From an uncultured Ignavibacteria bacterium (GTDB lineage Bacteria; Zixibacteria; MSB-5A5; WJJR01), in the NCBI GenBank assembly GCA_964440935.1, contig CAYTTY010000001.1:80933-144932 (forward strand): a DNA stretch of 64,000 nt, written 5' to 3'. Below, piece by piece: positions 1 to 64,000 of the stretch. The position numbers and the translations under genes are program-made. Position 1 is the first letter of the stretch, and each line of letters starts with the position of its first letter. Under the pieces are notes generated by a model, which worked only from the letters and a program-made list of their open reading frames with translations, was not told the origin of the DNA and did not search any database.

Positions 1-899
1 ACGATTCGATCCGCACACCGTGGGTGTCGACGCGTGACCGCGTGCTCTCCGGTTGTGCGACCAACGCCGCATTGGCGTTCCGTCGACTCGGGGGCGACGC
101 GACGGTTGTCGGACGTGTCGGCAAAGATCGGCTTGACCACTACAAAGAGACGTTTGAACGTCTCGGTATCGCGCACGACACTGAGCCCTGCCCGGAATCG
201 GGTGGTTTCGGATTGGACTACGATGACCGGGGCCGGCGCGAACTCACGTTATTAGGACAGGCCGATCCGGTACGCAACGTGCCCTCGTCCGTGGCCGATG
301 CCGACATCGTGTTCATCGGGCCGGTGTTGCAGGAGACACCGTTTGACCTGATTCGACAGGTGCACAAGACGACCAACGCCACGATGGTGCTCGATCCGCA
401 AGGGCTGCTAAGACGGGTTGGCGATGACGGACGGGTGGAACACTTCAAACCGGATGGGATCGAAGATTTGTGTGCCTCGTTCGATATCGTGAAGCCGAAT
501 GAACTGGAAACGGAAATTTTCACCGGTGTCGATCCGCGAGAAGATCTCGATCGTGCAGCCTCCGTTCTCGTCGATTGGGGCATCCCGACCGTGATTATCA
601 CGCTGGCCGATCTCGGTGCACTTATCGTCTCGGACGGGAAGTGGTACCGGATCAGTGCCATTCCAACCCTGGCGGTTGATTCCACCGGTGCGGGCGACAC
701 GTTTGCCGGTGGGTTGATGTTTGCCCTGACGAATGGCCGCGATTGGATCGAGGCCGGACAGTTGGCCACGGCCGTCTCGTCAATTATGGTCGAGCAATGC
801 GGCCCCGAATTTGAATTGACCTTGGCAGAGGCCGAACGGCGTGCCCGGACGGTGACCGTCGAAACACGCAGGGTGGCCGCAGCGTCTGTCTCGTTATAA
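1..899 (+). CDS. PfkB-family carbohydrate kinase (ribokinase-like), 5' end at the window edge
   Basis: ORF track gives 24..899 with a GTG at 24, but the frame is open back to nt 3. A C-terminal GAGDTFAGG motif (PfkB signature 2) is present and the length is ~290 aa. The true start may lie upstream of the window. Confidence 0.75.
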
Positions 900-943
900 G
901 TCGAACGACTGCTGAGCACATAATCCTCGTGGAGGGGAGTCTG

Positions 944-2104
944 ATGTCCAAAGTTCGAGTAGCTATTATTGGTGTGGGGAACTGCGCTTCCTCGTTTGTG
1001 CAGGGGGTTGAGTACTACAAAAATGCCAGTCATGACGATTTCGTCCCCGGCCTGATGCATGTCAACCTCGGTGGGTACCACATCTCCGATATCGAGTTTT
1101 CCGCCGCCATTGACATTGACGCGAATAAAGTCGGGAAAGATCTGTCCGAAGCGATCTTCTCGGAGCCGAACAACACATTCAAGTTTTCCGATGTGCCACA
1201 CATGGGTATCACGGTGCAGCGCGGCATGACCCACGACGGTCTCGGGGAGTACCTGTCCAAGATCATCAAGAAGGCCCCGGGCGATACGGTCAACATTCGG
1301 CGCCTGCTTCAGGATACCGGCACCGACGTGGTCGTCAACTATTTGCCTGTGGGCAGCGAAGAGGCGACCAAGTGGTATGTCGAGCAGATCCTAGATGCCG
1401 GCTGCGGATTCGTCAACTGCATCCCCGTGTTCATTGCCAAGGAGAAGTATTGGCAGGAGCGTTTTGAGGAAAAGGGCTTGCCGATGATCGGCGATGATAT
1501 CAAATCGCAGGTTGGCGCGACTATTGCTCATCGCGTGTTGACCCGATTGTTCCACGATCGTGGCGTGAAGGTCATGCGCACCTCCCAGCTCAACGTAGGC
1601 GGGAACACCGACTTCCTCAACATGCTCGAACGGAAACGTCTCGAATCGAAGAAGATCTCGAAGACCAGTGCGGTCACGTCACAGTTGGACTACGACATCG
1701 GCGAAGAGAACATTCACATCGGGCCGTCCGACTATGTCGCCTGGTTGAAGGACCGCAAGTGGGCCTACATCCGCATGGAAGGCCAGACCTTCGGCGATGT
1801 GCCACTCAATGTGGAAATGAAAATGGAAGTCTGGGATTCGCCCAATTCGGCGGGCGTGGTCATCGACGCGGTTCGTTGTTGCAAGCTGGCCTTGAATAAC
1901 AACTTGAAAGGGGCCCTCGTCGGACCGTCGGCGTACTTCAAGAAGTCCCCGCCGGTGCAATACACCGACGATGAAGCGCACCGCCTGACCGAGGAGTTCA
2001 TCAAAAAGTACGGTCAAAAGGATGCCGGTACGACCGCGGGCAATGACGGCGATGGGGCGAAAGAGACACCCACCCGGCATGAGACGGTGGGAGTGAAGTC
2101 CTGA
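944..2104 (+). CDS. ino1: myo-inositol-1-phosphate synthase (bacterial/archaeal-type MIPS)
   Basis: Track ORF is 929..2104. I start it at the internal ATG 944 ([17 protein letters not shown]), which is preceded by a GGAGGGGA Shine-Dalgarno. The Rossmann GxGxxG/A motif, the ~385 aa length and overall similarity match archaeal/bacterial Ino1. Confidence 0.85.
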
Positions 2105-2214
2105 CCCGTAACGGTGCAGAATTCAACTGACTGGTCATCAGGCTCTGGAGTCTGGCACAAAGGGCGGCAACAGCCGCCTTTTCTGTTTGCTGATCGCCCC
2201 ATTCCGATATCATC

Positions 2215-2874
2215 ATGGCGGATAACCGGGAGGATTCAGTGCGCCGCGGATGGTTTGTTGTGATCGAAGGGCTCGATGCATCAGGGAAATCAACCCTGGT
2301 GCGCGATCTGACCCATACCTATCGACGAGAAGGGTATACTCTCACGACTGTTCGTGAGCCCGGTGGGACACGACTCTCAGAACAGGTGCGTCGGATTCTG
2401 TTGGATACCCGCGACAACCTGACAGCTCAAGCCGAGTTGTTCCTGTATCTCGCTTCTCGATCGCAACTTGTCGAAGAGGTCATCCGTCCGGCGCTCAATC
2501 GTGGCGAACTCGTCCTCTCCGATCGTTTTAGTTTATCAACACTGGCCTATCAGATCGGGGGACGGGGATTGCCCGCGCGCGATGTCATCTCGGCGGATCG
2601 TCTGGCGCGCAATGGCATTGAACCCGATTTGACCATTATGTTGACGGTGACCGAGGCGGAAGCGCGTCGACGGAAGAGCAACGCAAAGCTCGAACCCGAT
2701 CGCATGGAGCGGGAATCACAATCGTTCTTTCGCAAAGTGCGAGCCGAATACCGGCGACGTTCGATCAATCAACGCCGCATGTGCGTGATCGACTCGGCGA
2801 TCGGAATCGACCGCGTCTTTCAGGAAGCAAAATCGCAGATCGACCGGCGGCTCAGACGACGCCAACACGTGTAG
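2215..2874 (+). CDS. tmk: thymidylate kinase
   Basis: The P-loop FVVIEGLDASGKST is the classic dTMP kinase motif, and ~215 aa is the expected size. Confidence 0.85.
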   Translation: MADNREDSVRRGWFVVIEGLDASGKSTLVRDLTHTYRREGYTLTTVREPGGTRLSEQVRRILLDTRDNLTAQAELFLYLASRSQLVEEVIRPALNRGELVLSDRFSLSTLAYQIGGRGLPARDVISADRLARNGIEPDLTIMLTVTEAEARRRKSNAKLEPDRMERESQSFFRKVRAEYRRRSINQRRMCVIDSAIGIDRVFQEAKSQIDRRLRRRQHV

Positions 2875-2875
2875 T

Positions 2876-4537
2876 ATGACGATGATCACTCAGACAGACA
2901 GCCGTGTGACTGGTTGGGAACGTCAGTCCAAACGGGGCGATCTCACCAAGCGCGGTGCTATCATCGCACTGTTTGTCGTCGCACTGCTCATCGTCTCATT
3001 GGAGTGGCTCCGCACGAGTGATCGCTATCAGGGAGCGGTGGAGTTAACCACGGCCGCGCGGATTATCCTGACCAACTCGCCTCTCGACGTTGACGCCGAG
3101 ATGATTGCGCAGGCCGCCGCCGATGGCTTGACGTCGGTGCTCGACCCCTACTCCGGATATCTCACGCCGACCGAGCTGAATCTTCTGACCGAGGAAACGG
3201 CCGGTGCATACCATGGTCTTGGTGTCGAAATACGTCGGCGCGAGGGACGCATCTACATCATTGACGTAATGCCACAGTCTCCGGCCGAGGAGGCGGGATT
3301 GCGTCCCGGTGACCGGATCATCTCCGTGAACGGGCGCGCGAGCGTTGAACTGTCGCCCGATGAGCTCGTCGAAATCGTGCGCGGCGCGGAAAATGAACCA
3401 ATTGACATGGCGATCATGGCGCCCGATGGTATCGAGCGTCAGGTGTCTGTCATACCGCGCGACGTTGCCATCGACCCTTTTCCGCTTGTCGGAGTCACCC
3501 GCTCAGGGATCGGATACATCCGGTGGGAACACTTCACCAATGGCTCGGGCGATCGTCTTGCCGCATTGGTCGAGGAACTGCGCGTCGAAGAAACGGTGGG
3601 GTTGATTCTCGATTTGAGGGGGAATCCGGGCGGTATTGTCGCCGAGGCCGTGACCGCCGCCGGTCTGTTCCAGGCACCGCAGTCTTTAGTGTGCACCTTG
3701 GTGGGAGCATCGGAGGAGGACTCTGTTGAGTTTCGAACCTCCTCGCTCCCTATTTATCAGGAGCCGCTCGTCATCGTACAGGATGAGTTGTCGTCATCGG
3801 CGGCCGAGATTCTGGCGGCCAGTCTCCGGGATGCCGATCGGGCGGTGATCGTGGGACGTCGCAGCTTCGGGAAAGGTTGGGTGCAAAACGTCTTTCCCTT
3901 GTCGAATGGCGGCGGGTTGCGTCTCTCCACTGCGTATTACATCACACCGTCGGGGAACCGGATTGGCGATCCGTACAGCGCCCGTGAGCAGTTCGACTCG
4001 TTGGTGGCCGGAGGCCACTGGCTGGGAACAGGGCTGGCGGCCGATGTTGAAGTTCCTGAAGCGGGCGGCGGACCGTGGGAACAAATGATGATACGGGAGG
4101 GGCTCGCCACCGAATATGTCGTCGCTCACGCCGCCCGCTGGCCGGCGACTGGGGTCGAGGACTCGTTACGCATGATGCGCGACTTGGCCCGGTGGCTGTC
4201 CGGACGGGATTTGCGTCCTGAAGGCCCCGGTCAGAGCATCTTGGAACTGCTCTCCGACTCCGCCTCAGATTTTCAAGTATCACACAACCATGAGCGACTG
4301 ATCCGAGAACTGCGAGACGCCGTTGATGAGGATAACTGGTTGCGCTTCCGACGAGAGGCACCCGGCATTCTGCGTCATCTGTGGGAGGAGCGGCTGCGTC
4401 ACGTCGAAGTCGCCGACCCTGGAGAATTGGAAGCCCTGATCGAATTGGATCCGAGCCTGGCCACCGCACGTGACTTGATCGAGCAGCCGGAACGGTTTCA
4501 GTCGATTCTGGCCGACGTCACCAACGCCCTTCCCTGA
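2876..4537 (+). CDS. ctpA: carboxyl-terminal processing protease (S41 peptidase, PDZ domain)
   Basis: N-terminal transmembrane anchor; a PDZ region (GLRPGDRIISVNG); the S41 motif LILDLRGNPGG and the catalytic serine region (SAAEILA). The start is separated from the tmk stop by one nt. Confidence 0.85.
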   Translation: MTMITQTDSRVTGWERQSKRGDLTKRGAIIALFVVALLIVSLEWLRTSDRYQGAVELTTAARIILTNSPLDVDAEMIAQAAADGLTSVLDPYSGYLTPTELNLLTEETAGAYHGLGVEIRRREGRIYIIDVMPQSPAEEAGLRPGDRIISVNGRASVELSPDELVEIVRGAENEPIDMAIMAPDGIERQVSVIPRDVAIDPFPLVGVTRSGIGYIRWEHFTNGSGDRLAALVEELRVEETVGLILDLRGNPGGIVAEAVTAAGLFQAPQSLVCTLVGASEEDSVEFRTSSLPIYQEPLVIVQDELSSSAAEILAASLRDADRAVIVGRRSFGKGWVQNVFPLSNGGGLRLSTAYYITPSGNRIGDPYSAREQFDSLVAGGHWLGTGLAADVEVPEAGGGPWEQMMIREGLATEYVVAHAARWPATGVEDSLRMMRDLARWLSGRDLRPEGPGQSILELLSDSASDFQVSHNHERLIRELRDAVDEDNWLRFRREAPGILRHLWEERLRHVEVADPGELEALIELDPSLATARDLIEQPERFQSILADVTNALP

Positions 4538-4787
4538 ATCGGCTTAGCTTGCAGTGTGATTGACAATAGTGAATAACTTCCTGTTCCCGGCATGGCGGAT
4601 GGCGTCAAATCTCTATCTTCGGGCTTGCCATTGGCGGGACAACTTGGCTTCGTAGGAGGTCTGACGGGTATAGCGGGCTGAGTCGATGCCCTTGACGGGC
4701 CACTCCTCGCATATCTGCAGTCACGAAGCGGAGACAGAACGACACGACAAGTTGTACCAGAACTACAGATAGTAACGCACCGCACGG

Positions 4788-7343
4788 ATGACACCAATGC
4801 CGACGACTTCGAATTCTGCAGTGATAATGGCCGGTGGGTTTGGCACACGCCTGAAACCGCTCACCGTCTCGGTTCCAAAGCCGATGGTCCCGATGGCGAA
4901 TCGGCCGCTAATGGAGTATGTGGTCCAACTTCTCAAGCGTCACGGCCACGACTCGATGATTGGTCTGTTGTACTTTCAACCCGAGGCGATCACCGAGTAT
5001 TTTGGCGACGGATCCCAACTCGGCGTCGGTATGCAGTACATCCGGCCTGATGCCGATTTCGGCACCGCGGGGAGCGTGCGCAATGCCCTGCCACAATTGG
5101 CCGACCGATTTATCGTCATCTCGGGTGACGTGCTGACAGACATCGATTTGACCGAGGCGTTTGCCTTTCACGAGCGCTCCGGCGCCGAGGCCACCATGGT
5201 CTTAACGCGCCAGCAGAACCCATTGGCCTTTGGCATTGTCGTGACCCAACCAGACGGGCGGATTACTCGTTTTTTGGAGAAACCATCGTGGGGCGAAGTC
5301 TTCTCCGATACGATCAACACCGGCATCTACATCCTCGAGCGTAAACTCATGGAGACACTGCCCGCCGAAACGGCACTCGATTTCGGCAAAGATGTGTTTC
5401 CTCAGTTTCTGGCTGAGGGGCGGCGTCTGTACGGTTTCATCAGTCCCGGATATTGGCGTGATGTGGGCAATGTCAATGAATACACCGCCGCGCATTACGA
5501 TCTTCTGAACGGTACCATCGCGCCGATTTGGGAGCACCCACCGCAGCGGCGGGGCAATGGCATCCTGATTGCCGATCCCAGTTGTGTCATCGCCGACGAT
5601 GTTGAACTGGATGGCACCGTCGTGCTGGGTGGCCGCGTATCGGTGGGAGCGGGCGCAAAGCTGGCGAGTTGCGTGCTGGGTCCGGGAAGCGTTGTGGGGG
5701 CGGGCGCCCGTGTCCGGAACTCGGTACTCTGGTCGGCCGTGACCGTCGGCGGCGGTGCACGCGTCGATGAGGCGATTGTTCAGACCGGTTCACGCATTGG
5801 CCGTGGCAGCATCTTGCGCGAAAAGACCATTGTCTCAGAACTCTGTCAACTTGGCGCGGGCGTCATTGTACACGCGAACTGCCGCATTTGGCCACGCAAG
5901 CGCGTGGAGGACGGCGCCGTTGTCTCCTCCAGTATCGTGTGGGGGGAACAGTACAGTCGCGAGTTGTTTACCGACGCTAAAGTCTCGGGTCTCACCAATC
6001 GCGAGTTTACACCCGAATTTGCCGCACGTCTTGGCGCCGCATTTGCCTCCCAGTTCACAACGAATGAATCGATCATTATCGGTCGTGATCGGTCCGTCGA
6101 AGCGCGTGCCGTTGCGGAGGCCCTGAAGTCGGGCGTGTCCTCGTCCGGTGTCAATATCCGCGACTTGCGCGATACGATTGTGCCGATCCTCCGCTCCGAG
6201 TTGAAACGTACCGATGCCCGCGCCGGAATTTACGTTCGTTCGACACCGGATGAACCGCTGTCCACCGATGCCATCTTCTTTGACGGTGAGGGCTTCGATC
6301 TTCCGGCCGGCCGTGCTCAATCGATTGAGCGGTTGTTTGCCAGTGAAGATTTCCGTCGCGCCGACCCGGTCGATATGGGCATCATCGAGTACCCGGAAGG
6401 TGTTTTGGAACGGTACCGCCACACAATTCTCCGCGAGATCGATCGCGACGCGATCGGCGGAATGGGATATCGTGTTGTCGTGGATTACAACAACGGCTAT
6501 GTCGGGGAGATTCTGCCGTCGCTGCTGGCTGATCTGGGAATCGAGACCATCTCACTAAATTCCCAGCCACTCCAGTCCACGTCGGCCTTTCCCATCCGTG
6601 AACATGGTCCGTTGTCGCGCATTGTCAATGCGGTGGGTTATGACATGGGTATCTCGATCAACCCTGCCGGAGAACGGTTCGACACGGTCGATCACCAGGG
6701 AAGTCCAATCAGTTCCCAGCAACTGCTGGTGACGGTGGCGTCGCTGTTTTGGCAACTGCATCCGGGAAAGACGATTGCTGTGCCTGTCACGGCAACCTCT
6801 CACATCGAACGGCTGGCTGCCGAGCACAATGGCACCGTTGAGCGCGTGAAAAATGACCACCTGTCGCTGATGCGTGCAGCGGCAACCGGAACGAACGATT
6901 TTGTGGGCGGCACACGTGGTGGCTTCATTCTGCCGCCACGCCAACGGGGCGCCGATGCCATCGTAAACGTGATTCGACTGTTTGAATGGCTGGCGCGTAC
7001 CAAGTCTGATTTCACCGATCTGGCCTCGGCATGCCGTACCGGTGCGATTGTCCATGCCAGTGTATCGTGTCCGTGGAATCTGAAGGGATCATTGATGCGA
7101 CGCATCATGGAGCATACCAGCGACGATCGCAGGCAACTCGTCGACGGTGTTCGATTGGAACTGGACGATGGCTGGATATGGATGGCGCCGCACCGCCGCA
7201 CCGCACACTTTGAACTGATGGCCGAGTCCGATCAACCGTGGCGGTCGGGAGCGTTGGTAGAGGAATGGCGCGAACGCATTGCCGAGTGGGCCAAAGTGGC
7301 CGAGGATTCATTGCAAACGGCTGACGTCAATGCTGAAGTCTAG
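4788..7343 (+). CDS. fused sugar-1-phosphate nucleotidyltransferase (mannose-1-P guanylyltransferase-like) / left-handed beta-helix / phosphomannomutase-like protein
   Basis: N-terminus VIMAGGFGTRLKPLT...KPMVP matches the NTP-transferase fold. The middle has hexapeptide-like repeats. The C-terminal ~450 aa aligns to PGM/PMM domains I-IV (LTNREFTPEFAARLG...IIIGRDRS...). The canonical TASHNP and DGDGDR loops are replaced by RSTPDEP and NPAGER. Confidence 0.75.
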   Translation: MTPMPTTSNSAVIMAGGFGTRLKPLTVSVPKPMVPMANRPLMEYVVQLLKRHGHDSMIGLLYFQPEAITEYFGDGSQLGVGMQYIRPDADFGTAGSVRNALPQLADRFIVISGDVLTDIDLTEAFAFHERSGAEATMVLTRQQNPLAFGIVVTQPDGRITRFLEKPSWGEVFSDTINTGIYILERKLMETLPAETALDFGKDVFPQFLAEGRRLYGFISPGYWRDVGNVNEYTAAHYDLLNGTIAPIWEHPPQRRGNGILIADPSCVIADDVELDGTVVLGGRVSVGAGAKLASCVLGPGSVVGAGARVRNSVLWSAVTVGGGARVDEAIVQTGSRIGRGSILREKTIVSELCQLGAGVIVHANCRIWPRKRVEDGAVVSSSIVWGEQYSRELFTDAKVSGLTNREFTPEFAARLGAAFASQFTTNESIIIGRDRSVEARAVAEALKSGVSSSGVNIRDLRDTIVPILRSELKRTDARAGIYVRSTPDEPLSTDAIFFDGEGFDLPAGRAQSIERLFASEDFRRADPVDMGIIEYPEGVLERYRHTILREIDRDAIGGMGYRVVVDYNNGYVGEILPSLLADLGIETISLNSQPLQSTSAFPIREHGPLSRIVNAVGYDMGISINPAGERFDTVDHQGSPISSQQLLVTVASLFWQLHPGKTIAVPVTATSHIERLAAEHNGTVERVKNDHLSLMRAAATGTNDFVGGTRGGFILPPRQRGADAIVNVIRLFEWLARTKSDFTDLASACRTGAIVHASVSCPWNLKGSLMRRIMEHTSDDRRQLVDGVRLELDDGWIWMAPHRRTAHFELMAESDQPWRSGALVEEWRERIAEWAKVAEDSLQTADVNAEV

Positions 7344-7358
7344 CGGCCGACGGACAAT

Positions 7359-8996
7359 ATGATGACAATGACCAAATCGACGATAATTCACCTGTCACTT
7401 GGCCTCGGGCTTGTGTCCCTCTTGGCATTGAATGACATGGCGTATGGTCAGGCGAAGACGCAGACTCAGCGCGGAACCGAACCCGTGATCATTATCGAGG
7501 AACCGCAACCTGAACCCGAACCGAAAACACCTTCGCTCGAAGGGCCGACTTACCTCGACCGTGTGGTTGACCGGACCCGGTACATCGTCGGTCCCGGAGA
7601 CCGGTTGGGGATTGGGATTGCGGGTCAAACTCCATCAACCATCGATGTGATGGTCACTCCTGAGGGTAACGTCTTCATCCCCACAATTGGACCAGTGTAC
7701 GTGGCGAAGATGTCGCTCGACGACGCGAAGACGGCCATCGTCCAATTCTTACGGGAATACTACCCCAGTTCTAAGGTGTCTATTTCCCTGCTGGAAGTCC
7801 GCCGTTTTCGTGTGGCGGTGAGCGGTGCGGTCAAGCACGCCGGCCTGCAGACTGTCACCGCGAATACCCGCGCGTCAGAAGCGATTGATTTGGCAGGGTT
7901 GGCGACCAACGCGTCACAGCGGGGAGTGCACCTCGTTCGAGAGGATGATACGATTCGGGTTGATCTAACCTCCTTTTCGCGTCTGGGCGATCAATCGTCC
8001 AATCCGTATATCCGCGAGGGCGACATCCTGGTCGTTCCGATTCACCATCCGCGGTGGGGCAATGTGCGCATCTCCGGTGCGGTGAAAGAGGAGAGGGAAT
8101 TTGAGTTTGTCGAGGGGGAGACGGTCGGTGACCTGATTCAACTGGCTTATGGGTTCGCGCCCAATGCCGACACGAATGACGTCGAGCTGTGGCGCTTTGT
8201 TAACGGCGACACGGTGGCCACTCGAATTGCCTGGGGAAACGGTACCAGTTTCACCGATTGGATTGAGACGCCACTGGCGGCCGATGATCATATCATTGTC
8301 CGCGGTGTCGAGGACTATCGTCGCAGTTCCTCTGTCCAGATTACGGGTGAAGTTCTGCGTCCGGGGATTTATGTGTTTCCGGGGCGAAACGTATCACTTT
8401 TGTCGCTCGTGGATTCGGCGGGTGGATTTACTCCAGAGGCTGATATCACTGGCATCCGGGTCGCCCGTGCCCGACTTCCGCAGTGGGAGACCGAGTATCG
8501 GCGGCGACTTGAGCAACTCCCGCAGGAACTGCTGACCGAGTCCGAAAGTGACTGGTTGCTGGCCGATGCGATTTCGGTCCCCGGTCGTATTTCCACCGAC
8601 TTCGTCAAACTGTTCGTCCAGAGGGACCGCGAATATGATGTGTTTCTCTCCGATGAAGACGCGGTGACAGTACCGCCGCATTCCCCGTTTGTCAGCGTGA
8701 TCGGACGTGTCGTTCGGCCCGGACTGGTTCCGCACTCGTCGGGAGAGGGCTTCGACTACTACCTGGATCGCGCCGGCGGATTTGCCTGGCGTGCCGATCG
8801 CGGTGGATCATTTGTGGTAAAAGGAGGCACCGGGGCCACGGTGAAGCGCGGTGATGTCAGAGATATCACTTCCGGCGACCTGATCGTCGTCCCGACCAAA
8901 CGTGGGATTGATTTCTGGCAGGGATTCAAGGACGCTCTGGTCGTGACTGCCAATCTGGCAACCATCTATCTGGTCATCGACCAGGCTGTCGATTGA
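7359..8996 (+). CDS. polysaccharide export protein (Wza-like; Poly_export + SLBB domains)
   Basis: Signal peptide; a PGDxL-type Poly_export motif (YIVGPGDRLGIGI); repeated SLBB-like segments (GAVKxxG... twice); position at the head of a polysaccharide locus. Confidence 0.8.
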   Translation: MMTMTKSTIIHLSLGLGLVSLLALNDMAYGQAKTQTQRGTEPVIIIEEPQPEPEPKTPSLEGPTYLDRVVDRTRYIVGPGDRLGIGIAGQTPSTIDVMVTPEGNVFIPTIGPVYVAKMSLDDAKTAIVQFLREYYPSSKVSISLLEVRRFRVAVSGAVKHAGLQTVTANTRASEAIDLAGLATNASQRGVHLVREDDTIRVDLTSFSRLGDQSSNPYIREGDILVVPIHHPRWGNVRISGAVKEEREFEFVEGETVGDLIQLAYGFAPNADTNDVELWRFVNGDTVATRIAWGNGTSFTDWIETPLAADDHIIVRGVEDYRRSSSVQITGEVLRPGIYVFPGRNVSLLSLVDSAGGFTPEADITGIRVARARLPQWETEYRRRLEQLPQELLTESESDWLLADAISVPGRISTDFVKLFVQRDREYDVFLSDEDAVTVPPHSPFVSVIGRVVRPGLVPHSSGEGFDYYLDRAGGFAWRADRGGSFVVKGGTGATVKRGDVRDITSGDLIVVPTKRGIDFWQGFKDALVVTANLATIYLVIDQAVD

Positions 8997-10249
8997 TCAT
9001 GCAACACGATGATGTTAATCACATGACCAACAGGCCACCAGTTTACACGTCCAGTCCGGATGACACCGCCGAACGCACCCCGGGCGTGTGGCGCGTCGGT
9101 CTCGTGCTTGCACAGAACATCCGCGCGCTGGTGGCGATACCGCTAGTAACGGCGATCGTGGCGGTTCTCATTTCGTTTCTCTTTCCCAATACCTATCGGT
9201 CGACAGTCACAATCCTCCCTCCGGAGCGCACATTTCAGAGTATGGACATGCCGTGGGATGAGATTAGTTTGATGGCTGGCGGGGGCATGGCGCTCCCCGT
9301 CATGGCCACGCCATCGGACATTCTCGCTGCCGTGGTGACGTCACGCACCGTGCGCGATTCCCTGGTATCGAAAATGAACCTGGCGGAACGGTGGGAGACA
9401 ACTCCCGACGCCGCTTCGATTCAGCTCGAGATCAACAGCGGCGCCGAAGTTGAACTCTCCGGGATCGTCAAGGCGTGGGTTCACAGCAATGATCGTTTTT
9501 TTGCCGATACACTGGCCAACGGTATGGTTTTGCAAGCCGACCGTGTAAATCGTGCGATCGTCAATACAAAGGCCCGGCGAACACGGGAGTTTGTCGAGAA
9601 GCGGCTGGTGGAGACCAAAGCCGAAATGGAAATAGCCGCCGAACGTTTGGAGCGTTTCCAAAACGAACACCGGACCGTCGCACTGGAGACCCAAATCCAG
9701 CAGATGATCGAAAACGCCGCCTCGATGCAGGCGCAATTGACCGCCGATGAAATCGAATTGTCGGTGTTGGAGCAGACGCATTCGGCTGAACATCCCCAGG
9801 TCCAGCACCTGCGCTCGCGGATTCGTGAGACCCAGCGGCGGTTAAATGCCATTCAATCGAATCCGGGTGATACATCAATCGGCTTTGCGGCCGGCTTGAG
9901 CAAGATGCCGCACTTGGTACAGGAGTTGGCGGACATTACGCGTGAACTGAAGGTTGCCGAGAATCTGTATACCCTCCTTTCGACCGAATACGAAAATGCG
10001 CGCATCCAGGAACAGCGCGACACACCGTCGTTTTCGGTCCTGGATCACGCCGCCGGTGGGGGCGAGAAGGTCAGCCCGATGCGATCAATCATTGGTCTGG
10101 CAACATTCGTGTCGATGTTTGCATTGGTACTGGCGGTGATCGTGACACGCGAGTACTTTGCGCAGCTTGGCCGCCGCGACCCCGAACAGTACCATGCGTT
10201 GCGCGCGGTGTGGACAGAGCTTCGGCGCGGTTGGCGCAAAAGGAGTTGA
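8993..10249 (+). CDS. polysaccharide chain-length determinant (Wzz/GumC-type PCP, no kinase domain)
   Basis: N-terminal and C-terminal transmembrane helices flank a long periplasmic region rich in coiled coil. A proline/glycine-rich segment precedes TM2. Overlaps the wza-like stop by 4 nt. Confidence 0.7.
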   Translation: MIMQHDDVNHMTNRPPVYTSSPDDTAERTPGVWRVGLVLAQNIRALVAIPLVTAIVAVLISFLFPNTYRSTVTILPPERTFQSMDMPWDEISLMAGGGMALPVMATPSDILAAVVTSRTVRDSLVSKMNLAERWETTPDAASIQLEINSGAEVELSGIVKAWVHSNDRFFADTLANGMVLQADRVNRAIVNTKARRTREFVEKRLVETKAEMEIAAERLERFQNEHRTVALETQIQQMIENAASMQAQLTADEIELSVLEQTHSAEHPQVQHLRSRIRETQRRLNAIQSNPGDTSIGFAAGLSKMPHLVQELADITRELKVAENLYTLLSTEYENARIQEQRDTPSFSVLDHAAGGGEKVSPMRSIIGLATFVSMFALVLAVIVTREYFAQLGRRDPEQYHALRAVWTELRRGWRKRS

Positions 10250-11320
10250 TTGACCACGCAGGTCAGAACGGGACTGGACGATATGGCAGGACAGGACAAT
10301 ATTCGCGTTGGAATGATCGGACTGGGAGCTTGGGGGAAAAACCTCCTGCGAGAGTTTTATCACGGTCCGCAATCGGTGGTCCCGATTGCCAGTGATACCG
10401 ACAAAGCGGCCCGTGATCGTGCCCGCGACCAATACGATGGACTTGAATTAACGGGCAACCCGGAAGACGTACTCAATGCCGACGTTGATGCGGTCGTGGT
10501 TGCCACCCCGCCCGAGACGCATTACGCACTTGCCTCTACGGCCATCAAGAATGGGAAAGATGTATTCGTCGAAAAGCCGCTGGTATTAGACGTTGACGAG
10601 GGGCGCCACCTGACCGCCGAAGCCGAAGAGGCTGGACGCATTCTCATGGTGGGGCATATCATGATGTACCACCCGGCAGTCGACTGGCTAAAGGCGCACG
10701 TCAAGGAGGATGGTCTTGGTCCCGTCTACTATCTTTATGCGACACGTACCAATCTCGGACGTGTGCGCGAAATCGAGAACGCCATGTGGTCGTTTGCCCC
10801 GCATGACATCTCGATGATGTCGTACATCCTCGGTGCCCAGCCCGTCCGTGTCGCCGCCGTCGGGCAGTCCTATTTGCGAACCGGTATTGAGGATGTGACA
10901 TTCCTCACACTCTGGTATTCCCAAAACCGCATGGCGCACATTCACACCAGTTGGCTTGACCCGCATAAGGTGCGGTCGTTGACGATTGTCGGTCAAAAAC
11001 GGATGGCGGTGTTCTCCGATACGACGCCAACGCAACGCATCACGATCTTTGACAAAGGTGTCGACCGTGAATTTGACTACAACTCGTATGCCGAATACCT
11101 GACGTTGCGCACGGGCGAAGCGCACATTCCGCAAATTGATAACACCCAGCCACTCGCCATCGAGTGCCAGCACTTCATCGACCGTGTGCGCGACCGCCAA
11201 TCGCCGCGCACCGATGGGCACAACGGTGTCGCGGTGCTGCAGGTTCTGGCATCGGCACAACAATCACTAAAATCCGGCGGCATTCCGGTCGACATTCCCC
11301 CGCTGGAGGAGCGTGCATGA
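10250..11320 (+). CDS. Gfo/Idh/MocA-family NAD-dependent oxidoreductase (WbpB/WlbA-like UDP-sugar 3-dehydrogenase)
   Basis: Rossmann motif IRVGMIGLGAWGKN. The TTG start at 10250 has an AAGGAG Shine-Dalgarno 5 nt upstream; an alternative ATG lies at 10283. Position next to the acetyltransferase and DegT aminotransferase mirrors WbpB-WbpD-WbpE. Confidence 0.8.
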   Translation: MTTQVRTGLDDMAGQDNIRVGMIGLGAWGKNLLREFYHGPQSVVPIASDTDKAARDRARDQYDGLELTGNPEDVLNADVDAVVVATPPETHYALASTAIKNGKDVFVEKPLVLDVDEGRHLTAEAEEAGRILMVGHIMMYHPAVDWLKAHVKEDGLGPVYYLYATRTNLGRVREIENAMWSFAPHDISMMSYILGAQPVRVAAVGQSYLRTGIEDVTFLTLWYSQNRMAHIHTSWLDPHKVRSLTIVGQKRMAVFSDTTPTQRITIFDKGVDREFDYNSYAEYLTLRTGEAHIPQIDNTQPLAIECQHFIDRVRDRQSPRTDGHNGVAVLQVLASAQQSLKSGGIPVDIPPLEERA

Positions 11321-12087
11321 GCATTGTTATTGATCCCACGGCCCACGTAGCGGAAGATATTCGCTGGGGCGAGTTCTGTGTTGTTGGACCCGGAGCCGAA
11401 GTCGGCCCCGGTTGTGTGATTGGCCACCATGTTGTATTGGGTGCCGGCGCGGTGATTGGCGCAAATGTGCGCATTGATGATGGCGCCGTTATCGGTAAAC
11501 ACCCCATGCGTGCGGCGAATTCGGCCGTCACCAAAGACCAGGAGTTGCCTCCCGCGCGCATTGGGGATGATTGCATTATCGGCACGCATGTTGTCATCTA
11601 CCGTGGCGCGACGCTCGGCCGGCGCGTGTTGGTCGCCGATCTGGCCACCGTGCGCGAAGACGTCACCATCGGTGATTTCACCATCGTTGGGCGCGGTGTC
11701 GCGATTGAAAACAAGTGCACAATCGGCCGCTATGTGAAACTCGAAACCAACGTCTACATCACCGCCTACTCCGAGATTGGTGATCGCGTTTTTGTGGCGC
11801 CCGGTGCTTTGACATCAAACGACAATTTCGTCGGCCGCACTGAAGAACGCTTCAAGCATTTCAAGGGCATAGTGGTCGAACGCGGCGGACGCATCGGCGT
11901 CGGCGCGGTCATCCTGCCCGGCAAACATGTCGGTGACGATGCCCTCGTCGCGGCTGGGGCACTGGTCACGAAAGACGTTCCCGCCAAGCGGATCGTCGGT
12001 GGTATCCCCGCCAAAGACATGCGTGAAGTACCGGCCGAACAATTGCTCGATGCGCAGAACTGGCCGGATGTTAAAGGACAGGCTTGA
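11317..12087 (+). CDS. hexapeptide-repeat acetyltransferase (WbpD/WlbB-like UDP-3-amino-sugar N-acetyltransferase)
   Basis: The ATG at 11317 overlaps the upstream TGA (ATGA). The product MSIVIDPTAHV... carries repeated [LIV]-G-x-x-x-x hexapeptides (left-handed beta-helix). The track ORF 11164.. is the same frame extended into the upstream gene. Confidence 0.8.
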   Translation: MSIVIDPTAHVAEDIRWGEFCVVGPGAEVGPGCVIGHHVVLGAGAVIGANVRIDDGAVIGKHPMRAANSAVTKDQELPPARIGDDCIIGTHVVIYRGATLGRRVLVADLATVREDVTIGDFTIVGRGVAIENKCTIGRYVKLETNVYITAYSEIGDRVFVAPGALTSNDNFVGRTEERFKHFKGIVVERGGRIGVGAVILPGKHVGDDALVAAGALVTKDVPAKRIVGGIPAKDMREVPAEQLLDAQNWPDVKGQA

Positions 12088-12171
12088 GACCAATCACCTG
12101 CTGGACGGTCCACGTTGCGACCCTAGCACGACTCTACCGCTCCGCACATTATCATTGGAAGGATTAATGCC

Positions 12172-13275
12172 ATGGCAGTGCCCTTGATGGATCTGACACG
12201 CCAATATCAATCACTGAAGTCGGACATCGACACGGCCGTACGGCGGGTGTTCGAACATTCCCGTTTCATCCTGGGACCCGAGGTGGGCGACTTCGAAAAT
12301 GCCATCGCACAGAAGCTCGGTGTAAAACAGGCCGTCGGCGTGGCGTCCGGATCCGATGCGCTGATCCTGGGGTTGCATGCGGTGGGTGTCGGTCCACAGG
12401 ATGAAGTCGTTGTCCCGGCATTTTCGTTCTTTGCGTCGGCCGGTTCGGTCAGCCGGTTGTGGGCCAAACCGGTATTCTGCGATATTCGCCCCGACGATTA
12501 CAACATGAACCCCGAGGGGTTGGAAAAGGCCATTACCCCCAGGACGAAGGCGATCATGCCGGTGCACCTGTATGGTCAACTGGCCGATATGGAACCGATC
12601 AAGACAATCGCCGCCGCGCACAACATTCCCGTTGTGGAAGACGCAGCCCAGGCCATCGGTGCGACGCACAAGGGCACAGTGGCCGGACGGTGGGGACATG
12701 CTGGTTGTTTTTCATTCTTCCCGACGAAGAATCTGGGAGCCGCCGGTGACGGAGGCATGGTCGTCAGTGATCACGAGGACATTGCCGAGCGCGTGCGCCT
12801 GCTGCGTACGCATGGCGCCCGGCCCAAATACTTTCACAAGCTGATCGGCTTCAATTCACGACTCGATGCCCTGCAGGCCGCCTTGTTGAGAGTGAAACTC
12901 GCGCATCTGGACGCCTGGACCGAATGGCGTCGCGCATTGGCCGATGTCTATGACCGTGAACTGGAGGGCGTCGGCGATCTCATACTGCCCAAGCGCAATG
13001 GCGACGGCTATCACATCTTCCATCAATACACGCTGGCGACCGAGAAACGCGATGTTATGCGCGATCATCTCAAGGCCAAAGGCATCGGCGTCGAGGTATA
13101 CTATCCCGTACCGCTGCATCTCCAGGAATGCTACGCCGATCTCGGTGGCAAGCCGGGTGATCTCCCGGTGGCTGAAAAAGCGGCCCAAACGGTGTTCTCA
13201 ATTCCTATCTTCCCGGACATGACCGAATCTGAACAGGCAGAAGTGATCGACGCGGTCAAATCGTTTTTTGCCTAA
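12172..13275 (+). CDS. DegT/DnrJ/EryC1/StrS-family PLP-dependent sugar aminotransferase (WbpE/WlbC-like)
   Basis: N-terminus M..PLMDLTRQY...RFILGPEVGDFE is diagnostic of DegT-family enzymes. A GAAGDGG segment and ~365 aa length fit. Confidence 0.85.
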   Translation: MAVPLMDLTRQYQSLKSDIDTAVRRVFEHSRFILGPEVGDFENAIAQKLGVKQAVGVASGSDALILGLHAVGVGPQDEVVVPAFSFFASAGSVSRLWAKPVFCDIRPDDYNMNPEGLEKAITPRTKAIMPVHLYGQLADMEPIKTIAAAHNIPVVEDAAQAIGATHKGTVAGRWGHAGCFSFFPTKNLGAAGDGGMVVSDHEDIAERVRLLRTHGARPKYFHKLIGFNSRLDALQAALLRVKLAHLDAWTEWRRALADVYDRELEGVGDLILPKRNGDGYHIFHQYTLATEKRDVMRDHLKAKGIGVEVYYPVPLHLQECYADLGGKPGDLPVAEKAAQTVFSIPIFPDMTESEQAEVIDAVKSFFA

Positions 13276-13285
13276 CGGATAGCGC

Positions 13286-14422
13286 ATGGTCCGAACGAGC
13301 GCACGCACACCATCGACCAAACGCAAGCGCACCACGAAGCGCCCGTTGATCGCGTGCGTCTTTGGCACGCGTCCGCAATTGATCAAACTCGCGTCGGTGT
13401 GGCAACTGCTGTCGCAAGAGAGCCGACTCCTGCTGATCGATTCCGGCCAGCACTATGATCACGCGATGGCGGGAACATTCTACGCCGGCAAAAGGATTCG
13501 GACTCCCGATATCAATCTGGGGATTAAGGCCAAGTCGGCGGGGTCGCAGGTGGCCCGCATCGCAGTGGCGCTCGATTCAATTTTGACCAAGCGACGGCCG
13601 GATGCTGTTGTGACATTCGGCGATACCAGCACGACCGCCGGCGCGGCCATCGCGGCTGCGTACCAGAACATCCCCGTTGCACACATCGAAGCTGGCTTGC
13701 GCTCATTTGACTTGCGGGCCGCCGAAGAAAAAAACCGCGTACTGACCGATCATCTCTCCCAGTGGCTGTTCTGTCCCACGCAAACCGCCATTGCCAATCT
13801 AAAAAACGAAGGAATCACCAGCGGTGTATTCGGCGTTGGTGATGTGTTGTATGAGACATATCGCGAGCTCCAGACGCGTGCGACATCGAATGATCTCCTC
13901 GCGTCGTTCGGATTGACACACAGAGATTACTACTTCGTCACGTGTCATCGGGCGGAAACGACGGACGATCCGGAGCGCCTGCGCGCTTTGGTGACGGTGC
14001 TGGAAGACCTCGACCGGCCGACACTGTTTGCGGTTCATCCGCGTGCCCGTAAGAACCTCATTCGTCGGCGACTGTGGCGGCGTCTTAAGCGCATTACAAC
14101 TCTGCACTTGGTAGCACCGTTTGATCACGAAACAACCGTCGCGGCGATTGCCGGGGCCAAGGCCGTTCTGACCGATTCCGGCGGTGTTCAACGGGAGGCG
14201 TATTGGTCGCGGGTCCCGTGTCTGGTGCTGCGCGATCGGACCGAGTGGGTGGAGCTGACAAACTGCCGTGCGGTGCGGGTGGTCGACTTGGATCTGACCC
14301 GGATCCGTCAGGCACTGCAAACACGGTGGTCAATCCGTACGACCAGGGACAAACACTTTCGTAAGCACAATGCCTCTCAGAGAATCGTGCAGGTGCTGCT
14401 GCGCGATCTGGCACCGCGCTAA
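13286..14422 (+). CDS. UDP-N-acetylglucosamine 2-epimerase (non-hydrolysing; WecB/WbpI-like)
   Basis: FGTRPQLIKLA...DSGQHYD...HIEAGLRSFD motifs match the WecB family. The basic N-terminal extension suggests the real start may be at the internal TTG ~13346. Confidence 0.8.
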   Translation: MVRTSARTPSTKRKRTTKRPLIACVFGTRPQLIKLASVWQLLSQESRLLLIDSGQHYDHAMAGTFYAGKRIRTPDINLGIKAKSAGSQVARIAVALDSILTKRRPDAVVTFGDTSTTAGAAIAAAYQNIPVAHIEAGLRSFDLRAAEEKNRVLTDHLSQWLFCPTQTAIANLKNEGITSGVFGVGDVLYETYRELQTRATSNDLLASFGLTHRDYYFVTCHRAETTDDPERLRALVTVLEDLDRPTLFAVHPRARKNLIRRRLWRRLKRITTLHLVAPFDHETTVAAIAGAKAVLTDSGGVQREAYWSRVPCLVLRDRTEWVELTNCRAVRVVDLDLTRIRQALQTRWSIRTTRDKHFRKHNASQRIVQVLLRDLAPR

Positions 14423-14451
14423 ACCCGTCATTCAGCCGAAACCGTCACGCC

Positions 14452-15990
14452 ATGTCCGAACCCACCCTGCGCCAGGCCGGAGCGACCGTCATCATTCTGG
14501 TGATTGTCGTGAAAGTCGTTGGGTTTGTGCGTGAAGCCGTGATCGCCGGAGTGTACGGTACGACCCGCGTGGTGGATACATACCTGGCGGCCATCACCAT
14601 CCCGGCGATCTTCACCAACCTGGTCTTCCAGGCATTACCGAATGCATTCGTTCCGTTGTTTACTCCCGGGAACGCGCCGACGCGCGCCCGACGGTTGGCG
14701 ATCCAATTGTTGGTCATGTCACTTGGAGTCTCCGTGTTGCTATGGCTGAGCGCACCCTGGGTCGCCTTGGTCACCAACAGCGGTTTTGCTCCCGAATTGA
14801 AACGGCAGACCATCAGTCTCATCCGCATTGCCGCAGGCGGCGTACTCCTTGCGACGTTTGAAGCGCTGGGGCGGAGCCGGCTGATCGCCCAGCGCCGGTT
14901 TGTGCAGTCGGGATTGTCGCAACTGTGGTCGAGCGTGACGGTGATTATCGCCGTTGTCCTCTTCGTGGACGCCGGCGCATATGCCCTGATGTGGGGATTG
15001 GTGATTGGCATTGGCGTGATTGGAATCTGGAATGTGCTGCCGTTGAGCCACCGTCCGACAAGGCCGACCGAAGCGGCCGATGCTCAGCAGCCATCCGTTC
15101 CGGATGGCAGTTGGGTGGCCGTTGTCGTTCTCTTAACCGTCATTGCATCGCTCAATGGACTCATCGATCGGCACCTGGGCTCGTACCTGGAAGCGGGTTC
15201 GCTGGCCGCACTGCAATACGCGAATTTGATTGCCACGCAGCCGGTGGCAATTTGCGGCATTACGATCGCCACCGCCATCTTCCCGTACCTGACACAGAAA
15301 CTCTCAGCCGGTAATCGCGACGGTACGATGTCGCTGCTGGATCGCGCCATCCGGTGGTCGATGCTGGGTGGGATCCCGTCGGCCGTGATGGTGATCGTTT
15401 TCGCTCCCGAGATCTTGCAGATTTTGCTCGAGCGTGGCGAATTCGACATGCATTCGCGTGCCATTACCAGTGGCGCCTTGGCCATCTACGGATTCTGGAT
15501 GATCCCCGCCGTGGTCAGCGCCGTGGTGGCCAAAGTCCATTACTCCGCGCGTGGGGTACGGGCGCTTGTGTGGGCGACGGTGATCGGATTGGTGATCAAA
15601 GTCGGCGCCAGTTTCTGGTGGGTTGAACCGTTTGGCATTGCGGGGCTGGCGGGATCAAGCGCGGCGACACTGACAGCATACCTGATCGTCCTGACCGTTG
15701 CACTTCCGGGTTGGCTGAAATTCCCCCTTTGGAGGGGATGGGTGTCGGCAGCGGTCGTGCTCGCGGGGGTGACCGTTTTGGGAGCATTGGTTGGCGTGGT
15801 AGCCGCACGGTTGATTCCGATTCCTCCGGGCAAACTCGAGGCCTATATTCCCGTTGGGATCGCCACGATCACAACCATCGCGCTGCTGGCGACAGCAGCA
15901 CCGGCCCTGGGTGTTCAGGAACCGCGCCGGCTCATGGAGATGGCCAAGCCGTATCTCACTCGCAATCGTGGCACAGATGCCCACAAATAA
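14452..15990 (+). CDS. MurJ/MviN-family (MOP superfamily) lipid-linked oligosaccharide flippase
   Basis: N-terminus VVGFVREAVIAGVYGTTRVVDTYLAAITIPAIF aligns with the MurJ consensus (RVLGFxRDxxIAxxFG...DAFFVAFKxPN). ~14 predicted transmembrane helices; 512 aa. Confidence 0.8.
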   Translation: MSEPTLRQAGATVIILVIVVKVVGFVREAVIAGVYGTTRVVDTYLAAITIPAIFTNLVFQALPNAFVPLFTPGNAPTRARRLAIQLLVMSLGVSVLLWLSAPWVALVTNSGFAPELKRQTISLIRIAAGGVLLATFEALGRSRLIAQRRFVQSGLSQLWSSVTVIIAVVLFVDAGAYALMWGLVIGIGVIGIWNVLPLSHRPTRPTEAADAQQPSVPDGSWVAVVVLLTVIASLNGLIDRHLGSYLEAGSLAALQYANLIATQPVAICGITIATAIFPYLTQKLSAGNRDGTMSLLDRAIRWSMLGGIPSAVMVIVFAPEILQILLERGEFDMHSRAITSGALAIYGFWMIPAVVSAVVAKVHYSARGVRALVWATVIGLVIKVGASFWWVEPFGIAGLAGSSAATLTAYLIVLTVALPGWLKFPLWRGWVSAAVVLAGVTVLGALVGVVAARLIPIPPGKLEAYIPVGIATITTIALLATAAPALGVQEPRRLMEMAKPYLTRNRGTDAHK

Positions 15991-16021
15991 GTGAATCCGA
16001 AGCAAGCAGTTCCCATCTCGA

Positions 16022-17203
16022 ATGCCAACATCAGCGATCACGACCGTCATTGTCATTCACGCGCCCCAACCCTGGACCCGTGCCAACCGCCGGTGGGCAT
16101 TCCGTGCACTTGCTGACACACTGCCCGATCATGCGGGGATTCTCATCGTGGATCGGCCTGTCGATTGTGTGACCACCCCCTGGCGCGATCCCCAACGGGC
16201 ACGGCGTGGTATCTGGTCCACCCGAATCGAGCGGGAAAACCAACGGCTTGCCGTCGTCCATCCACGGCTCCCGCTACACGAGTTGCTTGCCGCACGTCTC
16301 CCCGGCGTCACGCGACTCAACACCCACTTCATGTCTCGTCAATTACGACGTGCCCTCAAACAGGTATATCCAGATGTACGACAAATCATTCAGTGGCTGC
16401 ACAATGCCGAGCAGGCGTGGATGTACGATGCGATTGACGGTTGCGGACGGGTGTATCATTGCTATGATGAATACAACTATGACTCCAACGGAGACTTCCT
16501 TCCCCGCCGGTGGGCCGTCGAACAAGCCGTATTGCAATCGGCGGATGTGACATTTGTCACGTCCTCGGTACTGATTTCACGGCGAGCGCACCTTGCCCGG
16601 CGATTGGAAATGCTGCCCAACGGCATGCCCGAGTTCTTTCTCACTCCCGACGTCGGCACTGACGATGTGATTGCCGCGACTCCCAAACCGCGCCTTGGCT
16701 ATGTCGGAAATATCTTTCCGCTGATCGACTTTGCGATGTTAGCGGCTGTAATGCAACGGCGGCCAGAGTGGCATTTGGTGATGGTCGGTCCGATTCACCG
16801 GACGGCTGACGTGTCACTGTTGCGCTCGCTTCCAAACGTGCACTTTGTCGGTCCCCGTCCGCATGAACAGCTACCGAGCGTGATGCGATATTTTGACGTT
16901 GGGTTGATCCCGATGATCATCAATGGTTTTACCAAACCGCTGACACCATTGAAACTCTTTGAATATATGGCGTGTGGTGTTCCGGTTGTCAGCACGAAAT
17001 TCCCCGAGCTTGAACAATATGCATCGGATATTGAACTGGTCGATTGCAGTAGCGGTGCATTCGAAGAGGCCATTGCGCGCACGTTGCGACGTGATCGATC
17101 GCACACCGCTACGCGACTTCGGGAGATCGCCCGTACACGAACGTGGACAGCCATTAACCGCGAATTTGTGGTTCCGATATTACGGGACGTGTTTTCATTT
17201 TAG
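16022..17203 (+). CDS. glycosyltransferase (GT-B fold, GT4-like)
   Basis: C-terminal region FVGPRPHEQLPSVMRYFDVGLIPMI...KLFEYMACGVPVVST matches the GT4 donor-binding region (E-x7-E-like). Confidence 0.7.
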   Translation: MPTSAITTVIVIHAPQPWTRANRRWAFRALADTLPDHAGILIVDRPVDCVTTPWRDPQRARRGIWSTRIERENQRLAVVHPRLPLHELLAARLPGVTRLNTHFMSRQLRRALKQVYPDVRQIIQWLHNAEQAWMYDAIDGCGRVYHCYDEYNYDSNGDFLPRRWAVEQAVLQSADVTFVTSSVLISRRAHLARRLEMLPNGMPEFFLTPDVGTDDVIAATPKPRLGYVGNIFPLIDFAMLAAVMQRRPEWHLVMVGPIHRTADVSLLRSLPNVHFVGPRPHEQLPSVMRYFDVGLIPMIINGFTKPLTPLKLFEYMACGVPVVSTKFPELEQYASDIELVDCSSGAFEEAIARTLRRDRSHTATRLREIARTRTWTAINREFVVPILRDVFSF

Positions 17204-17237
17204 CAGGTGAGACGGATCGCTCACTTCATGTCTCCAC

Positions 17238-18251
17238 ATGACATCCTCAACGCCCACCCGTCCATTGGTCCTGATTGTCGCTCCGCGAATCGTCGGGACA
17301 TTCATCGAGCAGGACCGCGCCCTGCTCGCCAACGACTTTGACGTCGAGCTGTATCCATTTTCCGGTGCACGATCATTTGGAACACTTAAGCAACGAATCG
17401 AGAACAGTGACATCATTCTGATCTGGTTCGCCGGACGCCACGCGCCGCCCGCCGTCTGGCTGGCACGACGCTACCGCAAACCAGTTGTGACCATCGTTGG
17501 CGGATACGAAGTCGAGTGGATTCCATCGATCTCGTATGGCGTGCCGCCGAACTCCTGGCGCCGAAGAATTGTCCGATGGGTGTTGAAGAACTCTGACCGG
17601 CTTGTTGCTGTTTCCGGTGTGACTCACCGAAGTGTGTTGCGTGTGGCACCGGAATCCGAAGACAAATTGCATCTGACCTATAATGCGGTCGACACCGAAC
17701 GATTCGCCACGTTATCAAGAGGGGATCGTTACGGTGTCCTCTGTGTTGGCATGATCACCAGACACACGATCAAGGTGAAGGGCTGGGACCGCTTCCGTGA
17801 CATCGCTGCGTCACTGCCGGGGGTGGAGTTTTGTGCGATCGGTCCGTTGGACGATGTCGCCAGGAAGACTCTCGTTGCCGACTCGCCTCCGAACATCACC
17901 TGGAGGGGACAGGTGACCGGACCCGATCTGATTGCCGCCTATCAGCGTGCGTCGGTCTATCTGCAGTGCTCCGTCCACGAGAGCTTCTCGCTGGCTCTGG
18001 CCGAGGCAATGGCCTGTGGATGCATCCCGGTCACAACGCAGGGAGGCGCTCTCCCCGAAGTGGCAGGAGACACGGGTTTCTTCATCGATACCAGTGACAT
18101 CGGCTCGTCGGTACAGACCGTCAGTGAGGCCTTGCAGTCCGACCCGGATCGTCGGAGACACGCTCGCAGGCAGATCGTCGATAACTTCTCGGTGGCAGAC
18201 CGACAACGGAAACTAAGCGAGTTGCTCCTGCGGACCCTTGATAAGGGATAG
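17238..18251 (+). CDS. glycosyltransferase family 4
   Basis: VYLQCSVHESFSLALAEAMACGCIPVTTQGGALPEV is the typical GT4 motif (ESFGxxxxEAMAxGxPVV). Confidence 0.75.
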   Translation: MTSSTPTRPLVLIVAPRIVGTFIEQDRALLANDFDVELYPFSGARSFGTLKQRIENSDIILIWFAGRHAPPAVWLARRYRKPVVTIVGGYEVEWIPSISYGVPPNSWRRRIVRWVLKNSDRLVAVSGVTHRSVLRVAPESEDKLHLTYNAVDTERFATLSRGDRYGVLCVGMITRHTIKVKGWDRFRDIAASLPGVEFCAIGPLDDVARKTLVADSPPNITWRGQVTGPDLIAAYQRASVYLQCSVHESFSLALAEAMACGCIPVTTQGGALPEVAGDTGFFIDTSDIGSSVQTVSEALQSDPDRRRHARRQIVDNFSVADRQRKLSELLLRTLDKG

Positions 18252-18388
18252 ATCGACTTGGATATTGATCGAAGCCGCCGATACTATCTCTAAGTGGCCG
18301 GAAGATGACAACTTAGCGGTACGAAGGCCGACGTCGTCTTGAATATCGTTGGATAGATTGCGTCGAACGCCTTATCATTCATCATGGA

Positions 18389-20737
18389 GTGGATGATGGG
18401 GGGACTGTTTTCCCGATGAATTGGATGAAGATGTACTTGGGTCGTTGGCGCTGGATCGTGTGGGATCTTTTTGCGATGCAGGGCGCCTTTGCCGTCGTCC
18501 TGTGGCTGCGGTTTGGCACCACGGGATCGGGGCAGCAGGTCCCAAGTACGCTGATCGATTATCTCGGTCCCGCGGCTTGGATATCCGCCGGGTGGCTGGT
18601 CATCTTCGCGGTTTTCGGTTTGTACCGCCAGCGTGCGTTTGCCTCGCATGCCGCGTGGCTGATGCGGCTGTTTAATGCGGTCACCTTCGGCACTCTATTG
18701 CTCGCCATTGTCACGTTCGACCCGACGCGTCCCTTCGCAGAGCCGCGCACGATCCTGATCGGTTATTGGGCGGCGATGTTGTTTTTCCTGGGTGGTGGCC
18801 GGTTGCTGCCTGCGCTCCAGGATAGCAGCAATCACGAGGAATCGATTGTCGTCACGCGAAGGCGTCTGGCGATCATTGCCATCGATGCCGTCCTGGTGGT
18901 GGCGTCGTACTACCTGGCATTCTGGCTGCGTTTTGATGGACACATTCCCGCCGATGCCCTGACCGCCTTTTGGAGTACGCTGCCGCTGGTGTTTCTCGTG
19001 CGCTTTGCCGCGTTCGTGATTTTCCGCCTGTATACCGGCGTCTGGCGGTACTCGTCGATCAATGACTTGTTTTCCATTTTGAAGGCCGTTTCTGCGGGCA
19101 CCGGCGTGCTCGTGCTGCCGGTGTTTTTCTTTGGCATTCCGGGATATCCACGGTCGGTCTTTCTGATCGACTGGTTCTTGCTGGTCATATTGCTCGGTGG
19201 TGTGCGTTTCGCGCTGCGCGCCTGGCGTGAGTTGCGACCGCGTTTCCGTCCCGATGGACGTCGCATTCTCGTCATCGGCGCCGGCGACGCCGGTGAGATG
19301 CTGATCCGCGAACTGAATCGGAATCCCGGGGCCTTTGGCGCACCGGTGGCCGTGATCGATTCCGATCCACGCAAACACGGTTCGCGTCTCCACGGTGTTC
19401 CTGTCATTGGTGGGCAGAATGCGATTCCCTCAGCCGTACGACGATTTCATGTCGACGAAATCCTGATCGCGATTCCATCGGCGACCGGGTCGCAAATGCG
19501 CGAAATCGTTGCCCAGTGCAGCCGCACCGGTGTGCCGTTTAAGACTGTTCCGTCGCTGCGCGAGTTGATCGGCAACCGCATCAGTTTGGCGCAGGCCCGA
19601 GCCGTCCACGTGGAAGACCTGCTCCGTCGTGCACCGGTCGAGATCGATTCGCCCACCTTGTCGCGGTTTCTCAGCGGCCGCCGTGTCATGGTGACCGGTG
19701 CGGCCGGGTCGATCGGCAGCGAGCTGGTGCGGCGCATTTTGCGTTACGCACCGGGCGAGCTCCTCCTGGTGGACCGTGCGGAGAACGCGCTGCACGACCT
19801 GATGGGTGAGTTGTCGTACATCGACAACTCCGGCTGCGTGCATGTTGCTCTGCTCGACATCACCGACCGCCGGCGGTTTCATCGTGAATTCGGCGACCGG
19901 GTTCCCGAGGTGATCTTTCATGCAGCCGCTTACAAACAGGTTCCGATCGCCGAGAATTACCCAGATGCCGTGGTGACCAACAACATCGGCGGTTCCCGGT
20001 TCTTGATGGATTGGTCACTCGAGCGTGGTGTGGCCGCATTTGTCAACGTGTCGACCGACAAAGCCGTGGTCCCGCGCAGTGTCATGGGCGCCACCAAGCG
20101 CGCTGCCGAATTGCTGGCACTCCGGCGCGCCGATGAAGGGCGGACCCGTTTCATCAACGTCCGATTCGGCAATGTCCTCGGATCCAGCGGGTCAGTCGTG
20201 CCTCTCTTCGAGCGTCAGATTCGTGCGGGCGGGCCGGTCACAGTAACACATCCCGACATCACGCGGTACTTCATGACGGCCACCGAGGCGGCGCTGCTCG
20301 TCTTGCAAGCGGGGGCGATCGGTGAAAACGGACAGACGCTGGTTCTGGATATGGGCGAACCGGTGCGCGTGGTCGACCTGGCGCGCGACATGATTGCATT
20401 GTCGGGATTGCGGCCGGACATCGACATTGCCGTCGAGTTTGTAGGATTGCGACCGGGCGAGAAGATGAACGAGGAGTTGTTCGGACCCAATGTGACACCA
20501 CGCCGTTCCACACACGAAAAGATCTGGATCGTCGACGCCGTCGATGATGCCGCGCCCGACTTTGAATCGCACATAACTGAGTTACTGCAATTGGCGGCAA
20601 CGGGCGATCATGAGGCCACCTTCCAGGCGCTCCTCGACGTGGTGCCGCACTTTGGACCCGAGGCGGATCAGCATCTCATTGACGACAACGACTCCATCGC
20701 CATAACACAGAACATGCAATTTCACAAGAATGGGTGA
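18389..20737 (+). CDS. membrane-anchored nucleotide-sugar 4,6-dehydratase (WbpM/PglF/CapD family)
   Basis: Four or five N-terminal transmembrane helices, then a CoA-binding-like linker and the SDR NAD-binding motif VTGAAGSIGSEL with the catalytic region. 782 aa; an alternative start lies at ATG 18416. Confidence 0.85.
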   Translation: MDDGGTVFPMNWMKMYLGRWRWIVWDLFAMQGAFAVVLWLRFGTTGSGQQVPSTLIDYLGPAAWISAGWLVIFAVFGLYRQRAFASHAAWLMRLFNAVTFGTLLLAIVTFDPTRPFAEPRTILIGYWAAMLFFLGGGRLLPALQDSSNHEESIVVTRRRLAIIAIDAVLVVASYYLAFWLRFDGHIPADALTAFWSTLPLVFLVRFAAFVIFRLYTGVWRYSSINDLFSILKAVSAGTGVLVLPVFFFGIPGYPRSVFLIDWFLLVILLGGVRFALRAWRELRPRFRPDGRRILVIGAGDAGEMLIRELNRNPGAFGAPVAVIDSDPRKHGSRLHGVPVIGGQNAIPSAVRRFHVDEILIAIPSATGSQMREIVAQCSRTGVPFKTVPSLRELIGNRISLAQARAVHVEDLLRRAPVEIDSPTLSRFLSGRRVMVTGAAGSIGSELVRRILRYAPGELLLVDRAENALHDLMGELSYIDNSGCVHVALLDITDRRRFHREFGDRVPEVIFHAAAYKQVPIAENYPDAVVTNNIGGSRFLMDWSLERGVAAFVNVSTDKAVVPRSVMGATKRAAELLALRRADEGRTRFINVRFGNVLGSSGSVVPLFERQIRAGGPVTVTHPDITRYFMTATEAALLVLQAGAIGENGQTLVLDMGEPVRVVDLARDMIALSGLRPDIDIAVEFVGLRPGEKMNEELFGPNVTPRRSTHEKIWIVDAVDDAAPDFESHITELLQLAATGDHEATFQALLDVVPHFGPEADQHLIDDNDSIAITQNMQFHKNG

Positions 20738-20807
20738 CAGACACCGGTTGTATCATTCGGCCACCGTTCCTTTAGCTGCGAACGTCTAAAGCCAATCTCA
20801 ATGCCCT

Positions 20808-22073
20808 ATGCTTGATCTCAAGTTTATTCGCGACAATGTGGAAACGGTGCGTCAAGGCATCGTCAACAAGAACGAAGAGGATCGTCTCGACGATCTGCTG
20901 CAACTGGATGAAAAGCGGCGCAGCATCATAGTCGACACCGAACAGTTGAAGCACGAAAAGAACGTTGCCTCACAAAACATCGCACGCGCGAAGAAGGCGG
21001 GTGAAGACGCTGCCGATGCGATCGCGGCCATGCGTGAGGTATCAAACCGCGTACAGTCGCTCGATTCCGAGCTGCGTGAGGTGGAGACACAGATGCGCGA
21101 GCTGCAACTGCGCATTCCCAACATCCCGCATCCCAATGTCCCCATAGGTGATGAATCGCAAAACAAAGATATCCGGTCATGGGGCGAAAAACCGGACTAC
21201 GGATTCACACCGAAGCCACACTGGGAAATTGGCGAAGCGCTCGGCATCTACAAGGGAGACGCGGGTGCGTCGATCAGCGGATCGGGGTTTTTCATTCTCG
21301 GACACACCGGCGCACGTATGCAGCGGGCGCTGATCAACTACATGATCGATTACCACTGCAACAATGGATATGTCGAGCATCGTGTCCCGTATCTGGTGAC
21401 GCGCCAGACAATGCAGGGGACGGGTCAACTGCCCAAGCTGGCCGACGACATGTATCATATTGAGGCTGACGACCTGTATTTGATACCGACCGCTGAAGTT
21501 CCACTTACGAACATTGATGCCGGTCATATCATCAAGGCGGATCACCTGCCGACGCGCATGGTGGCATATACCCCGTGCTTTCGCCGGGAGGCCGGTGCAC
21601 ACGGCAAAGATACCCGCGGCATGATTCGTGTGCACCAGTTCGACAAGGTTGAATTGGTCAAGATTGTCGAGCCCGATACATCGTATGATGAACTCGAGAC
21701 GCTGGTCAGCGATGCCGAAGCGATTTTACAGGCACTGAAACTCCCTTATCGGGTACGGATGCTGGCGTCGGGGGACTTGTCGTTTGCGGCGGCGAAGTGC
21801 TACGATCTCGAAGTGTATGCGGCTGGGATTGATACCTGGCTGGAAGTGAGTTCATGCTCCAATTTCGAGGACTTTCAGGCACGGCGCATGAACCTGCGGT
21901 GCCGTCCCGCCGACGGTGGCAAACCATTCTATCCACACACCTTAAACGGCTCGGCCCTGGCCCTGCCCCGGACCATGATTGCGATCTGGGAGAATTACCA
22001 GACACCGGATGGCGGGATTCGCGTGCCGGAGGTGTTGGTGCCGTACATGGGCGGGCTCACCGAAATTCACTGA
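20808..22073 (+). CDS. serS: seryl-tRNA synthetase
   Basis: N-terminal coiled-coil arm (MLDLKFIRDN...), then a class II aaRS core with motifs 2 and 3 (FRREAG...; GSALA...RT). 421 aa. Confidence 0.9.
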   Translation: MLDLKFIRDNVETVRQGIVNKNEEDRLDDLLQLDEKRRSIIVDTEQLKHEKNVASQNIARAKKAGEDAADAIAAMREVSNRVQSLDSELREVETQMRELQLRIPNIPHPNVPIGDESQNKDIRSWGEKPDYGFTPKPHWEIGEALGIYKGDAGASISGSGFFILGHTGARMQRALINYMIDYHCNNGYVEHRVPYLVTRQTMQGTGQLPKLADDMYHIEADDLYLIPTAEVPLTNIDAGHIIKADHLPTRMVAYTPCFRREAGAHGKDTRGMIRVHQFDKVELVKIVEPDTSYDELETLVSDAEAILQALKLPYRVRMLASGDLSFAAAKCYDLEVYAAGIDTWLEVSSCSNFEDFQARRMNLRCRPADGGKPFYPHTLNGSALALPRTMIAIWENYQTPDGGIRVPEVLVPYMGGLTEIH

Positions 22074-22099
22074 ACGGGGGCCAATGATGAGAGTAGAAC

Positions 22100-22138
22100 C
22101 CGAGGGGCGTGCCAGGGTGCGCCCCTGTGTTATTTTCG
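22100..22138 (+). terminator. putative intrinsic terminator downstream of serS
   Basis: Stem GAGGGGCG paired with CGCCCCT and a ~10-nt loop, followed by GTGTTATTTTCG (T-rich). Confidence 0.5.
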
Positions 22139-22171
22139 TATGAGTGATGGGCGGCTCGACACGATAATCTG

Positions 22172-23431
22172 ATGCGACGACGGCTCTGGAAATTCATTCA
22201 CGGACGCGCCGGCGCCACCGGCCTGCCTCTGGCCTTTAAGGGGCTGATGATTGCCGGTGTCGTGGTATTTGCCGCGTTTTTGGTCTACACCACCCAGACC
22301 ATGGTCTCGGAGTTGAAGGCCTCGGAAGCGCGCTTGGCGATGACCTATGCCAATCAATGGAAGCGTGCCGCCGAAGCAACCAATCCGGCCGAAATTGGAT
22401 TCCTGTTCGATGAGATTATCAGTCGGGAGGATTTCCCGATTGTTGTGGCCAACGCCGAGGGCTTTCCGCTGTACTGGCGTGGCCTCGAAGACATTCCCGA
22501 TAACGCCGAAGATCCCAAGGTCCGGGATGAAGTACGCCGACTCATGCAGCGAATGGGGGAGGAGTATCCACCTGTCCCCATTACTTATCAAGACCAGCTT
22601 CTCTACTATCTCTATTATGGAAATTACAGACTGGTCCAGGCCGTCAATCTATTTCCCTACATCGAAGTCGGTTTGTTAACACTGTTTCTGCTGATTGCCT
22701 ATGTGAGCTTCCGCAACATCAAGCGAGCCGAGCAGCGTTACATCTGGGTCGGTATGGCCAAGGAGACAGCCCATCAGTTGGGCACGCCGCTGTCTTCCTT
22801 GATGGGATGGTTGGAGTTATTGCAGGCCAGAACAGAGAACGATCAACCGCAACAGCCTTCTTCCGATGCCCACGAAATGGCAGAGACTGTTGATCGCATG
22901 CAGCGTGACGTTGCCCGTTTACGGCGTGTCGCCAATCGATTCGGTCAGATCGGCTCGGTCCCGGATTTGAAAGTGCAATCTGTGCAGCCCATTGTCGAAG
23001 AAGTGATTACTTACTTCCGCCAGCGTTTGCCATTCGGTGGTCAAGGTTGTTGTCTCACCGATGACATCGAGCCGACGCCTGAAGTCGCGATTAACCCGGA
23101 ATTGATTTCCTGGGTGTTGGAAAACCTGATCAAGAATGCTCTGGAATCTGTGGATCCTAAACAGGGCGTGGTGCACATCCAATTGCACCCTGCTGCCGGT
23201 GGTGGTGTTGAAATCGCCGTGATTGACAATGGACGCGGCATTACCGGAAAGCAACAGAAGAAGATCTTCGCACCCGGCGTCACAACCAAGAAGCGGGGCT
23301 GGGGCCTGGGCTTGACATTGGCCCGGCGAATTGTCATGGAATACCATGGGGGGGATCTGTATCTTGCGGAATCGATCCCTGATCAATCGACGCGCTTCGT
23401 GATTCACTTACCGGCAGCAGAGAATCCGTAG
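22172..23431 (+). CDS. sensor histidine kinase (PorY-like partner of the downstream PorX-like regulator)
   Basis: Two transmembrane helices flank a ~120-aa periplasmic loop. The HisKA H-box is ETAHQLGTPLSSL, followed by HATPase_c N/G boxes (NLIKNALES..., GWGLGL). Confidence 0.75.
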   Translation: MRRRLWKFIHGRAGATGLPLAFKGLMIAGVVVFAAFLVYTTQTMVSELKASEARLAMTYANQWKRAAEATNPAEIGFLFDEIISREDFPIVVANAEGFPLYWRGLEDIPDNAEDPKVRDEVRRLMQRMGEEYPPVPITYQDQLLYYLYYGNYRLVQAVNLFPYIEVGLLTLFLLIAYVSFRNIKRAEQRYIWVGMAKETAHQLGTPLSSLMGWLELLQARTENDQPQQPSSDAHEMAETVDRMQRDVARLRRVANRFGQIGSVPDLKVQSVQPIVEEVITYFRQRLPFGGQGCCLTDDIEPTPEVAINPELISWVLENLIKNALESVDPKQGVVHIQLHPAAGGGVEIAVIDNGRGITGKQQKKIFAPGVTTKKRGWGLGLTLARRIVMEYHGGDLYLAESIPDQSTRFVIHLPAAENP

Positions 23432-23448
23432 CAGCAAACGAAACGAGG

Positions 23449-25029
23449 ATGTCCGTTATGGCAAGCAATCTGCGCCAGGTATTGTGGGTGGACGACGAGA
23501 TCGATTTGCTCACGGCCCATTTTATGTTTCTCAAAGAGCGTGGGTACGAGGTCACCGGCGCGCATTCGGGTGATGATGCGCTCGGACATCTCGACAAGCA
23601 GCGTTTCGATCTGGTACTGCTCGACGAACAAATGCCGGGGATGGACGGTTTGTCCACGCTGGAGCAAATCAAGCGCCGCGACCCCAATTTGCCGGTGGTG
23701 ATGGTCACCAAGAGCGAAGAAGAGCAGATCATGGACGAGGCGATCGGAAAGAAAATCGACGATTACCTCACCAAACCGGTCAATCCGAGTCAGATACTCT
23801 CGGTGATCAAGCGCCATGTCGAGAAGCGAAAGATTCGGTCCGAGCATCTCGCCAAGCAGTATGTCGCCGATTTCAATCATTTGCGCGAAAACCTGTCGCC
23901 CAATGCCGACTGGACCGCATGGGTCGATGCTCACCGCTCACTGTCGCAATGGGACCTGGATCTGGACCTGTTCGTCAATTTGGGTTTGGACCAGACCCAC
24001 CGCGAACACAAGCGCGAATGGAATGTCGAATTTGGCCGTTGGGTGGAGCGGGAATACCCGCAGTGGATAGCCAATATCGACAACGACAAACGCCCGCCGC
24101 TTTCCGTCGATGTTGTGCCGAAGTACCTGGTGCCGCATCTCAAAGCAGGCCGCAAAGTCTACTTTTTTGTGATCGACTGCATGCGCTTCGACCAGTGGTT
24201 CAACATCGAGTCGGAATTGGCGGAATACTTCACCATCGATCGCGAGTTCTATTTTTCCTTGCTGCCTACGGCGACGCCGTTCTCACGCAATGCCATTTTC
24301 TCCGGGCTGACCGCCGATGAAATCCAACGATTGTATCCGGAACTTTGGCAAATCGGCGACAAAGACGAGTTTTCGCGTAACCGTCTCGAACGCCAACTGC
24401 TCGATCAGCAACTTGATCGTCTCGGCGTACGTCTGCCGTCGGAAGCGAAGTATGTGAAGGTTCTCGACTTTGCTGAAGGCGAAAGCATTGACAAAAAGTT
24501 CAGTTCGTACAAAGACACACCGCTGCTATCGGTGGTCTACAACTTCATCGATCACCTGACACACGGCCGCACGGACCACGAATTGTTATATGAATTGGCG
24601 CCGGATGAGGCGGCCTTTCGCGGCCTGATGAAGACATGGTTCGTGAATTCGTCGTGGTTCAAGGTCCTCCGCAAAATCGCCAAAGATCCGAATGCGATCG
24701 CCGTTGTCACCACCGATCACGGCAGCATCCTGGGATCACGCGGAACCATGGCGCATGGACGGCGCGACACGTCGCCCAGCCTGCGCTACAAATTCGGTGA
24801 CACCTTAAAGTGTGATCCCAAAGATGGCGTCATGGTGAAAGATCCACGCACCTATCGATTGCCGACGTTCACCATGAACACCACATACTTGTTGGCCAAA
24901 GAGGATTTCTATTTCGTCTATCCGACGAATTTCAACGAGTACCAGCGCAAGTTCGCCAATACCTTTCTCCACGGCGGCATTTCCATGCCCGAGATGATTT
25001 TGCCGGTGGCGACGCTGACGCCGAAGTAA
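23449..25029 (+). CDS. PorX-like response regulator: CheY-type receiver fused to a PglZ (alkaline-phosphatase superfamily) domain
   Basis: Receiver motifs are LWVDDE, DLVLLDEQMPGMDG and KP. The C-terminal ~380 aa contains TTDHGS and other phosphatase-superfamily metal-ligand motifs. An alternative start lies at ATG 23458. Confidence 0.75.
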   Translation: MSVMASNLRQVLWVDDEIDLLTAHFMFLKERGYEVTGAHSGDDALGHLDKQRFDLVLLDEQMPGMDGLSTLEQIKRRDPNLPVVMVTKSEEEQIMDEAIGKKIDDYLTKPVNPSQILSVIKRHVEKRKIRSEHLAKQYVADFNHLRENLSPNADWTAWVDAHRSLSQWDLDLDLFVNLGLDQTHREHKREWNVEFGRWVEREYPQWIANIDNDKRPPLSVDVVPKYLVPHLKAGRKVYFFVIDCMRFDQWFNIESELAEYFTIDREFYFSLLPTATPFSRNAIFSGLTADEIQRLYPELWQIGDKDEFSRNRLERQLLDQQLDRLGVRLPSEAKYVKVLDFAEGESIDKKFSSYKDTPLLSVVYNFIDHLTHGRTDHELLYELAPDEAAFRGLMKTWFVNSSWFKVLRKIAKDPNAIAVVTTDHGSILGSRGTMAHGRRDTSPSLRYKFGDTLKCDPKDGVMVKDPRTYRLPTFTMNTTYLLAKEDFYFVYPTNFNEYQRKFANTFLHGGISMPEMILPVATLTPK

Positions 25030-25031
25030 CC

Positions 25032-25460
25032 GTGGCCGGACAGACGACAAAGTGTGAGGCGGAAACCGTTGCCGTCGCCCATTCCTTCGCCCGATCCTTG
25101 AAGCCGGGCGACTGGGTGGGACTCATCGGTCCCCTTGGGGCCGGGAAATCGGTCTTCGCCCGGGCGGTCGGTGAGGCGCTCGGGGTCCGCGAACCAATGC
25201 CATCGCCGACATATACTCTCATGAATGTGCTCGATGGCGATATCCCGGTCTATCATGTGGATTTGTACCGTCTATCGTCGGCCGATGAGCTGGAATTTGC
25301 CGGTATTGCTCCGTATTTCCAATCGTCCGGTATCTGTCTCGTCGAATGGGCGGATCGCATTCGCGACCAGTGGCCCGCCACCGGTTGGCTTGTCACGATT
25401 AGCATCGCCGGCGATACCGAACGCCGTATCTCTATTGTTCCCCTCACCTCGGCATCGTAA
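25032..25460 (+). CDS. tsaE: tRNA t6A37 biosynthesis ATPase TsaE (YjeE)
   Basis: P-loop LIGPLGAGKS and the PSPTYTL motif; 142 aa. Confidence 0.85.
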   Translation: MAGQTTKCEAETVAVAHSFARSLKPGDWVGLIGPLGAGKSVFARAVGEALGVREPMPSPTYTLMNVLDGDIPVYHVDLYRLSSADELEFAGIAPYFQSSGICLVEWADRIRDQWPATGWLVTISIAGDTERRISIVPLTSAS

Positions 25461-25468
25461 GTATCTTC

Positions 25469-26170
25469 ATGCGCGTGTTGGCTTTTGACATGACGGCGTC
25501 GCGGATCACCGTTGGCTTGGCTCGTGATGGACGTCCCGTTGGACGGTGGGATGCCGGCGCCACACGCGGTCGCAGTGGCACGCTCGATGCGTTGATCGAC
25601 AAAGCCCTCTCCGAGTCAGGTCGGACTCGCCAGGACATCGACGGTCTCGGTTTGGTGACCGGCCCCGGATCCTTGACCGCGACGCGCATCGGCTGGGCGA
25701 CGGCGTCCGGCTGGGCACTGGCTGGGAACATTCCGATCACCGGCTGGCCGACTCAGGCAGTGCAGCGACGCTGGTGGTGCACTGCGGGTGCTCATTCCAA
25801 GTTGGGCATCGCCAATCCGGAGGAGTACTCCGTGGCCTGCGTGGTCCATCATCGGGGCGATGAGTTTTACCTCTATTATTTGTCGACAGATCGCGAGACC
25901 GGACATCCTGAGAGTATCCGTCTCGGTGAATGGGCGCCGACAGAGGGTGTGCCGACTGTCCTTGTTGGCAGCGGTCTTCTGGGATATCGGGATCGTTGGG
26001 TACGGTCGCTCGGCCAATCGGCTATCGTTGTCAGCGAGGATGATGCCCTGGTGGGCGGCGATATGCTTGCTGTGTGGGCGACTGAGGCGATTGATGACGG
26101 CCACCTCCTCGATCCGCTGGAATCTCCTCTGGACTACGGTTTGCCGCCTCAGTTTCGTAAAGCAAGATGA
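25469..26170 (+). CDS. tsaB: tRNA t6A37 biosynthesis protein TsaB (YeaZ, inactive Kae1 paralogue)
   Basis: TGPGSLTATRIG motif; ~230 aa; lies between tsaE and rimI as in many bacteria. Confidence 0.8.
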   Translation: MRVLAFDMTASRITVGLARDGRPVGRWDAGATRGRSGTLDALIDKALSESGRTRQDIDGLGLVTGPGSLTATRIGWATASGWALAGNIPITGWPTQAVQRRWWCTAGAHSKLGIANPEEYSVACVVHHRGDEFYLYYLSTDRETGHPESIRLGEWAPTEGVPTVLVGSGLLGYRDRWVRSLGQSAIVVSEDDALVGGDMLAVWATEAIDDGHLLDPLESPLDYGLPPQFRKAR

Positions 26171-26676
26171 TGGAGCAGGCGATCACCATACGTCCGATGA
26201 CCCGGACCGACCTCGATTGGATTGAAGCCCAAGAGCGACTGGTATTTACCGATCCCTGGCCCAAATCGGCCTTCAAGGAGTCGCTCGTGTTTAACGGTGG
26301 ATTGAATGTCGTTGCCGTGAACGGAGATGGCCAGTTGTGTGGATATCTGTGTGCCCAGGTAGTCGCCGATGAGATACAGATTCACAATATTGCCGTTCCT
26401 CCGTCAGCGCGTCGCCGTGGCATCGCACGCCAGTTGATGGATTATGCCGAGGCGCATGGGATGGAAAAGGGTGTTGCGTGCGCCGTGCTTGAGGTGCGTA
26501 TTACGAATAAGTCCGCGATCGCGATGTACGCCAATCGCGGCTATCAGAGCATTGGTCGGCGCCGCGGCTATTACCGTCGTCCCTTGTGCGATGCTTTGGT
26601 CCTGATGAAGATCTTAGACGATTCCGACTCCGGAGATCGTCAGATGGCGGAGACATCCGATGGAATGGTTTCGTAA
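26167..26676 (+). CDS. rimI: ribosomal-protein-alanine N-acetyltransferase (GNAT)
   Basis: GNAT motif A (IAVPPSARRRGIARQLM); overlaps tsaB by 4 nt. Confidence 0.8.
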   Translation: MMEQAITIRPMTRTDLDWIEAQERLVFTDPWPKSAFKESLVFNGGLNVVAVNGDGQLCGYLCAQVVADEIQIHNIAVPPSARRRGIARQLMDYAEAHGMEKGVACAVLEVRITNKSAIAMYANRGYQSIGRRRGYYRRPLCDALVLMKILDDSDSGDRQMAETSDGMVS

Positions 26677-27571
26677 AGCAAGAGCCGGTTTGGCACGCCA
26701 GGAAAAACGTGATATTCCCGACGGATTGTGGACGAAATGCGGCGGGTGCGGGGAGATTATCTATGCCCGCGAACTCGAACGCCGCAGTTGGGTGTGCCCA
26801 TCGTGTGAGTTCCACTTCCGCATTGGGCATCAGGATTATATCCGGCTGATCCTCGACGATGGCGCGCTCGAAGAATATGACCGCGGTCTGGTGTCGCAGG
26901 ATCCTCTGCAGTTTAAGGACAAAAAGAAGTACCCCGAACGGATCGCCGCCGCCCAACAGAAAACCGGTCTGGCTGATGCGGTCGTCTGCGGCATTGGAAA
27001 AATCGAGCAACGTCCGGTTTCGTTCAGTGTAATGGAATTCGCCTTTGTCGGCGGCAGCATGGGATCAGTCGTGGGGGAGAAGATCGCCCGCGCGATCGAA
27101 CGGGCAATGACGCGGCGCATCCCATTGATCATTGTCTGCTGTTCGGGCGGTGCGCGGATGCAGGAGGGGATTCTCTCCCTGATGCAAATGGCCAAGACCA
27201 GCTACTTACTGGCCGAGCTGGCCGAAATGCACCTCCCGTACATCACGGTACTGACCAATCCCACTACCGCCGGTGTGATGGCATCGTACGCGTCGCTGGG
27301 TGATGTGATTATCGCCGAGCCGGGCGCGCAGTTGGGATTTGCCGGCCCACGCGTAATTCGCGAGACGATCCGTCAGGAATTGCCGCCGGGGTTCCAGAGC
27401 TCCGAGTATTTCCTGGAGCACGGTTTTCTGGATCGCATCGTGAAACGCACCGAGTTGAAGTCAACGATCGCCAATCTGCTTCAATTTCTCTGCGGTCCAA
27501 CGTCGGGCGTCAATGATCCCGAGGGGTTGCGAGTCAAACCAACCGAACTGGAACCCGATTCCGCCGAGTGA
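26660..27571 (+). CDS. accD: acetyl-CoA carboxylase carboxyltransferase beta subunit
   Basis: N-terminal zinc ribbon CGGCGEIIYARELERRSWVCPSCEFH, then the crotonase-fold carboxyltransferase domain (GGSMG...GGARMQEG). Confidence 0.9.
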   Translation: MEWFRKARAGLARQEKRDIPDGLWTKCGGCGEIIYARELERRSWVCPSCEFHFRIGHQDYIRLILDDGALEEYDRGLVSQDPLQFKDKKKYPERIAAAQQKTGLADAVVCGIGKIEQRPVSFSVMEFAFVGGSMGSVVGEKIARAIERAMTRRIPLIIVCCSGGARMQEGILSLMQMAKTSYLLAELAEMHLPYITVLTNPTTAGVMASYASLGDVIIAEPGAQLGFAGPRVIRETIRQELPPGFQSSEYFLEHGFLDRIVKRTELKSTIANLLQFLCGPTSGVNDPEGLRVKPTELEPDSAE

Positions 27572-28893
27572 GTACGACGTCACTCATCTCCTACAGTGAA
27601 GCCGTTCGACGCCTCTATTCGCTCGAACGCTGGGGCATCAAACTGGGTCTGGATAACATCAAGGCCCTCTGTGAACGTCTCGATCACCCGGAACTGAAAG
27701 TCCCCGCCGTCCATGTTGCCGGCACCAACGGTAAGGGCTCGGTGACCGCTCTTGTGGAAGCGATGGTTCTGGGGGCGGGATTCCGCGTGGGACGCTACAC
27801 CTCCCCGCATCTGCGTGACTTACGAGAACGAATCCAGCTCAATGGCAGGCCGATTTCCCGCCAACGTGTCCAGCGCTTTATGGCCGATCACTGGACCACA
27901 ATTCGCCGGGAGCGATACTCGTATTTCGAATCGGTGTCGGCGATGGCATTCGATACGTTTGCATCGGCGAAATGTGATCTGGCCGTCATCGAAGTTGGGC
28001 TTGGTGGACGGTTCGACGCGACCAATGTGATTCAGCCGGAGATTTGTGTCATCACCAACATTGATTTCGATCACGAACGCACATTGGGTCGAACACTCAA
28101 TAAGATTGCATTTGAAAAGGCCGGAATCATCAAACGGGGAACGCCGGTCCTGCTTGGGGATCTGCCGGAGGTTGCCGCCCGTCGCATCGTCCAAGTTGCT
28201 GATCGCGTCGGTGCGCCGGTATTTACCTGTAACGATGTTTACGCCGCGTATCATCGCACGAATGGCGAAGCAATGACGCGCTACACGTGGCGGCTGCCGC
28301 TTCTTGGAGAACATCAGCGGCACAACTTCCGCGTCGCACTGGCGGCACTATTGTTGTTGAATGCATCAGGACTGCAGATACCGATTCAGCGTGCCCGGGA
28401 AGGCATCCGCCGCACGCAATGGCCGGCGCGTTTTCAAATCGTTCCGGGCCAACCGAAGACCGTCTACGACGTTGCCCATAATCCCTCGGGAATGCATGAA
28501 TTCGCACGCACGTGGCGTGATTACATCGGCCATCCCGGCGTCATGGTGTTCACCACCCGCGACGATAAAAAATACCGGACCATGTGGACCGATCTGTCGA
28601 CTGTGACATCGCATTGGATTGGCTGTCCGCTGCCGCACAGTCCGGGAATCAGTCGGTCTGTCATGGAGCGGCTGGCCCGCCGGACCGGCACGCCGTTCAC
28701 GTGGGCGGAGACGCCGCGCGAGGCGATGATGGCAGCACGACGAATCGCCGGCGCGGAGGATGTTGTCGGTGTGGTGGGATCTCACTACCTGATTGGCGAG
28801 ATCATTCCCGCGGGGCTGTTGACCGGTCGCTACCGCCCACCCGTAACCCAAGAACTGACATGGCAAAACATCATTCTGTCAACATCCCTGTGA
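27568..28893 (+). CDS. folC: bifunctional folylpolyglutamate synthase / dihydrofolate synthase
   Basis: Mur-ligase P-loop HVAGTNGKGS; ~440 aa; accD-folC adjacency as in E. coli. Confidence 0.85.
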   Translation: MSTTSLISYSEAVRRLYSLERWGIKLGLDNIKALCERLDHPELKVPAVHVAGTNGKGSVTALVEAMVLGAGFRVGRYTSPHLRDLRERIQLNGRPISRQRVQRFMADHWTTIRRERYSYFESVSAMAFDTFASAKCDLAVIEVGLGGRFDATNVIQPEICVITNIDFDHERTLGRTLNKIAFEKAGIIKRGTPVLLGDLPEVAARRIVQVADRVGAPVFTCNDVYAAYHRTNGEAMTRYTWRLPLLGEHQRHNFRVALAALLLLNASGLQIPIQRAREGIRRTQWPARFQIVPGQPKTVYDVAHNPSGMHEFARTWRDYIGHPGVMVFTTRDDKKYRTMWTDLSTVTSHWIGCPLPHSPGISRSVMERLARRTGTPFTWAETPREAMMAARRIAGAEDVVGVVGSHYLIGEIIPAGLLTGRYRPPVTQELTWQNIILSTSL

Positions 28894-29048
28894 GGAACGG
28901 CGTAAAGTCACAAGGTCTGTATCGTGCCTGGTCTGAGGGGAACAGCTATTTGTTGACAACGGTGAATGGCCGGCGAACACGCTTATGTTGAATGTCATTG
29001 TGTGAATACTAAATATAGCCTGACGCTCCGGGCGTAATGATGGAGGAA

Positions 29049-29378
29049 TCAATGGCGACACCAGTCGAAGTCACTGATGCAACATTCGAAAACGAAGTCC
29101 TGAAATCCGACGTCCCGGTACTGGTGGATTTCTGGGCCGAGTGGTGCGGGCCGTGTAAACGGATCGCCCCAATGGTGGAAGAGCTGGCGGGCGAGTACAA
29201 CGGCCGTCTCAAAGTCGTGAAGCTCGACGTTGACAGCAACAATGCGACGGCGATGCAATTTCGCATCATGAGCATTCCCAGTTTGCTGTTCTTTAAGGAC
29301 GGGGAGAAGGTCGATCAGGTGATCGGATTGTATCCCAAAGAGCATTTCGTCGAGAAAATCGAGAAACTGGTCAACTAA
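29049..29378 (+). CDS. trxA: thioredoxin
   Basis: WCGPC active site; 109 aa counted from ATG 29049, which has a GGAGGA Shine-Dalgarno. The track ORF starts 12 nt earlier. Confidence 0.9.
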   Translation, partial: SMATPVEVTDATFENEVLKSDVPVLVDFWAEWCGPCKRIAPMVEELAGEYNGRLKVVKLDVDSNNATAMQFRIMSIPSLLFFKDGEKVDQVIGLYPKEHFVEKIEKLVN

Positions 29379-29399
29379 TCAGATTCTGTTTCTGTAACA

Positions 29400-29430
29400 T
29401 CGCGGGGGCAGTGCTCCACTGCCCCCGCTG
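29400..29430 (+). terminator. GC-rich hairpin downstream of trxA (possible terminator, no U-tract)
   Basis: GCGGGGGCAGTG-CTC-CACTGCCCCCGC, a perfect 12-bp stem. Confidence 0.4.
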
Positions 29431-29440
29431 ATCAAAGGCA

Positions 29441-29878
29441 ATGGCCGGTAGCCGAACCGTTGAAGTGGATATCGTATGGGATGGCGGGATGTCGTTCGTG
29501 GCGCGAACGGATTCCCATCATTTCGTAACGCTTGATGCATCCAAAGACGATGGCGGGGCCAACACCGGTCCCCGGCCAATGGAAATGGTCGCCTGCGCAT
29601 TGGGCGGCTGTACGGCCATGGATGTCATTGCTATACTGCAGAAGAAACAGAAGACCGTTGAGTCACTGAACGTTCAGGTGACCGGCAACCGCCGCAGCGA
29701 ATCACCGGCGGTCTTCGAAGAGATCCAACTCGATTACCGAATCAGCGGTTCCAACCTGACGGAGGAGGATGTCCGTCAGGCGATCGAGCTCTCGCTGGAT
29801 AAGTACTGCTCAGTTGTTGACATGCTGCGACCACGTGTCCGCATCACCCCGAAATGGACGTTGGAGCGCACGTCGTAA
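29441..29878 (+). CDS. OsmC/Ohr-family peroxiredoxin-like protein
   Basis: Conserved two-cysteine OsmC pattern (...ALGGCTAMD...YCSV...); 145 aa. Confidence 0.85.
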   Translation: MAGSRTVEVDIVWDGGMSFVARTDSHHFVTLDASKDDGGANTGPRPMEMVACALGGCTAMDVIAILQKKQKTVESLNVQVTGNRRSESPAVFEEIQLDYRISGSNLTEEDVRQAIELSLDKYCSVVDMLRPRVRITPKWTLERTS

Positions 29879-30018
29879 GCACGGCAACTTTTGCGAACGC
29901 CCGCATGGTTTTGCCGTATAAGAAGTTACAGGGGTGTTGTGTGTACGCCCAAAGTGGACATAAGTCTCCTCGCAGTCGATATAATCCAATACTGGTGCTT
30001 ACCGGAGACATCTAGCGG

Positions 30019-30864
30019 ATGCGATACACAGTGGGACAGAGCGGGTGGGGCGGCGGCCATAGTGGTGGCGGTTTGCCACCGGCGATCAAACTCCTACTGA
30101 TTGCCAATGGCGGGTTGTTCCTGCTCCAGATGGCCTTTTATGCGCCGCTGGTCTATTATCTGGGTCTTACGCCGACGATGTTCTGGAAGGGTGCGATCTG
30201 GCAGATCGGTACCTACATGTTCCTCCACGGCGGGTTCTTTCACATCGTGTTCAATATGTTCGCCCTGTGGATGTTCGGGCGTGATCTGGAATTCGCTTGG
30301 GGATCGCGTCAGTTTCTCAAGTACTATATGGTCTGCGGAGTTGGCGCCGGGATTGTGACAGCCATCCTGCTGCCGAACCAAGCGATCCCGACCATCGGTG
30401 CTTCAGGCGCCGTCTTTGGGATTCTGTTGGCTTTCGGCATGATGTGGCCTAATCGCACCATCTACCTGTGGTTTTTCCTGCCGATCCCCGCCAAGTACAT
30501 GGTTATCTTATTTGGTGTCATTGAGTTATTTGCCGCCTCGCAGGGCAGTGGCGGGGGCATTGCCCATTGGACTCATCTCGGTGGGTTGGCCATCGGTTTT
30601 ATCTACCTCCGCTTTGGCGGTCGAAAACTGAAATTTCGGATTCCCAACCCATTTGGGTTCATTGGCCGCTGGCGGGGTAGACGGAAGGCCAAGAAACTGC
30701 GCAAGAAGTGGGACGATCAGCGCGATCTGATGGAGTCGGTCGACCGCGTGCTCGATAGAATTAATGAAGTAGGTTACGAAAATCTGACCGATGAAGAGAA
30801 AGAGGTCCTTGAGAAGGCAGCGAAGAAACTGTCTGTCGGCAAGGATCACAAGAGCGTCGGTTAG
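30019..30864 (+). CDS. rhomboid-family intramembrane serine protease
   Basis: Six transmembrane segments, the GASGAVFG catalytic-serine motif and a downstream His in TM6. The C-terminal tail is lysine-rich and charged. Confidence 0.85.
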   Translation: MRYTVGQSGWGGGHSGGGLPPAIKLLLIANGGLFLLQMAFYAPLVYYLGLTPTMFWKGAIWQIGTYMFLHGGFFHIVFNMFALWMFGRDLEFAWGSRQFLKYYMVCGVGAGIVTAILLPNQAIPTIGASGAVFGILLAFGMMWPNRTIYLWFFLPIPAKYMVILFGVIELFAASQGSGGGIAHWTHLGGLAIGFIYLRFGGRKLKFRIPNPFGFIGRWRGRRKAKKLRKKWDDQRDLMESVDRVLDRINEVGYENLTDEEKEVLEKAAKKLSVGKDHKSVG

Positions 30865-30945
30865 AACCCTGCTTGGTCGAGCGCTATCTGGGATTCGGAC
30901 GGCACGGTGGCAGCCGTCTGTGGTCCCGCTAAAGAGGTTGACACC

Positions 30946-31833
30946 ATGATATCACTCGCGATTGCCGTCAAAGATCCGGCCGCCACACGCCGGTACCGCC
31001 AGTTGCTCACTGAATCGGGCTGCGAAGCTCTCTACATCACCACGATTATCGAGCTGGTTCGGACTGTCAAATCCCGTCCTATCGACGTTGTTATCTTCGA
31101 TCTTGGCTTGTCGTCGCTGCCAGCTTCAGAGTGGCTGACGATTGTTGAGAAGGATAACGACTTAGCGCTAACACCGGTGCTTTGGATCGGCAGCAATATT
31201 CCTCGCTCACTAACTCCGGCGATTGAGGAGCATCGGCCCGGCCTGTGGCTCAAGACGATACCCAAGGCCGACGAGCTGATGGCGGCTGTCTTTCAACTCA
31301 TTGGGCGGAGGGTTGATACCGGCGCCGTCCCGCCCGTGGAGCATCGCGTCGACGAACGCGAGTGGACGCCCCAGGATGACTTGATCGATGACGCCCTGCA
31401 AATCTTCGAAGAAGAAGTCGGCAGGCCTGCCAATGCCTCGCCGGGAACTGACTTTAAAGTCCAGGATACCCACACCGGGTCGCACCGGCAACGATCTCAG
31501 CCGCCCGGTGAGGCCGCTCCGGAACGTCTCGCGCCACAGCACGGCGACAACCATCCTGAGGTTGATGACGAGATCGAAGTGGCCGTTTCGGAAGTGACGA
31601 CGATGCCCGGGGCCACCGGACCCAAGCGCAAGATCTTCGGAGCCAACAACCGGCCTCCCGCTGTGGCTCAAATTGATTTGGATGCTGGAGACGATCCAGG
31701 CGCCGACGTGGACATGGTCGACGAGATTGTCGAACGCGTCATCGAGCGGCTGGCCTCCAAACTGGCCAAACAGATCGATGCGTCGATGATCCGTCGTGAA
31801 ATCGCCGTGGTCATGCGCGAAAAAGGCAGTTAA
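30946..31833 (+). CDS. hypothetical protein with N-terminal CheY-like (receiver-like) fold and acidic low-complexity linker
   Basis: ISLAIAVKD...VVIFDLGLSSLP...LWIGSN pattern resembles REC beta1/beta3/beta4. The remainder is acidic and disordered with a short C-terminal helix. Track ORF is 30907..; I prefer ATG 30946. Confidence 0.45.
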   Translation: MISLAIAVKDPAATRRYRQLLTESGCEALYITTIIELVRTVKSRPIDVVIFDLGLSSLPASEWLTIVEKDNDLALTPVLWIGSNIPRSLTPAIEEHRPGLWLKTIPKADELMAAVFQLIGRRVDTGAVPPVEHRVDEREWTPQDDLIDDALQIFEEEVGRPANASPGTDFKVQDTHTGSHRQRSQPPGEAAPERLAPQHGDNHPEVDDEIEVAVSEVTTMPGATGPKRKIFGANNRPPAVAQIDLDAGDDPGADVDMVDEIVERVIERLASKLAKQIDASMIRREIAVVMREKGS

Positions 31834-31962
31834 ATCGTTTCATGTCAGATTGTTAGTCGGCCATCGCAAGTCTCCTGCCGGAACGCCAAATCGCCGATTG
31901 ACAACAGCATAGGGAACATCTCACCTTCCGCGCTGTATTTGACCACAATGAAGGTGAGGCCT

Positions 31963-33885
31963 ATGAAACACATCATCTGCAGACCCGCATCCTCTCTCTT
32001 GGCCATTTTCATATTCATCGCTGCTCTGGCAGCCACGGTCGCCCCGGCCAGCGCACAGTTCGATGCCATGGGCGGCAGTGGGACGCAGGATATCCTCTCC
32101 CTACGGACGGTCGTCTCTCACGAGACCGTCGCTCCCGGCGATACCATCTGGCTGGCCGTTCAGCTACAATTAGAGCCTGAATGGCATGTCAATTCTGCCC
32201 AACCGTTGCAGGACTATCTCATCCCAACCCAGCTCAATGTCGTCGATGGCGCGGGCTATACAGTCGGAGCGATCGGATATCCGTCCGGTCACACGATTCC
32301 ACTGTTGGGCGAAGACATGTCGGTCTACGAAGACGGTGCTGTTGTCGCCGTCCCCGTGGTCATCGCCGGAAACCAATCTCACGGCACTTTGGAGATCAAT
32401 GGCACCCTCGAATATCAGGGTTGCAATAACGAAATGTGTATCGCGCCGGCAGAGGACGAGTTGACGTGGACTGTCACTGTTGGCGATGAAACCACAGGAC
32501 CGCAGCACTCCAACTTGTTTGGATCAGCATCGGCTCCGGGTACGGAGAGCCAAGCCGCGAAGTGGAATCTCGAAGTTGGCGATGAGGGAACGGCACCGAA
32601 AAGCGAGCTGGAACGGCTGATCAATGAGTATGGCACATGGGGCTATCTGCTCGCGATGCTGCTTGCCTTCGGCACTGGGTTCCTACTCTCATTTTCACCG
32701 TGCACCTACCCGATGATCCCGATCACGGTATCGATTTTCGCGGGACAGGCCCGTGGGATGGGGCGCGGCTTCTTCCTCTCGCTCATTTATGTCCTCACCA
32801 TGGCCATTATCTACGGCATCATGGGAGCAATCATCGCGACTGTTGGCGGAGTTTTCGGAGCTTGGCTGGCGCATCCGGTTGTTGTTGGTGTGATCGTCGC
32901 AATCTTCGTGATCTTCGCGTTGTCCATGTTTGGCCTCTTCGAACTTCAGGTACCCGATGCGATTCGCAATCGCATGGCTGCAAAAGGGGAAGGGGGCGGT
33001 ATCGGCGGCGTGATCGTGCTCGGTGCGGTGGCGGCGCTGGTCGTCTCACCCTGTGTTGGACCATTTGTTGCCGGTATCATGCTTTACATCGCGACAACGG
33101 GATCGACCATTCTCGGATTTCTCACGCTGTTCACATTCGCACTCGGTTTGGGCACACTGTTTATCGTCATCGGGACATTCGCATCGGCGATCCAGGCGTT
33201 GCCGAACGCCGGGATGTGGATGGAATCGGTAAAGAAGTTCTTCGGTTTTGTCCTCCTGTTAATGGCGCTGTACTTCCTGCGCACGTTGATTTCGACTGAA
33301 CTGCTGGCATTGCTGACCGGACTCTTATTCCTCGGTGCGGGTGTCTTTGGAGGTGGATTCGACCGACTGACGCATGAGGCGACGTTCTTCCCGCGCCTCA
33401 AGAAGGCCTTCGGTATTCTCACAACCCTTCTGGGTATCTATCTGATCGGCGGCTATCTGGTGGCCAATGGATTTATCTGGCCACCGGTGGAATTCAAAGG
33501 CGGAGCATCATCGGCGACATCGCACGAGACCGAGAAGATCGACTGGGTCACGGACCTCGACCGCGGTCTCAAGCAAGCGCAACAGATGGGTCGTCCCGTA
33601 TTGATCGATACCTGGGCCACCTGGTGTGCCAACTGCTACAAATTGGATCGCAATACCTGGGCTGATGATCGCGTGGCCAACGATGCCGAACGGTTCGTTC
33701 CCCTCAAACTGCAACTTGAGACCGGCGACGCTCCGGAAACCAAGCGCTTCCTGGAGTTATTCAAGTTGAAGCAGTATTCGCTGCCGACGATCATCCTGAT
33801 CGATTCGGGTGGGCGTGTAGCGGATGTCATCCAGGGATATCTGGGGCCTGAGGACATGCTCACGCGAATGCAGGCAGTCTCCTGA
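31963..33885 (+). CDS. dsbD: thiol:disulfide interchange protein DsbD (N-terminal DsbD-alpha-like domain, CcdA-type TM core, C-terminal thioredoxin-like domain)
   Basis: Signal peptide. TM-core cysteines lie in FSPCTYP and SPCVGP. C-terminal WATWCANCY is a CxxC thioredoxin-fold motif. Start chosen at ATG 31963 (track 31939). Confidence 0.8.
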   Translation: MKHIICRPASSLLAIFIFIAALAATVAPASAQFDAMGGSGTQDILSLRTVVSHETVAPGDTIWLAVQLQLEPEWHVNSAQPLQDYLIPTQLNVVDGAGYTVGAIGYPSGHTIPLLGEDMSVYEDGAVVAVPVVIAGNQSHGTLEINGTLEYQGCNNEMCIAPAEDELTWTVTVGDETTGPQHSNLFGSASAPGTESQAAKWNLEVGDEGTAPKSELERLINEYGTWGYLLAMLLAFGTGFLLSFSPCTYPMIPITVSIFAGQARGMGRGFFLSLIYVLTMAIIYGIMGAIIATVGGVFGAWLAHPVVVGVIVAIFVIFALSMFGLFELQVPDAIRNRMAAKGEGGGIGGVIVLGAVAALVVSPCVGPFVAGIMLYIATTGSTILGFLTLFTFALGLGTLFIVIGTFASAIQALPNAGMWMESVKKFFGFVLLLMALYFLRTLISTELLALLTGLLFLGAGVFGGGFDRLTHEATFFPRLKKAFGILTTLLGIYLIGGYLVANGFIWPPVEFKGGASSATSHETEKIDWVTDLDRGLKQAQQMGRPVLIDTWATWCANCYKLDRNTWADDRVANDAERFVPLKLQLETGDAPETKRFLELFKLKQYSLPTIILIDSGGRVADVIQGYLGPEDMLTRMQAVS

Positions 33886-33948
33886 CCGACCTTTCGATTG
33901 CTTCCCTTCGCCTCGTGTGATTTCTTCGCGTCGGCTGGAGAGGAGGAC

Positions 33949-36672
33949 GGCATGGCCACACAGCGGCCCCGGCTGTATCTCATTGATGGAACGGCAGTCG
34001 CGTACCGGGCGCATTTCGCCTTTATCCAAAATCCCCTGCGCAATTCGCGCGGTGAGAATGTCTCGGCCGTCTTCGGTGTGGCCAACTCGTTGTTGAAGTT
34101 GCGCCGTGAGGAGACACCCGATTACTGGGCGTTCGTGTTCGACCGTCCCGAACCGACATTTCGCCACGAAGTCTACGAAGAGTACAAAGCCACCCGGGAA
34201 AAAGCGCCTGATGAGATGATTGAGCAATTGCCGCAGTTGAAGAACCTCGCGGCGGCTCTGGGTTGTCCTCTGGTTGAATTGGCCGGATATGAAGCCGATG
34301 ATCTGATTGCCACGCTTGCACGGAAGGCGGTCGACGCGGGTTGTGATGTGGTTGTCGTGTCGGGTGACAAAGATCTGATGCAACTGGTGAACAAGCACGT
34401 TTCGATCTACAACCCGCGCAAAGCGGGGGCTGAAATCGAACGGTTGGATGAGAAGGGCGTCGAGGAGAAGTTTGGTGTTCCGCCCAATCAGGTTCGCGAT
34501 GTGCTGGCCCTCATGGGTGACACCTCAGACAACATCCCCGGCGTTCCCGGGATCGGTCAGAAGACGGCGATCAAGCTGATTAAGGAATTCGGCGACCTCG
34601 AATCAGTGTTAAAAGCTGCTCCCAGTGTCTCAGCAAAAGGTCTGCGCACCAAACTCACCGAAAACGCCGATAAGGCACGCCTGTCGTACGATCTGGTACG
34701 GCTCGACGACAATTGTCCGGTGGAGTGGGTTCCTGACCAGTACCAAGCCCAGACATTCGATACCGAAAGCGCCGTAGCCCTATTCGAGGAATTCGAGTTT
34801 CGATCACTCATCAAATGGGTCGCGCCCGATATGGCGGAAACCACAGGTGGTTCCTCCGGAGCCGTTGACAAAGAAGGATCATACCACTGTGTAACATCAC
34901 TGAAAGAACTCAAATCTCTCGTCACCAAAATGCACAAGGCCGACTGGCTCGCATTCGACACGGAAACCACCTCGCTGGAGACCTTGGATGCCGAACTGGT
35001 TGGCATTTCGCTCTCCTTCGAGTGGGGCACAGCTTACTATATTCCGGTCGGTCACGATGAGACGAAGGAGAATCTCCCACTCGACAAAGTCCTCGATACC
35101 TTGCGTCCCGTGTTTGCGGGGGGGAAGCCGCGACTGATTGCACAGAATGCCAAGTACGATCTCCGTGTATTCAGTCGCTGTGGTTTTGATATCGACGTCG
35201 TCGGTTTTGATCCCATGATCGCGGCGTTCTGCTTGAATCCGTCACTGCGATCGTACTCCCTCAACACATTGGCCCAAACCCATTGCGATCACGCGATGCA
35301 GCCGATCGATGAGTTGATTGGCACGGGCAAAAACCAGAAGAGCTTCGCCACCGTCCCGGTGGACAAGGCCACCTACTACGCCGCCGAGGACGCCGACTAT
35401 ACTTATCGTCTCCTCGATGTTCTCAATCCGAAGCTCGACGAGGAGGACCTGCGCAAGCTTTTCGATCAAATCGAAATGCCGTTGGTGCCGGTGCTGGCAC
35501 GGATGGAAACCAATGGGGTACGGGTCGATACGGACTACCTGGAACAACTCTCGTTAGAGATGGACAACCAGATAGTCCAGGTCACCGAGACGATTTATGC
35601 AGTGGCGGGGGAGGAGTTCAATCTGAACTCACCGGTGCAACTGGGTCATATTCTCTTCGATGTTCTGAAACTGAAGCCGCAACGCAAAACTGCCAAAACC
35701 GCGCAGCATGCCACCGATGTCAGCGTGCTCGAAAAACTCGCCTCTCAACATGAACTCCCACAGTTGATGCTCGACTACCGGCGGGTGGCGAAGCTGAAAT
35801 CGACCTATGTCGATGCGCTACTCCGGTTGGCGCGTCCGAAGACCAACCGTGTTCATACGTCATTTAATCAGGTCGTTGCGGCCACCGGACGGTTGTCGTC
35901 GACCGATCCGAACTTGCAGAACATTCCGATTCGTACCGAAGAGGGGCAGAAGATTCGTCGTGCCTTCATTCCACGCGATACCAACCATACGCTCCTGGCT
36001 GCCGACTACTCCCAGATCGAATTGCGGTTGATGGCCCACTTCTCACAGGACAAATCGCTGTTGGCGGCGTTTCGCGATGCCGCCGATGTGCACGCCCGAA
36101 CCGCGGCGGAGATATTCGATATTGATGAAGAGGACGTCACCCCCGATCAGCGTCGATTGGCCAAGACGGCCAATTTCGGCATCATTTACGGGGTCTCGGC
36201 CTATGGTCTGTCCCAACAGTCAGATATGACGGTTGGCGAGGCGAAGACCTTCATTGACACCTATTTCGACCGCTACCCGGGAGTCCGGAAGTTTATTGAT
36301 CAGACGATCAAAGACGCGAAGAAGACGGGGGAAGTGCGGACGCTCTATGGCCGCCGCCGCTTCCTGCCCGATCTGAAATCATCGAATCGGCAGCGCCGGG
36401 AGTTTGCTGAACGGATCGCGGTCAACACGCCGATGCAGGGGACCGCCGCCGACATCATCAAGCTGGCCATGATCGAGATCGATAAGTTGTTGCGCGGCAA
36501 GAAGTCCGCGATGGTGCTCCAGGTCCACGACGAACTGATTTTCGATGCGCATAACTCAGAGATCGAATGGCTGTCCGACATGGTAAAAGAAACCATGGAG
36601 AGTGCCGTCGATCTCGACGTGCCCTTGGTGGTCGACATCGGCGTAGGCGCTAACTGGCTCGATGCCAAATAA
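33949..36672 (+). CDS. polA: DNA polymerase I (5'-3' exonuclease, 3'-5' exonuclease and polymerase domains)
   Basis: Start at ATG 33949 with a GAGGAGGA Shine-Dalgarno. N-terminus LYLIDGTAVAYRAHFAF is the FEN-like 5' nuclease. Polymerase motifs A (DYSQIELR), B (RRxAKxxNFGxxYG) and C (VHDE) are present. 907 aa. Confidence 0.9.
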   Translation, partial: GMATQRPRLYLIDGTAVAYRAHFAFIQNPLRNSRGENVSAVFGVANSLLKLRREETPDYWAFVFDRPEPTFRHEVYEEYKATREKAPDEMIEQLPQLKNLAAALGCPLVELAGYEADDLIATLARKAVDAGCDVVVVSGDKDLMQLVNKHVSIYNPRKAGAEIERLDEKGVEEKFGVPPNQVRDVLALMGDTSDNIPGVPGIGQKTAIKLIKEFGDLESVLKAAPSVSAKGLRTKLTENADKARLSYDLVRLDDNCPVEWVPDQYQAQTFDTESAVALFEEFEFRSLIKWVAPDMAETTGGSSGAVDKEGSYHCVTSLKELKSLVTKMHKADWLAFDTETTSLETLDAELVGISLSFEWGTAYYIPVGHDETKENLPLDKVLDTLRPVFAGGKPRLIAQNAKYDLRVFSRCGFDIDVVGFDPMIAAFCLNPSLRSYSLNTLAQTHCDHAMQPIDELIGTGKNQKSFATVPVDKATYYAAEDADYTYRLLDVLNPKLDEEDLRKLFDQIEMPLVPVLARMETNGVRVDTDYLEQLSLEMDNQIVQVTETIYAVAGEEFNLNSPVQLGHILFDVLKLKPQRKTAKTAQHATDVSVLEKLASQHELPQLMLDYRRVAKLKSTYVDALLRLARPKTNRVHTSFNQVVAATGRLSSTDPNLQNIPIRTEEGQKIRRAFIPRDTNHTLLAADYSQIELRLMAHFSQDKSLLAAFRDAADVHARTAAEIFDIDEEDVTPDQRRLAKTANFGIIYGVSAYGLSQQSDMTVGEAKTFIDTYFDRYPGVRKFIDQTIKDAKKTGEVRTLYGRRRFLPDLKSSNRQRREFAERIAVNTPMQGTAADIIKLAMIEIDKLLRGKKSAMVLQVHDELIFDAHNSEIEWLSDMVKETMESAVDLDVPLVVDIGVGANWLDAK

Positions 36673-36679
36673 GTAAACT

Positions 36680-38353
36680 GTGAGGACTATGAAACAGACA
36701 GCAGACATCTCCGTCCGAATTCGAAATTGCACAACCATGATACTGGCGGTCTTCTGCGTTGTGGGGATAATGACACCTTCGTCAACCCAGGCGTTCAATG
36801 TCGATTCGTGTCATTGGGCGCAGTGGGATACGGTTATTGCTCTGTCACCGGAGCGGCCAGCCGCGCGATTTGGTGTTTATGCCTACCGCACTTTGGCGGT
36901 GGCCCACCCCGAGGTCTACCTGAAGTCGGATTCGTTGTTCGCCGACATCATCGAGCGAATTCCCGGCAGCCGCTCGACCTGGCGTGGCGCCAATCTGCGC
37001 AATGTCGAAATCTTCCGGCGCGTCCAGACAGGCGAGGCGCGCGGACCCTCCTTCTCGTTTCGGGATTGGGCTCCCACCTTGGACAGCATCGGGGATGCAG
37101 GTCGACTGAACGCGAGCACGTCATGGCTCGATCGACGTCTGCCGTCAGCGGCGGTCCTTTTGCACGGAACAGTGCATCGGCTGTCGACGGCCGAGGCGGC
37201 GATGTTGCGATATACGCAGTATCGTGCGGTCAAGGTACCAGCGGAAAGCCTGTATGTTGTCATTGATACCGCTGGTCGTGGATACCTTGCGAGGAATTCC
37301 GGAGTCGTATCGGTGGAAGCCGGGCACGCCGTCGACGATCCCAAGGCGATTACGCCCGCCCTCGTGTTCAATGAGCATGATGCGTATTATCCGCTTTTCG
37401 GCCGGGATGACCGTGAGAGGTCGCCATCGTTGAAGCGCATGGCCGCGCTCCTTGGCACCGGTCAGGCGCCGGCATTGACCGAGCCGGAGCTCAGACGTGT
37501 CGCCAAACTGCGGGACATCACGGCACTAGACTCTGAGCGGGAGAAGGCGTTGGCTGCCCTCGTAGCGCTGGGCGCCGTCGATGTGAGTCTCCAGCCGATT
37601 GCCGAGGCCTGGCGCCCGGTGACTTCCGATTCCACGTCACTGGCTACTTATGTGGATGGAATGGTGCGCACGACCGTGTACTGGGCCGATCGACTGAGTC
37701 CACACACGGCCGAGCTTGCTGCGCTGGTCACCGGTCCGGACATCGCCCAATTCGCGCCGACTCTCGAAGAGGCATATCTCGGGTTGTGTGGCCGTCCCGT
37801 TGATCCCACCGATTCGACCAACACCGTATACGAAGCCGGTGGGTTTCTCTGGTCGTTTGAGATGATGAATCTGATTCTCGACGATCTCATCCGTTTACGG
37901 ACCGGGCAACCCTCGTCGCAAGCGCTGGCCATGGCGGCGATTCTGGACTGCCGCGATATTGAAAACACACTCGTGGAATTCGCCAATATCGCCGACCGTC
38001 CCGCTCGCAATTGGGTGTTGGCCGCACAGGGACGTTGGCAATTCAATTTGGGGCAGTGGACACATGTCCCCGACAGTGTTTTGACGCGGCGTGCAATGCC
38101 GATCGGTCTCGAGTCGTATGTGGTTGATTCTCGCTATACTGCTATCGAAGCAACACGCGTGATTACCGGGGCAGACGACCTCACCATACTTGAGGAACTG
38201 TCAGATATTCTCACGGTGCTGCCGGCATTCTTCCTGCGTGTACCGTCACCGGAAGGCCGTCAACGCGACATAGACTACTTGATCTTCGATCTCACCAACG
38301 ACAAGATCGATATTGTGCGCTTGCCATGGCCGCAATTCGGTGATGATACCTAG
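36680..38353 (+). CDS. hypothetical secreted protein (no recognisable domain)
   Basis: Long ORF with coding-like GC3 bias. N-terminal hydrophobic signal-like segment (MILAVFCVVGIMTPSSTQA). Wedged between polA and coaE. Confidence 0.5.
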   Translation: MRTMKQTADISVRIRNCTTMILAVFCVVGIMTPSSTQAFNVDSCHWAQWDTVIALSPERPAARFGVYAYRTLAVAHPEVYLKSDSLFADIIERIPGSRSTWRGANLRNVEIFRRVQTGEARGPSFSFRDWAPTLDSIGDAGRLNASTSWLDRRLPSAAVLLHGTVHRLSTAEAAMLRYTQYRAVKVPAESLYVVIDTAGRGYLARNSGVVSVEAGHAVDDPKAITPALVFNEHDAYYPLFGRDDRERSPSLKRMAALLGTGQAPALTEPELRRVAKLRDITALDSEREKALAALVALGAVDVSLQPIAEAWRPVTSDSTSLATYVDGMVRTTVYWADRLSPHTAELAALVTGPDIAQFAPTLEEAYLGLCGRPVDPTDSTNTVYEAGGFLWSFEMMNLILDDLIRLRTGQPSSQALAMAAILDCRDIENTLVEFANIADRPARNWVLAAQGRWQFNLGQWTHVPDSVLTRRAMPIGLESYVVDSRYTAIEATRVITGADDLTILEELSDILTVLPAFFLRVPSPEGRQRDIDYLIFDLTNDKIDIVRLPWPQFGDDT

Positions 38354-38367
38354 CGCAGAATGGGCCG

Positions 38368-39027
38368 ATGCCAACTGTTGACATTCGGATTCACAGGACC
38401 ACGCACGTGACTCACGCACGCTCCGCCGCCACCATCCCCGTTATTGGAGTGACCGGTGGTGTGGGCTCGGGCAAGACACTGGTCGCGCAGTATTTTGCGT
38501 CCTGGGGGGCAGCGCTGGTCAGTGGCGATGAGATTGGCCGATTGGTGCTGGACCATTCACCCACAGTTCGGCGACGTCTGGCCAAAGTTTTCGGGCCCGA
38601 CATATTGAAAGGCGACCAAGTCCGCCGCGATATCCTCGCCGAGCGCGCCTTCGCCAACAACGACTCCGTCCTTAAACTGAATTCAATCGTCCATCCGCCC
38701 CTGATTCGGGAGTTGAACAAGCAAGTGGCCCACTTGCGCCGCGCCGGAGAGTACCCTGCGGTGGTCATCGATGCCGCTCTCCTGGCGGAATGGGGGGGGG
38801 CGCGCATTCACTGGGATGCGCTCGTGGCCGTGTGGGCCCCAATGCGGCTGCGCATGAAGTGGATGCGCAAACGGGGCTGGTCCGACCGGGAGATCCGGGC
38901 GCGCATCCGTCGCCAGATGCCCTGGACCGAGCGTCGCAAGCTCGCCGATTTCATTGTCAAAAACGACTCCTCTTTGACAGTCCTCAAACGACGCGCAAGA
39001 CATTGCTGGGGAAAGATCGTATCATGA
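38368..39027 (+). CDS. coaE: dephospho-CoA kinase
   Basis: P-loop IGVTGGVGSGKT. Start position is uncertain; the canonical N-terminus would begin ~60 nt downstream. Confidence 0.8.
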   Translation: MPTVDIRIHRTTHVTHARSAATIPVIGVTGGVGSGKTLVAQYFASWGAALVSGDEIGRLVLDHSPTVRRRLAKVFGPDILKGDQVRRDILAERAFANNDSVLKLNSIVHPPLIRELNKQVAHLRRAGEYPAVVIDAALLAEWGGARIHWDALVAVWAPMRLRMKWMRKRGWSDREIRARIRRQMPWTERRKLADFIVKNDSSLTVLKRRARHCWGKIVS

Positions 39028-39072
39028 TACAGGCTGTATTCTTACAGCCACCTCACAACGAAAGGGAACCTG

Positions 39073-39957
39073 ATGTCCGGTACGACAGAACGTCACAATC
39101 CCTATCGCCTGAGTCTCGATGAGCTGAACGAGAAAGCGCTCACGATCCGTCGCGACATCATCACGATGCTGATCGAGGCCCAATCGGGACACTCCGGCGG
39201 ATCAATGGGGTTCGCCGATGTGGCAACCGCGCTCTATTTCCACGAATTGGTGTATGATCCCAAGCGGCCCAAATGGCCCGGACGCGACATGTGGTTTTGG
39301 TCGATGGGACACATGACTCCGATTCACTACTCCTCCCTGGCCGAGGCTCGCTTCTTCCCATTGCGCGATCTGATGAAGTTCCGCAAGTTCGACGGGCAAC
39401 TGCAGGGGCATCCGTCGTCGATGGATACACCCGGTGTTGAGGTGTCCTCTGGTTCGCTGGGTCAGGGACTCTCCATTGCGTTCGGCGCAGCCTATGGGTC
39501 TCGGATGGACGGGCACCCGCGCCGCGTTTATGCGTTTTTGTCGGATGGTGAACAGCAGGAAGGTTCAACGTGGGAAGCGGCAATGTCGGCCGGACACTAT
39601 GGTCTCGACAATCTCTGTGCCGTGATTGACTACAATAACATCCAGATCGATGGACACGTCGAAGACATCATGGGCATCGCTCCGCTGGGGGAGAAGTATC
39701 GCGCGTTCCGCTGGAACGTGATTGAAATCGATGGCCACGACATGCAGGCTATTCTCAACGCATTCGACGAAGCCCGTGCCTACAAAGGCAAGCCCACCGT
39801 CATCCTGGCCCGCACCATCATGGGCAAGCCCGTGTCGTTTATGTGGGACAATTTCCAGTGGCATGGCAAACCGCCGAAACCGGAGGAAGGCGACAAAGCC
39901 TTAGCCGAACTGGGCACGACTTACGAGGAATGGTCGCAGCGATTATTGAGCAACTAA
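39073..39957 (+). CDS. transketolase, N-terminal (TPP-binding PP) subunit of a split enzyme
   Basis: GHSGGSMG and GSLGQGL motifs; 294 aa. Immediately followed by the C-terminal subunit gene. Confidence 0.85.
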   Translation: MSGTTERHNPYRLSLDELNEKALTIRRDIITMLIEAQSGHSGGSMGFADVATALYFHELVYDPKRPKWPGRDMWFWSMGHMTPIHYSSLAEARFFPLRDLMKFRKFDGQLQGHPSSMDTPGVEVSSGSLGQGLSIAFGAAYGSRMDGHPRRVYAFLSDGEQQEGSTWEAAMSAGHYGLDNLCAVIDYNNIQIDGHVEDIMGIAPLGEKYRAFRWNVIEIDGHDMQAILNAFDEARAYKGKPTVILARTIMGKPVSFMWDNFQWHGKPPKPEEGDKALAELGTTYEEWSQRLLSN

Positions 39958-39990
39958 CGACGCACCTGTCACACAGATGAGGGCATCATC

Positions 39991-40944
39991 ATGCCGGAAA
40001 TGAAGAAAACACGTGAAGGATTCGGACGCGGACTGGTCGATCTCGGACGGGTCAATCCCGACATCGTGGTGTTGGTCGGCGATCTCACGGATTCGACCAT
40101 GGTAGGCTTTTTCGCGGAAGAATTCCCTGATCGGTTTATTGAAATGGGTGTTGCCGAGCAGAATATGATGAACACCGCGGCCGGTCTGTCGCTCGTCGGC
40201 AAGATTCCGTATCTGGCCACATACGGGGCCTTCGCTACCTGCCGGTGTGCGGATCAAATTCGCGTGACGGTGTGTTACTCGGACCTGAATGTCAAGATTG
40301 GCGGCGCTCACGGCGGCATCTCAGTCGGTCCCGACGGCGCCACGCATCAGGCGATGGAAGAGATTTCGATGATGCGTTCCCTCCCCAATATGAAGGTGAT
40401 CGTCCCGACCGACTTCCACGAGACCCGCAAAGCCACGGTGGCCTCCGCCGATATCTGGGGACCGTTCTACATCCGTTTTGGCCGGGAGAATGTCCCCGTC
40501 GTTACCGATGAAAGCACACCATTTGAATTCGGCAAGGGGCTGGTGATGCGCGACGGTTCCGACGTGGCCATTGTCGCGTGCGGCGTTATGGTTTTTGAAG
40601 CGCTGGAGGCGGCCGAGACATTGGCGCATGAGGGAATCGACGCACGTGTCATCAATCTGCACACGGTCAAACCGATCGATACGGAATTGCTGATCAAAAC
40701 GGCAGAGGAGTGCGGTGCGATTGTCACTGCCGAGGAACATCAGATCAATGGCGGGCTGGGCGGTGCCGTGGCCGAGGTGATTGTCCGCCATTACCCGGTA
40801 CCAATGGAAATGGTCGCGGTGAACGATCGGTTCGGCCAATCCGGAAAACCTGATGAATTGATGACGGCTTTTGGCCTGAAAGCACCCGACGTGGTTCGTG
40901 CGACCAAAGCCGTCTTGAAAAGGAAGTCTGTCAGAGTGTACTGA
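39991..40944 (+). CDS. transketolase, C-terminal (Pyr + C-terminal domain) subunit
   Basis: EMGVAEQNMM motif; 317 aa. Confidence 0.85.
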   Translation: MPEMKKTREGFGRGLVDLGRVNPDIVVLVGDLTDSTMVGFFAEEFPDRFIEMGVAEQNMMNTAAGLSLVGKIPYLATYGAFATCRCADQIRVTVCYSDLNVKIGGAHGGISVGPDGATHQAMEEISMMRSLPNMKVIVPTDFHETRKATVASADIWGPFYIRFGRENVPVVTDESTPFEFGKGLVMRDGSDVAIVACGVMVFEALEAAETLAHEGIDARVINLHTVKPIDTELLIKTAEECGAIVTAEEHQINGGLGGAVAEVIVRHYPVPMEMVAVNDRFGQSGKPDELMTAFGLKAPDVVRATKAVLKRKSVRVY

Positions 40945-40978
40945 GTTATCCATGGTACGTTCGTCCGCAGGAGGACAC

Positions 40979-42172
40979 ATGCTGACCACAGAAAAACCAT
41001 CGACGTTGCGTCTGGCGTCCCGCATGAGCAATCTCGGGACCGAGACTGCTTTTGAGGTATTAGCCAAGGCGCGCGAATTGGAAAGCAAGGGGCGCACCAT
41101 CGTCCATCTGGAAATTGGAGAGCCCGATTTCACCACCCCGCAGCACATCATCGAAGATGCGGTCAATCATCTTCGTGCCGGTGAAACTCACTACGGTCCC
41201 TCGGCGGGATTGCCCGACGTCCGCAAGGCGATTGCCCGCTATGTGTCGGAATCGCGCGGTGTCGATGTTTCGCCGGATCGCGTTGTGGTGACCCCCGGGG
41301 CCAAGCCGATCATGTTCTTTGCCATCCTGGCCCTCATCGAAAACGGCGACGAGGTGATCTACCCGAACCCGGGATTCCCGATCTACGAATCGGCAATTCG
41401 CTTCTTTGGAGGCACACCGGTTCCTATCCCGCTGCGCGAAGAGCACAATTTCCGCCTCGATATCGAAGAACTGATGGGGTTGGTCACGGATCGGACAAAG
41501 CTGATCGTCATTAACTCACCGCAAAACCCGACGGGCGGGATTCTTACCCGCTCGGATCTCGAAGCGATCGGACGCATGGCCGTCGAACGCGACATCTATG
41601 TGCTCTCCGACGAAATCTACAGCCAGATCGTGTATGAAGGTGAATTTCAGAGTATTCTGCACGCTGTGCCGGAGGCACTCGACCATGTCATCCTGCTCGA
41701 TGGTATGTCGAAGACATTCGCCATGACCGGTTGGCGATTGGGCTGGGGCGTGATGCGTCCTGATTTGGCGGCGGCGGTGGCCAAGCTGCAAACCAACAGC
41801 AACTCATGCACCTCAACGTTCTCCCAATTGGTCATTCCGGGCGCATTGTTTGGTCCGCAGGAAGCGGTCAGCGACATGCGACAGGAATTCAAACGGCGCC
41901 GCGATGCCATCGTCGACGGTCTCAATTCGATCGACGGCATCACCTGCAAGAAGCCGGCGGGTGCGTTCTATGTCTTTCCTAACATCAAGGAATTGGGAAT
42001 GACATCGAAGGAGACGGCCGATCGGATCCTCGAAGAGGCCAACGTTGCGGCCCTGGCCGGTACCTCGTTTGGCAAGAATGGGGAGGGCTATATGCGCTTC
42101 TCGTATGCCAATTCGATTGAGAATATTGAAAGCGGTGTTCAACAAATCAAAGACTGGGTTGCCAAACTCTGA
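40979..42172 (+). CDS. class I/II PLP-dependent aminotransferase (aspartate/aromatic aminotransferase family)
   Basis: ATG 40979 has an AGGAGGA Shine-Dalgarno; the track starts at 40952. Motifs EIGEPDF, NPxNPTG, SKTFAMTGWRLG (PLP lysine) and conserved Arg near the C-terminus. Confidence 0.85.
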   Translation: MLTTEKPSTLRLASRMSNLGTETAFEVLAKARELESKGRTIVHLEIGEPDFTTPQHIIEDAVNHLRAGETHYGPSAGLPDVRKAIARYVSESRGVDVSPDRVVVTPGAKPIMFFAILALIENGDEVIYPNPGFPIYESAIRFFGGTPVPIPLREEHNFRLDIEELMGLVTDRTKLIVINSPQNPTGGILTRSDLEAIGRMAVERDIYVLSDEIYSQIVYEGEFQSILHAVPEALDHVILLDGMSKTFAMTGWRLGWGVMRPDLAAAVAKLQTNSNSCTSTFSQLVIPGALFGPQEAVSDMRQEFKRRRDAIVDGLNSIDGITCKKPAGAFYVFPNIKELGMTSKETADRILEEANVAALAGTSFGKNGEGYMRFSYANSIENIESGVQQIKDWVAKL

Positions 42173-42199
42173 TCAATTCATTTCTTCAATAACCGTCTG

Positions 42200-42236
42200 G
42201 AGCCCCCGTCTGCATTATTATTGGCAGCGGGGGCTT
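42200..42236 (+). terminator. hairpin downstream of aminotransferase (possible terminator)
   Basis: AGCCCCCGTCTGC...GCAGCGGGGGCT stem-loop; weak U-tract. Confidence 0.4.
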
Positions 42237-42768
42237 CGTCATGACGATAGATAGATCTGCCGTTCTTCACTGATTTCGACAGACCCCACATCCCCGATCC
42301 GTTGAATAGCAACTCGTTGACTGGCAACGCGATGCGAGTCAGTGCGGTGCTGTCGTCGGGCTATTGTGCAGGTGTACAAACCCTTCAACGCGGCGGAGAG
42401 GGGAAGGATACATGTTAAAGAATCAGCCAATCTGTCGAAGACGTTGATAGGTGTTCTCTTTTGGAACACAGGGGTTAGTGTGTGAACAGATGTGGAGGGA
42501 GGCGGACGCCGTGGCACCCCGGATGCGTTGTACTGGACCGTTAGTTTCTGCTCCGAAATCACTTGGTGCCAAAAAAAGTGTGTCGAATTTCCTTGACGAA
42601 TTGCCTCCACGGTATCACCGTTCGACCAGCGGACTAGGTCCAGGGGGGACCTATGGGAAGCAACGAATGGATGCGTTGCGATGACCCGGGTAGTCAACCG
42701 CTTCATCACAGCCAGGAATTAAGACAACTCAATAGAGCAACGCTCACTCTTCAGTAAGGAGGGGACAC

Positions 42769-45750
42769 TTGCGTGCATGGATCAAACGCGGGTGGATAGC
42801 CTGCTTGTTGGTGGTCTGCATGGCGTTGGTGGCCAATGCAGCGACCACTGGCAAGATCACGGGTGTCGTCACCGACAAGGCAACCGGTGAACCGATTCCC
42901 GGCGCGGCTGTCACGATCGAGGGGACCGTGCTCGGTGCTCTCACAGACGATGAGGGTCGCTTCGTGATCCTCAATGTACCGGTCGGCACCCACAGACTGC
43001 GGGCGTCGATTGTCGGCTATCAGCCGATGGTGCTGACGAACGTTGGCGTGTCTGTCGACCTGACGACCTACGAAGACTTCGAACTCTCGGAGCGGGCCGT
43101 CGAAATGGAAGCGGTCACGGTCACGGTGGAACGGCCGATGATCATCCGAGACCAAACGTCCTCATTGCGCATCGTCGGCGAGGAGTTGATTCAGAACTCT
43201 CCAACACGTGGCTACGATGAAATCGTCCAGTTGCAGTCGGGCGTTGTGCGCTATTCGGACAACGCGGCCCGGGGCCGCGCGCGGGGTGACCGTGAGAACT
43301 CGGTCAACGGTACACTGCACATTCGTGGCGGCCGGGCCTCCGAGGTGGCTTACTACGTCGATGGATTCTCACAGCAGGATCCGCTGACCGGCATGTCGAC
43401 CGTGAACATCAACCAGAATGCCATCCAGGAAGTGCAGTTGACCACCGGTGGATTCAGTGCCGAGTATGGCAAGATCTCCTCCGGTGTGGTCAATGTGACG
43501 ACCAAGGGCGGTTATGGCACCTCGGGTTACAACGGCGGCTTTGAGGTGGCAACCGACAATCTCGAAGTTGACAAATCCTACGATTACAATTTGTACTCCG
43601 CGCACCTCTCTGGCCCGGTGCTGCCCGACAATGACCGGCTATCTTTCTTTGCCTCGGGCGAACGCCGCTGGCAGGGAGACCGTGCGCCGCGGGCCAACAT
43701 GGAAAACTCGTTCGCCGATCGGCACCGGATGCCGGTGAACTCGCTTTCTGGATGGTCGTATCAGGGGAAGCTCTACTACGACCTGACCAATGACATCCAA
43801 CTGAAGGCCGGCGTGCTCGGTTCGAGAGATGATTGGCGCGAATTCCGGATGGACTACTACTTCGCCCGCGATCATGTCCCGCGTTACGACGACGAGAACA
43901 ACTCGTTGTACGGACAGATTGTCCACAACATCTCACCGAAGACATTCTATACCGCCTCGGTCAATTACTTCCAGACCAAGCGCCTGCGCGGTGACGGTGT
44001 CCATTTCGACAATCTGCTCGAGTATTCGCGTCCCGATGGTCAGACGCGATTCGACGAGTCAACGTTGTTCTGGTTGGGTGATGATCCCGCGACGCCGGAC
44101 TCCTTTGAAGTACGGCCGGTCCACATCGGTGGTACCGACTCGGCGTACGTACGCATGCCGGTCGAAGCGACGGTGATCGATTCTTCCGGTGAAACGGTGG
44201 ATACCATCCGTTATGCCAACGAGGGTCACGTGTGGGATGACTTTCTGAAGCGGAACTCGTCCTATGTCGGATTTGACTTCGACCTGACCAGCCAGGTGCA
44301 CCCGAACCATGAAATCAAAACCGGTCTCGAGTTCCAACGCCACAACCTGAAGTTCTACCAGCATTACTTTCCGACGAACGCGTACTCGGGCCTCGACGGC
44401 GGTGGTTTCCGCGACGCCAACAATTACGGGTACGACAAGTTGGCCAACGAATCCGACACATTGTCAGAAGGCAATGAAGCCCGTACCCCGCTCGAATTCG
44501 CCGGATACATTCAAGACAAGTTCGAGTGGCAGGGGCTGGTGGTCAACGCCGGTATCCGTCTCGACGTGCTCGATGTGAACACGCGTCGCCTGGTGAACGA
44601 TGCGGTGCCGCTCAACGGTGACTCTACACGTGGTAATCCCGAGGTCCTCGATATCGACTCCGACATGGAGCCGGCCGAGGTTCAATACGATATCTCGCCC
44701 CGTCTGGGTATCGGGTTCCCGGTGTCGGATCAGTCGGTCTTCCATTTTTCGTATGGAAAGTTTTTCCAGCGTCCCGACTTGCAGAATCTGTATGTGGCTT
44801 GGGACTACATGGAATACAAGATCCGGGATGGCGGTTACTACGTAGCGTTTGGAAACCCGAACCTGGAGCCGTCCAAGACAACGGCCTATGAAATCGGTTT
44901 TACGACGCAAATCAACGACTACTCGAAGGTGTCCATTACAGCCTATTACAAGGATACCGAGGGCAACACCGAAGTGGTCAATCAGAACGCCGACAGTATC
45001 CTGTCAGAAGGGACCAAGAACTTTGCCACCTACCGCAATGCGGACTTTGCTACGGTTCGCGGTATCGATCTCAGTTACTCCATGCGCCGCATTCGCAACG
45101 TGCAGTTGGATTTGAACTACACACTGGCGTACGCGAAGGGGACCGGCTCTACGGCCAACACCCAGCGGAACGTGGCCTGGCAAAACAAGGAAGCGCCCAG
45201 CCAGTCGGCACCGCTCGCGTTCGACCAGCGGCATCAGTTCTCGGCGATATTGGACATCCGCTCCCGTGACAAGGAAGGCCCGAAACTAGGCGATTTCTAT
45301 CCATTGGAAAACGCCGGTGTCAACCTCGTGTTCAATGCGACTTCGGGAAGGCCATACACGAAGATGGACGTGTTCAATGAAATCACTCTCGGTGCCGTGA
45401 CATCGGTACCGGACGGTTCCATCAATAGCCGGTATGGGCCGTGGATCTATCGCCTCGATATGAAGGCCAATCGCGCCTTTAAGATTGGCCGCCTGAACTT
45501 CGACGCGTACGTGTGGGTGCTCAACCTCCTCGACCGCGACAATGCGCTCGACGTTTACGAAAGTACTGGATTGCCGAACACGACCGGATGGTTGTCGTCC
45601 CCCGATGGGCAGGAATTTCTGAGGACGCAAGGGGACGACGTCGACTACACCGGCGTGTCAAATAGCGAGAAGTATGAAATCAAACAGAACGACCCGAACA
45701 GCTACGACACACCGCGGCAGATTCGGTTCGGTTTGAGGACATTCTTCTAA
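42769..45750 (+). CDS. TonB-dependent outer-membrane receptor with N-terminal carboxypeptidase-regulatory-like (CarbopepD_reg) domain
   Basis: TTG start with an AAGGAGGGG Shine-Dalgarno 4 nt upstream. Signal peptide, then KITGVVTD...GEPIPGAAVTIEG (CarbopepD_reg fold), then plug and barrel. Ends in ...RFGLRTFF with the terminal aromatic typical of OM barrels. 993 aa. Confidence 0.85.
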   Translation: MRAWIKRGWIACLLVVCMALVANAATTGKITGVVTDKATGEPIPGAAVTIEGTVLGALTDDEGRFVILNVPVGTHRLRASIVGYQPMVLTNVGVSVDLTTYEDFELSERAVEMEAVTVTVERPMIIRDQTSSLRIVGEELIQNSPTRGYDEIVQLQSGVVRYSDNAARGRARGDRENSVNGTLHIRGGRASEVAYYVDGFSQQDPLTGMSTVNINQNAIQEVQLTTGGFSAEYGKISSGVVNVTTKGGYGTSGYNGGFEVATDNLEVDKSYDYNLYSAHLSGPVLPDNDRLSFFASGERRWQGDRAPRANMENSFADRHRMPVNSLSGWSYQGKLYYDLTNDIQLKAGVLGSRDDWREFRMDYYFARDHVPRYDDENNSLYGQIVHNISPKTFYTASVNYFQTKRLRGDGVHFDNLLEYSRPDGQTRFDESTLFWLGDDPATPDSFEVRPVHIGGTDSAYVRMPVEATVIDSSGETVDTIRYANEGHVWDDFLKRNSSYVGFDFDLTSQVHPNHEIKTGLEFQRHNLKFYQHYFPTNAYSGLDGGGFRDANNYGYDKLANESDTLSEGNEARTPLEFAGYIQDKFEWQGLVVNAGIRLDVLDVNTRRLVNDAVPLNGDSTRGNPEVLDIDSDMEPAEVQYDISPRLGIGFPVSDQSVFHFSYGKFFQRPDLQNLYVAWDYMEYKIRDGGYYVAFGNPNLEPSKTTAYEIGFTTQINDYSKVSITAYYKDTEGNTEVVNQNADSILSEGTKNFATYRNADFATVRGIDLSYSMRRIRNVQLDLNYTLAYAKGTGSTANTQRNVAWQNKEAPSQSAPLAFDQRHQFSAILDIRSRDKEGPKLGDFYPLENAGVNLVFNATSGRPYTKMDVFNEITLGAVTSVPDGSINSRYGPWIYRLDMKANRAFKIGRLNFDAYVWVLNLLDRDNALDVYESTGLPNTTGWLSSPDGQEFLRTQGDDVDYTGVSNSEKYEIKQNDPNSYDTPRQIRFGLRTFF

Positions 45751-45809
45751 AAGAGAGATGTCGGATGTTGGAGAATATCTCATACGATAGTGTCCATAGG
45801 AGGACGAGT

Positions 45810-48752
45810 ATGAAGCTCTTGAGGAAACTGATCGTTCCGACTGTTGTCCTCGCCTGGGCGTCCGTCGCGGTGGCGGCGGTGCCGATCGGGGGACCCTACG
45901 CGGGGGTTCAGCCGGCGGGGACACAGATCACGGATACACAAACATGGATCGATATCAACAACCTGTTGATGTTCGTCACCAACACCGGGTCGTTTGCCTA
46001 CGACCAGGGCGGTGTATTAGGCAAAAGCGACGGCCTTTACTTCCCGCGTGGCACCAACAAGACCGTCATTTTCGCAGGCGGTTTCTGGATGGGCGCCAAG
46101 GTGAACGATGAGATTCGTATCGCACTGGCCGAATATTCTGATGAGTTCGTTCCCGGTCCGTTTGGCGGCGACCCAACAGCCCAGAAAAACCGCGTCTACA
46201 AGATTCGTCAAGGCGACACGCCCGAATCGAATCCCGATTACGCCGACTGGCCATTCGAGGATGGTGCTCCGGCGTTGAAGGCCGCCGACGGCTCGGATTC
46301 GCTCGATGCCAGCGGCAATCCGATTCCCGGGCTAGTCGGCGACATGACCCTATGGTCGGTGTTTAATGACGGTGACCCGACGGCACATAGCAACAATGCC
46401 GGGGACACCGAGCCACTCAACGTCGAAGTGCACAATACGACCTTCGCCTTCGAACGCACGGGAGCGTTGGGCAACTGCATCTTTGTCCGCCTGAAGATCA
46501 TCAACAAGGGCGCCGACACGCTGAAGGACGCCTTTGTGAACACCTGGGCGGACCCTGATTTGGGTGATGCCGGTGACGACCTCGTGGGTTGCGACACCAC
46601 GCTCAGCCTGGGCTACTGCTACAACGCCGGCAGTGACCAGACCTATGGCGCGGCGCCGCCCGCAGTTGGTTACGACTTCTTCCAAGGTCCCATGATCGAG
46701 ACAGGCAACTTGGAAGATTCGGCGCTGGCCTACGGCCAGTGGTTCCACGGATTCAAGAACCTGCCGATGACATCGTTCAACAAATACATCAATGGTACAG
46801 ACCCCAGCAGCGCCGAGCAGTCCTACAACTACATGTCGGGTCTTCAGCGGGAGGGCCAGCCGCACACCAATCCGACTACTGGAGAGGTGACCACCTACGT
46901 GCATTCAGGCGATCCGGTCACCGGCATTGGCTGGCTTGATTCCAACCCGGCCGACCGTCGCTACTTCCTCTCATCCGGCCCATTCGACATGGCGCCGGGA
47001 GATTCGCAGGAAGTGGTGATCGGTATCGTGGTCGGACAGGGTGCCGACCGGCTCACGTCAATCACGGCGTTGAAGTTCAATGATCAGTTTGCACAGAGTG
47101 CATTCGACAAGAACTTCAACCTGCCACGCCCGCCGGTTGCACCGAAGATCACCGCGACCGAACTCGATCAGGCCGTTGTTCTCACGTGGACAGACACGTC
47201 GGAGGTCGACCCCGGTGACTACGCCTTTGAGGGGTACAATATCTATCAGGGGCTGACGAGTTCCGGACCCTGGCAGTGGCTGGCGACCTTTGATCTCGAA
47301 AACGAAATCACGGTCATCTTCGATCAGGACGTCGATTTGGATTTTGGTGTTGTCGTGGAGAAGCCGGTCCAGCGCGGTTCCGATTCGGGCATCAGACGCT
47401 ACATCCACCTTACGGATGACAAGTTCGAAGGACGGCCGCTACGCAACTACACCGACTATCATTTTGCGGTGACTGCTTACTCCTATAAAGAGGGAGAGGC
47501 ACCCAACAACCTTGAAAACCCATTCTCCGCGGCCCGTGTGAAGGTAACGCCGCAGCCGGAGGCACCGGGAGTGGACATTAGCGGTGTCCTTGCGGATACA
47601 ATTCCTGCCGAGCACACGGCCGGTGGTGGAGACGGCTCAGCATTCGCACTTGTGATCGATCCGTCGATCACAACGGGACACGATTACGCAGTCGGTTTTG
47701 ATGACGACGGCTCAGGTGGTTACACCTGGCGCGTCACCGATCTTGATGAGAACGACGACGTTGTTACGGGTCAAACCAACCAAAGCGGCGATGATGACTA
47801 TCCCATTTTCGATGGGCTCATGGTCAAAGTCCTCGGACCGCCGGTGGGCGTCAAGGGTGTCGATGAAGTGGCCAACGAGAGCGGCCCCATCGAACCGGAC
47901 AATGTTCATTTCAGTCTCAATTCAACTGGCGATTGGTACATCGATCCGGGTGGCGGCTTCGATCGCTACTCTTGGCAAGGTGGAACAACGCATGATTACG
48001 AGATTCGGTTCACGCCAGAGGCGACCGAATACTGCTGGGACTGGTTTGGACAGGGAGATTACGCGTTCGTCTTTGGAACACGTGTTCCCATTGAATTTTG
48101 GGATATCACAGACAACCGTCGAATCACCTTCATGTTGATCGACGACGATGAAAGTGGTGACTTTTCATGGGGCGACGGTCTGTACATTTGGGACATCAAC
48201 TACGATGACGTTGCCTGGGAGACTCCCGGGATTCACACGGGCGACTATGATCCGGATTACCACGATTTGCATTACGGTCGCTTCTGGTTTTACGACTACT
48301 CCCATGAGTTGACGCGGCCGGCACCGGGGACGATTGTGCGGGTGACGACGAATAAGATCAACACGGATGAGGACGTCTTCACGTTTACCGCCCCAGCGGT
48401 CGATACCGGCGGTCCGGCGGAGGTGGCCGACGATCTCTCGCAGATCAAAGTCGTGCCGAACCCGTATTACGCATTCTCGTCCTACGAGCCGGATCAGTTC
48501 GCACGTCAAGTCCGCTTCACCAACCTCCCGGAATCATGCACGATTCGCATTTTCAATCTGGGCGGTGACCTGGTACGGACACTCACAAAGGACGACCCGA
48601 CCACCTTCACGACGTGGAATCTTCAGACGGAAAACAACATCCTCGTTTCGTCGGGGCTGTATGTCTATGTCGTCACAGATAACATGTCGGGGGCCGATCA
48701 CGTGGGCAAGATGGCGGTCTTTGTTGAGATCGAACAATTGGATGTCTATTGA
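45810..48752 (+). CDS. large secreted protein with C-terminal T9SS-type sorting domain (Por_Secre_tail / FlgD-Ig-like); function unknown
   Basis: ATG 45810 preceded by GGAGGA. Signal peptide MKLLRKLIVPTVVLAWASVAVAA. The C-terminal ~90 aa (VVPNPYY...IRIFNLGGDLVRTL...SGLYVYVV...AVFV) matches the beta-sandwich CTD of T9SS cargo. An internal FN3-like segment is present. Confidence 0.6.
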   Translation: MKLLRKLIVPTVVLAWASVAVAAVPIGGPYAGVQPAGTQITDTQTWIDINNLLMFVTNTGSFAYDQGGVLGKSDGLYFPRGTNKTVIFAGGFWMGAKVNDEIRIALAEYSDEFVPGPFGGDPTAQKNRVYKIRQGDTPESNPDYADWPFEDGAPALKAADGSDSLDASGNPIPGLVGDMTLWSVFNDGDPTAHSNNAGDTEPLNVEVHNTTFAFERTGALGNCIFVRLKIINKGADTLKDAFVNTWADPDLGDAGDDLVGCDTTLSLGYCYNAGSDQTYGAAPPAVGYDFFQGPMIETGNLEDSALAYGQWFHGFKNLPMTSFNKYINGTDPSSAEQSYNYMSGLQREGQPHTNPTTGEVTTYVHSGDPVTGIGWLDSNPADRRYFLSSGPFDMAPGDSQEVVIGIVVGQGADRLTSITALKFNDQFAQSAFDKNFNLPRPPVAPKITATELDQAVVLTWTDTSEVDPGDYAFEGYNIYQGLTSSGPWQWLATFDLENEITVIFDQDVDLDFGVVVEKPVQRGSDSGIRRYIHLTDDKFEGRPLRNYTDYHFAVTAYSYKEGEAPNNLENPFSAARVKVTPQPEAPGVDISGVLADTIPAEHTAGGGDGSAFALVIDPSITTGHDYAVGFDDDGSGGYTWRVTDLDENDDVVTGQTNQSGDDDYPIFDGLMVKVLGPPVGVKGVDEVANESGPIEPDNVHFSLNSTGDWYIDPGGGFDRYSWQGGTTHDYEIRFTPEATEYCWDWFGQGDYAFVFGTRVPIEFWDITDNRRITFMLIDDDESGDFSWGDGLYIWDINYDDVAWETPGIHTGDYDPDYHDLHYGRFWFYDYSHELTRPAPGTIVRVTTNKINTDEDVFTFTAPAVDTGGPAEVADDLSQIKVVPNPYYAFSSYEPDQFARQVRFTNLPESCTIRIFNLGGDLVRTLTKDDPTTFTTWNLQTENNILVSSGLYVYVVTDNMSGADHVGKMAVFVEIEQLDVY

Positions 48753-48772
48753 GCGAGGGGAGAAACCGAACC

Positions 48773-49792
48773 ATGAAGAGACTCATAATCATCGTGGCGG
48801 CGATTGCCCTGGTGGTGAGTTGTGTGGACACCACGATCGCCGAAAACGCCCCACGCCTTGGATCGGCGGGCGCACATGAATTGCGTCTGCCTGTATCGGC
48901 CCGCATGATGGGCATGGCGGGTGCGTCGCTGGTGAACGCGAAAGGCACCGACGGGTTGTTCTGGAATCCTGCCGGGATTGCCATGTCGGAGCGCACCGAA
49001 CTGGAATTCTCGCACTTGACGTACATCGCGGATATCAATCAGAGTTACCTTGGTGCTGTCACGCATTTCGGCTCGATCGGATCATTTGGGCTGTCGGCGA
49101 AGTTCATTACGACGGGCGATATCGCCGTGACAACCGAAACCCAGCCCAATGGTACCGGCGAGATGTACTCACCGACGTTCTCGGTCATCGGTGCTCACTG
49201 GGCGCGCCGATTCACCGATCGTATCACCTTCGGGCTGTCGACGCATTACATCACCGAAAGCATCGATCGCGCGCGCGCGACAGGTGTCGCATTCGACTTG
49301 GGATTTGACTACGATCCGCAGTGGCGGGGACTGAAGTTTGCGATCGTGATGAAAAACTACGGCCCCGACATGCGGTTCGGTGGCGAGGGCTTCTCCGAAG
49401 ACGTGCGTGTTCCGGGGCAGGATCCCAACTCACCGGACAAAACCATTCGCCAGCAGTCGGCGGCGTTTGAATTGCCGTCACATGTGAAGCTTGGCTTGGC
49501 GTGGGAGGCATGGCAGCAGGATCGCAATAACATGATGCTCTACGGATCGTTCCAGAGCAACACGTTCAACAACGACGAAGGACACTTCGGCGGAGAGTAC
49601 TCGTACGACAACACGTTCTTCCTGCGCGCCGGATACACCTACTCCGATCAGGATGCGTACCTGTATGGTGTGACGTTCGGCGGCGGGCTTGTCCTCAAGT
49701 GGGGCGAGACCGACATGATGTTCGACTACGCCTGGACCGAAACCGACGTGTTCGACGCCAATCAGTATTTCACCGTCAAAGTGGCTTTCTGA
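48773..49792 (+). CDS. outer-membrane beta-barrel of the FadL/OmpP1/PorV superfamily (PorV/PorQ-like)
   Basis: Signal peptide. N-terminal hatch-like motif SARMMGMAGASLV...LFWNPAGIA (FadL family has SxRxxGxAGAG...NPA). Amphipathic beta-strand periodicity throughout; ends ...TVKVAF. Sits directly downstream of the CTD protein. Confidence 0.55.
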   Translation: MKRLIIIVAAIALVVSCVDTTIAENAPRLGSAGAHELRLPVSARMMGMAGASLVNAKGTDGLFWNPAGIAMSERTELEFSHLTYIADINQSYLGAVTHFGSIGSFGLSAKFITTGDIAVTTETQPNGTGEMYSPTFSVIGAHWARRFTDRITFGLSTHYITESIDRARATGVAFDLGFDYDPQWRGLKFAIVMKNYGPDMRFGGEGFSEDVRVPGQDPNSPDKTIRQQSAAFELPSHVKLGLAWEAWQQDRNNMMLYGSFQSNTFNNDEGHFGGEYSYDNTFFLRAGYTYSDQDAYLYGVTFGGGLVLKWGETDMMFDYAWTETDVFDANQYFTVKVAF

Positions 49793-49823
49793 TACGGATA
49801 TCAGAAAAGCGCACGGACGCTCA

Positions 49824-49859
49824 AAACACCCCCGCTCCGCAAGCGGGGGTGTTTTTTTG
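49824..49859 (+). terminator. Rho-independent terminator
   Basis: CACCCCCGC-TCCGCAA-GCGGGGGTG stem followed by T7 (TTTTTTT). Confidence 0.85.
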
Positions 49860-50043
49860 AGCAGGCGATCAGACGAGCGATTCGATCGTCGATGTGGCCC
49901 TGATGGCGCTTTGGGCCATCAGGGCCTGCGTACCTCACACTGGAATCGTATTCGGCCGTCATCCGCGATCAGTCATTGCGCACAGGACAAATGACGATAA
50001 CTTGGGTGGTACGATGTGGAGGCGTAGAACGTACAAAAGAGAC

Positions 50044-51975
50044 ATGACACGGCGTGGGGAATACAGGCTATCGGTATTCTGTGTGGTACTCGCACTCATG
50101 TTGGCTACGACTGTGGGTGCCCAGTCAGACCCACAGAGGCATGGTCCGATCTCGCCGCCCGCCATCGAAGTGGTGTATCCTAAGAAGGGGCAGCGGATCG
50201 GGCCGGTCGATTCCACGTTTGTGATCGGTTCAGTTACGCCGGGGGCATCTTTACGCATCAATGGCCATCTTATCGATGTCTACCGTACCGGTGGGTTTTT
50301 GGCCTGGCTGCCCGTCGAGAAGGGCAAGTTCACCTTCCGCCTGCGTGCGACCGATGGATTCCATTTCGATTCGCTCGACCTGCCGGTCACCATCGCCGAC
50401 CCGCGACCAATTCCGCCCGATAGCGGGCTGATCATCCGCAACGTGCGCCCGATGTGGAACCGGACGATTCGCGCCGGCGATGAAATCGAGATTCGGTTTG
50501 ATGGGACCGTCGGATGTGACGCCCGGTATTGGATTATCGGAGATGTCGATTCACTTGGGCCGTTTCCCATGGCTGAGCAGCATTATGAGCGCTATTCCGA
50601 TTTCCACACATATCGCAAGGACGCATTGCTCGAAGACGGTCCCCGGTACGATCAGGCGCCGTCCGGAGGCCGCTATACCGGTGTCTGGAGAGTCCCCGAT
50701 ATCGAGGGCGCCGATTCGCTGACGGTTCGAGTTGAGCTGACCGGGCTCTCTCAGAAATGGCTGGAGTCGCGACGGCGTCACTACAAGACACACTACGGGC
50801 CACCGATACCGATCGACACGACAGTCCGCACGATTCGTGAGACCGCAACCGGCAGATTGCGTCCAGTTGATGATCTCCCGCCGCGGGTGGTTGAATTCAC
50901 TGACAGTGTGCAGACGCTGCGCATGGGTCCAAGACTGGGGTACATCACGATCTTTCAGCCTTACGGTGTGCGCACCCGTTGGTGGGGAGAGGCGGGACCG
51001 TGGACCATCTTACAGTTGGCGCCGGGACACATCGCCTGGCTTGAAAAAGATAAGACGAGGCTCCTGCCGGAGGGCACGCCGGTTCCGGAAACATTTATTG
51101 CGCGGATGTCCACCAAAGTCAGCGGTGACGATGTGCAATTCCGCGTGGGAACGTCGGAGCGGATTCCATTCAAGATAACCGTCGATGACGATCTGCATCA
51201 TGTGCGCGTGATCCTGTTCGGCGCCACGTCGAACACCGACTGGATCGAGCACGATCCCGATGATGACCTGATCAAGAACATCACCTGGTCGCAAATGCAA
51301 CCCGGTGTGTATGTGATCAACTTACGCCTGGCGCAACAGGTGTGGGGTTACGATGCCCATTACGATAACAAACAGTTTGTGCTGGAATTCAAACGGCCAC
51401 CGTATGTCAGCGATGATCTCGAAGGACTCAAGGTCGCGGTCGATGCCGGGCATTCACGCGATCCCGGCGCCATTGGGCCGACCGGCCTGATGGAAAAGGA
51501 CGCGAATCTCAAGATCGCCTGGAAAGTACACGCCGAACTGAAAGAGCGCGGTGCTGATGTCGTCATGACGCGTCTCGGCGATGAACATGTCGCGCTCTAT
51601 GACCGCCCGTCGCTGTCGGTCGCCGAGGATGTCGACCTGTTCGTGTCGGTGCACAACAATGCCGTTCCCGACGGTATCAATCCGTACTACCGCAACGGCA
51701 CGTCAACGTACTACTACCACACGTTCTCACGCGATTTCGCGCGGCACATGCACCATCGTGTCCTCGATGCCACTGAACTCAACGATTACGGTCTCACCCA
51801 CGGCAACTTCGCCGTGATCCGTCCCACGCATTATCCCTCCGTCCTCGTTGAATGTGCGTTCATCATTCTCCCCGAACAGGAGGAGATGCTGTTGGACGAC
51901 GATTTCATTGAGCGCACGGCCAAGGGGATTGTGAAAGGTATTGAGGATTTCGTGGAGGCGCGGTTGAAGCGGTAA
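50044..51975 (+). CDS. multidomain N-acetylmuramoyl-L-alanine amidase (C-terminal Amidase_3/AmiC-type domain, ~450 aa N-terminal region of unknown function)
   Basis: Start chosen at ATG 50044 (MTRRGEYRLSVFCVVLALMLATTVGA signal peptide); the track ORF begins 49894. The C-terminal VAVDAGHSRDPGA...EHVAL...SVHNNA...ECAFI motifs are the Zn-binding residues of Amidase_3. Confidence 0.8.
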   Translation: MTRRGEYRLSVFCVVLALMLATTVGAQSDPQRHGPISPPAIEVVYPKKGQRIGPVDSTFVIGSVTPGASLRINGHLIDVYRTGGFLAWLPVEKGKFTFRLRATDGFHFDSLDLPVTIADPRPIPPDSGLIIRNVRPMWNRTIRAGDEIEIRFDGTVGCDARYWIIGDVDSLGPFPMAEQHYERYSDFHTYRKDALLEDGPRYDQAPSGGRYTGVWRVPDIEGADSLTVRVELTGLSQKWLESRRRHYKTHYGPPIPIDTTVRTIRETATGRLRPVDDLPPRVVEFTDSVQTLRMGPRLGYITIFQPYGVRTRWWGEAGPWTILQLAPGHIAWLEKDKTRLLPEGTPVPETFIARMSTKVSGDDVQFRVGTSERIPFKITVDDDLHHVRVILFGATSNTDWIEHDPDDDLIKNITWSQMQPGVYVINLRLAQQVWGYDAHYDNKQFVLEFKRPPYVSDDLEGLKVAVDAGHSRDPGAIGPTGLMEKDANLKIAWKVHAELKERGADVVMTRLGDEHVALYDRPSLSVAEDVDLFVSVHNNAVPDGINPYYRNGTSTYYYHTFSRDFARHMHHRVLDATELNDYGLTHGNFAVIRPTHYPSVLVECAFIILPEQEEMLLDDDFIERTAKGIVKGIEDFVEARLKR

Positions 51976-52155
51976 TGTTTACTGAAGTCGATGTGGTATG
52001 TTGACACTGACTCGACAACCCATTTAATTCACACTGGCCAAGGTCATTGCACATACGTCAGGGCACCCGGCCGGGAGTACACAGCGGTGCTCCCCGGCGC
52101 TGGGGCGTGTTGACAACGTCTTATAGCAATTGTCATAAATCCTTTCCGTTTGGAT

Positions 52156-52347
52156 CAGGGTGCCAGGGGCCTTGAGGGGTGTGTTGCAAAACCCCCGAGA
52201 ATCACAGCCTTCGGGAGGGCGAGCCTCCCGGCGAGCCGCAACGGCATGTTCCACACGGCGGCTCGGCGGGAGCCTCGCCCTCCCCAGTCTGAGGTGATGA
52301 TAGTCAGCAGGCTTCTCAACACGCCCCTTGAGGCCCGTGGCACCCTG
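52156..52347. repeat. long nested inverted repeat (31-bp outer stem enclosing a 27-bp inner stem)
   Basis: Outer arms CAGGGTGCCAGGGGCCTTGAGGGGTGTGTTG (52156-52186) and CAACACGCCCCTTGAGGCCCGTGGCACCCTG (52318-52347) pair at 30/31 allowing G-U. Inner arms 52213-52239 and 52258-52285 (GGGAGGGCGAGCCTCCCGGCGAGCCGC / GCGGCTCGGCGGGAGCCTCGCCCTCCCC) pair at 25/27. Each inner arm is itself palindromic (GGGAGG-GCGA-CCTCCC). Confidence 0.7.
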
Positions 52348-52452
52348 ATGTCATCACGATGCACACGGTGCCTCGCTTCCCCTCAATCGGAAATCTATTC
52401 TGACAACCGCTCTAGGATGTGATCATATCGGGCGTTGTGAAGACGATCATCT

Positions 52453-52523
52453 GTAGGGGCGTACTGAGTACGCCCTCTCCCCGTATCGGATACGCGCCGA
52501 GGGCGTATTCAATACGCCCCTAC
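52453..52523. repeat. twin perfect palindromes GGGCGTAYT-N-ARTACGCCC (candidate operator pair or cruciform)
   Basis: GGGCGTACTGAGTACGCCC at 52457-52475 and GGGCGTATTCAATACGCCC at 52501-52519, separated by a third palindrome CGTATCGGATACG (52482-52494). The outer 25-nt arms are also mutually complementary. Confidence 0.65.
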
Positions 52524-52663
52524 GAGAGTACACGATCTTCAATGACACACGTTTTGCAACACGTCCCTCTGCCGTGGGATGCGCCGGTATTCACACATGG
52601 GTTATATTATTCACGTCATATTTAAAGCAATTGTCAGAATAACGTTCTGATTAAATTGAGAAG

Positions 52664-52892
52664 TGTTGTCATTCTCGCGAAAGCGGGAATCCATTTTCCG
52701 CGCGTGGCTGGGCTCAAAATGGCTCCCAGCTTTCGCGGGGATGACAGCGAGGGTCCCTGACGGCCCAATGGATTGCCGTTTGATTTCTATACTCTGTCAT
52801 CCCCGTCGGCCGTGGCGGACCGAGACAGTGTCGTAATTGCTTGTGTACGAAGACAATGGATTCCCGCTTTCGCGGGAATGACAGCGAAGGTT
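52664..52892. mobile_element. MITE-like unit bounded by inverted copies of a dRS3-type palindromic repeat (ATTCCCGC-TTTC-GCGGGAAT + GACAGCGA)
   Basis: Copy 1 is on the minus strand at 52668-52693 (GTCATTCTCGCGAAAGCGGGAATCCA). Copy 2 is degenerate, on the plus strand at 52721-52752. Copy 3 is perfect, on the plus strand at 52857-52890 (TGGATTCCCGCTTTCGCGGGAATGACAGCGAAGG). Copies 1 and 3 form ~27-nt terminal inverted repeats around ~165 bp. Confidence 0.5.
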
Positions 52893-53269
52893 ACTTGGCA
52901 ATCGGAAATCTATTCTGACAACCGCTCTATTATAGTTATAGGACGACTGAGCCGTAGGTCAGGGGCACAGCGCCCGCAACGTCCGTTGCGTTCACGACTG
53001 CGTGAGCGTGCCGGGCTCCTGACAATCGGAGAACAGGGGAAGACCAGAGCGATTGTCAACACCGTCTTTCGATTGACCGAGCGATGTAGCACGGGCGCCT
53101 CGCCCGTGCGGCATGGCCCGCTCGACCATGCTCACGGCAAGCGGGACGGCCATGCTACGGTCTCGTGAATCGGAAAGTTCTTCTGACAATCGCTATAATC
53201 CCTGGCGTGTCAGGCGCGTGATTGGGATACCAGCGGCTTTACGACAATCGTTTCAATGGTGCACAAACT

Positions 53270-54094
53270 CTAGCCTTTCACCGCCCCCGCGGTAATCCCC
53301 GCAATAATCTGTCTTTGGAAGAAGAGGAACACGATCAGCACTGGAACCGTGGCCATAGTAGACGCAGCGAACAAGTGCGGAAGATCGACCCCCTGATAGC
53401 CCCGAAACATGGCCAAGGCAACGGGCAGTGTGCGCGCCTTTTCATTGGTGAGAATGAACGGGAAGAGAAACGAGTTCCACGTCAACCAGAACACCTGAAC
53501 CGCCAGCACCGCCAGTGTCGGTTTGCAGATAGGCATGACAATGCGGTACACGATCCGCCACGGTCCTGCACCGTCGACACGCGCCGCCTCCTCGACTTCA
53601 ATCGGCACCGATGACACCGCGCTACGCACCAAGAGTACACCGAGCGGCATCACGATGACGGGCAGGATGATCGCTGCAAGGGTGTCGTAAAGGCCGAGTT
53701 GATGGATCAGAATGAACATCGGTACAATCAACACATACTGCGGTACCATCAAAACGATCGCCGACGACGCAAACAAAACTCGTCGTCCGGGAAATCGACG
53801 CCGCGCTAAAGCATATCCCACCGGAAAACACAGCAACAGATTGCCAATCGTTACAATGATCGCAACGACGGCAGAATTGAACAGGTAAAAGCCAAATGGC
53901 ATCGACCCAAACAGATCGACGTAGTTGCCCCACCGTGGCGCATTATCCAACGGGTTGAACCAGCGCGCATCCCAGTGTGGCGATACCGAACCAACCACCA
54001 TCCAGATAAACGGGAGCAGCATCCCGGCTAGGACAATCAGCAGAACAACGGAGAGAGTCTTCTCGCCAGTGGTACGGGGACGATCGTGCCTCAT
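53270..54094 (-). CDS. carbohydrate ABC transporter permease (MalG/UgpE-type)
   Basis: Six transmembrane helices and an EAA loop (EAARVDGAGPWRIVYRIVMP); 274 aa. Confidence 0.85.
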   Translation of the reverse strand: MRHDRPRTTGEKTLSVVLLIVLAGMLLPFIWMVVGSVSPHWDARWFNPLDNAPRWGNYVDLFGSMPFGFYLFNSAVVAIIVTIGNLLLCFPVGYALARRRFPGRRVLFASSAIVLMVPQYVLIVPMFILIHQLGLYDTLAAIILPVIVMPLGVLLVRSAVSSVPIEVEEAARVDGAGPWRIVYRIVMPICKPTLAVLAVQVFWLTWNSFLFPFILTNEKARTLPVALAMFRGYQGVDLPHLFAASTMATVPVLIVFLFFQRQIIAGITAGAVKG

Positions 54095-54987
54095 TCTTCC
54101 GCACCCCGTCCAAATGACAACAACCGAAACTGAACGAGCGAAATCAGGGCGATGACAATAAACAACAAATAGGCCGCGGCCGATGCGTATCCCATGTCAA
54201 AACGCTCGAATCCCGACGTGTAAACATGATATACGACAGTCGTCGTCGACCCGACCGGCCCGCCCTGTGTCATTACGAAGATCTCGGTGAAGATCTGGAA
54301 ACTCTTGATCAGGTTGATCACGACCGCGTAGAGCAACATCGGCCGCAGGTACGGCCACGTGATCGCCCAGAACCGCTGCCAGGCATTGGCGCCGTGGGTC
54401 AACGCATCATCGATCAAATCCTGTGGAATGGTCTGCAACCCCGCCAGAAACAAAAGCGCGTAGTAGCCGATCGACACCCACACGTCCATGACCATCACCG
54501 CCAGCAGCGCGGTTGATTCCGAGAGCAGAAACCCCTGCTCCGGGACCGGAATGCCGATCATTTGCGCCAGGCGATACAGATATCCATTTTGGCCGTACAA
54601 CTGGAGAAATACCAGTGCGACGACCACTGTCGCCGTTAGTGTCGGTGCGAAAAAGCCGGCACGGAACAACGCCCGTCCCCAGATACGGCGGTTCAGCGCT
54701 AATGCAACGACGATGGCAATCGCGGTTGTAACCGGAACCGTTCCCGCCGCAAAGAATACGGTGTGCCCGAGTGCACTCCAGAATTCACTGTTGTTGAGCA
54801 CGGCTGCGAAGTTTGCCAGTCCGACCCACGTCCACTCACCGGAGAACACATCGCGCCGTGCAAAGGCGAGGGCCAAAGCATAGAGAAGAGGATACAGCCA
54901 GAAGACGCCGAGCACAATCGTCCATGGCAATGACAACACGACGCCCGACCAGTCGCGCCGGGTGTCGTGGGAGTCAGGTATGGACAT
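54091..54987 (-). CDS. carbohydrate ABC transporter permease (MalF/UgpA-type)
   Basis: EAA-like loop IDDALTHGANAWQRFWAITWPYLRP; six transmembrane helices. The stop overlaps the downstream permease start (ATGA). Confidence 0.85.
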   Translation of the reverse strand: MSIPDSHDTRRDWSGVVLSLPWTIVLGVFWLYPLLYALALAFARRDVFSGEWTWVGLANFAAVLNNSEFWSALGHTVFFAAGTVPVTTAIAIVVALALNRRIWGRALFRAGFFAPTLTATVVVALVFLQLYGQNGYLYRLAQMIGIPVPEQGFLLSESTALLAVMVMDVWVSIGYYALLFLAGLQTIPQDLIDDALTHGANAWQRFWAITWPYLRPMLLYAVVINLIKSFQIFTEIFVMTQGGPVGSTTTVVYHVYTSGFERFDMGYASAAAYLLFIVIALISLVQFRLLSFGRGAEE

Positions 54988-55010
54988 ATCCGTCGTTAGC
55001 GAAGAAGTTG

Positions 55011-56300
55011 CTACTTCTCCAAGATGTCATTAATGCGGTCGCAGGTTTCGGCCATGGCTGAGGGAGGATCCAACTTTTCGTACAAGGCCTGCTCAATACC
55101 CCATTCGAGTTCCTTTTCAATGTCAACCCAGTCGGGGTGCACCGGTGGTGATTGCGCGCTCAGCATCTGCCGCATAAACACGCGACGCACCGGATGCTCA
55201 TAGAAGTAGGGATTGTTTCCGGTCTCGATATGGACCGGAGTGGCACACCCGGTGGCGATACACAGGTTGAAAACGTGTTTCGGTTTGAGCAGATGACGCG
55301 CCAGCTTGATCGCGCCCAGCGGTTCTCGTGCGGCCCGTGGAATCGCCAGATACTCGCCACCGGCAAAGGAGACCGAGCCACCGTGGTCGACACTCGGCTG
55401 CGGGAGCATATGCACCGAGTAGCGAAAGTCGGCAATGTCGGCTTCATCGATCCGCCGATACAGCCAATCCCCGCTCAGATGGAAGAGCAGCTCGCCAGAC
55501 ATGAACATATTGTCCAGGACCGCTTGTTTTTCAACGATACCGAATTGCTTCAGATCGACAAAGAACTCCAGTGCTTCAATGGCCTCGGGCATCACCAGAG
55601 CGCACTGATCGCCGAGGAGGCTGTCGGGTTCGAGGATGTCCGCCTCATTCGACCACAGATAGGGGAGAAAGGCCTTGTAGAGCCGATGCCGTTCGGCCGC
55701 GTTGATGCCGTAGCCGTAAAACTGCGGTTTATGACGGTTGGCAAAACGCGACCACAGTTTCAATTCACCCCATGTGACTGGTGGACGGTTTGGCCGGAGG
55801 CCCACGACCTCCGCGATCACATCATTCTGGTATAGAACACGTGTGGAGAGATACCACGGTAACGCCCAACAGCTCCCTCGGTAGATGCTTGGTGGCCAGC
55901 CGATGTATTCGGGTTGCAGGCGGGCGTACTCTGACGACAGATCGGTCAGTGCACCCGGTGCTGCGAACTCGGCGATCCAATCCGATCCCACCTCGAGCAA
56001 GTCGGGTGCCTCATTGCCGGCAAACGCGGCCACGATCTTCTGATGTCCGTCGTTCCACGTCAGGTCGGTGATCTCGACTTCGTATTCGGGATTTTCGCTC
56101 TCGAATTCCTCGACCGCCTTGATGATGACGTCTTTGACCTTCGGATCGGTCCAGAACTGCCAGAAGCGAACGATCGTCCGTCCGTCTGAGGTTCGCTGAT
56201 TGTCGCCACTGCCACACCCGCCAAAGACAAGCACGACCGCTGCCAAGCAGAGGACAGTCAGACGACAGACGATTGCTGTGTGTGATTTGGTCATATCCAT
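55011..56300 (-). CDS. ABC transporter extracellular solute-binding protein (family 1, sugar-type) lipoprotein
   Basis: Signal peptide with lipobox (LVFGGCGS). ~430 aa, typical of MalE/UgpB-like solute-binding proteins. First gene of the SBP-permease-permease operon. Confidence 0.8.
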   Translation of the reverse strand: MDMTKSHTAIVCRLTVLCLAAVVLVFGGCGSGDNQRTSDGRTIVRFWQFWTDPKVKDVIIKAVEEFESENPEYEVEITDLTWNDGHQKIVAAFAGNEAPDLLEVGSDWIAEFAAPGALTDLSSEYARLQPEYIGWPPSIYRGSCWALPWYLSTRVLYQNDVIAEVVGLRPNRPPVTWGELKLWSRFANRHKPQFYGYGINAAERHRLYKAFLPYLWSNEADILEPDSLLGDQCALVMPEAIEALEFFVDLKQFGIVEKQAVLDNMFMSGELLFHLSGDWLYRRIDEADIADFRYSVHMLPQPSVDHGGSVSFAGGEYLAIPRAAREPLGAIKLARHLLKPKHVFNLCIATGCATPVHIETGNNPYFYEHPVRRVFMRQMLSAQSPPVHPDWVDIEKELEWGIEQALYEKLDPPSAMAETCDRINDILEK

Positions 56301-56309
56301 AACGCTAAA

Positions 56310-56345
56310 CAGCCCGCCTTTGGGCGGGCTGTCAAGTAACTAACG
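56310..56345 (-). terminator. hairpin between the LTXXQ gene and the ABC operon (possible terminator/attenuator)
   Basis: CAGCCCGCC-TTTG-GGCGGGCTG perfect 9-bp stem, followed on the minus strand by TTTAGCGTT. Confidence 0.4.
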
Positions 56346-56481
56346 ATGTGCAGATCAAAGTAGAGGGCGGTTTGGAGAATCATAGGTGATGGTGAGTGTA
56401 TGCATTCCTTTCGTTTTCATATCCGCGTCAGGACCATCCGCTACTACTTGCGTCCCAAACACACGGTCCGCAAACCCCAGG

Positions 56482-57567
56482 TTAGTGGGGTCCGCGGCGT
56501 CCGTGTGGACCAGACGGAAGGAGGTCCGTCATTGCCTCGAAAACAGCCTGTTGCTCGTCGTTTAGAATGGCTACGATTGCGTCGTGCGTGTCCTCACGAA
56601 TCTGCTCGACCTGTTCACGCCTGGCCTCACGATCGGGACGTTGATCGCCGATGCCGTCGTGCAGGTCCTGCATGTGGTCATGTGTCGTCGCCAGAATGGT
56701 CTCAAGCTGTGAGACCTGTGCATTGCTGAGATCCAGAGCTGCAGTCAAGAGTTCCACGCGGGCGTCGTGGCGCTCGATCATACCGTCCTGCATGTGTTCC
56801 CGACGTTCCTCGCGCCGCTCCTGACGATTGGCTTCGAGCTGCTGGAGTTGGTTGGGTGTGAGGATGGCTTCAACGCTTTCGCGCATCTGCTCGCGAAGAG
56901 CGACCGCTTCCTCGGACCGTCCGAAGCCGCGTTCACCGCCATATTGCTCGCGCAGTGCCTGCATGGCCTCGCGGTGCTCTTCGCGCAGTTCGGCTAACTG
57001 TGTTCGCTGCGCTTCAGTCGGATCCAGCTCGGCAAACATCTCTTGGCCGGACCCACGATGTCCTCGGAACCCGCGTCCGCCACGACGCCCATCGGTGCGG
57101 TCGGTCCACTGTTCCCGCGCCTGCATCCGCATGGTTTCATGCTGATCTTTGATGACTTCAAGCAACGCGACCATCTGATCGGCGTCGAGGATTTCGGCGC
57201 TCTCTTTGAGCAACGTATGGAGCGGACGGTCACCGGCGGGGCGTCCGCGAAAACCACGTTCGCCATCTTCACGCGCCTGTTGACGCTTCGCCCGGCGGCT
57301 GTCGACCGCGCGGTTGTAACGATCCAGCGCCGATTGCATCAGATTTTCCTGATCACTTTTCAGGCTGACTTTGGCCTGGACGGCGCTCAGCGTAATCGGT
57401 TCGATGAACGTGCCGTCATCGGTCGAGGCCGTCAGGTTCGACCCTTGTGTGCTGGTATCGCCCGACTGGCATCCGACCAGTCCGAATGCGAAGAGGGCGA
57501 CGCCGAGGATCAGGATACTGCCGATCATTTGCGTGCGGCGTTTCGGTGTCATTGTTGGTGTCTTCAT
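56482..57567 (-). CDS. periplasmic LTXXQ-motif protein (Spy/CpxP/ZraP family-like), lipoprotein
   Basis: Start at ATG 57567 (rc) with an AGGAGG Shine-Dalgarno; the track begins 57681. Lipobox LVGC. Repeated LxxxQ-type helices (LDADQMVALL, LDPTEAQRTQLAEL, LTPNQLQQL). Highly charged, low-complexity and helical. Confidence 0.65.
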   Translation of the reverse strand: MKTPTMTPKRRTQMIGSILILGVALFAFGLVGCQSGDTSTQGSNLTASTDDGTFIEPITLSAVQAKVSLKSDQENLMQSALDRYNRAVDSRRAKRQQAREDGERGFRGRPAGDRPLHTLLKESAEILDADQMVALLEVIKDQHETMRMQAREQWTDRTDGRRGGRGFRGHRGSGQEMFAELDPTEAQRTQLAELREEHREAMQALREQYGGERGFGRSEEAVALREQMRESVEAILTPNQLQQLEANRQERREERREHMQDGMIERHDARVELLTAALDLSNAQVSQLETILATTHDHMQDLHDGIGDQRPDREARREQVEQIREDTHDAIVAILNDEQQAVFEAMTDLLPSGPHGRRGPH

Positions 57568-57632
57568 CGTGTAGTCCTCCTGAAGCTGATTGCTATAGCT
57601 CGTTATCGTGTATTCCCTGCCTGAATTCTCGA

Positions 57633-58454
57633 CTAGTTCAGTTCGGACATCGGCTCGACGGCGAGTTCGACTTTCGTCCATTGGTTTAGCGGCTCGGGCC
57701 GTTCGGGACGATTGCGGCCGCGTCGGCCAAAGCCACCGGCGCCACCGAATCGACCGTCTCGTCCACGCATGCCTTCGCGTGTCTTCACCAGTGGCTCACG
57801 ATCAAATTCGGGTTTAGGCGTCTCGAAGCCGATTCCGATGTCGCCGCCCGGATTCGTTCCAATTGCGTAGAGATGTTCTTCACTGTAGAAGAGTGGCACC
57901 TTCAACTCGTAGACTAGCCGCCTGTTTTCAATCATCAGTTGCGCGCTGATGTCCGCCCGGGCGCCGGTCTGGATGCGCTGAATGACCTCGCCTTGTTCAT
58001 CCAGCAACTCCATTCCCGGCGCCAGCGAGTCGGACAACACAGTGAGATCGTTACGATCCGGACGTTTTCCCGTGAATCGTCGAAGTGATCCGCTACCCAC
58101 AAGTCCCACCGGATAGCGGACACCAAATTCCTTATCATCGCCGCCGTCGGGATCGAACCATATGATCAGGCCAAGCCCCATGATCTGACGAATGGCCGTC
58201 TCATCAGTGGTGGCCAAATGAACATAGATGAATTCGTCATCATTCCGAACCGCGATCCCGACTTTGGTGTCATCGAGGTGGATTTTCGCCTGAGCCCACT
58301 CCGATTCCGCGCCGTCAATAACGACGGAGTCGGAATTCCACTGACTGGTGATTTCCGGTTCGCCGCTGTGTGCCGTCGTCACGTAGAGGCCGCAGACAAG
58401 AATCGCGACCAGGCCGCTGGTGATTCGCTTGGTTGTGTCAGTCCGTGCCAACAT
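57633..58454 (-). CDS. hypothetical secreted protein
   Basis: Signal peptide (VAILVCGLYVTTAHS). Gly/Arg-rich C-terminal tail. Between the HK and the LTXXQ protein on the same strand. Confidence 0.45.
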   Translation of the reverse strand: MLARTDTTKRITSGLVAILVCGLYVTTAHSGEPEITSQWNSDSVVIDGAESEWAQAKIHLDDTKVGIAVRNDDEFIYVHLATTDETAIRQIMGLGLIIWFDPDGGDDKEFGVRYPVGLVGSGSLRRFTGKRPDRNDLTVLSDSLAPGMELLDEQGEVIQRIQTGARADISAQLMIENRRLVYELKVPLFYSEEHLYAIGTNPGGDIGIGFETPKPEFDREPLVKTREGMRGRDGRFGGAGGFGRRGRNRPERPEPLNQWTKVELAVEPMSELN

Positions 58455-58595
58455 TTCCTGCCCTCCATGAGCGCTCGGTCTCCGTCGCTCTCACAAGGGA
58501 ATACCTTTGAGATGTGGTAGAAATGTTGCAGAGGGATGGAATTGTGCGATTGGGCTCAGAATTCGATGTGGATGACCCTGCGTCGCCCGGACCTC

Positions 58596-58632
58596 CCGCC
58601 CGCGCGGCATGGCCGAGACGGCCATGCTACGA
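58596..58632. repeat. REP-like palindromic element (second copy of the one at 53100-53160)
   Basis: GCGGCATGGCC-GAGAC-GGCCATGCTACG with a perfect 8-bp stem. 53108-53157 carries the same termini (GCGGCATGGCC...GACGGCCATGCTACG) with an internal insertion. Confidence 0.5.
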
Positions 58633-58642
58633 GAGTGGGCTC

Positions 58643-60106
58643 TTACCGTGGCAACTCATTGCCCTTAGGCAGTTCGACAGAAATCACCGCCCCCGACGGT
58701 TCCTGATTCGCGGCCCAAACAGATCCACCATGCTGCTGCGCGATCTCTTTGACGATGGCCAGTCCCAGTCCTGTCCCTGAATCGGAACGCGCTGGATCGG
58801 CACGGTAAAACCGGTCGAAAATGTGGGGAAGGTCATCATCACGAAAACCCGAACCGTCGTCGGCTACGGTCAGCCTGTATCGGTCCGGTGAAGGCACATC
58901 AATGCTGACCGTGACCGATCCACCAGATGGCACATATCGCAGCGAATTGATCAGCAGATTTTCGAACATCTGTTCGAGCCGACGACCGTCGGCGATGATC
59001 CAGGCTTCCTGATCCGGTGTCGGACCATCGATCTGCAATCCGGCTTTCTCAAAGCGTGGACGGTAGCGGCCGATCGTGTTGCGACATAACGCCGCCCAAT
59101 CAAGCGATTCGGGAGAGAGGGCCGCCGACCCCGACTCCAACCGAGCCAACTCGAGCAGATCATTCACGAGCAAGCCCATCCGTTGCGATTCATCGAGGAT
59201 ATTCGACAGATACTGACGTCGTTCATCATCCGAAATCGGTATGTCGGGCCGCTGTAAGGTCTCCGCATATCCACGAATCGATGTCAGCGGTGTCGAAAGT
59301 TCGTGCGAGATATCGGCCAGCAGTTGGCGACGTTGCTTATCCATCCGTTCGACGCGCTCCCGGGATTGCGCCAGGCTCTCTGTCATACGATTGAGCTGCT
59401 CACCGACACGGTCGATTTCGTCTCGTCCGGAGTGTTCCACCCGGACACTCAAGTCACCCTCAGCCACCTGCAAGGCCAGATGTTCGAGCGCGCGAATCCG
59501 TCGGAGCAGATAACGGAAGATGATGAATCCACCGGCGCCGGCGAGGACGATCGCCACCGGCAGGATAAACAGGATGTGCCACGGCGAGTGCTGGCGGCGT
59601 AAAGAGATGCCGCGTCGGGGTGACATGGCCACCACTTCACCAATGACGCCTTCAGTGGTCTCAACAGGCATGACCGCTGTCATCAGCCGCTTGTCGGATT
59701 GGATTTCCCAGAGACGGCGTCCCCAGCGCCGCCCGCGCGTTGAGTCCTGGCCCTCGTCGGGTGGTGCGAGACCGGGCGGCGGGTTCATCCGGTTAAACGG
59801 ACCGGGACGACTCGCGACAATCTCGCCATCAGTGCCGCGAAAGGTCAGACGGGCACCCGATTCGATTGACGAATACTCGCGTAAGATCTCGCGGATCTGG
59901 CCCTGCGTAGGATTGCCCGGAAGCGAAGCCAGTTCGCGAGCGGCATCGCGCGCCAAGTCCTCCAGCGTGCTTTGCTGCAAACGATCGGCGATCGGCCGTA
60001 GAATGGTGACAGCGAAGACACCCTGGACAATGGTGGCGACGACCAGAACCAGCAGGAAGACGCCGGCGAAGGTCCACAGCAAGCTGCGGGGACGCAATCG
60101 CTTCAT
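58643..60106 (-). CDS. sensor histidine kinase (TM-periplasmic-TM-HAMP-HisKA-HATPase)
   Basis: H-box ADISHELSTPLTSIRG; N box LINSLRY; G boxes DDGSGF and GTGLGLAIV; 487 aa. Confidence 0.85.
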   Translation of the reverse strand: MKRLRPRSLLWTFAGVFLLVLVVATIVQGVFAVTILRPIADRLQQSTLEDLARDAARELASLPGNPTQGQIREILREYSSIESGARLTFRGTDGEIVASRPGPFNRMNPPPGLAPPDEGQDSTRGRRWGRRLWEIQSDKRLMTAVMPVETTEGVIGEVVAMSPRRGISLRRQHSPWHILFILPVAIVLAGAGGFIIFRYLLRRIRALEHLALQVAEGDLSVRVEHSGRDEIDRVGEQLNRMTESLAQSRERVERMDKQRRQLLADISHELSTPLTSIRGYAETLQRPDIPISDDERRQYLSNILDESQRMGLLVNDLLELARLESGSAALSPESLDWAALCRNTIGRYRPRFEKAGLQIDGPTPDQEAWIIADGRRLEQMFENLLINSLRYVPSGGSVTVSIDVPSPDRYRLTVADDGSGFRDDDLPHIFDRFYRADPARSDSGTGLGLAIVKEIAQQHGGSVWAANQEPSGAVISVELPKGNELPR

Positions 60107-60789
60107 TCACTTGCCTCCGTGAATCGATAACCGGCGCCCCAGACCGTTTGAATGTAGCGCGGATGGGACGCATCGGTCTCGAGATGTTTTCGCAGGCGGC
60201 TGATCAGACTATCGATGGAACGTGGATCGACCACCCGATCTTCACCCCAGACCTGTTCCATCAGGGCCTCCCGCGAGTACACGCGCCCGGCATGCGACGC
60301 CATGAAGTAGAGCAAGTCGAATTCGAGTGATGTCAGTTCGACCGGCTGTCCATTGCGCATCACGACGCGGCGCGACGGATCGATGGTCAACGGACCGCGG
60401 GTCAGCGGCTCCTTACGTGAGACCGATGTTGTTCGCCTCAGCAGCGCGCGGACACGTGCCACCAGCTCGAGGGTACTGAATGGCTTGGTGAGATAGTCGT
60501 CCGCGCCGATTTCAAATCCAAGTACCTTGTCGCCTTCGCTGGAGCGGGCCGTGAGCATCAGGATGGGGAGATCGCTGTCGCGACGAATCTGTCGGGTGAG
60601 TTCGATCCCGTCCATATGCGGCATCATGACATCCAGCACCAGCAACCGGGGACGCTGCCGTTGCACCTCATGCAAGGCGGTCAATCCATCGTGAACCTGT
60701 CGGCACGAGAACCCGGCTGCTTCGAGGTTCTTAGCCACCAGTTCGGCAATCTTGCGGTCATCTTCGGCAATGAGAATGTCCAGGCTCAT
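60103..60789 (-). CDS. OmpR-family response regulator (receiver + winged-helix DNA-binding domain)
   Basis: ILIAEDD, LLVLDVMMPHMDG and KP receiver motifs. C-terminal winged helix (...YIQTVWGAGYRF). Overlaps the HK by 4 nt. Confidence 0.9.
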   Translation of the reverse strand: MSLDILIAEDDRKIAELVAKNLEAAGFSCRQVHDGLTALHEVQRQRPRLLVLDVMMPHMDGIELTRQIRRDSDLPILMLTARSSEGDKVLGFEIGADDYLTKPFSTLELVARVRALLRRTTSVSRKEPLTRGPLTIDPSRRVVMRNGQPVELTSLEFDLLYFMASHAGRVYSREALMEQVWGEDRVVDPRSIDSLISRLRKHLETDASHPRYIQTVWGAGYRFTEASE

Positions 60790-60884
60790 AACATACGCTC
60801 GCTGGAAATCGGCATCCTGTCAAGCAGATCGAATCGACTCGCGTGATTCACACGTCCCCTGACTCCTCAACGAGGGGTGCCCCA

Positions 60885-60921
60885 CCCTAACCGGAAGCCA
60901 TTACATGGCTTCCGGTTAGGG
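60885..60921. other. perfect 15-bp stem hairpin in the regulator upstream region
   Basis: CCCTAACCGGAAGCC-ATTACAT-GGCTTCCGGTTAGGG. No U-tract on either strand. Preceded by a second small hairpin (CCCCTG...GAGGGG). Confidence 0.5.
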
Positions 60922-61196
60922 TGAGATACGGCCCCGATGGTCCGACCGTGTTTCGGCGGATGCGCGGTCGGATAACATGGAATGGTTACCAAGATCTAAC
61001 CTCTGTTGTAACCTGTTGTGTTAACTTGGCAAAAGCGCATCCGCCCTACGTATAGGGCCCGCTGAGCCTGGATACTGTAACTCGATTCCCCTTCCACAAC
61101 CCAAATCACCCGTTGCGTTTTCCGCCAAATCAACGTACAATGGTCGGTCTTTTTGACCGACGATTCTGACAGAGACAAACCAAGGTGAGATGACCG

Positions 61197-61397
61197 ATGG
61201 CCAAACGTTGCAGCATAACAGGAAAACATCCGGTGGCGGGGAATAATGTCTCCCACGCCAACAATAAGACGAAACGTCGTTTCAATCCCAATCTCGTGTC
61301 CAAGCGCATTTGGAACCCGACGCAGAAGCGCTGGGTGCGTATGCGCATTTCGACCAAGGCTCTGAAGACGCTTGATAAGAAGGGTTGGGTGCGATAA
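61197..61397 (+). CDS. rpmB: 50S ribosomal protein L28
   Basis: MAKRCSITGKHPVAGNNVSHANNKTKRRFNPNL...; 66 aa; canonical L28 sequence. Confidence 0.9.
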   Translation: MAKRCSITGKHPVAGNNVSHANNKTKRRFNPNLVSKRIWNPTQKRWVRMRISTKALKTLDKKGWVR

Positions 61398-61423
61398 CCC
61401 GACCGGCTGGCTTCGATGGAAAT

Positions 61424-61455
61424 GAAAAAGCCCCGCCATTGGCGGGGCTTTTTCT
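61424..61455. terminator. bidirectional Rho-independent terminator (rpmB / cytochrome convergent pair)
   Basis: AAAAAGCCCCGCC-ATT-GGCGGGGCTTTTT: an A-tract, a 9-bp GC stem and a T-tract. Confidence 0.85.
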
Positions 61456-61476
61456 GTTCTACCTGAATGTGTCAGA

Positions 61477-62544
61477 CTACCGGTCGCTCTTCATGGTTTG
61501 AATGTTGGCCAATCCCGCGATGCCCTCCTGGGAATTGACGAAGTCCTGTGTCCGCTCCAGAACCGCCTCGGCGTACGCCGGATTGTGCACACCGTAGCTT
61601 TGATCCTCGAGGAGCATCAAATAGTTCCAGATTGCACCGAGCTCGTCGGCAGAGCGCTGCACCCCCGGTATGATATGATCGTGATCGTCGATCCAGCCAA
61701 GAGCGATCAAATCATCACGCAACGCTTCAAGGTCGTCGGTAAAGGGACCCTGATAGTCGCGTGTGAAGGTTGTTCCGTCCGTTGCCGAGCCGAAATTGTG
61801 GCAGGTGCATCCGGGGATATTCACGCGTTCGGAACCGCGATAGTTGTAAACAATTTTGTAGGTGTGTCCGCCCGCCAGAGCATTCTCCGGAACGCCGGCC
61901 ATGTGGCAGGTGACGCATCCGTTGCTGATCGCATTATTGTGCGCCGCGTCGGATGGATACGCACCCTGGCCGAACTCGTACGCCCCTTGCCCACTGAGAA
62001 TATTGGTCTGTGGACCGTGGTGCGGTCCCCAGTACGGGCTTTGGACAATCTCGCCATCGTTGAAACCGGGGGAGGGATTGCGAACCTGGTGGCACACCGC
62101 GCACTCGTTACTGGTGCCCTTATCGTACGTGCCACCCTGATTCACCAGCACTGCGCCTTCTTGCCGTAAACTGAAGTTTTCGCGGGTGTGTGGCGCGTGA
62201 CAGGTGAAGCAACCGATACGCGACGAGAATTCCACCGGGATGGCCTCGCCGGTGTTCACGTAGTGTTGATGTCCCTCGTTCGTGTGACAGCGTGAACACT
62301 CGGGGGTAATGTCATCGCCACGACGAAGATAGGTGTCGCCGGTGTTGTGTTTCGAGTCTTCAAACTCCGTTTGGAAAGGTGCGAGTAACACCGCCAATTC
62401 ATCATCATACTGATCGGTATGGCAGTTCATGCATGATGCGGTCCCGGCCGGCCCCTGGGGACCCTGATCGCCTTCGCATCCTGTCAATCCGACTGCCAAG
62501 ATGGCCATTGCCAGCATCATCCATCCCAGTGCAATCTTTTTCAT
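61477..62544 (-). CDS. multihaem c-type cytochrome lipoprotein (five canonical CxxCH sites)
   Basis: Lipobox LTGCEG. Haem-binding motifs CMNCH, CSRCH, CFTCH, CAVCH and CVTCH, plus a non-canonical CTCH. 355 aa. Confidence 0.8.
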   Translation of the reverse strand: MKKIALGWMMLAMAILAVGLTGCEGDQGPQGPAGTASCMNCHTDQYDDELAVLLAPFQTEFEDSKHNTGDTYLRRGDDITPECSRCHTNEGHQHYVNTGEAIPVEFSSRIGCFTCHAPHTRENFSLRQEGAVLVNQGGTYDKGTSNECAVCHQVRNPSPGFNDGEIVQSPYWGPHHGPQTNILSGQGAYEFGQGAYPSDAAHNNAISNGCVTCHMAGVPENALAGGHTYKIVYNYRGSERVNIPGCTCHNFGSATDGTTFTRDYQGPFTDDLEALRDDLIALGWIDDHDHIIPGVQRSADELGAIWNYLMLLEDQSYGVHNPAYAEAVLERTQDFVNSQEGIAGLANIQTMKSDR

Positions 62545-62767
62545 CTGTTCCCTCCTATCAACACTCCTTGTCCATTGCTTCCATGATTGCGCATATGTTC
62601 ACAAACTTACTCCACTTTCATCATCATCGGCACGCTTGTCAAGGAAATACACCTTTAATCAGGTCTGGTTTTGCCCGCTTTTGACAACCCTAAGTTGAAA
62701 GGCGCGTTCAAAATAGGCGCATCTTGAACGTGCCGAATAAGTTGTCACTGTAATGTCAGTGAAGCGG

Positions 62768-64000
<1,233 letters not shown>

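What the first reader, a model, noticed from the sequence alone, without database searches (positions are those of the whole stretch)
52664..52892. MITE-like element whose inverted termini are dRS3-type palindromes (ATTCCC-N8-GGGAAT)
There are three copies of a 28-33-nt unit whose core is ATTCCCGC-TTTC-GCGGGAAT. The outer two are inverted relative to each other and enclose ~165 bp. The ATTCCC-N8-GGGAAT architecture, flanked by GTC...CCA, is as I recall it (unverified) for the dRS3 repeats that delimit Neisseria intergenic mosaic elements and serve as phage/IS integration targets. The gene content and GC of this window are clearly not neisserial. This is therefore either convergent evolution of a similar small palindromic repeat in an FCB-group bacterium or something that deserves a contamination/chimera check.
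Basis: partly seen in the sequence, partly recalled or inferred. Interest (0 to 1): 0.6.

Follow-up and report, generated by a model that had tools for sequence, protein, structure and literature searches.

The report
Ssn-type hairpin repeats inside a MITE
The three small palindromes are copies of a hairpin DNA repeat already known from Neisseria and many other bacteria (the target of the Ssn single-strand nuclease), here sitting inside a small transposon relic in a Zixibacteria genome, so the finding is real but ordinary.

Summary
Three copies of a 28-nt unit lie at 52667-52694 (+), 52719-52746 (-) and 52856-52883 (-). The units match the 28-nt NTS consensus CGTCATTCCCGCGMAVGCGGGAATCYRG at 25, 22 and 26 of 28 positions. 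All three fit the published degenerate "Ssn-related motif" (SRM) pattern of Chenal et al. 2025. The choice between convergence and contamination is a false one: the same 28-mer occurs in species genomes of about 20 phyla, including two Zixibacteria, four Ignavibacteria and one Bacteroidetes MAG. The host is probably a Zixibacteria (FCB group). In fetched loci the motif flanks small GIY-YIG (Ssn-like) genes. An independent short-read assembly matches the window at 100% on both sides, and its contigs break only inside transposon ends. The proposed element boundaries are wrong. The real mobile element is an IS630-type MITE at 52623-52929, with 30-nt inverted ends and TA flanks, and the NTS cluster is its interior. 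Copies 1 and 2 form a compact inverted pair of about 80 bp that recurs in other genomes. No ssn gene lies in the window, and the rest of the genome could not be checked. This is a new member of a known kind, of low interest.

The parts
52667..52694 (+). NTS/SRM hairpin repeat, copy 1 (TGTCATTCTCGCGAAAGCGGGAATCCAT). The NTS sense is on the + strand.
   Evidence: 3 mismatches of 28 to the NTS consensus and a fit to the SRM pattern. The ssDNA hairpin is -5.6 kcal/mol. GTC before the palindrome and C after it are kept.
52719..52746 (-). NTS/SRM hairpin repeat, copy 2, degenerate (TGTCATCCCCGCGAAAGCTGGGAGCCAT on the - strand).
   Evidence: 6 mismatches of 28 but still fits the SRM pattern. The hairpin is weak, z -0.5.
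52856..52883 (-). NTS/SRM hairpin repeat, copy 3, the best copy (TGTCATTCCCGCGAAAGCGGGAATCCAT on the - strand). It contains an exact dRS3 20-mer at 52860-52879.
   Evidence: 2 mismatches of 28. The hairpin is -9.0 kcal/mol, z -3.9. The identical 28-mer occurs in two Zixibacteria and three Ignavibacteria MAG loci.
52667..52746 (.). Compact inverted pair: NTS(+), a 24-nt spacer, then NTS(-). The whole unit is an ~80-nt palindrome.
   Evidence: It aligns end to end with 17 such pairs from other genomes. The spacing is similar but the spacer sequence is not conserved. It folds at -28.9 kcal/mol, z -7.0.
52766..52805 (.). Two short stretches that look like decayed half-NTS units: CAATGGATTGCCGTTT at 52766-52781 and CTGTCATCCCCG at 52794-52805.
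   Evidence: the repeat finder families D9, I19 and I22. They do not pass the SRM pattern, so they are only possible relics.
52623..52929 (.). IS630-type MITE no. 2 (307 bp, including the TA at each end). The whole NTS cluster is its interior.
   Evidence: 30-nt inverted ends at 52623-52652 and 52900-52929 (pair I10). The same ends bound a 1117-bp element in L253 that encodes a DDE_3 + HTH_33/32/29 transposase. All ends start with TA followed by GAGCGRTTGTCAKAA.
52122..52414 (.). IS630-type MITE no. 1 (293 bp). It is context, not part of the NTS cluster.
   Evidence: The Logan contig L263 ends at 52148, inside its left end.
53045..53197 (.). IS630-type MITE no. 3 (153 bp). It is context.
   Evidence: The Logan contig L001 starts at 53169, inside its right end.

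Best explanation
The three units are copies of the NTS / Ssn-related motif (SRM). This is the pan-bacterial hairpin repeat of which the Neisseria dRS3 is the core.

How the motif works, as shown for Neisseria and Wolbachia homologues in PMC11893778:
- When the DNA is single-stranded, the sense strand folds into an 8-bp stem with a 4-nt loop.
- A small single-domain GIY-YIG nuclease (Ssn, cd10448) binds the hairpin by sequence. The C just 3' of the palindrome is critical for binding.
- Ssn cuts the single strand a few nucleotides 5' of the GTC. Double-stranded DNA, RNA and the opposite strand are not cut.

Inferred for this locus. The + strand carries one cleavable site, just left of 52667. The - strand carries two, just right of 52746 and of 52883. 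Either strand, once single-stranded during transformation, conjugation or replication, could therefore be cut if the genome encodes a cognate Ssn.

Copies 1 and 2 have the NTS(+)...NTS(-) layout seen around ssn genes elsewhere, but without the gene. This fits a gene-less derivative of an NTS-ssn-NTS unit (inference).

The whole cluster lies inside an IS630-type MITE, in a 1.3-kb gap between convergent genes. That gap has collected three such MITEs and other hairpin repeats. Locally it is most likely a passive or selfish repeat with no gene-specific role.
For: - Sequence identity to the NTS consensus and a fit of all three copies to the published SRM pattern (consensus and pattern quoted from PMC11893778).
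- The positions the paper found critical are kept in all three copies: GTC upstream and C after the palindrome.
- Copies 1 and 3 fold as ssDNA hairpins.
- The same motif occurs in more than 119 genome stretches from about 20 phyla and in more than 120 viral-collection stretches. The identical 28-mer is present in FCB-group genomes of 34-60% GC, so it does not follow base composition.
- 8 of 239 motif-fetched loci carry an 85-95-aa GIY-YIG gene next to the motif. In L142 the order is NTS 2609-2636(+), gene 2648-2917, NTS 2943-2970(-). In L200 it is NTS ~326-363(+), gene 390-674, NTS 684-711(-).
- Compact inverted pairs like 52667-52746 recur in 17 other loci.
- The enclosing MITE is shown.
Against: - No ssn-like gene is in the 64-kb window (tblastn E >= 0.47; motif search). 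The rest of the genome could not be read.
- Only one cluster occurs per 64 kb, so enrichment in this genome is not shown.
- By the paper's strict NTS criterion (at most 1 mismatch) none of the copies qualifies. The first and last bases differ (T for C, T for G).
- Copy 2 is too decayed to fold well.
- No experiment bears on this organism.
Confidence: 0.8

Rival explanations
1. The 217-bp stretch 52667-52883 is itself a MITE whose terminal inverted repeats are the two outer palindromes.
For: The arms are 32 nt and 94% complementary. The NTS(+)...NTS(-) layout is the same as around ssn genes, which the authors of PMC11893778 compare with an insertion sequence.
Against: - The arms are no longer than the generic 28-32-nt motif.
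- The interior 52747-52851 matches nothing in 262 fetched loci or elsewhere in the window.
- The arrangement that recurs elsewhere is the ~80-bp pair formed by copies 1 and 2, not the pairing of copies 1 and 3.
- The ends that match a real transposase-bearing element are the IS630-type repeats outside it.
Confidence: 0.1
2. The motif arose here by convergent evolution of a small palindrome, unrelated to dRS3/NTS.
For: None beyond the phylogenetic distance from Neisseria.
Against: - 26 of 28 positions are identical, including the non-palindromic flanks.
- The same 28-mer is present in about 20 phyla regardless of GC.
- It is linked with a conserved nuclease family, whose members are ~70% identical across phyla.
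Confidence: 0.02
3. The stretch is contaminating or chimeric Neisseria-like DNA joined into the contig.
For: The motif was first described in Neisseria.
Against: - Similarity to any NTS-bearing locus is limited to the 28-89-nt repeat units.
- GC is flat.
- The unit is embedded in a MITE family shared with environmental metagenomes, not with Neisseria.
- An independent assembly of SRR7048227 agrees at 100% on both sides and breaks only in MITE ends.
- Other Zixibacteria MAGs carry the same 28-mer.
Confidence: 0.01
4. The hairpins act at the RNA level, as terminators or 3'-end stabilisers for the convergent amidase and ABC-permease transcripts, as REP elements do.
For: The location is between convergent genes. 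Copy 3 on the - strand is the one terminator-like hit of the scan. An Rfam sRNA family, FtrB of Francisella, contains the same hairpin.
Against: - One terminator-like hit against 1.2 expected in shuffles.
- The T-run is poor (CCATTGTCTT), and the site is about 390 nt past the permease stop.
- The FtrB hit is 27 bits against a gathering score of 66.
- SsnA does not act on RNA (PMC11893778).
Confidence: 0.07

Closest known systems
NTS (Neisseria Transformation Sequence) / Ssn-related motifs (SRM), targets of the GIY-YIG ssDNA nuclease SsnA (Chenal et al., Nat Commun 2025, PMC11893778)
   Same: - The same 28-nt unit with an oriented flank (GTC ... C).
- The same 8-bp stem and GAAA-type loop.
- All three copies fit the SRM search pattern.
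- The copies occur in inverted pairs and clusters in intergenic DNA.
- In related loci fetched here the motif flanks small GIY-YIG genes.
   Different: - The first and last bases differ from the Neisseria consensus (T...T instead of C...G).
- The host is a Zixibacteria.
- Only one cluster occurs in 64 kb.
- No ssn gene is seen in the window.
- The cluster sits inside an IS630-type MITE.
dRS3 repeats and neisserial intergenic mosaic elements (NIME) (Bentley et al. 2007, PMC1797815)
   Same: - One exact ATTCCC-N8-GGGAAT 20-mer, with further copies separated by 28 to 169 nt of non-conserved DNA. This is within the published 19-214 bp range for RS elements.
- The gap also holds insertion-sequence-derived repeats, as NIME arrays do.
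   Different: - NIME arrays were described as specific to Neisseria, with hundreds of dRS3 copies and more than 100 recurring RS families.
- Here there are three units, no recurring spacer family was detected, and the host is not Neisseria.
IS630 / Tc1-mariner family MITEs
   Same: The enclosing element 52623-52929 has:
- ~30-nt terminal inverted repeats identical in type to those of a DDE_3 transposase-bearing element (L253).
- TA at both ends.
- No ORF.
- Sister copies next to it and in metagenomes.
   Different: Sister copies share only the ends. Each has a different hairpin-rich interior.
REP / BIME elements with RAYT (IS200/IS605-like) transposases
   Same: - Short hairpin repeats read as single-stranded DNA by a dedicated small nuclease.
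- Clustered in mosaics between convergent genes.
   Different: The enzyme fold is different (GIY-YIG versus HUH). There is no sequence similarity, and mobility of SRMs is not demonstrated.

Membership tests
dRS3 (Neisseria) | Exact 20-bp palindromic frame ATTCCC-N8-GGGAAT | tested here: met
   52860-52879 is exact. 52671-52690 has 1 mismatch. 52723-52742 has 4 mismatches of 12. So one of the three copies meets the strict definition.
dRS3 / NIME (Neisseria) | Hundreds of copies per genome, forming arrays with recurring RS spacer families; described as genus-specific | tested here: not met
   There is one cluster of three units in 64 kb. The spacers match nothing else. The host is Zixibacteria-like. 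Only the window could be examined, not the whole genome.
NTS sensu stricto (PMC11893778) | CGTCATTCCCGCGMAVGCGGGAATCYRG with at most one mismatch | tested here: not met
   The copies have 2, 3 and 6 mismatches. The two mismatches of the best copy are the outermost bases.
Ssn-related motif (SRM) | Match to HGTCWYN(0-2)YYVSBRHN(0-5)WNVSBRGN(0-2)RNCYNB | tested here: met
   All three copies match. One further match at 36746 looks like chance. The expectation is 0.5 per window.
Ssn-related motif (SRM) | Forms a hairpin as single-stranded DNA; GTC 5' of the palindrome and C 3' of it are conserved | tested here: met
   Fold results are (copies 1 and 3; copy 2 is weak). The flanking bases are kept in all three copies (criteria).
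Ssn-related motif (SRM) | The genome encodes a cd10448-type single-domain GIY-YIG Ssn nuclease, often flanked by the motif | tested here: inconclusive
   There is none in the window. The remaining ~150 kb of the NCBI contig and the rest of the genome could not be fetched. The association itself was reproduced in 8 fetched loci.
Ssn-related motif (SRM) | Genome-wide enrichment over shuffled expectation | not testable with these tools
   Only 64 kb of the genome is available, and the single genome-contig scan did not return the host genome.
IS630-family MITE (enclosing element 52623-52929) | Terminal inverted repeats shared with an autonomous element that encodes a DDE_3 (IS630-type) transposase | tested here: met
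   L253 holds a 1117-bp element with the same ends and a 347-aa ORF. The ORF matches DDE_3 at 7.5e-37 plus HTH_33/32/29.
IS630-family MITE (enclosing element 52623-52929) | TA target-site duplication, small size, no ORF, several copies | tested here: met
   TA lies at 13 of 14 ends examined. The elements are 94-307 bp. There are three copies in the window and three in metagenome loci. Short-read contigs break inside the ends.
   No match to the interior was found in the window or in 262 loci. The sample of sequences is limited, and the host genome itself was not searched.
Intrinsic terminator | GC-rich hairpin followed by a T-run, in excess of chance | tested here: inconclusive
   One site was found (copy 3, - strand) against 1.2 expected.

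The most novel reading that the evidence does not exclude
SRM hairpins can travel as cargo inside IS630-type MITEs. This would give the motif a route of spread driven by a DDE transposase that needs no Ssn nuclease. Alternatively, hairpin-rich MITE interiors could be preferred landing sites for SRM units. In support, the whole NTS cluster here is the interior of one MITE. A 94-bp sister MITE in a metagenome contig (L255 2952-3045) also carries a half NTS, CCGCGGGAATGACG.
Probability: 0.12. Interest if true: 0.45.

Novelty: new member of a known kind. Interest (0 to 1): 0.2.

Why it matters
- It removes a false alarm. The Neisseria-like palindrome is not contamination and not convergence.
- It adds a Zixibacteria example to the pan-bacterial Ssn-related motif described in 2025.
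- It shows that annotating this motif would explain many odd 'hypothetical proteins', such as the WIPAFAGMT and SFSRKRES peptides read from it, and many contig breaks in metagenome assemblies.
- The nesting inside an IS630-type MITE is a small new detail. It could bear on how these repeats spread.

Tried and rejected
- **Rfam.** Nothing reached gathering score in the whole window. In the permissive search, the weak FtrB hit (27 bits against 66) and the mir-4891 hit are explained by the hairpins alone.
- **GIY-YIG gene in the window.** A motif regex and tblastn with two Ssn-like proteins both found none.
- **IS630 transposase in the window.** tblastn found none.
- **Reaching the rest of the host genome.**
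  - The exact-protein look-ups returned only two Logan contigs, which end in the spacer, or nothing.
  - Spurious ORFs of the spacer are not in the protein collection.
- **Orthologous spacer in the related MAG GCA_014729565.1.** It is not alignable and its contigs end in it, so no empty-site comparison was possible.
- **Third repeat, GGGRCGTGTTGCAAAAC.** No hits in viral contigs.
- **Supplementary tables of PMC11893778.** The per-genome SRM counts are not held.

Full report
**Where it lies.** The finding sits in a 1.3-kb gap between two convergent genes. One is an N-acetylmuramoyl-L-alanine amidase on the + strand, ending at 51975. The other is the last permease gene of an ABC sugar-type transporter operon on the - strand, ending at 53270. 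GC is even across the region, 0.556 against 0.55-0.60 elsewhere.

**Host.** Window proteins fall in 90%-identity clusters with proteins named 'candidate division Zixibacteria bacterium': MBD3298724.1, MBD3299284.1, MBD3299285.1 and MBD3298151.1. NCBI places that phylum in the FCB group, kingdom Pseudomonadati.

**The observation.** The three units exist as described.
- The repeat finder reports arms at 52667-52698 and 52852-52883: 32 nt, 94% complementary, 153 nt apart. A third, weaker copy lies at 52716-52746.
- Only the copy at 52860-52879 is an exact ATTCCC-N8-GGGAAT. The first copy has one mismatch, and the middle one has four of the twelve fixed positions changed.
- Nothing similar occurs elsewhere in the window.
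- As single-stranded DNA, copies 1 and 3 fold into an 8-bp stem with a GAAA loop. Copy 2 barely folds.

**What the unit is.** A literature search for dRS3 and for the sequence itself led to Chenal et al. 2025 (PMC11893778).
- That paper shows that about half of the Neisseria dRS3 repeats are the core of a longer, oriented 28-nt unit, the NTS: CGTCATTCCCGCGMAVGCGGGAATCYRG.
- NTS-like 'Ssn-related motifs' (SRM) occur in many bacterial phyla.
- They are bound as single-stranded hairpins and cut a few nucleotides upstream by SsnA, a 94-aa single-domain GIY-YIG nuclease (cd10448). The gene for SsnA is often flanked by the motif.
- In N. meningitidis this lowers transformation by NTS-bearing DNA.

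The window's copies read TGTCATTCTCGCGAAAGCGGGAATCCAT (+), TGTCATCCCCGCGAAAGCTGGGAGCCAT (-) and TGTCATTCCCGCGAAAGCGGGAATCCAT (-). They have 3, 6 and 2 mismatches to the NTS consensus. All three fit the published SRM search pattern, against 0.5 matches expected per window. The bases the paper found most critical are kept in all three: the three nucleotides before the palindrome (GTC) and the C after it.

**Distribution, tested here.**
  - Proteobacterial hits include Alpha-, Beta-, Gamma- and Deltaproteobacteria.
  - Other phylum-level hits are Chloroflexota, Planctomycetota, Verrucomicrobiota, Spirochaetota, Nitrospirota, Acidobacteriota, Actinomycetes, Cyanobacteria and Vampirovibrionales.
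  - Candidate and less-studied groups hit are Omnitrophota, Armatimonadota, Abditibacteria, Atribacterota and several CPR groups.
  - Within the FCB group the hits are two Zixibacteria MAGs, several Ignavibacteria and one Bacteroidetes MAG.
- The FCB genomes range from 34 to 60% GC. Five of the seven loci examined (both Zixibacteria and three Ignavibacteria) carry the identical 28-mer, and the other two differ only in the loop.
- This rules out convergence by composition, and it makes contamination from Neisseria unnecessary as an explanation.
- Among the 239 loci fetched by the motif alone, eight carry an 85-95-aa GIY-YIG gene next to it (PF01541). In L142 and L200 the layout is NTS(+) - gene - NTS(-).
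- A protein search with one of these genes saturated at 8000 clusters, with about 70% identity across phyla.
- So the association reported in the paper is reproduced in independent data.

**Internal layout.** Copies 1 and 2 (52667-52746) form a compact inverted pair of about 80 nt. Seventeen loci from other genomes align with it end to end. The spacing is similar (about 12-27 nt between the 28-mers) but the spacer sequence is unrelated. The orientation, NTS(+) then NTS(-), is the one seen around ssn genes, so the pair looks like a gene-less derivative of such a unit. This step is inference. Copy 3 is a solitary unit 109 nt further on. Between them lie two short stretches that may be decayed halves (families D9, I19, I22). 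I found no second copy of the 217-bp stretch as a whole.

**The real mobile element.** A different 30-nt repeat, AATCGGAAAnnTnTTCTGACAAnCGCTnTA, occurs six times in the same gap in alternating orientation: 52122-, 52385+, 52623-, 52900+, 53045-, 53168+.
- A metagenome scan for it returned 22 stretches.
- In four of them the repeat forms the same minus-then-plus pairs, 94 to 1117 bp long.
- The 1117-bp one (L253) encodes a 347-aa protein with DDE_3 and HTH_33/32/29 domains, the make-up of IS630-family transposases.
- Thirteen of the fourteen ends begin with TA followed by GAGCGRTTGTCAKAA, which fits the TA duplication of that family.

The gap therefore holds three IS630-type MITEs: 52122-52414, 52623-52929 and 53045-53197. 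The sister copies share only the ends.

**Chimera check.** Contigs from the Logan assembly of run SRR7048227 are 100% identical to the window over 41205-52148 and 53169-64000. They stop inside the left end of MITE 1 and the right end of MITE 3. That is the behaviour of a short-read assembler at dispersed repeats, not of a false join. The 1,020 bp in between could not be confirmed independently.

**What remains open.**
- No ssn gene and no IS630 transposase lie in the window, and I could not read the rest of the genome. Whether this genome has a working Ssn/SRM pair, or only a relic, is therefore undecided.
- A related Zixibacteria MAG (GCA_014729565.1) has flanking genes 83-87% identical in DNA. 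Its spacer cannot be aligned apart from one hairpin pair, and both its contigs also end in the spacer. The gap is thus fast-evolving and repeat-rich in the lineage.
- An RNA-level role is not supported. No Rfam family reaches threshold, and the single terminator-like hit is what chance gives.

**Verdict.**
- The dRS3 likeness is real, and it is explained by membership in the known, pan-bacterial NTS/SRM repeat class.
- The MITE boundaries and the 'convergence or contamination' alternatives are not supported.
- This is a new member of a known kind and of low interest. The one small new point is the nesting of an SRM cluster inside an IS630-type MITE.

Noticed in passing
window 52122-52414, 52623-52929, 53045-53197: Three IS630-type MITEs of 293, 307 and 153 bp lie in one convergent intergenic gap. 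They share ~30-nt ends (TA + GAGCGRTTGTCAGAATAnnTTTCCGATT) with a DDE_3 transposase-bearing element in metagenome locus L253, but each has a different hairpin-rich interior. Left and right ends differ consistently: TTTATGACAAT...AAACGG on one side and TTCTGACAA...AATCGG on the other.
   Followed up: yes
window 52453-52523: This is a 35-nt-arm palindrome made of two hairpins of the type GTAGGGGCGTA-N5-TACGCCC. That hairpin is itself widespread: 52 stretches in viral contigs, some as inverted pairs ~86-89 nt apart. It is also present in the orthologous spacer of the related MAG (L316 4581-4661). No Ssn-like gene was found next to it in those loci, and its partner protein, if any, is unknown.
   Followed up: partly
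window 52154-52349 (inside MITE 1): Nested inverted repeats: 40-nt arms at 52154-52193 and 52310-52349 (83%) enclose a 27-nt-arm, 93% palindrome at 52213-52284. A motif GGGGYGTGTTG(A/C)nAA recurs at 52102, 52174, 52313(-) and 52551(-). The exact pattern had no hits in viral contigs.
   Followed up: partly
L263 end = window 52148; L001 end = window 53169: Short-read (Logan) contigs of run SRR7048227 stop exactly inside the outermost MITE inverted repeats. This implies that these ends are multi-copy in the genome.
   Followed up: yes
window 52823-52905 (- strand): A weak Rfam hit to FtrB, a Francisella sRNA (27 bits, gathering score 66), arises because the FtrB model contains the same GUCAUUCCCGCG-loop-CGCGGGAAUC hairpin. 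That sRNA family may therefore include an Ssn-related motif.
   Followed up: no
L148 5789-5924 (Ignavibacterium album MAG): A head-to-tail tandem array of the same 28-mer with a 36-nt period (three SRM-pattern matches plus at least one degenerate copy). This arrangement differs from the inverted pairs seen elsewhere.
   Followed up: no
window 52634-52901, both strands: Spurious ORFs across the repeats translate to peptides such as WIPAFAGMT, SFSRKRES, CHSRESGNP and VILAKAGIH. From my own recollection, which I have not verified, such peptides are common among 'hypothetical proteins' of many genomes. That would fit the breadth of the motif.
   Followed up: no
L316 4489-4696 and L317 6698-6840 versus window 51976-53269: In the related Zixibacteria MAG GCA_014729565.1 the flanking genes are 83-87% identical in DNA, but the spacer is not alignable and both contigs end inside it. 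Both tails share GGTGCCCCACCGCTTG. The L317 tail also has an NTS-like remnant, CCGCTTGCGCTGGGATGAG.
   Followed up: partly
(protein search with the L228 Ssn-like protein): The Ssn-like GIY-YIG family saturates the search at 8000 clusters. Its members are about 70% identical between Caldilineaceae, Omnitrophota and Ignavibacteria. Many lie on contigs under 2 kb, as expected for a repeat-flanked and possibly mobile gene.
   Followed up: no
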